Positions 1-47,674 of a stretch of 47,674 bases of DNA are shown piece by piece; positions within the stretch are counted from its first letter, which is position 1, and every line of letters starts with the position of its first letter. Where the stretch lies: the NCBI GenBank assembly GCA_963575745.1, contig CAUYUJ010000148.1, positions 620,001 to 667,674 of the forward strand, read 5' to 3'. This DNA comes from Prorocentrum cordatum (lineage: Eukaryota). A model generated the notes under the pieces. That model did not search any database and was not told the origin of the DNA. It saw only the letters and a program-made list of their open reading frames with translations. A program made the translations under genes and the position numbers.

Positions 1-574
1 CATGACCATCAAAATCAGCATACATATCATCTGACTCGGTAGCATCGCCATCGTGATCATTAAAACCAGCAACATCGACATCATCAAAGTCAGCATCATT
101 GCCATTGCCATCAGGATCATCATGACCATCACCATCACAATCATCCTACCCCTCAGCATCGTCATCATCATCAGATCAGCATCATCGTCGTCATCATCAG
201 CAGCATCATGACCACCCTCATCCTCCCATCCTCCCCCCCTCATCACCAGCATCACCATCGACAGCAGCATCATCAGCAGCATCGTCATCATCAGCAGCAT
301 CAGCATCATCACCATCCACCATCATCAGTATCAACAACACTACGTTCATTATAGTAAGCATCTATATCATAGCAATCGCCAAACCATAAGAATCAGCATG
401 CTCAGCATCAGCACCAACATCGACGTCCTCAAGCTCATCGTTATCATCAACCTCATGCGCAACACAATTAGAAACTGCATCGTCATCGTCATCAACATCA
501 TCATCATCATCATCATCCTCATCAACACAACCATCATCATCATCATCAACATCATCATCAACATCATCATCATC

Positions 575-608
<34 letters not shown>

Positions 609-790
609 TCATGATCATCGTCAGCATCATCGTCATCATCGTCGTCGACGGCTTTACCGTCACCCCGACGATCATTTTGCTATCATCACCACCAACACCA
701 CCGTCACCATCAACACTATGTCACCATCTTCGTCATCACCGTGCCACCACAGCCACCACCGTCGTCATTACGGTCAACATCCGCATCAGC
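1..790. repeat. Degenerate (CAT/ATC)n trinucleotide microsatellite
   Basis: Near-continuous catcatcat/cagcat/caccat units; the overlapping poly-I/M/H/S ORFs are artefacts of the repeat. Confidence 0.95.
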
Positions 791-2482
791 ATCAATACAT
801 ACATATCAGAGGAAGACTCCCGTACTCCTCCGCCTCCTCCTCCTCCTCCTCCTCCTCCTCTTTCTCCTGTTCTGCCCCAGTCGCGCCCCATCCCTCCATC
901 GTGGACGCACAAACCCAGGTCAGCGCTGACCGGGGTCAGCCAAGGCCACGTCCCGACACCAGGCCAGCCACGAAGTGACTCGCAAACCTAGGCCAGCGAA
1001 AGGCGAGATGGGGGGAGTTGCCCCCACGCCGCTCCCAAAACCAGGTCATCATGCCAGAGGGGATCAGAGTGAATTGCCTGACCCCGTCAGCGCATCCCAG
1101 ACTCCATTCTTTTCTCAGGCGTTATCTGCAGGCGACCTTGACGCGCGCCATCTCGGCTGCTGGGGGGGTGGGGGGCAGCCCTGATCGGCGAGCTTACTCC
1201 GCGCAGCGCTGGGGACTTGAGCCCTGCGCGGTGCCGTAGTTGACGCCGCCGCCGCCGTCGCCGCTATCGTGGTCACCTGTATGGTCCTCATGTTTCGTGC
1301 TCCATGTCTTCCTCCTCCTTCTCCTCTTCCACCTCCGCCTCCGCCACCTCTGCCTCCGCACCCTCCCTCCCTCCCTCCCTCTTCCTTCGTTTCATCCACT
1401 TCTGCCTCCTTCATCGTCCTCCTCCTTCTCCGCCAGCTCCGCCTCCACATCCTCCTCTCATACTGCTAGGCTTCTTAAGCCACAACCCCTCTTCCGTACC
1501 TCCTCTGTCGCTTGGCCCGGCGTTCCGCTTGAGACTTCGTTGCCACTTACCATCCTGAAACTAACAACTCGAACACCTATACGGATGGTAGGCTTGTCAC
1601 TTTCAAAATAAGGTTCACGCCTTGAGCGCCGCGTGCATTCGCACAATGAGTTTGCAGCAGTTATAACGATGATGGGTCAGTCGATTTCAAACTGCGGCTA
1701 TCACCTTAGCGCCACGCACGCTCGTCTTTATCAACATGTGTACACATGCAAGGATGCAAATCCGTCCGTGTTCAAAATGGGGCTTCCGCCGGAGAATTCC
1801 TCAAACGGTGTTACCACGTGTAACACTGCGTATCAATTACACGGATGGAGGGCGCCTCCTTTTCAAAACAATGCTCTCGCTGGAGACTCTCGATGGTTTT
1901 TATAACGAGACGATCGAACTGTGCTCCCGTTACACGGATGGATGGAGGTTCCTTTTCGAAGCGGGCGTGTCGCTTGGCACTTCCTTGACCTTTACCCTCC
2001 AATACTGTCGCAGCTCTTACAGCTCGAATAATAGAGGCACCTTTCAAAAGGAGCTCCCGCCTCAACCGCAGGCCAATAGGACGTTAGTCTTTCACGAGAC
2101 ACGCTTCGCGCATTGAAAACAAATGCATGTACGGGATCATGACGAAGGACCCCACACGGGATATCACATTGCAGCACCGTTGGTACATGTAGGGTATGCT
2201 CTGGTCCGACCCTCCCTACTCATCATAACTCTGCTCTCCTCTTCCGGCTTGTGTCCTCCTTCCCCTCATTACATTACCCCTCGCGTTGATACTCTCATGA
2301 GTGCTATTACGACGAAATTTACGACCGACCTACTTACTGGATACCCACTACCGGCTACTGCTGCCCATTCCATGCTACGGCTGCAACTAATTCTGATGTG
2401 GCGAATGCCTACTACAATCTACGACGAAATACTTACTTATACGACCACCTCGGGTGATAAGAAAATCGGGGGGGGAACCACC

Positions 2483-2720
2483 GTATCACTCGATCGGTCT
2501 CACTATCGATCTCACTATCGGTCCCACTCGATCGATCTCACTCGATCGTTCTCACAATCGGTCTCACTCGGTCTATTTCATCCGATCGATCTAACAATCG
2601 ATCTGATTATCGATCTCACATTCGATATCACGATCGATCTCACAATCGATCTCAAAATCGATCTCACATTTGGTCTCACTATCGATCTCACTATCAATAC
2701 CACAATCGATCTCACAATCA
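2483..2720. repeat. 12-bp minisatellite (consensus ~ATCGATCTCACA/T)
   Basis: About 18-20 tandem degenerate copies of atcgatctcac(t/a). Confidence 0.9.
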
Positions 2721-3086
2721 ACGTCATCATCATCACCATCATCGTCGTCACCGTCATCAACATCAACATCATCATCATCAGCATCAGCATCAGCATCATC
2801 ATCAGCATCATCGGGACACCATCATCGCCATCACCTCATCACCATCATCATCAACATCATCATCACCATCATCATCATCGGGACACTATCATTGTCACCA
2901 TCATCATCATCATCACCATCATCATCATCAACATCATCATCATTATCGGGACACAATCATCATCATCGGAACACCACCAACACCATCACCATCAACATCA
3001 ACATCATCGGGACGCCATCAGCATCATCATCAGCAACATCACCATTATCAACATCATAATCATCGGGGCACCATCATCATCGTCAC

Positions 3087-3118
<32 letters not shown>

Positions 3119-3324
3119 CAATCATCATCATCATCGTCATCATCATCATCATTCCATCATTCGGACACCATCATCATCATCAACATCAACATCATCACCA
3201 TCATCATCATCACCGGGCCACCATCATCAAAATCAGCAGCATCACCTCATTATCATCCTCATCATCATCATCATCAACATCATCATCATCAGGACACCAT
3301 CATCGCCATCATCATCACCACCAC

Positions 3325-3364
<40 letters not shown>

Positions 3365-3809
3365 GGGACACCATCATCATCACCATCATCATCAACAGCA
3401 TCATCAACCTCATCATCATCACCGTGACATTATCATCATCATATTCTTCATCATCATCTCTTATCATCATCTCATCATGATCAACATCATCAGGATCATC
3501 AACATCATCATCATCGTCACCATCATCGGCACACCATCACCATCAGCAACATCAATATCATCAACATCATCATCGTCGGGACACCATCGTCACCACGACC
3601 ATCACCATCACCATCATCATCATCAACATCATCATCATCATCGTCGTCATCATCATCATCATCACAATCATCATCATCATCGTCATCATCATCATCATCA
3701 TTCGGACACCATCATCATCATCAACATCAGCATCATCACCATCATCATCATCACCGGGCCACCATCATCAAAATCAGCAGCATCACCTCATTATCATCAT
3801 CATCATCAC

Positions 3810-3876
<67 letters not shown>

Positions 3877-3931
3877 GGGACACCATCATCACCACCATCA
3901 CCATCACCATCATCATCGTCAACGTCATTAA

Positions 3932-3969
<38 letters not shown>

Positions 3970-3975
3970 CCATCA
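2720..3975. repeat. (CAT)n microsatellite array punctuated by CGGGACAC motifs, with an internal duplication
   Basis: Long CAT runs with recurring 'atcgggacaccatc'; the block 'ttcggacaccatc...caccgggccaccatcatcaaaatcagcagcatcacctcattatc' occurs at ~3160 and ~3700. Confidence 0.95.
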
Positions 3976-4152
3976 CCGGGACACCCGCGAGACACCGGCG
4001 GGACATCGGCGGGACACCGCGCGGCACCGGCCCCCGGAAAGGAAACAGTTGGTACAGCCGCGCCTCAGCCGGAGGCGGGACACCGGCGGGACACCGCGCG
4101 GCACGGGCCCCCGGAGAGGAACCATTTGGTCCAGCCGCGCCTCAGCCGGAGG
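3976..4152. repeat. GC-rich tandem dimer (~76-bp unit)
   Basis: 'gcgggacaccgcgcggcac..ggcccccgga.aggaa....ttggt.cagccgcgcctcagccggagg' occurs twice. Confidence 0.85.
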
Positions 4153-4410
4153 AGACTTTCTTCTCGCCCGCCCACGCAGCTTCGCCTCGCCCGCACGCAC
4201 GGCACGCACGAACACGAAACCGAAACTGATTTCCCGGTAGGGGAGCTCACCGTTCCACTTCGATCTCACCCCCTCACATCCGATACGTACTACGGCTACC
4301 TACTACTACCATCTAGTCTCTACCAGAGCTATACAGGTATCCGCCACCGTGCCTGCACGATGTGGGTTTGTTTGAGTGCTAGGGTTTTCTCACAAGGCTA
4401 TTTGAAAAAG

Positions 4411-4720
4411 AGGCCAAGATGGCGCCAAGACTACCCAAGATGGTCCTAAGGGGACCCAATATGGCCCCAAGACGGCCGGACGTGCCTCCAAAAAAAAACC
4501 TGAAAGGGCGACAAGAGAACGCAAACGGGGTTCGAAGAAACTACAGCTGTTAATTCCTCCAATGATTTTTAAACATGGTCGCCCACTCACCTTTTCGGCA
4601 TCCGTCCGATCAAAACGGCCCAAGGAGCCTGACGGCCCAAGAGGCTCACAAAATGGTCACACGATGGCTTAAGAAGACCCCGCGATGGCCCAAGAGGGAC
4701 GCAAGACGGTGCCACGACGG
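4411..4720 (+). repeat. CCAAGA(TGG)-rich interspersed repeat, related to the internal repeats of 25780-26493
   Basis: Repeated ccaagatgg/cccaagag/ccaagacgg units, as in the element at 25.8-26.5 kb. Confidence 0.55.
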
Positions 4721-7700
4721 CCCCCCTCCCCCCCTCCCCCCCCCACACACACACACACAAAAACACACACACACATACACACACACACACACACTCACTC
4801 ACACACACACAATTGTGCCGCCATTTCGGTTCCTAGGGCTGAGTTGCCCCCAACGGCTCACAATGCTCAGGCCCTCAGGTGGGCCCCCAGAAAAGCTCGG
4901 ACAGACTCCAAGACAGCATCCAATGTCTTAGATACATTAAAGATATCCTGGCCCTCGCGGGGGCCGTCTCACTGCCTTCTCGAGGCCCTGCGATTCACGA
5001 GATTCGAACTCTCAGGGCTCAGCGGGGCACCAAGAGGGGCTTCGCCAGACTCCAAGACAGCATCCAAGTTACCAAATAGATGTAAGAAGTCAAGCACCTC
5101 TCCGAGCCCCGGTGGGGCCCAGGTGGGAAACCGACTCATGATATCGTCATGGCCCCCCCTGGGCTCGCGCGCCCCTGCGGCAGGACATGCAGGGTGCCGA
5201 ATGTGGATTGGACGCACAGGCAAGCTGCGCTCTGATAGCGATCGCTGGCAGCGCACCGGCTGGGGCCTCAGCGATCGCTGGATAGCGATCTCTGGCAGCG
5301 GCGCTCAGTCGCCACGAGTCTTCCTGGTCTTTTTGAGAGCCATCTTCCACTTCTGGGCCCGATCTCGTCAACGGGTAAGGACATGCGCCTCCTGAGGCGC
5401 GAGCTTGAACCAATGCGTTCGTTCTGGACCAGCGCCCCATGATCGGCGCCAGTACCGATCCCGCCAAGTCCACGGGGATCATGTTGTTAGAATGGATGGT
5501 GCGTTGGTTCCTCGATGTAACATTGTTGCCCACTGAGGCCAAGTTCACGCCACAGGTTGCGGCCCGCTCCCTGACGTCGAGGAAGGGGCCACCCTCCAGC
5601 ACAGTGCTACTGTCGCACCCCCCCCCCAGTGAGAACGGGAACTCGTTCTTCGCGAACTGACGACCCGCGCCCGTACCCTGGCCCTTCACGTGAAGCACCG
5701 GTCGTGAAAGATATGCAGCGCTTCACCTTCGAAACAAGTAATCCTGCCCCTGGTGCACGCTTGACTTTCCACGCTTCGCCCCTCGTCCCGCTTGGCATGT
5801 GCTCCTTCCACCGCTTCGACACGAAAAGTTACACGTGCGCTTCCCCGCACGCTCGTCCACGCCTGCCATGCTCCCGACGCTCTCCAGGACGGCTCCCTTC
5901 GGTGGCCAAGCCCTGCTCCCTGCGCTCGCGCTCCCGAGGCCACCATTCATCAACTTCGCCGCGCTCGCGCGCCCGAGGCCGCGGTCCTCCGCAGCGTACG
6001 ACACGCTCGCGCTCGCGGTGCCACAAATCCCAGAACGCCTCGACGCGTACGTTGCGGTCGCGCTCCCGAGGCCACGAGCCCATCCCATGGACGCGCTGGA
6101 AAAGCCCCCGCTCGCCGAGAATTCAGCAACTTGCGTGCTCAAGGGGAAAAAAATGTGGATTCGAGTCCCGCTTTTCGCCAGCCTCATCGTCACCTCCTGA
6201 AACTTCGGCCCTGGACCCGAGGCCACGAACCCAATGAAGTAGTCAGGGATACGCTACCCGAAGCCACGAAACAACTTGCAGGGATACGCGTTCCCGGAGA
6301 CGCGAACCCTCGTGAATCACAACAGGAGCGCGCTCCCAAAGCCTAAGTACTACACATGCGCGTAACCAACCACCCAGCAACCAGCCAAAGCCAACTGCCA
6401 TCCATCGATTTAGAAACAAGGCAAATAAGCTGAGTTGCAGGACAACCGACCGACAAGCCAACAAACTAACCAACCGGACAAGCGTAGTCATGCAAACATT
6501 CAGAGGGGGCCGGCGGCAGAGGGCGAAGCCCTTCAGATCGGGAGGGGTGGTAGAGGGGAAAAAGGATGAGCAAGAGGACGAAGAGGAAAAGGAGGAAACA
6601 GAGCAAGAGGAGAACGAGGAAGGTTGAAGGCGAGGGGGTGAAGAAGGAAGAGGCGGCGGGGAGGTGGCACAGAGGAACAGGGCGATGACAATGAGGAAGA
6701 GGAGGATGCAGAAGAACAAGTAGATGTCAACGTAGGAAGAGGGAGAGGCCGAGGGGAGGAAGATGAGGAGCGGCTGGAACGCCTGCCCCGCCGTGTCCCC
6801 CGCGAAACGGTGTGCATCAGCGCAGCACTGTGCAGGCTTCCCCTGGCGCCTCCTCGCCACGCTCCACGCAAACCAGAATCCTCAAACGCCAAGGTCGGCT
6901 TCTCGCCCACGCGCGGGGGGTCGCAAGGGGAGAGCGGGGCTGGAGGGCGGACTCGAGCAATGTCGCTCTGGACGGCCCCTGGATGCGTACCCATCGGTCG
7001 TAAGAAGCAGGTTGAAACATGAAGTAGGAAGGCGTTGAAATAGATTGGGTGTCCGCCCCCCCCCCCAAAGAGGACGGAAAAGGTGAAGCCAATCGATCAT
7101 CGAAGTGGGAAGGCGCTAAAGTAGATTGGAATATGGACATCCAAAAAATACCTACTCTCAACGACCGATGGGAAACTGTGGGCCGCCAGCTGGGCTCGCT
7201 TCCTGACCAAACCTTGGGGTACCCCCCCCCCATCTACGAATCCCCGACGTCCCTCCAGCATGCGGCCGCGCATCCAACTGGGCGGCGGCGCATTTGCGAC
7301 GACGCTGCCAATACGATGACCCACCACTCGCCTCTTTTACAGGGTGCGCCCGCGCCGCTGCTACAGAGAGATGTCATAACAATGACAATCCAACCAGAGC
7401 ACCTCATACTCCTCCTCCACCTGCTCTTCCCCTTCCCTCCACCGAACATCCCCCTCTTCCTCCCTCTTCTGCTCCTCCCTCCTCCCCGTCCTCCTCCTCC
7501 TCCTCACCCTCCAACTTCCCTCCGTCCCTCCTCAATCCTGACAGTCTCCATCCTCTTCATCCAGGATCCATCCGTCCTCCTCTTCTTCTGTCCCTTCCTC
7601 GTTCTCCCTACTTCTCCCCCCCTCTTCCCCCCCTCCTTCATTCCCACGGTGGCAGAGAATGTGTATCAAAGAACGCGAGATTACCATGCAAACAACGACC

Positions 7701-10700
7701 CGTATAGAACTCTTCCCACTACAAACAAAAAAACTGGTGATATTACTCCAGTGCCAGCGCCCTCGTAGCAGGCAGGACGACGGAGAAGACAAAGGCCGAA
7801 CCAAAGTCAAAAGCAGTGATGACGACGGGAACCCCGAAACAAAGCGGGATGAGAGACAAAATGCCGAAAAGAAAACTGAAACATGAGAAGGAACATAACG
7901 AAACGGGAGGAAGGGGCAAAGTTGGAGCTACCAAAGGCCAAAAACGCAAAGTGGGAGGATACGGTTCTGACCCTGGAAGCAATGCAAAAAACAGACCCGA
8001 TGCGCGGCAAGGGCCCCATGACGCAGGAGCGAAGCCTGTAAAACCCCTCGGGGTAGGGAAAAGCCAAGCTCAAAGACAAGAGAGACAGGCACCTGCTGAG
8101 CTCCCCAAGAAGCAAAGCATCAAATAACAACGACACCCTGCCGCAGCGGGAAAACAAACAACACGAGACATCGAGAAAAGCCCCGAGACCGAAGCTGGCC
8201 AGGACAACAGAAGCAGCACATTCCTCGAGCTCCCAGACGGCGGGAGTAATTATGACTCTCTGAAGGTAGCCCAATATCTTGTCATCGAGTTGGTGACGCG
8301 CATGAGGAGATTACCCATCGGTCGGAAGAAGTAGGTAGAAACATGAGGTAGGAAGGCGGATAAGGTAGAGTGGGGTTCGGGCCCGCCTGGAGAATCACAA
8401 ATCGGCTCTTGAAGTAGATTGGATCGGTCCTTGAAGTAAAAGGCGCTTGAAGTAGATTGGAATCTGGGACTACAAAAACACCTACCTTCAAAGACTGCTG
8501 GGTACGGCTGCCGTTGGGAACATAGCATGCGACACCGATCTCGGAAAAGCACGCGTTCCCTCTTCTGTGCACGCCATCCCTATGCCAGGGCGTCTTCGGT
8601 GCACGCTATTAGAGGGCAAAAACTCCACATCCAAAATAACCACACCGACTCGCGAAGCCGTTTACTAGAAGCCCCCATTGAAAGAATCGAACAGGGCATG
8701 GCTGTGAAGTAAACGCAAAGGGCCGTTTAGTGAACGCCAATTGTCTGGTCCGGATGGCTGTTCCTCCCCGGAGCTGTCCCCAAGGTGGGGGACAGCGTGT
8801 CATGAGGGCGCTGGCGGCGCCACAGCGCACGCCATCTGTCCCACGCCAAGGAGAGGAAGCACAAGGACTTCGACCTCGAGGGGAAGGAGGAGGAGGAGGA
8901 GGAGGAGGAGGAGGAGGAGGAGGAGGAGGAAAAGGAGGAGGAAAAGGAGGAGGAGGAGAAGGAAGGAGGAGGAGGAGGAGGAAGGAGGAGGAAGGAGGAG
9001 GAGGAGGACGAGGGCACGAAAAAAGTGAGCCGGCAACGCGCCTGTGCACACGCCCCAAACCCGCCACGCGAGCCCAACATCTGCGGGAGCAACGCGTCCT
9101 CCTCTGCCGCGTCCGCCCTCCTCCTGTCCTCCTCTCTCTCCTCCTCCTCCTCCTCCTCCACCACCACCACCTCTTCATCCTCCCTCCCTGCCCACCTCTA
9201 TGATTATCCCCCCTTCTGTTCCTCCCTCCTCCAGCCTTCCCCCTCCCTTCTTCCTCCTTTAATCTCTCCCCCCTCTTCTGCACCTCACCCCCATGCTTTT
9301 CCACTCTTGTCCTCTCGGTAAGGGTTCAGGGCTTACTGATATCTGATGTCCCTCGGCTCACGCTGGAGCTTATACGATGTCTCAAGAATGATCTGGTTAT
9401 CTCTGGATGTACATCGTTACATATGGATGCGACTTCGATGTGCGTAATGAGATATACATCGCAGGTGAGCCAGACGCGGCCAAAAGGGGGGCCACGAAGA
9501 GGGGTGTTGGCGCATCGTGGACCGAGGCATGTGCGCGGACAAAGGGGGGGTCGGGAGACCTACTGTCACAGCCCGGGCCAGGACATCTACACATCTCCAA
9601 TCCCCAAAGGCCTGGGCCCCTTCCTGGGGACTGGCTTGTCATCCTGAGTCGTTGTTTGACGGTGCCGAGGCCTGGCAAAGGCCCCTGGAGGCCGAAAAAC
9701 AACAAAAGACCTTCGGCATGCTTGTTTCGCGACGCTGAGGTGGTCTGGGGCCCCACCTTGGATGTCACCCCGGGTCCTCCCCCGCTTGAACGCCCCCGAA
9801 GGTCAAGAACAACCAAGAGGGGGGCGTCCAAGAGGGGCGTGCAAATCATGGCCGGCGGCATGTGTGCGGCCCAAGGGGGGGGGGCGGCGACGTAATGAAA
9901 TACGAAGAGGCGCCCCGAAATCTGAGGAAATATCGTGGCCCACGCCATGATATCGACTCCCCCCCGGTCATCACCCCCCTCTTGGCCGCCCCCTGAGGAG
10001 GAGAAGCACAGCGGCAGGGGCGAGGGGCAACGAGAAGGGGCGGGACTGGCACGGGAGGGGACGCATCGACCTGGAATCGGCGCTACATCGCCGACAGATC
10101 GGCGACAGGCCCCCGACAGTGAACCCGCACGTTGAGGGGCAGGTTGGGGCTATCGGTCCCTTATTGGCGATCCATTGTTGAGCAGGGAGCGACCATCCTG
10201 GCATTCCTATTGCCCTACCCCGAAATGTTCTTAGAACCCGAAAATATTCTAAGAACAAAACCAACGTTCTTTTTTAAAATGAAAATAAATAAGCCCGATG
10301 TGATACAACAAGAAAGCCTCCGCCAATAATGTTCCAAGAACATTTCGTAGAGACCACAGAAGGTGTGTTAGAACATTGTTTGGTAAGGCTATAAGCGAGC
10401 CGGGACGCTTCGTCACTGCTTGAAATTGAGCGACGATCAAAAAAGAGTCTTACGCGAGATGACGCAGCGACCTCACGCGGTGGCTTACGCGAGGCACCAG
10501 CGCGGCAAGTCTCAATGGTGACGAGGGCGCTTACGCGAGACCTTACGCGAGCAGCTTGGGCGCAAATGCCGGCGCAATCGAACCCGTTTTTTGGGTCGCT
10601 CAGTTGGCGATTGGGGAGCGATGCATCTCCCCATGAGCCTATCCCCCCCTGTCGCTGCCCCTGGAGAGGAGGGCGCGGAGGCCGCCAGGCTCCGCCGGCG

Positions 10701-12759
10701 TCCTACAAGCCCACCAAATTCGAGGCGCCTATCATCCCGGCTCGTCCGTCGTTCGCGCGCCACACCTGTTGGGCGAGGGGCACGGCGAAGACCCCCGAGC
10801 GCTGTGGGAATAAGCGCGGCGGGAGGTTTCTCTCGCCATGTTCGGCCTCGTGGGTGCCCTCAGCGGGCCTCGGGGCTGTGAGAAACAAACCTTGGGGGTC
10901 CCAAGACCGTGTGGTGACGAACCCGGCGGCGACCTCGAAATCCGCAAAGACCTCACCGCAGGGTCCGTCACCACACGGTTTTGAGACCTCGGATGCCCCA
11001 ATCGCCCGAGACATCCTCGGAGAACGACCCGAGTCCCAACACCGTGCGGTGACCCCGAATCCTCACCGACTCACCGGAAGGTGTGGTGACCTCCCCATCT
11101 GGGGGCCCCCGAAAATCAGGATGAAAAGTCGGCCCCCCGTCCTGAGAAAAGCACGACGTCGAGGCTCTGGGGAGGAGGGTGGCGCGAGGGGCGGCGGCCG
11201 TCCAACAAGCCTCGAGGGCTTCTCAAAGAAGCCGGGGGCCCTCTCGAAGGGCCGGGGAGGCTTCCGAGGTGCCTTCTCCGAAGCTGGAAGGCCCTTCTTA
11301 GGCCCCCCGTCTTCTGGAAGAGCCTCCCCCCCGCCATCTCAGCAAGCCGCCCCCCACGCGCGCCCCCCGCCCCCCTCCCCCCCGTGCGCGCCGCGAACCG
11401 AGGAAACCGAAAAGGTACCGCTGCTCCCGGGACCTCTCCTGGAGTGCACGCTGACCAGAATTGCGAGGAGGAGGAGGAGGAGGAAGAGGAGAAGCCGCGA
11501 AACGAGGGAACCGAAAGGACACCGTACTCGAGGGAGCGCCCAAGAGAGGCGCCTCTCCGAGGCCGGGAGGGCCTCTCCGCGCAGGCCCCCGCCCTCCCGG
11601 AGGCCCTCTGGGCTCCTTCCCGGGAGGCCGCTCCCCTCGCCACGACTCGAGCAGCGGCACGGCAGCAGCGTCGCCCCCGAGGTGCGACGACGCCGGGAAG
11701 CCACACCCTCACAGAGCCGGGACGCCGGGTGCGACGACGCCGGGAAGCTGCACAATCACAGAAGGCACGGCCGGAGCCCCCGAGCCCGCCGGACCCGAGC
11801 CGGATGGATCGGCGAAGGTCCCGAGGCTCGAAGCCGGACGAAGGATTCCCCTGTGGACCGCTGCTCTGCGCGGGTCGAGCCAGGCGAAGACGCCCAGTGT
11901 GCGACACCAAGATCTCTGGTTTTTCAAGGGGACCAGGGACACACAAATAGATACACACAAATCCCAGGATTCCCCATATTTCCCTACACTTCCTGGGTTT
12001 TTGTCCCCCCCCCACTGCCAATCTTTTCCCACATTTCCGGAGAATCGACGATTAATTGTGTCTGTGTGTTGCTTCCCCTCCTGAGTTTTGCGCGCTGCAG
12101 TACCTTCTCCTTGTCCCACACGTCGACGCCGTGGGACCTGAGGTCGTTCCGGATGGCGTCCGCGGCCTGCCGAAGGGCAGCGCTCAGGGGGACGACCAGC
12201 TCGGGGGAGGAGCAGCGGCCCTGGACTCGGCGTTGCATCGCCGATGGATCGGCGGTGGAGAGAGGGAACAGCAATCCGCAGAACAAAAAACAGTCGGAGC
12301 TCTGCGCGAATTTCTTGTATTATTGGAGCTCATCCCTGGCGCGCGGAGCGCGCCAGAAGGCCAGCGACGACCCAAGAAGTCCGCGCAAAGCTCCAAACGT
12401 TTCAGCGCGTTTGCGTCACTTATTTGTCTTCATATTTTCATTGTGATTATTGCTATCATTATTGACACTCTTACAACATGTCTTATTTATTCGTAGTATC
12501 AGTCTGCTTCTTCTTGTAATTATACTATTCTGATTCGCATGAGTATGCTTAGTCTGATTTTATTATTCCTCGAGATAGGCGACCCTGCAAGGACGTGGCG
12601 GGCTGGGCCTGTCAGCCCACCTCCAGCGACCCATGGGCGATTGGGGGACGCTGCATCCCCCCCATCGGTGGTTCAGAGGTGGGGCCCTGAGAGGTGGGGT
12701 CCTGAGGGATGGGGTTCTGAGGGGTGGGGTCCTGAGGGATGTGGTGGGTTCGAAGGTGG

Positions 12760-13490
12760 GGTCCTGAGGATAGGCAGGGATCCGAGGGTGAATGTGCGTC
12801 GTGTGAAGCACCTCGCCCTCAGGACCCCAGCCCATCCCTCAGGACCCCGTCTTTGAGGGCGTTTCTGTATTTTCGGCGATAGTGGGCATTAAAGGTGGGG
12901 GGGAGGGGCCAGGGGGGGGTATAATGTCACGCCTCCCCCCGCCGTGCGCACGGCGGCAGTGCCCAGAGCGCACTGGGGGGGACGGGCGTTACGTTTCGCG
13001 GGGGGGCCTGGGGCTGTAACGCCGGGGGTGACATTATAGGGGGGGCCTGAGGATAGGAAGCTGGGCGAAGGCTGGAAAATCCGTGGCTGCTAAAACGGTC
13101 TCCCCAGAAGAACAAAACAAATTCCCAGAAAAAAAGCTCAACGCACTAAGTGCTGAACAGGCGACTTCCCGAAACTGGGTTTTAGCAGCCACGGGTTTGC
13201 CAGCCTTCGCCCGGCTTCTGATGAGGATCGCAAGGGACCCAAGGGTGAATTTGCGTCGTTTGAGGCACCTCGCTCTTGGGAGCCCCATCCCTCGGGGCCC
13301 CATCTTGAGCGTGTGTCTTCATTTTCGGGGATAGTGGGCATTATAGGGGGGGGAGGAGGCGCCAGGGGGGGGGTATAATGTCACGCCTCCCCCCCCCCGC
13401 CGTGCGCACGGCGGCAGTGCCCGGAGCGCACTGGGGGGGGGAGGGGCGTTACGTTACAAGGGAGGGCCGGGGGCTGCAATGCCCATCATG
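12760..13490. repeat. Diverged tandem duplication (~450-bp offset) with hairpin motifs; the second copy is interrupted by a MITE
   Basis: 'gatagtgggcatt...ggggtataatgtcacgcctcccc..gccgtgcgcacggcggcagtgccc.gagcgcactggg' occurs at ~12878 and ~13330; both copies contain the palindrome gccgtgcgcacggc. Confidence 0.8.
13054..13221. mobile_element. MITE-like element, copy 1 (40-bp TIRs)
   Basis: 13057-13096 (gaagctgggcgaaggctggaaaatccgtggctgctaaaac) matches the reverse complement of 13179-13218 at 37/40 positions; TGAGGA on both flanks is a possible TSD. Confidence 0.8.
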
Positions 13491-14697
13491 TCCCAAGCAC
13501 TAAGGAAACACGCTCCAGGGCCCCATCTCTGAAGCACCGACCCCCCCTGAGCCTATCACCTACCCGGTGGTTTCGAGGTCCTAGCTCGGGCCTCCGGCCG
13601 CCGTTCGGGACGAGATCTCGGCACCCCCGCGGATGCCTCGCGGCGGAGCTCAGCTGCTAGACAGAGCCTCTCGGAGCGGGAGAACCGCTGGCAACCGACG
13701 AAGAAACGCCCGCAAAGCTCAAACCTCGTCGAAGCCGAAACGTCCCCCCTGACCCCATCCTTCGGTGGAAACCCATGGGAGGCTCCCATACCATCTTGTT
13801 GGCTCTTGCAAGCTAATCGACACTGAATCGACACGAATCGTCACGAATCGGCGCCTTCCCACCGACTACCAAGCGCTAATCGACACTGATGCTCTCTACA
13901 TAATTACGAGGGTACACAAGGCTCTCATGATTTGCTGCCGAACCCTCTCTCCCAACTGGGCACAGTTCACCCCTCTTGAGAGGCAAACGTATCGGGGGGA
14001 CCATTTCAGGGGGGAATTATCGACCTGGAATCGGCGATATCGGCGATAGACCCCCGATAGCGAATCCGCACGCTCCTGGACGGGGTGGGCTGTCCGGCCC
14101 CTAGTGGCGGCCAATGGGCGATTGGGGGTCGATGCATCCCCCCCTGAGCCTATCCCTCCCGTATCTTATGTTGCTCCCATCGTGCTTAAGGACCACATCC
14201 CAGAAATGACTTTGAGCACCCGGACAAGTGTCGAAAGAGTGTCCAAACAGTGTCGGACGAAGGCCTCCCAGGGCCCGACACGTGAACACCCCCCTCGAGT
14301 GGGTGGGAACGTTCTTGGTGCTCGAAATTCTTTCTCGTGACCAAGGCTGAAGTAGGTTGGAACTACACCCTGCGAAATGCTTAAGAAATCATGGGTTCAG
14401 AAACTCATAGTCTCAGACATTAAGTAAAACCCAGAACTTCTATCAAAATCTTGGGGTTTACATTGGAAAGTTAAGAATAATCGAGACTCTGGCCGAAACC
14501 ATAAGTTGTCTTGAGCATCGCCTAGGGTGTACCCCGTATCGCTGCCCCCAATCCCTGACGTTGCCCCCCGGCGCCTGCCAGTCGTGGCGGTCCCTGGCGC
14601 TCTCGCGCCCCGCCACCAGCGCCACGATGGCGGCGTCCGTGAGCGTCGCGGCCGAGGGCGAGGAGGTCACGGCCGAGCTCAGCCCTGCGGGCAGGGG

Positions 14698-14888
14698 TGG
14701 GAAGCTGGGCGAAGGCTGGCAAATCCGTGGCCGCTGACACGGTCTTCCCGCAGGCAAAAGACAAAGTCCCCGGAATAAAACTCAGCGCACCGGATAGTAA
14801 ACGGGCTGCTTCCCGGAAGAAGAAATCAAACTCTCAAAGAGCCCCGTTGTAGCAGCCACGGGTTTGCCAGCCTTCGCCTGACTTCTGA
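14698..14888. mobile_element. MITE-like element, copy 2 of the same family
   Basis: Same TIRs (gaagctgggcgaaggctggcaaatccgtgg ... ccacgggtttgccagccttcgcctgacttc) and a related interior. Confidence 0.75.
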
Positions 14889-17588
14889 AAAGGGGAGACA
14901 ATAGCGGTCCTCCCAAATGGGGTCCGAGTAGATGGGGTCGGACGATCGCGCCGCATCGGCGACGTCGGCGACGCATCACCGACGTCGGCGTGGAGAACAT
15001 CGGGGTCCACAACGAGCCGCATCGCCGATGCATTGACGATGCGGCGCGGCCCCCCGATCCATTCAACTCGGAACCCAGTTGGAAGGCATAGAGGCAGATA
15101 CCTCCCGAACTAGGACAATAATGATGCCATGATGCGAACTGCTCGAGATACGAGGCAGGTCTGAAGTACCTAGATGAGGCGCAGAAGGACATACGAGTAC
15201 GATGTACAGATGTTGGAGGCGAATGCCCGACGCCAGCATATAGCAAACACATGGTATAGTATATCGTTTCCCGAGCGGTGTGGTCAGAAAGCGCCCACCG
15301 CGGATCTCATACTATAAGATTCCCGAGCTGTCGCGTCAACCTTTCGTGGCCGACGCATGCATCGTTTAAGTATGTTTGGGCGGTGCCGAACATGAGACCC
15401 CCAAGCCAGGACGATAATGATGCCATGATACGAATGACTCGGGATACGTTGCAGGAATTCCGAAGTATCCAGAGGCCCTCGTTTCTGCAGCCCCTGTGGA
15501 GCAGTAGGAAAGATCTGGGCCGCTTGCTCATGACTCATGGCCGCCTGCTCCTCTCTGACACGTAGGGCTCCACGTCGGCGATGCCTCGGCGTGGAGCACA
15601 TCGGGGTCCGCATCGAGCCGCATCGCAGGTGCATCGAAGGGGCGGCGCGCTCCTCGGATCCCCACCTGCTCAGAGCCCCGTTTGGGAGGGCCGGAGGGAA
15701 GAAACATCCATCCGCCACGGCCAGGCCTCCGACGAGAGAGCACCGTGGGCCCAGGCCCCGCTGGACAGCAGGGCCTCCCTGCCTCGCCAGAAGCCACTGT
15801 CCACACAGGCCTCCGAGGCGACGACTGGGGCGAATAGCCCAGGGGAGGGCAACACATGTGTCCAGGGGCGCCGATGGTTGATGTATTCGGCGAGGCTATC
15901 CAGCGAATGCGTGTAATGTCCGCCTCTGGGCGATTCGCCCCCCCGAACGGGGCTCGTAGAGGCTTCATGTTGCTAGATCAACCCCCCGACATCTGGCGTC
16001 TTGATGCCCTCGTGTGGCTCTGACAAGCCTGACCTGGACCGAGCCGCGAAACCAGATCGGACAGGAAACGTGTCGCGTCGCGCAAGCATCGGCGCGGCAT
16101 CGAATCGGGATCGGACTGCTTGGGATCACGGATCGGGCTCAGCACATGAAGCCAGAGAAGGACTCGCGTCATGTCTGCTCGGATCGGATCGAGACCACCA
16201 GGTGGCCACATCCGAACCCCACCCCCTCCGACCATCGCTCCTCATGCCTTCCAGGGGAGGCGGGGGCAGGGTTCGGACCCCGCCGAGTGCTCGACGAATT
16301 CCCAACCCTGCCCCCGCCGCCAATCGAGTCCCCTGAGCCGCTGATGGGCGAGGGCACAGTCGGGGCCCGACCACAGGGGAAGCCTTCCACGAGAAACCCA
16401 GCCTGAGACCCCAGAGCGTCCCCTGATGCCTGGTCTGGGCACGTCACGCTCTTCCCGTCGCACGACCATCGAAGCCCAAGAAACCCACGGCACCCCGGAG
16501 GCAAGCAGGGTGGTTCTTGGCATGGGCCTCCAATGCAGGCTTCGCATTTCGCCGCCGAGCAGAGGGGCGGGACATCCAGATCGTCTCCAGAAAGCTGGAG
16601 CTCCGTGCGCCCTGGCCGCTAGCCAGGGCCACTCGGAACGACCTCCGGCGCCCCCAGGGTGGAACCCGGAGGCCATCCGAAGACCTCCGCAGCCCTTGCA
16701 GGACGCTGGACGTCTGTTGGACCCCCTGCGCGCGGGGGCGAGGAGGGTGAGGGGGACGGGGGGGAGGGGGAGGGGGAGGGGGAGGAGGAGGAGAAAGAGG
16801 AGGAGGAGGAGGAGCAGGAGCAGGAGGAGAAGGAGGAGGAGGAGGAGCAGGAGAAAAAGGAGGAGCAGGAGGAGGAGAAGGAGAGGAAGAGGAGGAGGAG
16901 GAGGAGGAAGTGGAGGAGGAGGAGGAGGAGGAGGAGGAGGAGGAGGCGAGGAGCAGGAGGCGAGGAGGAGGAAGGGTCCAGAAGGAGGGGCGCAGGAAGA
17001 GGGGGGGGCGACGAGGCAGGAGGGGCACGGCGAAGCGGAGGACAACTGCGCGGAGGACCCAGCCTGCAGCGAGGCCGCCGCCCATCTGCTGCTGCTGCTG
17101 CTGCAATCCCGCCAGGCCGAGGGCGCCGTAGCCTCCCAGGCCGCCGAGGGCGGCCGCCTGGACCGGGGCGAGCGAAACTTCACGCAGCCTCGTCCCAGCG
17201 GGGGGGAAGAGGGAGAGGAGGAGGAGGAGGAGGAGGAGGAGGAGGAGGAGGAGGAGGAGGAGGAGAAGGAAGAGGAGGAGCAGGCCTGATCGGGGGGGGG
17301 AGGCCCAGGCCCTCGAAGGAACAGCTCGTCCTTCCTAGGTCCAGACGAAACTACACTGACACACATCAAACCGAAAATGTGCCCGAGTGTGACCGAAACC
17401 GGCGCCCGAACATCTCCGAAGCCGCCAGAGTGTGATCGACATTCCTGGTGCGAAGCCAAGACGATTCGCAGTTTCGGAAAAAAGTTCGGTCACGCTACAT
17501 GTTCGGTCACAGCGTCGGGCACGTTGTCGATCACATGTCTGATCCGGTCACACACACACACACACACACAACAACAACAACAACAACA

Positions 17589-18397
17589 ATCATTTTACCC
17601 GAACGCGTGGTGTTCTCCCCAGTGCCAGGGTTTTCATACGACACCAGGCAATACCCCCACTTCGTGGGGGGGGCATTACAAGCTCTACCAAATATCCAAA
17701 CGACTCTTCGCGACCACCCAAACCCAGCTTCCCGCCCTATGACGTTGGGACACTTCACTTCGTGGCGTGCGGACGACCGTGGCTACTACACTGGCGTGGG
17801 CACACCCACAGAACCCAATGGTTTTTGGAGATTTCGGCGTGCGCGCGCGAAGAAAAAACGAATGTGTCCCGCATGGTATTATTTGACAGGGATGATGGCC
17901 CTGGCAGGTGCGCAACCGTTGTCGCAGAAGTTCGAAAAAGTTGCTCGCAAAAGCCCGTTTGACAGAAATGTTTAAAAAGTGTTGGTTTTCCTACGAATCC
18001 GCAAGAGCGCGCGGGATGAGATTTTGACATTTTTTGTTGAAAAACCATTGGTTTTTTGATGTTTTTATGTTAAAATCGCTCCGAACACTAAGCTTTTGGA
18101 AGGATTTCGTCTTGCGCGCGCGAATGTCCACTTTACCTTATTTTTTGCAAGGGATTCTTGAAATTTGATTATATTAGAACAAGAAATGTCATTTTATAGT
18201 GTTTTTTGCAAGGGAAAACGGATTACAACAAAACAACCGGATCTTGATGACATCGTATTACCTGAGGCTTCCTCACGAAAATGATGAAAATGTAGCTGCG
18301 GCCTAGGCGGCGCAGGGGGGCCGTGCACCAGGGGCCCAACAATAATTATTCTTTAGAATTAATAATGTTCAACAACAACAACAACAAAAACAACAAT

Positions 18398-18428
<31 letters not shown>

Positions 18429-19323
18429 TCATCAACAATAACAACAACAACAATCATTTTACCCGAACGCGTGGTGTTCTCCCCAGTGCCAGGGTTTTCA
18501 TACGACACCAGGCAATACCCCCACTTCGTGGGGGGGCATTACAAGCTCTACCAAATATCCAAACGACTCTTCGCGACCACCCAAACCCAGCTTCCCGCCC
18601 TATGACGTTGGGACACTTCACTTCGTGGCGTGCGGACGACCGTGGCTACTACACTGGCGTGGGGTACACACCCACAGAACTTGGTCACTTATTCGGGGCG
18701 GTGTATGTCCCGCAAAAAAACGAATCTGTCCCGCATGGTATTATTTGACAGGGATGATGGCCCTGGCAGGTGCGCAACCGTTGTCGCAGAAGTTCGAAAA
18801 AGTTGCTCGCAAAAGCCCGTTTGACAGAAATGTTTAAAAAGTGTTGGGTTTCCTACGAATCCGCAAGAGCGCGCGGGATGAGATTTTGACATTTTTTTTT
18901 GTTGAAAAACCATTGGTTTTTTGATGTTTTTATGTTAAAATCGCTCCGAACACTAAGCTTTTGGAAGGATTTCGTCTTGCGCGCGCGAATGTCCACTTTA
19001 CCTTATTTTTTGCAAGGGATTCTTGAAATTTGATTATATTAGAACAAGAAATGTCATTTTATAGTGTTTTTTGCAAGGGAAAACGGATTACAACAAAACA
19101 ACCGGATCTTGATCAACTCGAATTACCTGAGGCTTCCTCACGAAAATGATGAAAACGTGGCTGCGGCCTAGGCGCGGCGGGGGGGGCGCGCACCAGGGGG
19201 CCCAACAATAATTATTCTTTAGAATTAATAATGTTCAACAACAACAACAGCAACAACAACAACAAGAATAACAACAATAATAACAACAGCAACAACAACA
19301 ACAACAACAAGAATAACAACAGC

Positions 19324-19340
<17 letters not shown>
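17589..19340 (+). repeat. Head-to-tail duplication of a ~865-bp unit ending in an (AAC)n tract
   Basis: 17589-18370 and 18453-19236 are nearly identical (atcattttacccgaacgcgtgg...ttagaattaataatgttc), each bounded by (AAC)n. The unit is AT-rich relative to its surroundings. Confidence 0.95.
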
Positions 19341-19358
<18 letters not shown>

Positions 19359-19579
19359 CCTTTTCGGCTAATTGGGGCCAGATGCCAGGAGAAACTAGAG
19401 GAACATACAAAAACAACAAACTGTTGACCGTCCGCACGGATTTCTTGGATCTGCGCCGAATCCCTCTGGCGGCGCCTCCAGCGCAACCCCTGGCGCGCTC
19501 CGCGCGCCGCGGAGATCCAACATACCCACGAGGACCGCCAAAAGTGAACGTTTATGAAGTTCTGCCAAAACGAGGGGGA

Positions 19580-19786
19580 GGGGCAGCGATAGGGGGGGAC
19601 TGGCATAGAGGGGGGATGCATCAGCCTGGAATCGGCGATGCATCGCCGATAGATCGGCGATCCCCCGATAGCGAGCCCGCACGTGGCTGGGCAGGGTTGG
19701 GGCTAGCGGACCCCTATCAGCGATCAGTGGGCGATTGGCGGTCGATACATCCCCGCCTATGCCTACCCCCCCCCTGTCGCTACCCC
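19580..19786. mobile_element. MITE-like element (~205 bp, ~42-bp imperfect TIRs); diverged or partial relatives at ~10015-10180, 10600-10662, 12575-12662 and 14010-14160
   Basis: The left end gggcagcgatagggggggactggcatagaggggggatgcatc is approximately the reverse complement of the right end gatacatccccgcctatgcctaccccccccctgtcgctaccc. The cores 'cctggaatcggcg' and 'gggcgattgggg..cgatgcatcccc' recur at the other loci. Confidence 0.7.
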
Positions 19787-22218
19787 CGAGGGGGGGGATA
19801 GCAAACCCAGACCCTCTCGCGTCGTGGAGAAAGCACGACGGACGGATTTGGGCCCGCTGCAGCCTCCGAGGATCCTGGGGCCAACATTGGCATCGGAGGC
19901 CTGGAAATGGGCACCAACACCAACACGGGGGGTTGCCCCCACCCCCACCCCCACCCCAAGTCCCAGTCCGATCCCTTGAACCCCCCGCTCGGGGATGGGC
20001 GTCGCGACTGGGGGTGGGAGTGGGCGTTCGCCTTCTGAAGGAGGGGGGGGGTGAAACCACCCGGACACGTCCCGGGGCATCTGGTGTATTTCTTCGCCCC
20101 AGGAAAAGGGGGGGGGAAACTCCTGCAACTCAGAGCCTCGAACCTTTCTTGCCCCCGCCTTAATGACCAGAGCCAAATGCATGGGCCACCCTGACCGGAC
20201 TCCCAAGCCAGCTCCAAGACGCTGCCCCTGCAGAGACGGCCCCCCGAGGAGTTTCCCAAGGGCCGACCCGGCAGCTTCGTCGCCGTTGTTCTCGTCGTCG
20301 TCATCGGCCTTGCCGTCCTCGTCGCCGTTGTCGTCGTCGCTGTCTTCGTCCTCCTCCTCCTCCTCCTCCTCCTCCTCCTCGTCGTCGTCGTCGTCGTCGT
20401 CCTCCTGGTCGTCGTCGCCCTCGTCGTCGGCGTCGTCCTCGTCGCTGTCGGATCCCGGCCGCCTGCGCGGCGGGCGCGGCGGCCTGCGGCTGGCCCAGCA
20501 GCTGGGCCAGCCCTGCCGCGAGCGTCGCGGCGTTCGACCCGGGCACGGCCTGCGGCCGCGGTCGGCGGGCCGAGCCCGCCTGGGAGCCTCCTCCGGACCT
20601 CCGCGGCCCGATCACAGACACGAGCTCAGCCTGAGCTCGCCAGACATTTCGGCCACCCCCTGCTCAGCCATGTTCCAGGCCTCGTCCAGGCTTCAGGCAT
20701 CGCTCAAGCGTCGACGAGACCCGACGAAATCTGCACGAATCCCCAAACCGCCGGCGGAATTGAATTGTGGGACCCTCTGAGGCCCCAGCAAAAAACCACA
20801 CACCGGTCGGGGTAACCCGACCCAGAGATCCGAGACTCCGAGAAAGATGGAGCGGCCGGTTTGGTCATTATCGGCCTCGGGCTCGGGTCAGTTTGGGACA
20901 AGAGGACAAGAAAAGAGTTCGCGCACGAGAGCTCGCACGAAGGGACGAACCCCGAAACATGTGGAGAACGCGGCGCTCCGAGCATGCTGCCTCGTCTTCT
21001 ACCGTGCGGACCGCGGGACGGTCAAACACAACTCAACATGGAAAGGGGCCCTGTGATCGAGAACGTGTCGAGACCTCCGGGGGTCCACGCATCGAACAAA
21101 AATGGATCGCCGGACGTCTGGGGAGGGGGTTCACGGCCTCCTCCCCTGAGACCCTGGCGTCGCACTTGTTTCGAAACCGGGGGTCGTTGCCCCGTTTCGG
21201 GCCCCTGCACTCTCACAGATCGATACAGAAAGTAGGCAAAAGGCTGTGCTCGTGAGTTTCACGACGTTGCGAATATGTCGCGTCGTCGGACCTCCCTCCT
21301 CGTTCTCCCGCACGCTTCCCAGACCCCCTCGCGCCGTGCCAAAGTCACGACGGAAGGTCTTGCGTTCTGTCCTGCCTCCAGGGGCCCTCGCCAAACCTCG
21401 GGAGCGTCGATGAGCGGCTCGGGTTCCAGACGTCTGGGAGTCCACGTCATGAAAAGATCGTCGCGCTGCGCCTGGGATCCTCCTCCTCCCTCTTCCCCCA
21501 CCACCTCCTCCTCCCCCTGCGCCTCCGCCTCCTCCTGCTCATGCTCCTCCTCCTCCTCCTCCTCCTCCTCCTCCTCTTCTCCTTCTCCTCTTCTCCCCCT
21601 CGTCCTCCTCCTTCCTTCCTTGTTTCTCCTTCGCTCCCTCCATCCTTTTTACTCAGTCCTTCCTCATCCTTCTCCCTCCTGTCCCTCCTCCCCCCGCCTT
21701 CCTACTTCCCCCCGCCCGGTCTGCTGCGAGAGGGAAAGGGACTTCGAGTTCCTCCCCTCGCTGTGATCCCTCTTGATTGGGGACATGTGGCCGTTGAGGA
21801 TAAACAGACCCATCCTCCTCATTCTCTCGTTCCTTTTCCTACTCCTACTCCTCCCCCCCTTTCTTCCTCCCCCCCTCCTCCCTCCTTCCTCATGCCAAGC
21901 CTGGGTCGGGCGAAAAGGGAGGATAGTGAAGGGGGATTGGTGAATCAGCTCACACAGCTGAATTGCATGCCGCCTCCTGGCGCTGCGACCACTGTGATTC
22001 AGAACGTGTGTGCCTGGCCACCTCACATGAAACCGCGCAACATGCAAAGGCCAGCCGAATCATGTCCAACAGGCTATGCCAAGCTCCTGGCGCTGGGAGG
22101 AGCAATGTCGTTGTCCTCCCCCCTCCATCTCCTCCTCCTCCTCCTCCTCCTCCTCTTCCTCCTCCTCCTCCTCGTCCTCCTCCTCCTCCCTCCTCCTCCT
22201 CCTCCTCCTCCTCCTCCT

Positions 22219-22249
<31 letters not shown>

Positions 22250-23664
22250 TCCTCCTCCTCCTCCTCCTCCTCCTCCTCCTCCTCCTCCTCCTCCTCCTCC
22301 TCCTCCTCCTCCTCCTTCATCTCCTCCCCCCGATCCCTGCTCCTTCGCATCCTGCCTCCTCCTCCTCCTCGTCCCTACCCCCTTCCTCCTCCTCCTTACT
22401 CGTTCCTCCTCCTTCGTTCTTCCTCCCTCCTCACTTCCCGCCCAGACCCCCAGCGAAAGTCGAGGACCGAACTTCGAATTTAGCGGTTTGGAAGCGTTTT
22501 GGCCTTTTTGTAGGCCTCCTGGACGCCATGGCTCGACTCCTCTCGAAATCCTGGCCAGAGCGCACCCCAGGGCGGGTCAGGCGCCCAGTGTTTGACCGCC
22601 AGGCCAGAGATCGCCATGAAGCAAAAGGGGTCCTGAGGGATCCGCCCAGGGATCGCCATGGAGCAAAAGGGTCCCGAGGCAAAGGCGGGTCGGGGAAGCG
22701 TTGCGCCGCGCGCGGCCTCGGGGGACCCTCGCCCGCCCCAGAGACCGTCAACAGAACGACTCGGCTCAGACAACAGCAGAACCATGGAGCAAGCGTCGGT
22801 CGGGCCTTCCGAGGACTCCGTACTGAAAACGATGGCGAATTGATTTCACGCGGCGGAGTATCCCGAACACCTGCACACCATGGCGGAGAGAGTGACGCCG
22901 AGAGCGGCGCAAGTGGACAGCAGGAGACAGCGGGAGTCCATGCGAGACTGCGAGAGGCACCGGAGGCCATGCGAAGCAGAGGGACACACTGGGAGACCGT
23001 GGGAGGCCATGGGAGACAGCGGGAAGCAACGGGACACAACGGGACAATGTCGCCCCACCGAATCCAAATCTCAGTTCCAAGCATCGGCGAAACAGCGCAT
23101 CGGACCATGACAGGCAAGCCTTCCTCCCTCGCCCTACCCGCTGGGCTGGTCTTAGTGGCGTCGAAGGTATCGTCTTGCCTGCCTGCACGACGCTTCGGCA
23201 CCGCTCGCACGTCGTGGCCCAGGAGGAGGGGGAGAAGGAGGAGGAGGGGGGAGAAAGAAGAAGGAGGAGGATGAGGAGGAGAAGGAGGAGAAGGAGTAGG
23301 ATGAGGAGGAGGAGGAGGATAAGTTGCCGCCAGCAATGTTTTTTACGTAAAGCAAGCCAAGTGGCAAGCCAAGCCAAGTGACGCCAACATGTTCTTAACG
23401 CAGTAGAACATGTTGGCGTCAGGGGCTGCAGTTGCATGGAGTGCAGGGGAGGAGGAGGAGGAGGGGGAGGGAAGAGGAGGAGGAGGGAGGAGGGAGGAGG
23501 AGGGAGGAGGAGTGAGGACGAGGGAGGAGGGGGGAGGAGGAGGGGGGAGGGGGTTCTGACGCTTTTCGTTTTTTCCTGGTCCTCTTCGGCTGGTTCGGCC
23601 TTTCCTGACGCCCTCGTCGCCGCGGCTGGATCTGCCTCCCCTCCTAGGACTTCCCCCCCCTCCT

Positions 23665-24495
23665 CGCCGTGCTGAACTGCGATGTGCCATGCCGCGAGTG
23701 TGCTCTATATAGCGTTGTGGATCGAGTCCTCCCTGGCATTCGGGTCCTCACCGAACTGATCTGGAGCGTAAGCTCGAGCTGCCTCAGCACATAGTAGCTG
23801 CCCCAGAACCAATCGACAGAGGGAACATGCCAGGAGGACGCGCCGCGGAACGTCCCAAGGGACGCGCCAGGCGACGTGCCAGGGGACGTGCCATGGGGAC
23901 GCACCGCGGGACGTGCCAAGGGGACGCGCTACGGAACGTGCCAATGGACGTGCCGAGGGACGTGCCAGGGGACGCGCCGCGCAACGTGCCAGGTGGACTC
24001 GCCACGGAACGCGCCAAGGAACGTGCCAAGGTGCATAGTTGAGTGTATCGATCTTGATGTACCGTGCCGACGGCTGTGCTGTGCTACGCCGTGCTGAACT
24101 GCGATGTGCCATGCCGCGATTGTGCTCTATATAGCGTTGTGGATCGAGTCCTCCCTGGCATTCGGGTCCTCACCGAACTGATCTGGATCGTAAGCTCGAG
24201 CTGCCTGAGCAGATGGTAGCTGCCCCAGAACCAATCGACAGAGGGAACATGCCAGGAGGACGCGCCGCGGAACGTCCCAAGGGACGCGCCAGGCGACGTG
24301 CAGGGGACGTGCCATGGGCACGCACCGCGGGACGTGCCAAGGGGACGCGCTACGGAACGTGCCAATGGACGTGCACCGCGCGACGTGCCAGGGGGACTCG
24401 CCACGGGACGCTCCGCGGAACGTGCCAGGCAACATGCCAGGCTGCAATGCTAAGGGTATCGATGTTGATGTACCGTACCGAGGGCTGTGCTGTGC
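23665..24495. repeat. Tandem dimer of a ~422-bp unit containing a 12-bp GGACGTGCCAGG-like minisatellite
   Basis: cgccgtgctgaactgcgatgtgccatgccgcg... begins at both 23665 and 24087. Confidence 0.9.
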
Positions 24496-24496
24496 C

Positions 24497-24922
24497 TGGG
24501 CGACCTGGACATGTGAAAACACGCGTTTCGCTCAAGACGTTGTCAGCACATCCTCATGCTAGACATCAGCCTGGGCAACCTGGACACGTGCAAACAAGCG
24601 TCTCGCTCGAGACATCCTCAACAAATGCTCATGCTAGACATCCGCCTGGGCGATCTGGACACGTGAAAATAAGCCTCTGGTTCGAGACATCCTCAACAAA
24701 TCCTCATGCTAGACATCTGTCTGGGCCACCTGGAGGCGTGAAACCAAGCGTCTCGCTCGAGACATCCTCAAGACCTGGGCACGTGAAAACAAGCAATCCA
24801 CTTGAGAGATCCTCAGAATTCAGGTCCCCAGGAGAGGACAATCTACAACACAAAACAAGCGTTTCGCTCGAGACATCCTCAATAAATTCTGAAAAACAAG
24901 CGTTTCGCTAGGGACATCCTCA
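24497..24922. repeat. Degenerate ~70-bp tandem repeat
   Basis: Repeated 'cctggacacgtgaaaacaagcgtctcgctcgagacatcctca...catgctagacatc'. Confidence 0.8.
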
Positions 24923-25370
24923 AATTTTAATTCGCCGGCCCTCTTCCCACTCGTTATTTATCGCAAAAGAAATTCGCCGGCCCTCTTCCCGTCAAACCCG
25001 GGGGGAAACCATCTAAAAGAGAACCCTGGGCTCAAGCCCTTTCCGGAAAAAAAACGCGTAGGCATGCACGGCCTCTCCCGACACGGCACGCACCATCATC
25101 ATTACCATTGGGGTTTTACCCATGGGGTTTAAGTGAAACATAGGGGCCTTAAGTGAAACAAAATGAAACAAGGGGGACGTGGTTCCACCACGTTTATATG
25201 TGGATTGCAGGGGGAACGTGGTTCCACCACGTTTTTATGTGGATCGCAGGGGGTACGATCGCGTCGTGGTCGTGGTCGTCGTCGTCGTCCTTGACGTCGT
25301 CGTCTCCCCCTGTGGCCGAACCAGCCGACCTCGTCGTCGTGGTCGTCGTAGTGCTCATCGTTGTCATCTA

Positions 25371-25422
<52 letters not shown>

Positions 25423-25779
25423 TCCTCCCCCCCTCCCCCCCTCGCCGGCCCCTCGCCGACGACGTCGACCGCCGCGTCGACCACCTGCCGGCGCGCCGGA
25501 GGCGGGGGCGGCGCCCGCGCGAGGGGGAGGAGGATAAGAAGTGGGAGGAGGAGGGGGGAAGGGAGGCTCTTGGAGTCACAGCTCGTTGGAGGATGAGTAG
25601 GAGGAAGAGGTGAGGGGAGGGGGGGGAGGCGAAGACAGGAGGGGCGAGGGGAGGAGGGTGAGGGAGGGGGGGGAGGGTTAGGGAGGGTGAGGGAGGGTGA
25701 GGGGAAGGGGGGAGGCTGAGGAGGGGGAGGGTGAGGGGAGGGGGGGAGGGCGAGGGAGGGTGACCAGGGGCGAAGAGGT

Positions 25780-26493
25780 TATCCCACCAGCCCTCTGGGC
25801 GTAGGTGGTTTAGAGACGGAGGGGTTAGAGCGTCCAAGATGGCCCAAGATGGCTCCAAGAGGCCCTCCGAGAGCCCAAGATGGCGCACGATAGCTCAAGA
25901 TGGCTCAAGATAATCTCCGACATACCTCCAAGAGGCCCCGAGACGGCCCCAAGACGAATTCAAGTGCCCACCGAGCCCTCCAAGGACCCCTCTGAGAGGC
26001 CCAAATGGCTCCAAAACTTAAGGAAAATCAGTGTTTTTGGCCTTCTCGCCTTTTCGCTTCCGATGGGCCTCGGAGGCCTCAAGATCGCCCCAAGATGGCC
26101 CAAGAGAGCCCCAAGAGGGGCCCAAGAGGCACCAAGAGGGCCCCAAGAACGCCCAAGCGCCCCAAGAGAGCCCCGCCCCAAGAAGAGGGCCCCAAGACGG
26201 CCTTTGAGCCTCCGATGGGGGGGGGGGGCTGAGCCATGGGGCCCAAAGCGGTCCCAAGAGACCTCTCAGACTCCCCCAAAGAGCCCCAAGAGGGCCCCAA
26301 TATGGCCCCGAAAGAGCCCCAAGAGGGCCCCAAGAGGGCCCCAAGAGGACCCCAACAGGACCCCAAGAGGACCCCAAGAGAGCCCCAAGATGGCCACAAG
26401 AGACCTCCGAGAGCCTCTCGCAACAACACCTCAACTCGCCTGGCGATTGTTTCTGGATGGGCTGGTGGGGATACGCGAAGCGTTAAGGATTTT
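25780..26493 (+). mobile_element. Helentron/Helitron2-type non-autonomous element (HINE-like)
   Basis: 5' t|TATCCCACCAGCCC (25780-25793) pairs with the 3' subterminal inverted copy GGGCTGGTGGGGATA (26459-26473). This is followed immediately by the hairpin ACGC-GAA-GCGT (26473-26483) and then a T-run. Internal CCAAGA tandem repeats are present. This subTIR plus 3' stem-loop layout is the known Helentron/DINE-1 architecture. Confidence 0.65.
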
Positions 26494-26713
26494 GGCGAGC
26501 AGGCACGGTCGCACTCTGGGAGTGGCTATCCCCTCCTTCCGAGCCTCGCTCGGGCGGCAGCTAGCTACTAGGCACTCGTTTCATCCTGCCTCCTCATCCT
26601 TCTCCTCATCCTCCCTCCCCCTCCCCCTGCTCCCCTCAGCCGGCTCGGAACCCCACCAGAGCGCGGCAAGACCGGGACCTCAGACCTCAGTCGAAGTAGG
26701 GAAACACAGGAGA

Positions 26714-28063
26714 TTAAGCCTTCGCCTTCGCCCAGCCCGAAGAAGGGCACCAAGGGTCGGGCTCCGCGATAGCCGGAGGGAGCTTCACCTGTAGCAAAAT
26801 CTCGCGCAAGACGCGGCCGACTATCGGGGCAGGCGGCGCCTCAGCGACGAGCTCCTTGTACTGGTTCTCGCCGATGATGCCGTCGTACTGGAAGTGGTCG
26901 TTCGGAATGGCCTGCAGCGACTCCATCTCAGTAGTCGTCATGAACCGCTGCCTCCCCCAGATGAAGTAGCCGTTCGGGCGGCTGGGCGCCAGGCCGATCG
27001 AGCATCCTCGCAAAGTGTCGGGGTCCCTCGTCGGACCGACGCTCAAGTCCGAGATGATGATCTGATTGCCGGGGGGGTTCGGCATCTTCACGTCTATGGC
27101 GGGCTCGAGCCAGTCCTTGACCTTCTTGTAATTGCGGAGCTGGGCCGGACTCAGGCCTGGCGGCTCGTCGAAGTCGGGCCTGGAGAGTGGCGCGACGTAT
27201 GGGTCCAGCACGTCCGCGAGGCTCTTCTCCTCCATCTGAGAGAGGGTCAACGGGTTGGAAACGGCCCTGGGATCCACTGCCGTCTTGAGGATGCCAACGA
27301 AGAACAACCTTTGCGACGCCTGAGGCAGGCCACCATCGCAACGCGCGTCCATCGGGTCGCTCCAGACGTAGTAGCTCGGGTCGCCGCTCTCGGTCGTGAG
27401 CTTCTTCTGCAGGTAGCCGTGCACCGCCGCCATCTCTGGCTTCATGCTCGCGCTGTAGAGGTGGGCCCTGGACTCGAGCAGGAATGCCTTGGGCCTCTTC
27501 TCCTTGATGTAGTTGAGAACGTGCATCGTGACGATATCCTTGCCGTGGGGGTTATCCACGCCGTCGGACAGCTCCTGTGCCGTGTACTGGCCATTGTTCG
27601 GAAGCGAGGCGCAGTAAATGTCCACGTAGGGCGTTTGCTTGTTGGGGCGCTTGGTGATGTCGCTGCACACGATGCACAAGCCCGGGTTGTGCTTCTTGAT
27701 GAACTTGCGTGCCCACAGCCGGTTGTCGGACGCGAACGCGTGCACGACATCCTTCCCGCCGTTGACCAGAACAGCGTCCAAAGCGACCTTGAACGTGTCC
27801 AGCCCCGAGCAGTCGGTGCCCAAGACCACCTTGTCGCTGCTGATACCACCAGTGCCGAGTTCCAGCTGGGACGCCATCTCCACGTCCAGCACCTCCAGCG
27901 ACTGCCGCGTATCATCCAGCTCCGCCGGGGCCACCTCTGGTGGGCCCTCCTCCTGCACAGGAAGCTCAGGGGCCGGGCGCTTGCGCGGGCGGGGCGGCAA
28001 GCCCAACGGGCGCAGAGGCAACGGGCGCAGAGGCAACGGGGCAGACTGCTGATTGAAGGCCAT
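26714..28063 (-). CDS. C5-cytosine methyltransferase-like protein, predicted catalytically inactive (449 aa from ATG 28063)
   Basis: Collinear with the DNMT at 40080-41270. Retained motifs are I (GTDCSGLD), II (FASD), III (DIT) and IX (RFMTTTEMESLQAIP). Degenerate motifs are IV (GFPCQ->SLPNN), VI (ENV->ESR), VIII (QSRRR->QASQR) and X (GNA->AEA). The start is chosen from the SL relic 58 nt upstream; the longer ORF N-terminus is low-complexity. Confidence 0.85.
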   Translation of the reverse strand: MAFNQQSAPLPLRPLPLRPLGLPPRPRKRPAPELPVQEEGPPEVAPAELDDTRQSLEVLDVEMASQLELGTGGISSDKVVLGTDCSGLDTFKVALDAVLVNGGKDVVHAFASDNRLWARKFIKKHNPGLCIVCSDITKRPNKQTPYVDIYCASLPNNGQYTAQELSDGVDNPHGKDIVTMHVLNYIKEKRPKAFLLESRAHLYSASMKPEMAAVHGYLQKKLTTESGDPSYYVWSDPMDARCDGGLPQASQRLFFVGILKTAVDPRAVSNPLTLSQMEEKSLADVLDPYVAPLSRPDFDEPPGLSPAQLRNYKKVKDWLEPAIDVKMPNPPGNQIIISDLSVGPTRDPDTLRGCSIGLAPSRPNGYFIWGRQRFMTTTEMESLQAIPNDHFQYDGIIGENQYKELVAEAPPAPIVGRVLREILLQVKLPPAIAEPDPWCPSSGWAKAKA

Positions 28064-28121
28064 GGCGACCCGCGTCGGTCGGCAAAAGTTCGCACGGCGG
28101 TACGTGCGCCTGCCCAAAAAA

Positions 28122-28143
28122 TTTGGGCCAAAACCATTGCGGA
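28122..28143 (-). promoter_or_regulatory. Relic dinoflagellate spliced leader upstream of the DNMT-like gene
   Basis: TCCGCAATGGTTTTGGCCCAAA vs DinoSL TCCGTAGCCATTTTGGCTCAAG (15/22), 58 nt before the ATG. Confidence 0.55.
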
Positions 28144-28564
28144 CTGGTGCGTTTCGCTCGCTTCTTGCGAAACGTTTTTTCGGCTTCGCAATTGCCCTGC
28201 TCGTCTGTTTGTGTTTCGCGCCGTAGGCCTGCCCCACCCCCTCCCCCTCCTCTTCCTCCTCCCGCTGCTTCCCCTCCCCCTCTCGTTTCGTTGGGGCGTC
28301 GGCTGCGACTGCGAACGATGATGGCGATCGCGGTGGCGGCAGCGGCGGTGATGACGATGACCGAGGTGATCGAGCTTGTGATGATGATGATGATGATGAT
28401 GACAGTGGCGATGACGATGATGATGATTTGTGTTTTACTTGCAACCGCCCAGGCCGCAACAGCCTCGCCAAATCTCGAATGTGTTTTGCAGCCTTGCAAC
28501 ACTCCGAATCATCATCGATGGCGCGCACCGACCGCGCATCGAACGGGGTCCAGCACCACATACT

Positions 28565-31500
28565 TTAAAAGCGCTCAGGGCCTGTAAGGCGCGTTCTCAC
28601 GCACGAGATGGCTGGATCGGCCTTTTCCCCGGCAGTCACAACAGCAACTGAGTTCGCGAATTTCTTCTGCGCGTTGAGACGGGTCGCCTTCTCTGCGAAC
28701 ACAAGCTTACAATCAGGCTCATACAAAGTCCATTTAGACTCGCTCCGCTCGCTCATTCCCCGAATTATCTCGTGCAAAGATGGGTGCGCAGCTATGAACG
28801 CTGCCGAACACCAAGCAAACCGATGCACTGTGACTTGCGGCTTGTAAGCCACGGCGACGCCCGCAGCACCGCGCGTTTCAAGATATACAAACGTGCACAC
28901 CACGCCGCCGATCAGGGCTGCCGCGAACTGGACGCGCTGCCCAGGAGACTCCACATCCTTAACAACGAACACGTCCGCCTCTGGACGAGTCGCAACTACG
29001 CCGGCCCCGTTCCTATTTAGTACGTCAGCAACACGGCTCGCCTCCGGGAGGGCCACGGACTTATCGAAGAAAACATTCTTGCCGCGCAGTCGTGCGACGT
29101 GCGGCGCCTCGGCTGCGGACTGTCTCTTGGCCTTCGCCACGTATGCATTGACCCTCTTTCTCTCCGTCGCTACTTGGTCGAGGACGCCCTTGAGCTCCTC
29201 CTGATGGTGACGCACCCCCGAAATCAGAAGATAGTTTGGGTCCTCCTCCTCCGCCGCGTCCTCCCCCCCCGTCCTCCTCCTCCCCCCCCGCCCCCCCCCG
29301 TCCTCCCCCCCCGTTTTTTGCTGTGTTGCATCATCAGCATTGCATTGTTTTCCTGCGTTGCATGTCGCCGCTTTGACTTGGCTGACCACGTGCCTGTTCG
29401 AGTGTTCTCCTCCTCCCCCCCTCAGCCCCCTCCCCCTGTGCACAGCTTTTCCCCTGCTGACTTCCCGCGCCCCGCAGGGGCCCTCCGACGTGGCGCCAGG
29501 GATGATAGGAGGGCGAGGAGTGTGGGGCCAGGGACGGGAGGGGGGCGGGGCCAGGGATAGGAGGGTGAGGAGGAAATTTTCATTGTTCCATCCTGGGTCC
29601 TCGCTGGCGCAGGCCATCTGGTCCTCCGGGATCTCTCCATTCAGCACGGAATCGTGAAAACGCTTCTGCCTCTTATTCTGCTGGAACTTCACCTCCTTCT
29701 CGTGGTCGGCGGCCCATCCGTCAACCCCGACGGTCCGCGTGCCCGGGGCGCTCATCAAGTCGACTGGCCGTTTCTGGGAAACAACGCCCTGAACATCGGC
29801 GCGCCTGCCCCGAATCCAGGACGTCTCAGTGTTGACGTCGCGCGCCCTTGCGGGGGCTTCCTTGCGAATGTCCATGCGGACGCGCACTCTTGGCCTGCGA
29901 ACCGGTCCGTAAATCTTTGCCCAGATCTTAGGCGCCAGCGCCACCGCTCGATCGATGTGGCCCTTGCTCCACGGCTGCTTGATCACGAGCTCGTCCTGTA
30001 TGTAGCCCCCCCACTTGTCTGGCCGATTCGCGCCAGCGAGGTTGAGGATCTGCGAGAAGTTCTGCTCAAGGCCGCTAGTGCTCGGGCCGTAGGCGCCGAA
30101 GGTCATCAGTACTGGCCTCAACGCCCCCACCGGGTGGAGCTTCGCGTTTCGGGCGTCTTTCTGACACTCGGCAACCGCCATCGCCCACGCGGCAATAGTA
30201 CCAGTACAAGACGGGTCTATCAGCATCTGCTGCGCTATCGGCCTCACGTCGTTGAGCTGGCTGAACAGCGCGGTCGGGTTCACGCCGACGAATTCGGCCA
30301 AGCTGTCGCAACTTGCTCGCAATTGGGACATAGTCTGATTCCCTAGGTCATGCTGCGAACCCTGTGCGGGCGCGCCGAGGGACTGCGATAGCTCGCCGAG
30401 ATTGAATGCCCTCATCGCGTAGATGATCTCGAACTCGGGAATTTCTGCACGTATGGTCTCGCGGGCCAAGTGGACCCAATTAGCCATCCGTTGCACGCAC
30501 CTCCTCCTGACGTCGACGGGGACGCCGGCCGCGCATCCCAGCGTCTTCTGACCATCCATTGCGAGGAGGAGCACGGGCGTCTGAAGTTGCTGCACCATGT
30601 ACTGCGTGTAGCCGAGCTTCCAACAATGTTCATCAACGAAGAGAGCATGGATCCTGCTGAGGAAGGCGCGCAAGTTCATGGAAACAGCAGAGACGTCCAT
30701 GCGCTCGGTGTCCATGACGCGGATGAGCATGTTGCACTCGTCCCCCGCATCTGCCAGGAGAGCCAACGTGACTGCGCGCTCCACGTCCAGAAAGGACAAG
30801 TACGCCGAGGCCAGCTTGCTCTCCTGCTTGCCCACGCGAGAGGTAGCTATCTGGGTTGCCGTCGCAATCACGCTCTTGAACAGCAGGACGTGTCGCCCGA
30901 AAGGCTTCTGCGTCGAATTGAAGCGATGCTTTGCGAAGCTCAGGTCGCGGATCCTGTTGGCCTGGAACGGGCACTGATCCAACTTCTCATTGTGTTGCTG
31001 AAACCATCCCTTGAACGTCGGGGAGTTCTGTATCAGGGTCGTGATCGAACCTTTCGCGAGGATCATGATGTCCGCCGTGTCGCTCAGGTACTGGTCTGCA
31101 GCCCATGCCCTCGAGCACACCCTCCGGACGCCGTGGGGCTTGTCCTGCGCAACCTTTTTCAAGTTAGGGAGCACGTCGCGAGAAATGCACCCAGCTGCCT
31201 GGGCCCACCCGGCGTCCTCTCAGGGCGCGGAAAATGGGATGGAGCGGGGGAGGAGAGGAGGAGGGCAGAAGGGAACGGAGGTTGCGGAGGAGGGGGAGAA
31301 AGAGGGTTAGGAGAGCACGAGGAGGCGGAGCAGCAGCGGTGGAGGTGGTGATAAGGGAGGTGGAAGACGAGGGAGAGTGAACGAGGAGAAGGAGGGAGGA
31401 GAGTAAAAGAGAAGGAGAGCAGCAGCGGCAGAAGGTCCTTCAAGAACTTGCCAGCCACTTGCTCCGGCGCTGCAGAGTCAGCTGTATACATCTGCACGGA

Positions 31501-32451
31501 CTCGCACACGCTCTTGAACAGCTTCTGGTCGAATCTGCCGTGCTTCTTCGAAAACGGCGGGCCCCGAAATGGCGTGCAAAACTCCCGAAGGACGTGCAGG
31601 GAAGCGTCCCGGATGCCAGTCGCTCTGCCGTTGAACGGCGGCTTTGTCAAATCACATACACCGACGATACCGCTCATCACGTTGATGTTCGCATCGCAGC
31701 CCCTGATGCGCATGAGCAGGACCTCCTCCGTAGTGTCTTGCAGAATAGAAGACACTGTCTTCTTCTTGAAGAAGGAGCGCAATAGAGACCGCAATGCCTC
31801 GGCTATGCACCAAACCATGCGTCTCTTCTTTCTTGCTCTTCCGAATGCGGGGAGGTCGGATGGGCCCTCTCCCCGAACTGCCTGCAGGAGGCTTCTGAAA
31901 GTCGAAACAGATGGGGCCCCAGGAACCGTAATTTGGACAGGCGTCTTCCCAGATGCGATGGTGCCAACGACGACGCTGCTCAGCTCCTTGTGAATCTGTG
32001 AGCTCACGTGCTTCTTGATGTTGGATTGGATCAGGACATCAGGCGAATCCAAACTGAATTGGGCGAGGCCGGGCTTGTTCATCTTGGTGCTTGTAGAGCA
32101 TATCCAGCAGCCCAGCGCTGGCCTTCCCGTCGACATCGTCGCGAACGCTGCCCACGTACCGCGGTCTGGGGCCAGAGGGTCCAAGAGGGTTTCGCGCCAG
32201 AACCAGTGCGATGTACCCAGGCGTTTAGCTGCGAAACAGATAACGCAATCTACAGAATCACACAAGTCGACGTGCTTCTCGTACTTGTCGATGGTGTAGT
32301 CACTGAGGCGAGTGAATTGGAAGTCCCTGCACAGCGGCGCCCCCAGGGCTGGCGGTTGGCTGCTGGCGGCGGGTCGCGGGCGCGTCGCCCCGCCGCTAGG
32401 CGCGGCGGACGGCGGCGGAATGGCGTCCAAGAAAACATCCCAGCCGTCCAT
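28565..32451 (-). CDS. hAT-superfamily-like DDE transposase (ZNF862/C17orf113-type), ~1088 aa; predicted exons 32451-31438, 31216-29600 and 29200-28565
   Basis: N-terminal Zn finger GCWICS...IKKHVSSQIHK; first Asp in SSILQDTTEE; second Asp in MYTADSAA; DKPH at the CxxH position; RFNS (RWxS-like); PSTSGLEQNFS (ERxFS-like Glu). Removing two low-complexity GA...AG segments (31437-31217 and 29599-29201, both with AG|GA at each junction) joins the two long ORFs in frame. The C-terminal region looks BRCT-like. Confidence 0.75.
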
Positions 32452-33469
32452 TGCCGGCAGATGGAGTCTGGCGTCAGCCAGGAAGCGAGGGGTGGTCTAA
32501 GGAAAGGGGGGCGGTGAAGGAGGTCAGGAGGAGGAGGGGGGAGGAGAGAGGCGGTGGAGGAGGTCGAGGAAATCGTGGTGGTGGAGACGAGGAGAGGAGG
32601 AGGAGGGCGGCGGGAGGAGAGACGGCCGGCCGGCGCGCGCCGCAGGGGCTGGCGAGGCCGAGGCGGCCGAGGGCTTCCGCGAGGCCGGGGCGGGCCGGCC
32701 CCGCTCGAGCCTCCGCGTCGTCGGACGACGAGGAAGGAGGATGAGGAGGAGGAGAGGGAGAGGAGGAGGAGGAGGAGGAGGAGGAGGAGGAGGAGGAGGA
32801 GGAGGAGGAGGAGAATGAGGAGGAAGGAGGAGGGGGAGGAGGAAGGAGGAGGGGGAGGAGGAGGGGGTAGGGGAGAGGAGGACGAGGGGGGGGCTAACCA
32901 CGCACGCACGCACACACGCACACACACACACACACACACACTCACTCACTCACTACTCGAAGCAACATCGATACCGCTACTCGCTGGACCTCGCCCGGGG
33001 CGCGTTCGGATCAGAATCTCGAGGCGAATCCAGCCGCGGCGACGAGTGTCATCCAGCGGTATCGACATTGCTTCATCCACCAGGTGTCAGGAGGAGAACC
33101 GCCTTCTCCTCCTCCTCCAGCTTGGGATCCTCAAGTGGCGGTGCTGTTGTGATGTTGTTGTGATGATAATGAGGATGAGGATCAGGATGGCGATGAGGAG
33201 CGTTCTGGTACGCCGGCGCTCTGCCTATTCGTCGCGCTGGCTAGGCTACCTCAGGATTCAAGCTGCAATCGGCCTCCTTAGGATGCCCTATCGCAGATCT
33301 AACAACGAGTGCGCTGCATAACGTCCTGCGCCGCCTAGGCTGACAGGGAAAATGCGAGCGCCGTCTATTCAACGTGTCTTCCCTGCTCCTCCTCCCTCCC
33401 TCTCCTCCCTCTCTCCCCGTCTCCTCCTCCTCCTCCATCTTCTTCCTTCCAGGCAACAGGCCAGCAACA

Positions 33470-34243
33470 CTACGAGGCCTCGCGCGCAGCCCGCGCAGCC
33501 ACCGCTCCCATTCCGCGCGGTGGACTCGTGAACATCCTATCGATCTTATCGAGTTTCTCAGTCACCGCGGCCAGCTTCGCGTCCACTACAGTCTGCCACG
33601 AGTCCACTGCAGTGCCAAGCCCCTTCAGCTTCGCGTCCACGTTGGTCTGCAACGATTCCGCTGCAGCCTCGAGCCTCTCGAGCTTCGAGTCCACTGCAGT
33701 CTGCATAACGTCCAGCCTGTCGAGCGTCCTCTGCAGCGCATCGAGCTTCGCATCGAGCGTCGTCTGCATCGCGTCGATCTTCGCATCGAGCGTCGTCTGC
33801 ATCGCGTCGATCTTCGGGGGCGTCGGCTGCATCGCGACGAGCCCTGGAGCACCGGGCAGCGGGGCCTGGACAACGCCACCGGCGAGCTGACCCTGGGCCG
33901 CGGGGTCGGGGGGCCCTGCAGGACCACCGGGGAGCGCTGGAGGAGCGACGGCGTCCTGCGTGTCAGGCTGATCAGGCTCAGCAGCACGGATAGAGTCCTC
34001 ATGCGTCCACACTTCCTCGATCCTCGACCCGAACTCACGTGTGCACGCGTAACAGTAGCCGCACTTGACGTCCGTGCGCCGCACGTGGAGCTCAGATGCA
34101 ATATGTTCTGGAGTCATGCAAACGCCCTTGCTGCTGCACATGTAACACCGCCAGTTATCATTTACCCACTTGCACCAAGGAGCCGGCCTCCATGCCCCGT
34201 TCTGCAGCCTGACCTGCTGAGGGGGTTCCCACGAAGCGTCCAT
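33470..34243 (-). CDS. Zn-finger (U1/matrin-like C2H2) plus coiled-coil protein, 257 aa
   Basis: WRCYMCSSKGVCMTPEHIASELH and CYACTREF...H motifs; C-terminal 11-aa repeats (KIDAMQTTLDA); strong GC3 bias; SL relics upstream. Confidence 0.7.
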   Translation of the reverse strand: MDASWEPPQQVRLQNGAWRPAPWCKWVNDNWRCYMCSSKGVCMTPEHIASELHVRRTDVKCGYCYACTREFGSRIEEVWTHEDSIRAAEPDQPDTQDAVAPPALPGGPAGPPDPAAQGQLAGGVVQAPLPGAPGLVAMQPTPPKIDAMQTTLDAKIDAMQTTLDAKLDALQRTLDRLDVMQTAVDSKLERLEAAAESLQTNVDAKLKGLGTAVDSWQTVVDAKLAAVTEKLDKIDRMFTSPPRGMGAVAARAAREAS

Positions 34244-34305
34244 CGTTGATGTAGTAGTAAAGTGATTTGATGTTGTAGTAAAGTGATGTGCCTGACTGCG
34301 TGGGT

Positions 34306-34341
34306 CTTCGAGCAAAATGCTCGAACCAAAAAAGCTATATT
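34306..34341 (-). promoter_or_regulatory. Tandem relic spliced leaders
   Basis: AATATAGCTTTTTTGGTTCGAG is directly followed by CATTTTGCTCGAAG, resembling a full SL plus a truncated CCATTTTGGCTCAAG; 62 nt before ATG 34243. Confidence 0.55.
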
Positions 34342-34411
34342 ACGATGGGTATCTCTCGCCTAAAGATAGCTATTTGCTTGGCCCGACCCCACGAGGCAGG
34401 AGGAGGAGGAT

Positions 34412-35160
34412 GAGGAGGGAGGAGGGGTCCCAGCAGGGCTTTTTTCCCAACCATCCTGCGGCTCGTTTTGAAGAGACAGCGCCCCGCGTTCCCACCTTCT
34501 TCCCGCTGCCCCCTCCCTCCTCCCATCTTCATCACTTCGTCTTAACAGCTTCGGAAACTACACGGATGGAGGTCGCTTTCCCAACCACCCTGTGGTGTTG
34601 GGTCCTCGTTTTGAAGAGACAGCGCCAGTCGGGCTGGCTGGTTCGGCCTCGTTTAACGTTTGTTGGCCGGTTCGGCCACAGGGTTCGCATGCTCCCCAAC
34701 ACCCATTTTGGGCAATCAGCCTTAGACATATCATCCGTTGTTACGGATGGTCGTGTCGAAGTCTTCTGAAGCTGGGCGGGGGTGGAGCATGGGTCAGCCG
34801 AAGCAGCTGAGGGCGGATGGGTCAGCCGAAGCAGCTGGCACGGATTATGCCTTAGAGGAGATGGCGGAGAAGAGGAGGCGGACGAGAGGAGAGGATGCTC
34901 TTGTCCTGCACACGATGGCCAGGGAGGCGGAGGGGAGGAGATGAAATGAGGCGGTGGAGTGGAGAGGAGAGGAGGGAGGGAGGAGGGACGGAGGGAGGAG
35001 GGAGGGAGGCAGAGGAGGATGCGGCACTGATTCAAACTGACTAGTAGGTAGGTAGGAGGAGAAGGATGAGGAGGGGGAGGAGGAGGGGGGGGAGGGGGAG
35101 GAGGAGGAGGGGAGGGAGCCCAGCACACCTCGCGTTTCCTGGGGTTCCGCTTAAAACCGC
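34412..35160 (+). repeat. ~750-bp direct repeat, copy 1
   Basis: Near-identical to 41976-42732; flanked by a 35-bp duplication (34365-34399 and 35185-35219, 2 mismatches). Confidence 0.95.
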
Positions 35161-35519
35161 TTCGGTATTTTAGCCTGGGGTGTCGATAGCTATTTGTTTG
35201 GCCCGACCCCGCGAGGCAGACGACACCGCTCACCAGCGCTGAAGAGAGAGGCTGCACTTCTTTTCACTCCAAGGCTTGCCCGAGGCAAGGTCGGTTCGCT
35301 CTGCGAGCGTGCATGCAAACAGACATGGCAACAGCGATCGAAAACTCTGCCGGCAGAGATGCACACTAAAGGATACTCGGTCGTTCAGCCTGACATATAG
35401 CTGAGACCTTCTGTTGGCGCAAATCAATTCGCGCTGAGATGCACACTGCACGGGCCGCAGGTGGGCCATTCGAAGTATGGTGTAATGGGGCCCCTTGTGG
35501 GCCATTCCCTCACAGATGT

Positions 35520-36654
35520 CTATAGACCAATGAACTCTAGAAGGTCCTGGGGGGTCATAGCATCTGGCCTGGCATTGTTGCCAGTGCAGAAGCGGAAACT
35601 GGGCATCGCCCGCGGCATGCGGGATGTGTTTGCACTGCCGCGGTGCAAGTTCCACATATCTCATTACACAAAGCCCAGGCTTGCCTAGGAAAATCACCTG
35701 TTCCTTGTTGGTACTCCAGCTCTCCAGAAACAGCGGTCCATGTCGGAGGTCTGTTTCCGCCGTCAGGACTGATATACAGAACCATTGCAGGTAGTAGTTG
35801 CAGTCCCGATGCCAATCGCACGGGTTCTTGTGGGCGAGCTCGGTGGCGTCGCCCACACCTTGCTCGACGTAGTCACCGCCGCAATTGTGAAACTTGATGT
35901 TGTAGGCCTTGACCAACTCCGCCAGCACAAAGGAGAACTGATGACGTCGGAGGATGATCTTGAGAGCCTCTTGCCAAGCGCCGCGGTAGATATTCTGAAT
36001 ACTGTCGACGCACGTGCGCCCCGTCCCACGATTGTGCTTCGTGGCGGGCATGGACGCCAACAACGCCATGTCGACAGAAACTCTGTGCAAGGCGAGCAAG
36101 TCCTCGGCGTCCAGGCCGAGGTCGATCACGACGAAGCCGTGATCCATGAAGAAACGCCATGCCGCATCCCCATCTGCACGTTGCGCCACGGTCTCCGCAA
36201 AGAACACACCTGGAGGCGGCCCTGCTGGCGGCGCGGGCACCCTCGGCGGCGGCGGTATCTGCAGGGCCGACGGCGGCGGCCCTGCTGGGGGCCTGGGTAC
36301 GCTCGGCGGAGGTGTGCTCGGCGGCGGCCGCGCCGACGCGTTCACCACCGCGTCCGCCAGGGCGGGGGCTGCAGGACTCACCGGGCCATTCGGCGGCGAC
36401 CCTGCGGGCGCTGGCGCCCGGCGCTGGGACCACCGGGTCCGCCAGGGAATTTTCGGGTCAGCAGTAGCTGCAGACAGGAGGATCGACGACGGCGACTCCG
36501 CCGGCGGCTCGGGATCGTCGGACCAGTTCTCGGACGCGTCGGGCCCGTGCACGGCGAGCCTGTCTCCCGCGAGCCTGAGCACTTTCACGGCACACATGGC
36601 GCCCACGACCATGCCTACGGCACACATGGCGACGCCCATAACATATGGCTCCAT
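35520..36654 (-). pseudogene. PhyH-family 2-oxoglutarate/Fe(II) dioxygenase with an N-terminal hydrophobic helix and Pro-rich linker; frameshift at ~35649
   Basis: FFMDHGFVVI, WHRD (HxD), HGPL and GKPGLCVMR; after a 1-nt shift the frame continues LHRGSANTSRMPR (distal His and 2OG-binding Arg) to TAG at 35522-35520. The start MEPYVMG lies 41 nt after an SL relic. Confidence 0.75.
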
Positions 36655-36695
36655 GGCACGGCGCGGGTGCAGCCTTGAGCTGCTGGCGTCTGCAC

Positions 36696-36721
36696 CTTGA
36701 GGAAGCCCAAACGGCTGCGGA
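36696..36721 (-). promoter_or_regulatory. Relic spliced leader upstream of the dioxygenase
   Basis: TCCGCAGCCGTTTGGGCT[TCCT]CAAG matches 15/18 of the SL 5' part and ends in CAAG after a 4-nt insertion. Confidence 0.6.
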
Positions 36722-37065
36722 TGAGCACCGTCAAAACTCATAGTGCGGTTATCTGGTCATCTTCGCGCCCTCGCGCCGCCCCTCTCGAGGAAGGCGGCTT
36801 TCCAGGCTTCCAGGCATTGGCCGCGAGGCGCGAGACGCTATGACGCTATGACGATATGTGTTATGCGCTATGTTATGATGTTATGATCTCCGCGCCCCTC
36901 GGAGGATGGCAGGAGGGGGAGAGCGAGGAGGGGGGGGAGGAGGAGTAGGAGGAGGAGGAGGATGAGGAGGAGAAGGAGGAGGAAGAGGGAATCTCCTCCT
37001 CCTCCTCCCCCGTCTCCACCTCATCCTCTTCTTCATCAAGCGGCTCTCGGAGGCGGGGCGTCAGA

Positions 37066-38420
37066 ATGTTGCCGCCACCCAGGCCCCCGCCGATGCGGCC
37101 TCCCGACAGGGCCCCGCCGATGCGGCCTCCTGCGCTGCGCTGCAAGGCTGGGCCGAGGCCACCACCGGGGTCGCCGCCCGTTCATCTCAGAAAGAAGGTG
37201 AAGCTGGAGCCGACGCCGCCTCCCGGGCCGCCGCCCTGTCATCTCCTCAACAATGCGGTGGGGGATCCATACCTCCTCGCGGAGCCGGGCCTCACGGAGG
37301 CGAAAGAGGTGGAGGAGCATGACTACCAGCAGGAGGGCCAGTACCAGCAGGGTTACCAGCAGGGCTACCACCACCAGGGCTACCAGCAGGGCCAGCGCCA
37401 GCAGGGCCAGGACCAGCAGGGCTACCAGCAGGACGGTGACCAGCAGGGCCTGGACCATAAGGTCCAGCACCAGAAGGCCCTCGCGGAGGCGAAGGAGGAG
37501 CAGGCGGCGGAGCCAGGCCTCGCGAAGAAGGAGCCCGACCTCGCGGGGTTCGTGAAGGCGAAGGCGAAGGAACTGGCCCTCCTGCTAGCCCTGGGCCAGC
37601 AGGGCTACCACCAGAAGTGCCAGGACCAGCAGGGCTACCAGCAGGGCCAGCACCAGACGGGCCAGTGCCAGCAGCAGGGCTATCAGCAGGACGGTGACCA
37701 GCAGGGCCTGGACCAGAAGGCCCAGCACCAGACGGGCCAGCAGCGGGGCCTCCTCGCGGAGGCGAAGGAGGCGGCGAAGCCAGTACCAAAGGGCCAGTAC
37801 CAGCAGGGCCTCGCGCGAAGAAGGAGGACCCATACCAATCGCTGGAGGTGCTGATGCGCGAGGAGAAGGAGGCGGAGGCCCAGTGGTCGGATCACCAGAA
37901 AAATTCACAGGCGCGGGTGGCAAGGAGAAGCGACGCCCCCACCGCCAGGGGGGCCACCTCCAGCGAGGATGCCCATGATGCCCCTGCCCAAGGCGGGGAT
38001 AATATATCCCCGCCTCGGGGAGTAGGGCGGTGATAGTATATCCCCGCCCTCTGGCTCCTCGCGCTGTTGGTCACTGGTGGTGGTGGTGGTGTCAATTCCC
38101 TTCTCCTCAGGCTTGGGCGCACTCTTGGCGTCGCAAGTTGTACGAGGACGGGGGAGGACAACAATACAGGCAAGCTCCCCCCTCTGCCCTTATATCCCCG
38201 CCCCCCCCCCTCGGAGGTGGGGGAAAGGGAATAGGGGGCAGGGTGGGGGCCTGACAGGGAAAGGGGCTTCCCATCTACCAATTGCACGGCTACTTCGAGG
38301 ACTGGACCGGCGTCGCGCAACGCATCATGGAGAAGAGGACGGCCGCAGAGGGGCGGCTGAGCCGCATGGCACTCGACGCCCGCGGCAGGCGCGAGATTCT
38401 AGAGGCGGACATCGCCAGGA
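37066..38420 (+). pseudogene. Pro-rich/Gln-rich repeat protein of unknown function; frameshifted and probably multi-exon
   Basis: ORF 37066-37854 contains QQGYQ/QQGQ repeats and duplicated LAEAKE blocks. An extra CG at ~37813 shifts the frame away from AKKEDPYQSLEVLMREEKE. A putative GC-AG intron 37911-38110 leads to AWAHSWRRKLYE, then GKGLPIYQLHGYFEDW from 38258. Confidence 0.5.
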
Positions 38421-38827
38421 GGGCGGGAGGCGCCTAAGCCTGTTTGTGCTCCTCCCTCCACCTCCGCCTTTCTGTGCGTGCGCTGGCTGTGCCAGCCTTC
38501 CCGCGGCAGAGGGAGGAGGAGGAGGAGGATGAGGGGGATGAGGAGGATGAGGAGGAGGAGGGGGGAGGCGGAGGTGGATGGGGAAAGGGGCAGGAGAAGG
38601 AGGAGGGAGGGAGGGAGGAGAGCGACGAGGAGAGAGAAGGAGGAGGAGGAGGAGGAGGGAGGAGGAGGAGGAGAAGGAAGTCAGTTCAGACATTCAGAGA
38701 ATTTAGCAGCCAGCGGCTGCGGCTTTTTAGCCAGAAAGATCGTTTCGTCGTCGTCGTCGTCGTCCTCCTCCTCCTCCTGCTGGTGCACATCCTCCTCCTG
38801 CTCATCCTCCTCCTCTTCCTCCTCCTC

Positions 38828-39020
38828 ATACATGCATACATGCGTACGCATACACATACACATACACACATGCGTATGTATGTATGTATGTGTACATATG
38901 CATGCGAATACACATATACACACACACTCATGCGTATGTGTGTATGTACACACCCACATGCACGCACACTTACGTATGCGCATATGCCCGCCGCCGCCAT
39001 CATCGTCGCGTCGCCATCGC
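38828..39020 (+). repeat. (TACA/TATG)-rich direct repeat, copy 1 (copy 2 at ~39905-40070, extended by a microsatellite from 39735)
   Basis: Both copies share 'cacacactcatgcgtatg...tacacacccacatgcacgcacacttacgtatgc.catatgcc.gccgcc'. Confidence 0.85.
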
Positions 39021-39364
39021 ATCGCACGGGGTGGAGTATGATTATCATTGTGATTATAGTATATTATAGTCATGTGTTGATGATGATGATGATCGATGAT
39101 GATGATCGATGATCGTCATGATGATGATCATGATGATGATGATGATCATGGCTGATGACCATGATGATCAAATGGTAGCGACTTAACAGACACGGGGGGG
39201 GGGCTGACGATGGCGACGGTTGAAGATGGCAAAGGAGCGTTGACGTTTTCTCACGCCGGCCCCGACTGTCTGAGTCGCAACAGACACCACTCAGAGCCCC
39301 GACGGGCGGCGAATACCAGATACCTTAAAGGCCTGATTCCAGGACCGCTGGCAGAAGTCGCCAG

Positions 39365-39716
39365 CTGACGAAACCCCGATCGCGCGCGATCGGGGTTTCG
39401 TCAACATTGAGCGCTCAATGTTGACGAAACTCGGTGCGCGCGCGCTCCTGGGCGACCGGTGGACGTTGACGAAACCCCGATCGCGCGCGATCGGGGTTTC
39501 GTCACACCCCGCAGGGCCCGCGCACCGAGTTTCGTCAACATTGAGCGCTCAATGTTGACGAAACCCCGATCGCGCGCGATCGGGGTTTCGTCAGGCTGCT
39601 GGGCCGCCCCGCGCCTCCGCGCATACCCTTAAGGGCGCCCTAAGCCCACCAAGTTTCGTCAACATTGAGCGCTCAACGTTGACGACACCCCGTTCGCGCG
39701 CAAACGGGGTTTCGTC
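39365..39716. repeat. Nested perfect-palindrome array
   Basis: 38-bp palindrome A (TGACGAAACCCCGATCGCGCGCGATCGGGGTTTCGTCA) at 39366, 39467 and 39556. 36-bp palindrome B (GTTTCGTCAACATTGAGCGCTCAATGTTGACGAAAC) overlaps the outer A copies. 76-bp perfect inverted arms lie at 39365-39440 and 39519-39594, and a degenerate B-A copy at ~39653-39716. Confidence 0.97.
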
Positions 39717-40079
39717 GGGTTGATGGGCCTCCCTATGTATGTATGTATACATACATACATACCCTATGTATGTATGTATATACATGTGTATGTATGTATA
39801 CATACATACATACCCTATGTATGCATGTATATACATGTGTATGCATGTGTGTATGTATACATATACACATGTATGTATGTATGTATGCATGTATGTATGT
39901 ATGTATACACATACATACATACATACACACATGCGTATGTATGTATGTATAATATACATGCGCATACACATATATACACACACTCATGCGTATGCATGTA
40001 GGTACACACCCACATGCACGCACACTTACGTATGCACATATGCCGGCCGCCGTTCATCGTTGCGCGCCGAGGCGAGGCG

Positions 40080-41270
40080 TCATGCAGAACTGCTGCCTCT
40101 CCGCCACGGGTCAGCGAGCCGCTTGAAAAAACCAGCCTGCACAAGAAGGTTTCTCGTGAGGCGGCCGACGACGCTGACAGAGAATGCATTCCCGATCATC
40201 TGAGCGTACTGGCGGGGACTGCACGCGTTCTCGTAGTTGATGCGGCCCGGGGGGATCCCTTGAAGGCGCTCGAGCTCGTTCAGCGTCATGAATCGGTGCT
40301 TGGCAAAGATCCAGAAGCCCCCACCGCCAGACCGGTTGCGCGTCAAACACGGAGCGTACCCCCAGCCGTATTGCGGCGACCTGGTCTTGCCGCAGTCAAG
40401 CTCGGCGATGAGCATGTTGGTCTTGGCGAATATGTCTTGATGTTGAGACAGTTTGTCCACCAGGCGGGTGAAGTTGTGGATCTGGTAGTCATGGACTGGC
40501 AAGGTGCCGAGCTTGTCCGAATGCTTGTCCAAGATCTGTTCGATTGGCGTGCATGGGATCTCGCTCGGCCAACTCGTGTGCACATTGGACTTCTTGGACA
40601 GCGCTCCTGTGATGTACAATCGGCGCCGTGATTGCGGCAAGCCACCGACTTTCAACGTGTCGAGGACGGACATGCTCACAGTGTACGCGGGGGTACCGTC
40701 GGGGCCTTTGAGGCTGACGAGAAAGTTCAAGATGGCATTCAGCTCCTCCTGGAACCTCTGGTGAGTCAGGGCCTCAACGTTCTCCAAGATGAACACCGTC
40801 GGTAGCTTGGTCTGGATGTAGTTTAGGGCGAAAAACACCACGATGCCTCGGCCTTGAGGATCTGCAATCCCCGCGTGGATGCCCTGCACAGAGAATGGCT
40901 GGCAAGGGAATCCGATGATGTACAAGTCCACCCGCGGGACCGCCGCGTTATCGCGGGTGGTTATGTCTCCATAGAGCACGCACAAGTCGGGGTGGCTGGC
41001 AATGATAACCTTGCGCGTGGCGAAGTCAATTTCCGATGCGAACACGTGCACAATGGAGTTGCCAATGCCGAGCAACTCCAAGGCGAGCTTAGCAATGTCG
41101 ATGCCCGCGCAATCACTGCCGAACAGAATCTTGCCATCCGTTTCGCCCGTCAAGACCACCCTCTCAAGATCAATGTCCCGGAGAACGACGACATCTGGGG
41201 CCTTCCACTTCTTGCCGGCGCCGCGCGAGTCTGAGACGGCAGGCTTCCTTGTCGTGACCGGCGGCGCCAT
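40080..41270 (-). CDS. DNMT: C5-cytosine DNA methyltransferase (396 aa; a probable original 449-codon frame from ATG 41429 is interrupted by TAG at 41279-41277)
   Basis: Complete motifs: I GSDCAG, II FASEID, III GDIT, IV GFPCQPFS, VI ILENV, VIII PQSRRRLY, IX RFMTLNELERLQG, X QMIGNAFSV. The gene is intronless. An in-frame upstream basic extension reads MDDWSMLVIDTPPQQRKPKAKAAPKPKA...KKS*. Confidence 0.95.
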   Translation of the reverse strand: MAPPVTTRKPAVSDSRGAGKKWKAPDVVVLRDIDLERVVLTGETDGKILFGSDCAGIDIAKLALELLGIGNSIVHVFASEIDFATRKVIIASHPDLCVLYGDITTRDNAAVPRVDLYIIGFPCQPFSVQGIHAGIADPQGRGIVVFFALNYIQTKLPTVFILENVEALTHQRFQEELNAILNFLVSLKGPDGTPAYTVSMSVLDTLKVGGLPQSRRRLYITGALSKKSNVHTSWPSEIPCTPIEQILDKHSDKLGTLPVHDYQIHNFTRLVDKLSQHQDIFAKTNMLIAELDCGKTRSPQYGWGYAPCLTRNRSGGGGFWIFAKHRFMTLNELERLQGIPPGRINYENACSPRQYAQMIGNAFSVSVVGRLTRNLLVQAGFFKRLADPWRRGSSSA

Positions 41271-41469
41271 CGAGCGCTAGGACTTCTTGATCGGAACAGC
41301 GGCTGCTGGCGACTTCCGAACGACGAACTGCGCCGGGCGCCCGTTGGCCTTGGGCTTCGGTGCCGCCTTGGCCTTGGGCTTCCGCTGCTGGGGCGGCGTG
41401 TCTATCACGAGCATGGACCAGTCGTCCATGGTTTAGACTGGGCGAGCTCTCAGTCCAAAGCCCGCTAGG

Positions 41470-41491
41470 GTAGAGCCAAAACGGGCCACGT
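41470..41491 (-). promoter_or_regulatory. Relic spliced leader upstream of the DNMT
   Basis: ACGTGGCCCGTTTTGGCTCTAC (core TTTTGGCTC), 40 nt before ATG 41429. Confidence 0.5.
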
Positions 41492-41975
41492 CCATCGTCG
41501 CCATCACGCATAACCATCATCACCATCATCGATATTATCATCATGATCGCCGTCGTCGTTCGTTGCATGGCGTTGCCATCGTCGTCGTCGTCGCGAGTGC
41601 AGTTTTTGGGCTCTCGGGCACCCCCCGAAGCTCCCTCCTCCTCCTGAGCCCCCTCCCCCTCCCCCTCTTCCCCCTCCTCCTCGGACACCCAGCGGAGGAT
41701 GGCCCTCGATCCTCGAACCTCCTCGCTCTTCGGTCCTCTCGCCCCCGTCCCTCCTCGGAGCAGCGGCGCCCCTCCTCGGAGCAGTGACGTCTGTGAGGGG
41801 CTCGTCACACGATCAGAAGAAGTCCGAGCAATGGTCGGAGGAGAGCCGTTTGAGACAACGGCAGTGATACAACGGCGGCCCAAATCCGCTCAGAATCGTT
41901 CCCCAGGAGGAGGGGGAGGAGGAGGGAGGAGGGAGGAGGAGGAGGTAGGAGGATGAGGAGGAGGAGGAGGAGGAG

Positions 41976-42732
41976 GAGGAGGGAGGAGGGGTCCCCGCAG
42001 GGCTTTTTTCCCAACATCCTGTGGTGTTGGGTCCTCGTTTTGAAGAGACAGCGCCCCGCGTTCCCACCTTCTTCCCGCTGCCCCCTCCCTCCCCCCATCT
42101 TCATCACTTCGTCTTAACAGCTTCGGAAATTACACGGATGGAGGTCGCTTTCCCAACCACCCTGTGGTGTTGGGTCCTCGTTTTGAAGAGACAGCGCCAG
42201 TCGGGCTGGCTGGTTCGGCCTCGTTTAACGTTTGTTGGCTGGTTCGGCCACAGGGTTCGCATGCTCCCCAACACCCATTTTGGGCAATCAGCCTTGGACA
42301 TATCATCCGTTGTTACGGATGGTCGTGTCGAAGTCTTCTGAAGCTGGGCGGGGGTGGAGCATGGGTCAGCCGAAGCAGCTGAGGGTGGATGGGTCAGCCG
42401 AAGCAGCTGGCACGGATTATGCCTTAGAGGAGATGGCGGAGAAGAGGAGGCGGACGAGAGGAGAGGATGCTCTTGTCCTGCACACGATGGCCAGGGAGGC
42501 GGAGGGGAGGAGATGAAATGAGGCGGTGGAGTGGAGAGGAGAGGAGGGAGGGAGGAGGGACGGAGGGAGGAGGGAGGGAGGCAGAGGAGGATGCGGCATT
42601 GATTCAAACTGACTAGTAGGTAGGTAGGAGGAGAAGGATGAGGAGGAGGAGGAGGAGGAGGGGGAGGAGGAGGAGGAGGAGGGGAGGGAGCCAAGCACAC
42701 CTCGCGTTTCCTGGGGTTCCGCTTAAAACCGC
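41976..42732 (+). repeat. ~750-bp direct repeat, copy 2
   Basis: Near-identical to 34412-35160; lies between the divergent DNMT and ORF 42975. Confidence 0.95.
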
Positions 42733-42974
42733 CCCACCAGCAAAATCTTGTCCTCTGGGCGTCCTGTCCGGTGTTGGTCCTCCTCCTCCTCCTCACCCTC
42801 CTCCTCGTATAGCCATTTGGGCTTTGTTTTTCAGAGCTGCGAACCTCGGCGGGTTCCTGCTCGCGCCCCGGCGGGCTGCGCGCCTGCGAGCCTCCGCCGG
42901 CCCGGCGCGCGACGGGTTCCTGCTTGCGCGGCGCGGCCTTGGGCCTGCGACGCGCGACGACGGAGCCTTCGCCG

Positions 42975-44390
42975 ATGGAGGTGTTCACCAGCAAGCACAA
43001 GAACTGCATCGACGACGTGTTCTACTTCCCCCTAGTGTCCTATCGCTTCCGGGAGGACTGGCTGGTGAAGAAGTGCAACCCCTCCTCGGTGAAGAAGTTC
43101 GGGGTGTTCTTCCGAATGTTGTTCATGCGCGACGGCATCACCTTCCCCGCGATGGCGTCGAAGGAGTACCTAGAGCTGGTGTGTGCGTCTCCGGAGGACA
43201 AGGCCTGCAAGCAACAGCATCGTGGCGTGGTCAGGCGCTTCGCCAGCTGGTGGGAGGACGGGGGTGGCAGCAAGCTGTGGCGTGACAGGGCGACCGTCTC
43301 TGAAGACCTCTGGCCGAAGTTCGGCGACGAAGGCTCCTGGAACCTTATGGGCCCCCGCACGCGGACCAGCAGGACAGCGTCGCCAGCGCCGGCGTCGCCA
43401 GCGCCGCCAACGCCGACCAGGAGCGAGGGCGCCAAGAATGAGGGCAGCGGGACGGCTTCGACGGCGCGGCCTCCGCCCACGCCGCAGCAGGCGACTCGGG
43501 GGCCTCCGCCCACGCCGCCGCCGGCGACGCCGTCGTCGACGGAGTCGTCCGATTCTTCTTCGGACTCGGAGTCATCGGAGCTCTCGGATTCTCCGAAGAA
43601 GACTTCAGGGGCGGCGGAGGCGCCGCCGTCGCCTCCAGGTCCACCGGCGCCACCGGCGCCATCGGCGCCACCGGCGCGCGCGGCGCCAGCGGGCAGCGGG
43701 CGCCCGCAGTCCCAGGGCCCGGCGCAGATCCTTGCCGACAAGCTCCTGCACGACGACCTCCAGCACCTCGGCGCTGAGTTCGTGTCCATCAAGATGGGCA
43801 TGATGAAGGAGGTCTTCAACAGCGAGGAGCGCTTCCAGTTGTGGCGCCGTACGTGGCCGAGTGTCAAGGAGTCGCGCGAAGAGATACAGGCCACGCTCAA
43901 GCACCTCGAGAACTTGTACGGCATCACCGAAACGTTGAAGGAGAAGCACTACAAGTTCGGGCAGATGGCGCTCGCGGGCAGGCTGGTGCACCCCAGCATC
44001 ATGTGCGACAATCAGCGGCCCGCGCAGCCTCCGCCGTCGAGCGCGCTGGCGGGCCCGCCAGGCCCGTCGAAGCTCAAGAAGCGGAAAACCGACGCCACTT
44101 CGAGCTCTGCGGGCGTTTCCAAGAAGAAGCGGAGCGTCTCGTGGAGCGACGGTATTCAGACAGGCGACGGCAAGGGCCCGACTCTCGAGCAGAAGTGGAG
44201 CGTGGCCAGCCTGAAGAGGTGTGAGCCGCTCTGGTGCGCTCAGCCGGGGTCTCATGTGCCGTGCGATAGGTGCCCGGCCTACGTCTCCGGAAGCGTTGGT
44301 ACTTTGGTGCCAATAGGCTCGAGGTCACAATTCGCCTCCGAAGAGTTCCTCTGCTCCCAGCGCAGCGCTCCAACAGCAGCAGCGCAATAG
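42975..44390 (+). CDS. Unknown protein (471 aa): globular N-terminus, Pro/Ser-rich linker, helical domain, basic NLS-like patches, C-terminal Cys cluster
   Basis: Long intronless ORF with strong GC3 bias; KLKKRK and SKKKR; CDRC...FLC; weak SL-like TAGCCATTTGGGCT at 42810-42823. Confidence 0.7.
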   Translation: MEVFTSKHKNCIDDVFYFPLVSYRFREDWLVKKCNPSSVKKFGVFFRMLFMRDGITFPAMASKEYLELVCASPEDKACKQQHRGVVRRFASWWEDGGGSKLWRDRATVSEDLWPKFGDEGSWNLMGPRTRTSRTASPAPASPAPPTPTRSEGAKNEGSGTASTARPPPTPQQATRGPPPTPPPATPSSTESSDSSSDSESSELSDSPKKTSGAAEAPPSPPGPPAPPAPSAPPARAAPAGSGRPQSQGPAQILADKLLHDDLQHLGAEFVSIKMGMMKEVFNSEERFQLWRRTWPSVKESREEIQATLKHLENLYGITETLKEKHYKFGQMALAGRLVHPSIMCDNQRPAQPPPSSALAGPPGPSKLKKRKTDATSSSAGVSKKKRSVSWSDGIQTGDGKGPTLEQKWSVASLKRCEPLWCAQPGSHVPCDRCPAYVSGSVGTLVPIGSRSQFASEEFLCSQRSAPTAAAQ

Positions 44391-44809
44391 CCCTGGCGCC
44401 AGACGGTTCCGGAGGAGGCGGCGAGGAGGAGGATGAGGAGGAGGAGTAGTTCGTTCAGACATGATTCAGGTAATTCAACAGCCAGGGCAACGGCGTCGGC
44501 TTTCGCCGAAAAATCGCATCGTCGTCCTCTTCTCTCCTCCTCCTTCTCCTCATCCGTCCGCCCCCCCCCCCCTTCCTCCTCCTCCTCCCACGGGGGCCGA
44601 GGAGGAGTAAGCTCTTGGGGCTCCTTTGGGAAAGGGGGTCTGAGAGGTCTCTTGGGGCCGTTGCAGGCGCCGCATGGCTCAAACAAGGTGGGGGAAGTAC
44701 TTAATTCAGCCCCCCCCCCGGAGGCTCATCATCAGAGAGGGGGGAAGCGGGGAGGTGGAGGAAAGGATGCCGTTTTTCTGCACGCGATGGCCGAATCAGC
44801 CAATGTTAA

Positions 44810-46501
44810 TCACATAGCGTGTTGCCAGCACTCGCTGGCGTTGGCGCTGGAGCTGCTGGCCCGCTCCGCCCACGAAGCGCTCTGGCAACATGGGGAGCGC
44901 AAAGAATATGGACAGTACACACCAGGCAAATTGATGTGACAAGATGCGCACATAGGGGTTACCACGCGGCGCACACATGCTGGACTCGGGCGGATCCGCA
45001 TGGCGTGCTCCATAGCCCTCTTGTACTTCTTGTAGTTCCACCCGTCGTTGCACCGCTCGTTGCTGGCCCACGTGCTCCACGGCTTCCAGTCACCACTGCG
45101 GCGTGAAAGTTCTTCTGCCATACCCTGCACCTGGGCCTCCAACGCGCGGAAGTTGTTGTGAAGCGCCTCGTCCTGTTCTCGACGTTGTCGTAGAGCGTCG
45201 CTGACTAGCACCTGCTGCTGTAGCCGTTCCTGTGTTGCGCGAAGTCGATCCTCCTCAGCGCGAAGAGCTGCAATGCGTTCTTCATGTTGTCGAACTTGCC
45301 CAGCAGCTCGTTTTTCTGCTTCTTCTTGCTGTCGGATGCGTTCTTCATGTTGTCGAACTTGCTCAGCTCGTTCTTCTGCTTCTTCTTGCTGTCGGATGCG
45401 TTGTGCATGTTGTAGAACTTGCTCAGCAGCTCGTTCTTCTGCTTCTTCTTGCTGTCGGATGCGTTCTTCATGTTGTCGAACTTGCTCAGCTCGTTCTTCT
45501 GCTTCTTCTTGCTGTCGGATGCGTTTTTCATGTTGTCGAACTTGTTCAGCTCGTTCTTCTGCTTGTTCTTGCTGTCGGATGCGTTGTGCATGTTGTCGAA
45601 CTTGCTCAGCTCGTTCTTCTGCTTTTTCTTGCTGTCGGAGCTCCTCCGCATCGCGTTGCGCTTTAGCGTCTGCGGCTGCCAGTTCTTCTCGGAATTTGAT
45701 TTCGAGACGGCGTGCTTCTTGACGACGCCACTCATCATCGTCATCATCGCGTTCACGCCGGGGGACAATCAGTGGCGAACCCCACGTGGACGTTAAAGGC
45801 CTTGTAGATGATGCTAGCCATTTGTCCAGCTCCTGTCGGACGCGCTCCACCGTTGTGCCAGAATATCGGCGATGCGGTGGGCCTTGCTGATCGAGCCAGG
45901 CCCACACGCCAGGACCGTCCACATGCGGCAGCTCAAAGAGACGGGCGACTTCTTGCCACGAGCCAGCTTCGCGCATGCACTCGCGCAAGCTTTTTGTCAT
46001 CCACTTGTTATTCATGACTGGCCTCAGTTCAGTGAACATCACCAAGAAGCCCTTCTCTTCGACGATGTTCGCCCACATGTTGTCATCGTCGTGCACCATC
46101 GACCAAAGGCATTCGATGTCGTTGTCGATGTGGTGCGTGAGTCCCAGTCTGGAAGCGATAGCGCCCTTGCCCTTCTCGCCACTCTTCCGCTCGCACAGAT
46201 GTAGGTGGTTCAGCGGCATGCCCATCTCGACGAGCCCTGTCTGCTTGATGAAGCGCACGGGCCACGCCTCAACGTGACCGCGCTTCTTGTGGTACGACCA
46301 CCACGAGCCACGTTGGGTGCGACTCACGATGCACAGGTTCTCCAGCCCATGCACCATGCCGAACAACAAGGCGAACGCGAAAAAACCTCGCGTTACTGCC
46401 ACGTAGATGTCGTCGCCCTCTGGCTTCTTGTCATCACCGGTGTCCCTGGTGCTCATGACGTCGCCAAGATCGACGCCAACTTTGACCGCGGCGCGTGCCA
46501 T
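44810..46501 (-). CDS. HAD-superfamily-like domain plus coiled-coil repeats plus C-terminal Cys-rich Zn finger (563 aa)
   Basis: VGVDLGDV (motif I variant), LCIVSR (II), KGAIASRLGLTHHIDND (III/IV); about six 20-21-aa repeats EERAEQVRQHEERIRQQEEA (~45270-45640); CASCHINLPGVYCPYSLRSPCC. Confidence 0.7.
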   Translation of the reverse strand: MARAAVKVGVDLGDVMSTRDTGDDKKPEGDDIYVAVTRGFFAFALLFGMVHGLENLCIVSRTQRGSWWSYHKKRGHVEAWPVRFIKQTGLVEMGMPLNHLHLCERKSGEKGKGAIASRLGLTHHIDNDIECLWSMVHDDDNMWANIVEEKGFLVMFTELRPVMNNKWMTKSLRECMREAGSWQEVARLFELPHVDGPGVWAWLDQQGPPHRRYSGTTVERVRQELDKWLASSTRPLTSTWGSPLIVPRRERDDDDDEWRRQEARRLEIKFREELAAADAKAQRDAEELRQQEKAEERAEQVRQHAQRIRQQEQAEERAEQVRQHEKRIRQQEEAEERAEQVRQHEERIRQQEEAEERAAEQVLQHAQRIRQQEEAEERAEQVRQHEERIRQQEEAEKRAAGQVRQHEERIAALRAEEDRLRATQERLQQQVLVSDALRQRREQDEALHNNFRALEAQVQGMAEELSRRSGDWKPWSTWASNERCNDGWNYKKYKRAMEHAMRIRPSPACVRRVVTPMCASCHINLPGVYCPYSLRSPCCQSASWAERASSSSANASECWQHAM

Positions 46502-46675
46502 TCTCCAACGGCTTGCGCTCCGAGATCAGGTCGACAGCCACAATCTCCCGAAACGCAATCTCCAGCGCACAGAGTCACGCAATCTCCAGTGCTTCGAAGT
46601 GGGCACGCCACCATATGAAGCTGGGCCGAAGGGGGCGGCCCGCGGGATGGCCAAGGGGCGGCCCGCAGGATACGA

Positions 46676-46697
46676 TTTGAGCCAAAACGGCAATGGA
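46676..46697 (-). promoter_or_regulatory. Relic spliced leader upstream of the HAD-like gene
   Basis: TCCATTGCCGTTTTGGCTCAAA, 18/22 to DinoSL. Confidence 0.75.
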
Positions 46698-46945
46698 ATG
46701 AATGGAGGATGAGGTGGAGGAGGAAACGTGAGATGTTCTGAACACGCTGGCCAGCGTGGGCCTAGGCGTTTCGACAGGCGGCCGCGCGGTGGCGACCCCA
46801 GCGCGGGCGTTCGAGGGTGAACTCGGAAAGCCGCCGGTCGTCCAAGGTTGAACGATCGACGCAGTGTCAGGATCCAACACCGACTTCATCGCAACATCAA
46901 GGTGAACGCCGACGCCTTGAACGATCGACGCGGTGTCAGGAACCA

Positions 46946-46967
46946 TCCGTAGCGGTTTTGGCTCAAG
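46946..46967 (+). promoter_or_regulatory. Relic spliced leader upstream of the Lys-rich ORF
   Basis: TCCGTAGCGGTTTTGGCTCAAG, 20/22 to DinoSL, 57 nt before ATG 47025. Confidence 0.9.
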
Positions 46968-47024
46968 CCTACAGCCACGCCCGACAGCCCAAGCCCGAAG
47001 CGCCCGACAGCCCGCGCGACAGTC

Positions 47025-47456
47025 ATGCCGAACGGCGGCGGCGGCAAGGCCGCAGCCGAGGCCGAGGCTGCCCAAGAGAAGACATCGCCGAAATCGTTCG
47101 TCGAGATGAACAGGCGGCGTGGGAGGGACATACGCGAGGGGTGGCGTGGGGCCCTCGTCGGTTTGAACTGGGACGGCGATCAGGTGGAAGAAAAGTGGCG
47201 CTGGACGCCGCCCCCCTCCAGCTTGATCGAGGCCGAGGCGAGCCCCCTCGACGACCCCCTCGACGAGCACGTCGATCCGACGACGAAGACGAAGGCCATG
47301 CCGAAGAAGAAGTCGAAGGCCATGCCGAAGATGAAGAAGCCGAAGGCCATGCCGAAGAAGAAGTCGAAGGCCAAGCCCAAGGCCGCCGCGAGGGTGAAGC
47401 CGAAGGCCAAGCCCAACAAGGCCGCCGCGAGGGCCAAGCCCAAGGCCCACAAGTGA
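47025..47456 (+). CDS. Small basic protein with a Lys/Ala/Pro-rich (histone H1/DVNP-tail-like) C-terminus, 143 aa
   Basis: KAMPKKKSKAMPKMKKPKAMPKKKSKAKPKAAAR...; Trp-containing N-terminal domain; SL relic upstream; GC3 bias. Confidence 0.75.
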   Translation: MPNGGGGKAAAEAEAAQEKTSPKSFVEMNRRRGRDIREGWRGALVGLNWDGDQVEEKWRWTPPPSSLIEAEASPLDDPLDEHVDPTTKTKAMPKKKSKAMPKMKKPKAMPKKKSKAKPKAAARVKPKAKPNKAAARAKPKAHK

Positions 47457-47674
47457 GGCCCGTCGTGCGAGTGCGAGTGCGCTCGAGTGTTAGCGCCGAA
47501 GACGTGGGCGTCGAAGTCTCCCTTCTCCCTCGGACCTGTCCTCCGACTGTTCAGGCGAATGTTCCTCATCCTCCTCCTGAATATCCTCGCATCCTCTTGG
47601 GCTCTTCAGGATGCGACTCTCGTCCCCCCCCTGCCGATGGAACACCAATTAGTCTCCCAGGTCGCGTTCTGGCC

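What the first reader, a model, noticed from the sequence alone, without database searches (positions are those of the whole stretch)
39365..39716. Nested perfect palindromes (A-B...A...B-A, plus B'-A'): an origin-like or recombination-site-like structure
Seen: three exact 38-bp palindromes and two exact 36-bp palindromes share TGACGAAAC half-sites. They form 76-bp perfect inverted arms around a central palindrome, followed by a decayed extra copy. The array is very CpG-dense (CGATCGCGCGCGATCG), ends ~360 bp from the DNMT stop codon, and is bracketed by TACA-rich direct repeats. Perfect symmetry amid otherwise decaying sequence implies recent origin or selection. Inference: a branched cruciform acting as a replication origin (like baculovirus hr or parvoviral hairpins), a resolution site, or an iterated binding or methylation target for the element's proteins.
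Basis: partly seen in the sequence, partly recalled or inferred. Interest (0 to 1): 0.78.

Follow-up and report, generated by a model that had tools for sequence, protein, structure and literature searches.

The report
Nested perfect palindromes beside DNMT gene
A 350-base stretch of a dinoflagellate-type genome really holds five perfect 36-38-base palindromes nested inside a larger mirror-image hairpin, but nothing found here shows a replication origin; it looks most like a young, self-folding repeat in transposon-rich non-coding DNA.

Summary
Palindrome A (38 bp) occurs three times exactly and palindrome B (36 bp) twice exactly, with decayed copies of both. They overlap through the 9-bp half-site TGACGAAAC. 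Two 76-bp perfect inverted arms flank the central A copy, and about 185-bp TACA-rich direct repeats bracket the region. The array ends 362 nt from the stop of an apparently intact bacterial-type C5-DNMT gene.

I read the array as four copies of one unit of about 100-124 bp (linker-B-A-linker), one inverted and one truncated. As a single strand it folds into a hairpin of about 230 nt (z = -19).

No relative was found in the window or in the viral, metagenome and prokaryote collections.

No replication or recombinase gene was found. The context is a dinoflagellate repeat and transposon landscape, with closest named proteins from Prorocentrum. It includes a hAT-like transposase gene and an inactive DNMT paralogue 7-13 kb away.

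Best reading (0.42): a young, locally amplified foldback repeat. The origin, resolution-site and binding-array readings remain unsupported. No look-alike turned up in earlier scan notes.

The parts
39365..39440 (.). Left perfect arm: palindrome A1 (39366-39403) overlapping palindrome B1 (39395-39430) by 9 bp, plus 10 bp of linker. This is unit U1, in inverted orientation.
39441..39518 (.). Central 78 bp: a 26-nt linker, palindrome A2 (39467-39504, preceded by a remnant of B's right half) and a 14-nt linker. The segment is only partly symmetric.
   Evidence: (I2, I4)
39519..39594 (.). Right perfect arm: 10 bp of linker, palindrome B2 (39529-39564) and palindrome A3 (39556-39593). This is unit U2, in direct orientation.
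39595..39643 (.). GC-rich linker between U2 and U3 with small palindromes of its own (CCCTTAAGGG, AGGGCGCCCT).
39644..39733 (.). Decayed unit U3: B3 (39653-39688, 2 mismatches) and A4 (39680-39717, 5 changes, one mirrored pair of which is complementary). It is 88% identical to U2, at a start-to-start spacing of 124 bp.
   Evidence: (D3, D5)
38838..39026 (+). Left copy of the TACA-rich direct repeat that brackets the region.
   Evidence: (D7)
39890..40073 (+). Right copy of the TACA-rich direct repeat. It ends a few bases before the DNMT stop codon.
   Evidence: (D7)
40080..41270 (-). Single-exon bacterial-type C5 cytosine DNA methyltransferase ORF (396 aa) that keeps the PCQ, ENV, QxRxR and GNAFSV motifs. 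It is the neighbour of the array; that it belongs to the feature is not shown.
   Evidence: (PF00145, E 5e-38)

Best explanation
The array is a young, locally generated foldback repeat and not a dedicated origin.

Its building block is a unit of about 100-124 bp: a GC-rich linker, palindrome B, palindrome A, and a second GC-rich linker. A and B share the half-site TGACGAAAC, so a single strand can fully form only one of the two hairpins at a time.

I infer the following history. The unit was amplified in tandem; U2 and U3 lie 124 bp apart. One unit lost most of B, leaving A2. One unit (U1) was copied in inverted orientation by strand switching at the self-complementary A sequence, which produced the 76-bp perfect arms. 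Perfect symmetry within each palindrome can be kept without selection, by hairpin-templated correction, the known quasi-palindrome template-switch mutation route.

The sequence sits in microsatellite-rich non-coding DNA, 362 nt 3' of a DNMT gene, in a transposon-rich dinoflagellate region. What it does is structural: it can extrude hairpins or a cruciform, so it is likely to be a recombination- and rearrangement-prone site.

Shown here: the anatomy, the folding potential, the absence of copies elsewhere in the window, and the absence of replication genes. Inferred: the amplification and inversion history, and the lack of a dedicated function.
For: Unit structure: three long copies are 88-100% alike, one of them inverted, plus a lone A that carries a remnant of B (D3/D5, 31, 65). 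The linkers that follow each A share a G-N-N-GGGCC-like motif, read by eye.

Age: the arms and A2 are identical over 76 + 38 bp, whereas U3 is 88% and the flanking direct repeats about 90% alike. The core is therefore younger than its surroundings.

Setting: the region is a mosaic of microsatellites, (GGA)n, (TGA)n, (TATG)n and 51-bp TACA units. The array does not occur elsewhere in 47.7 kb.

No insertion signature: the longest flanking direct repeat among 37 x 72 tested boundary pairs was 5 bp.

No relevant genes: 130 ORFs gave no replication initiator, helicase, polymerase or recombinase domain.

Folding: -180 kcal/mol as DNA, against -86 +/- 5 for shuffles, z = -19.

Context from earlier notes: palindromes and hairpins are common in this genome's repeats (unchecked notes).
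Against: One locus with no comparators cannot separate neutral amplification from selection.

Five perfect palindromes, and a mirrored complementary change in A4 (positions 14 and 25, A-T to T-A), fit selection for symmetry as well as they fit hairpin-templated repair. My own estimate of chance for that pair is about 0.09.

Eleven regularly spaced copies of one 9-bp word look like a protein-binding array. CpG observed/expected of 1.58 is unusual if the DNA is methylated and decaying.

The whole genome could not be searched.
Confidence: 0.42

Rival explanations
1. The array is an iterated protein-binding site used by a mobile element that carries the DNMT. It would resemble the subterminal repeats that hAT transposases read with their BED fingers, or the palindrome arrays of viral enhancer-origins. 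Dimers would bind the inverted TGACGAAAC half-sites, 29 or 27 bp apart centre to centre. The element's DNMT might modify the CpG/GCGC-rich centres.
For: There are 11 half-sites (9 exact) in 352 bp against 0.29 expected.

A hAT-like transposase gene lies at 28568-32496. It has a BED-like CxxC...H...H finger and an S..E..FS motif (by eye). A 34%-identical relative gives a sub-threshold Pfam hAT dimerisation hit, E 0.008. Hermes is the top structural match: Z 8.3, rmsd 8.3 A, 227 residues aligned, next best Z 6.9.

Two DNMT paralogues are nearby. A candidate long-range inverted repeat at 26207-26292 / 44612-44729 would enclose everything. An earlier scan note describes a 17-kb hAT-like element with a DNMT in the same genome (unchecked).
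Against: There is no second cluster of half-sites anywhere in the window; the 9 one-mismatch hits outside the array are at chance level. The array therefore cannot be one of two matching ends inside this window.

Binding sites do not need perfectly palindromic inner sequence. The candidate ends have no target-site duplication and partly consist of a CCCCAAGAG repeat. The DNMT paralogue next to the transposase has no such array downstream (1 of 2). Z 8.3 for a helical model is within the range the tool calls possibly non-specific, and Foldseek found nothing at E <= 0.001.
Confidence: 0.2
2. The 230-bp core (39365-39594) is one copy of a dispersed foldback or MITE-type non-autonomous transposon with about 88-bp terminal inverted repeats. 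U3 would be a solo end of an older copy.
For: The inverted arms span 88 nt at 95% identity, 76 nt of it perfect, around a short centre (I2, 65), which is typical MITE/foldback geometry. The genome is rich in transposons (unchecked notes).
Against: No target-site duplication was found; the best was 5 bp among 2,664 boundary pairs. The window holds no other copy. Exact or gapped patterns gave none in viral contigs (0 loci). The 6 metagenome loci and 14 viral loci that matched looser patterns are unrelated single hairpins. No look-alike appears in earlier scan notes. The inverted similarity fades outward rather than ending sharply.
Confidence: 0.15
3. It acts as RNA. Transcribed with or after the DNMT mRNA, it would form a 76-bp perfect duplex hairpin that is diced into small RNAs or that blocks or terminates transcription.
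For: The RNA fold is -298 kcal/mol over 401 nt, z = -19.4. It lies 362 nt downstream of the DNMT stop, and the palindromes read the same on both strands.
Against: There is no expression evidence. No Rfam family reached its gathering score; the sub-threshold miRNA hits lie mostly in the TACA repeats. Symmetry gives no strand signal.
Confidence: 0.07
4. It is a replication origin or a resolution/recombination site of an integrated virus-like or episomal element.
For: The architecture recalls palindrome-repeat origins. It has cruciform potential and lies next to a DNMT of the bacterial/viral type.
Against: No initiator, helicase, polymerase, capsid, resolvase or tyrosine/serine recombinase domain appeared in 130 ORFs. 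There is only one array in 47.7 kb. The arms stop after 76-88 bp, so it is not a telomere or concatemer junction. The neighbours are dinoflagellate genes with introns and relatives from Prorocentrum, Amphidinium and Symbiodinium.
Confidence: 0.06
5. It is an assembly artefact around a hairpin-forming region.
For: Palindromes can be mis-assembled, and I could not lay reads.
Against: The structure has asymmetric unique linkers (26 vs 14 nt), a diverged fourth unit and small (36-38 bp) repeated palindromes. Chimeric-read artefacts instead give one kilobase-scale inverted duplication (inference).
Confidence: 0.04

Closest known systems
Foldback elements and long-TIR MITEs (non-autonomous DNA transposons)
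   Same: It has long, near-perfect inverted arms around a short centre. The arms are built from sub-repeats, and it folds into one long hairpin.
   Different: No target-site duplication and no other copy were found. The arms are themselves made of two overlapping perfect palindromes that share a half-site.
Baculovirus homologous regions (hr) and similar viral palindrome-repeat enhancer/origins (recalled knowledge, not from a call)
   Same: It consists of tandem units of roughly 70-120 bp. Each unit carries a palindrome of about 30-40 bp with a restriction-site-like centre, and the units are homogenised within an array.
   Different: The context is not viral, and Pfam found no IE-1-like or replication gene. 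There is a single array rather than several dispersed ones. The palindromes here are perfect and overlapping.
Subterminal transposase-binding repeats of hAT elements (Ac AAACGG motifs, Hermes subterminal repeats read by BED domains; recalled, with Hermes entry 8edg seen)
   Same: There are many copies of one short word in both orientations within a few hundred bp. A hAT-like transposase gene lies in the same window.
   Different: No matching cluster at a second end, no adjacent terminal inverted repeat with an 8-bp duplication, and the words are embedded in perfect 36-38-bp palindromes.
Quasi-palindrome template-switch mutation and palindrome-driven inverted duplication (reviews seen only as search listings and abstracts: PMC7999016, PMC3315005)
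   Same: This offers a mechanism for perfect symmetry, for mirrored double changes and for inverted duplication centred on a palindrome without selection.
   Different: It is a mutational process, not a family. That it acted here is inferred.
Bacterial REP/BIME-type dispersed palindromes
   Same: One proteobacterial MAG carries 23 loci of an approximately 85-bp perfect hairpin repeat whose stem includes the same 11-bp word GTTTCGTCAAC.
   Different: Only 11 bp are shared. The host domain, flanks and loop differ, so I judge it a chance overlap.

Membership tests
MITE / foldback DNA transposon | Terminal inverted repeats | tested here: met
   Inverted arms of 76 bp perfect, 88 nt at 95% identity.
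MITE / foldback DNA transposon | Target-site duplication at the ends | tested here: not met
   The longest flanking direct repeat was 5 bp among 37 x 72 boundary pairs, which is chance level.
MITE / foldback DNA transposon | Multiple dispersed copies in the genome | not testable with these tools
   No genome is held. There are 0 further copies in the window, and no related locus in the viral or metagenome collections.
Baculovirus-hr-like viral origin/enhancer | Tandem units each holding a palindrome | tested here: met
   Four units of about 100-124 bp carry palindromes A and B.
Baculovirus-hr-like viral origin/enhancer | Viral genome context with cognate binding and replication genes | tested here: not met
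   Pfam on 130 ORFs of 100 aa or more gave only two DNMT domains above cut-off. The neighbours have dinoflagellate relatives.
Baculovirus-hr-like viral origin/enhancer | Several homologous arrays dispersed along the element | tested here: not met
   There is one array in 47.7 kb.
Parvovirus/AAV-type terminal hairpin | Terminal position on a linear genome, with an HUH Rep gene | tested here: not met
   The position is internal and chromosomal, and no Rep domain was found.
Hairpin-telomere or concatemer-junction resolution site | Inverted symmetry continuing outward into long terminal repeats | tested here: not met
   Perfect symmetry ends at 39365 and 39594, and the flanks are unrelated.
hAT subterminal repeat region | Motif clusters at both element ends, next to short TIRs with 8-bp duplications | tested here: not met
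   There is no second cluster in the window. No convincing TIR with an 8-bp duplication was found: all 8 candidates scored 11/14 and lay mostly in low-complexity sequence. An end beyond the window's right edge is not excluded.
Hairpin-RNA / small-RNA locus | Transcription and processing of the hairpin | not testable with these tools
   Only the fold is shown. No Rfam family reached its gathering score.

The most novel reading that the evidence does not exclude
The array is the cis-acting landing pad of a giant DNMT-carrying hAT-like transposon of dinoflagellates. Eleven TGACGAAAC half-sites, set in two mutually exclusive perfect hairpins, would be read by an element-encoded BED-finger protein and/or marked by the element's own methyltransferase at their CGCG/GCGC centres. 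This would give the element an hr-like enhancer, insulator or extrachromosomal replication start of its own.
Probability: 0.12. Interest if true: 0.7.

Novelty: new member of a known kind. Interest (0 to 1): 0.35.

Why it matters
If the array is only a young foldback repeat, it is a neat local example of how palindromes breed palindromes in a repeat-rich dinoflagellate genome, and a likely fragile site next to a methyltransferase gene.

It would matter more if the array proved to be conserved beside DNMT or hAT-like genes in other copies. That would identify a cis element of the little-known DNMT-carrying DNA transposons of dinoflagellates. It would also offer a defined DNA target for testing what these bacterial-type methyltransferases and BED-finger transposases recognise.

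Tried and rejected
**Whole-genome search and read support**
- The whole-genome search for palindrome A failed because no genome is held.
I did not resend it. Read support and the content of the runs are therefore unknown. The shares there (0.65, 0.54, 0.28-0.36 and lower) are not evidence of anything.

**Collection scans**
- Exact A in viral contigs: 0 loci.
- Gapped A pattern in metagenome contigs: 6 loci. All are single terminator-like hairpins in unrelated contigs, each with one half-site per strand. This spent the only metagenome scan, so DNMT-based loci could not be fetched there.
- Gapped B pattern in viral contigs: 0 loci.
- Loose half-site pattern in viral contigs: 14 unrelated loci.
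- Gapped B pattern in prokaryote genomes: 25 loci, of which 23 come from one MAG's own 85-bp hairpin repeat and 2 are singles. None is related.
- The search for related loci in viral contigs found nothing with the DNMT or with the hAT-like alignment.

**Earlier scan notes**
- No look-alike for the array, the 884-aa ORF, the DNMT or the candidate right end, and nothing near this place.

**Protein and RNA searches**
- Rfam: no family reached its gathering score.
- The PDB sequence search gave nothing for the 884-aa ORF, the 508-aa ORF or the hAT-like profile.
- The ESM Atlas gave no usable hit.
- Foldseek gave nothing at E <= 0.001 for the model of residues 1-519 (mean pLDDT 65.7).
- The DNMT matches M.HhaI and M.HaeIII only over the catalytic core. 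I therefore dropped the idea of predicting its target (GCGC at both palindrome centres) from sequence.

**Sequence comparisons in the window**
- A third G-run + CTGA motif at 39196 does not align further with the candidate ends. I rejected it as an element end.

**Literature**
- Dinoflagellate plus palindrome, cruciform or transposon terms and the motif strings themselves (0 papers with the 16-mer or the 12-mer; the 9-mers occur only in primers and shRNAs) found no description of such an array.
- I saw listings and abstracts only, except passages of PMC5890265. That paper has no 'hAT' or 'palindrom' term. It describes DNMTs in Symbiodinium retrotransposons.

Full report
**What is there**

- Palindrome A, a perfect 38-mer, stands at 39366, 39467 and 39556.
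- Palindrome B, a perfect 36-mer, stands at 39395 and 39529, and with two mismatches at 39653.
- A and B overlap by nine bases, so the word TGACGAAAC or its complement is the outer arm of both. It occurs nine times exactly, all inside the array, against 0.29 expected.
- With one mismatch allowed, 11 of 20 hits are in the array, and the 9 outside are at chance level.
- The two perfect inverted arms are 39365-39440 and 39519-39594, 76 bp each. The third A lies between them, off-centre, with linkers of 26 and 14 nt.
- A further B-A copy at 39644-39733 is 88% identical to the right arm, at a spacing of 124 bp.
- Of 12 perfect palindromes of 16 bp or more in the window, the five of 36-38 bp are all here. 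Twenty Markov simulations never exceeded 20 bp.
- CpG observed/expected is 1.58 in the array and 0.90 in the window.

**How I read the anatomy**

The array is best seen as four copies of one unit: linker ending in CACCGA, then B, then A, then a linker containing a GGGCC motif. The first copy is inverted, and the second has lost most of B (the linker comparison is by eye). A and B share a half-site, so a single strand can complete only one of the two hairpins of a unit; alone, A folds at -21 kcal/mol and B at -16.3 kcal/mol. The whole region folds into one hairpin of about 230 nt with A2 at its tip. The energy is -180 kcal/mol as DNA against -86 +/- 5 for shuffles, z = -19. The RNA fold gives the same picture, z = -19.4.

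The decayed A4 carries five changes. Two of them are at mirrored positions and complementary (D5). By my own estimate this has a chance probability of about 0.09. It fits either selection for symmetry or hairpin-templated repair.

**Surroundings**

The array lies in a mosaic of microsatellites. It is bracketed by direct repeats of about 185 bp, rich in TACA and about 90% alike. The right repeat ends just before the stop of a 396-aa C5-DNMT ORF on the minus strand (PF00145, E 5e-38), which leaves 362 nt between array and stop.

The DNMT keeps its catalytic motifs. It has two relatives 94-95% identical in metagenome assemblies. After those, the closest are at most 36% identical and include Amphidinium and Symbiodinium proteins.

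Pfam on 130 of the 258 stop-to-stop ORFs of 100 aa or more (128 low-complexity ones were dropped) gave only this DNMT and a second, weaker DNMT hit at 26717-28564 above cut-off. That second protein is a 31%-identical paralogue over 369 residues and has lost the PCQ, ENV and GNAFSV motifs (by eye).

Directly upstream of that paralogue, ORFs 28568-31219 and 31162-32496 belong to one intron-split gene. A Prorocentrum cordatum protein 98% identical spans both. The family has only 6 members at E <= 0.01. Four clues point to a hAT-like transposase, with moderate support:
- a BED-like zinc-finger pattern and an S..E..FS motif (by eye);
- a sub-threshold hAT dimerisation hit in one relative, E 0.008;
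- Hermes transposase as the single best structural match, with Z 8.3, rmsd 8.3 A, 227 residues aligned and the next best at Z 6.9, although the tool warns that such Z values can be non-specific for helical models;
- against these, Foldseek found nothing.

The ORF at 35233-36756 has 16 relatives, with sub-threshold PhyH-dioxygenase hits in two of 7 relatives scanned.

A candidate long-range inverted repeat (26207-26292 and 44612-44729, about 82% alike) would enclose all of this. It has no target-site duplication and partly consists of a simple repeat.

**Search for relatives**

None was found.
- No genome is held for the window.
- Exact and gapped patterns for A and B gave nothing related in viral contigs or metagenome contigs.
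- In prokaryote genomes, one MAG's own 85-bp hairpin repeat shares 11 bp, which I take as chance.
- Protein-based locus searches in viral contigs found nothing.
- Earlier scan notes hold no look-alike.
- Those notes do say that this genome, a Prorocentrum-type dinoflagellate, has many giant transposons studded with palindromes, and a hAT-like element with a DNMT elsewhere on the same piece. These are unchecked leads.
- Twenty sequencing runs hold some words of the 1.1-kb stretch.

**Weighing the readings**

An origin or resolution site is unsupported:
- no initiator, helicase, polymerase or recombinase domain was found;
- there is only one array;
- the arms stop after 76-88 bp;
- the neighbours are intron-bearing dinoflagellate genes.

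A MITE is possible from the geometry. However, no target-site duplication exists (best 5 bp of 2,664 boundary pairs) and no second copy was seen.

A transposase- or DNMT-binding array is attractive because of the eleven regularly spaced half-sites and the hAT-like gene. Two observations count against it. No matching cluster marks another end within the window, and only one of the two DNMT-like genes has the array.

The features that are actually shown are these: repeat units in tandem and inverted order, perfect identity of the core next to a unit 88% alike, a microsatellite setting, and no insertion signature. They fit best a young, locally amplified foldback repeat shaped by slippage and strand switching at its own palindromes. 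I give this 0.42. The binding-array reading gets 0.20, a dispersed MITE 0.15, hairpin RNA 0.07, origin or resolution site 0.06, and artefact 0.04.

**Novelty and limits**

I found no description of such an array in the held literature (listings and abstracts only). PMC5890265, of which I read passages, describes DNMTs in Symbiodinium retrotransposons and mentions no hAT element or palindrome.

The overlapping, half-site-sharing palindromes are unusual in form. As a kind of object, though, a foldback or palindromic repeat is known.

Everything that would decide the function remains to be done: genome-wide copies, orthologous loci, reads, methylation, RNA and binding. Supplementary files of the papers were not consulted.

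Noticed in passing
window 26717-28564 (-): A 616-aa DNMT-like ORF lies directly downstream of the hAT-like gene. It is 31% identical to the intact DNMT over 369 residues but has lost the PCQ, ENV and GNAFSV catalytic motifs. It looks like an inactive methyltransferase paralogue kept as an open frame.
   Followed up: partly
window 28568-32496 (-): An intron-split gene of a tiny family (6 proteins at E <= 0.01) has a BED-like finger. A Prorocentrum cordatum protein is 98% identical. One relative gives a weak hAT dimerisation hit, and Hermes is the top structural match (Z 8.3). It is probably a divergent hAT-like transposase.
   Followed up: partly
window 34400-35184 and 41958-42732: Two copies of a dispersed repeat of about 775 bp, 97% alike and in the same orientation, lie either side of the DNMT/palindrome region. 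The left copy is flanked by a 35-bp direct repeat with 33/35 identical (34365-34399 and 35185-35219).
   Followed up: partly
window 26207-26292 and 44612-44729: An inverted repeat about 82% alike, 18.4 kb apart, includes a G-run + CTGA and a shared 19-mer. It would enclose both DNMT genes, the hAT-like gene and the palindromes. It has no target-site duplication. A third G-run + CTGA lies at 39196.
   Followed up: partly
window 35233-36756 (-): A 508-aa ORF has a conserved domain at residues of about 190-380 and 16 relatives in 1.8 billion representatives. Two relatives give sub-threshold PhyH (2OG-dioxygenase) hits.
   Followed up: partly
L021-L045 (prokaryote genome contigs): One uncultured proteobacterial MAG carries at least 23 loci of an approximately 85-bp near-perfect hairpin repeat with variable loops, a REP/MITE-like family. 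By chance it shares the 11-bp word GTTTCGTCAAC with palindrome B.
   Followed up: no
window 2687-3985 and 17552-19319: There are large tandem repeat arrays: about 76-80% self-similar repeats with very high CpG at 2.3-4.0 kb, and an approximately 865-bp unit repeated at 93% at 17.5-19.3 kb.
   Followed up: no
window 44813-46525 (-): A 571-aa ORF has a long run of near-identical EERAEQVRQHE-type coiled-coil repeats and no family hit.
   Followed up: no
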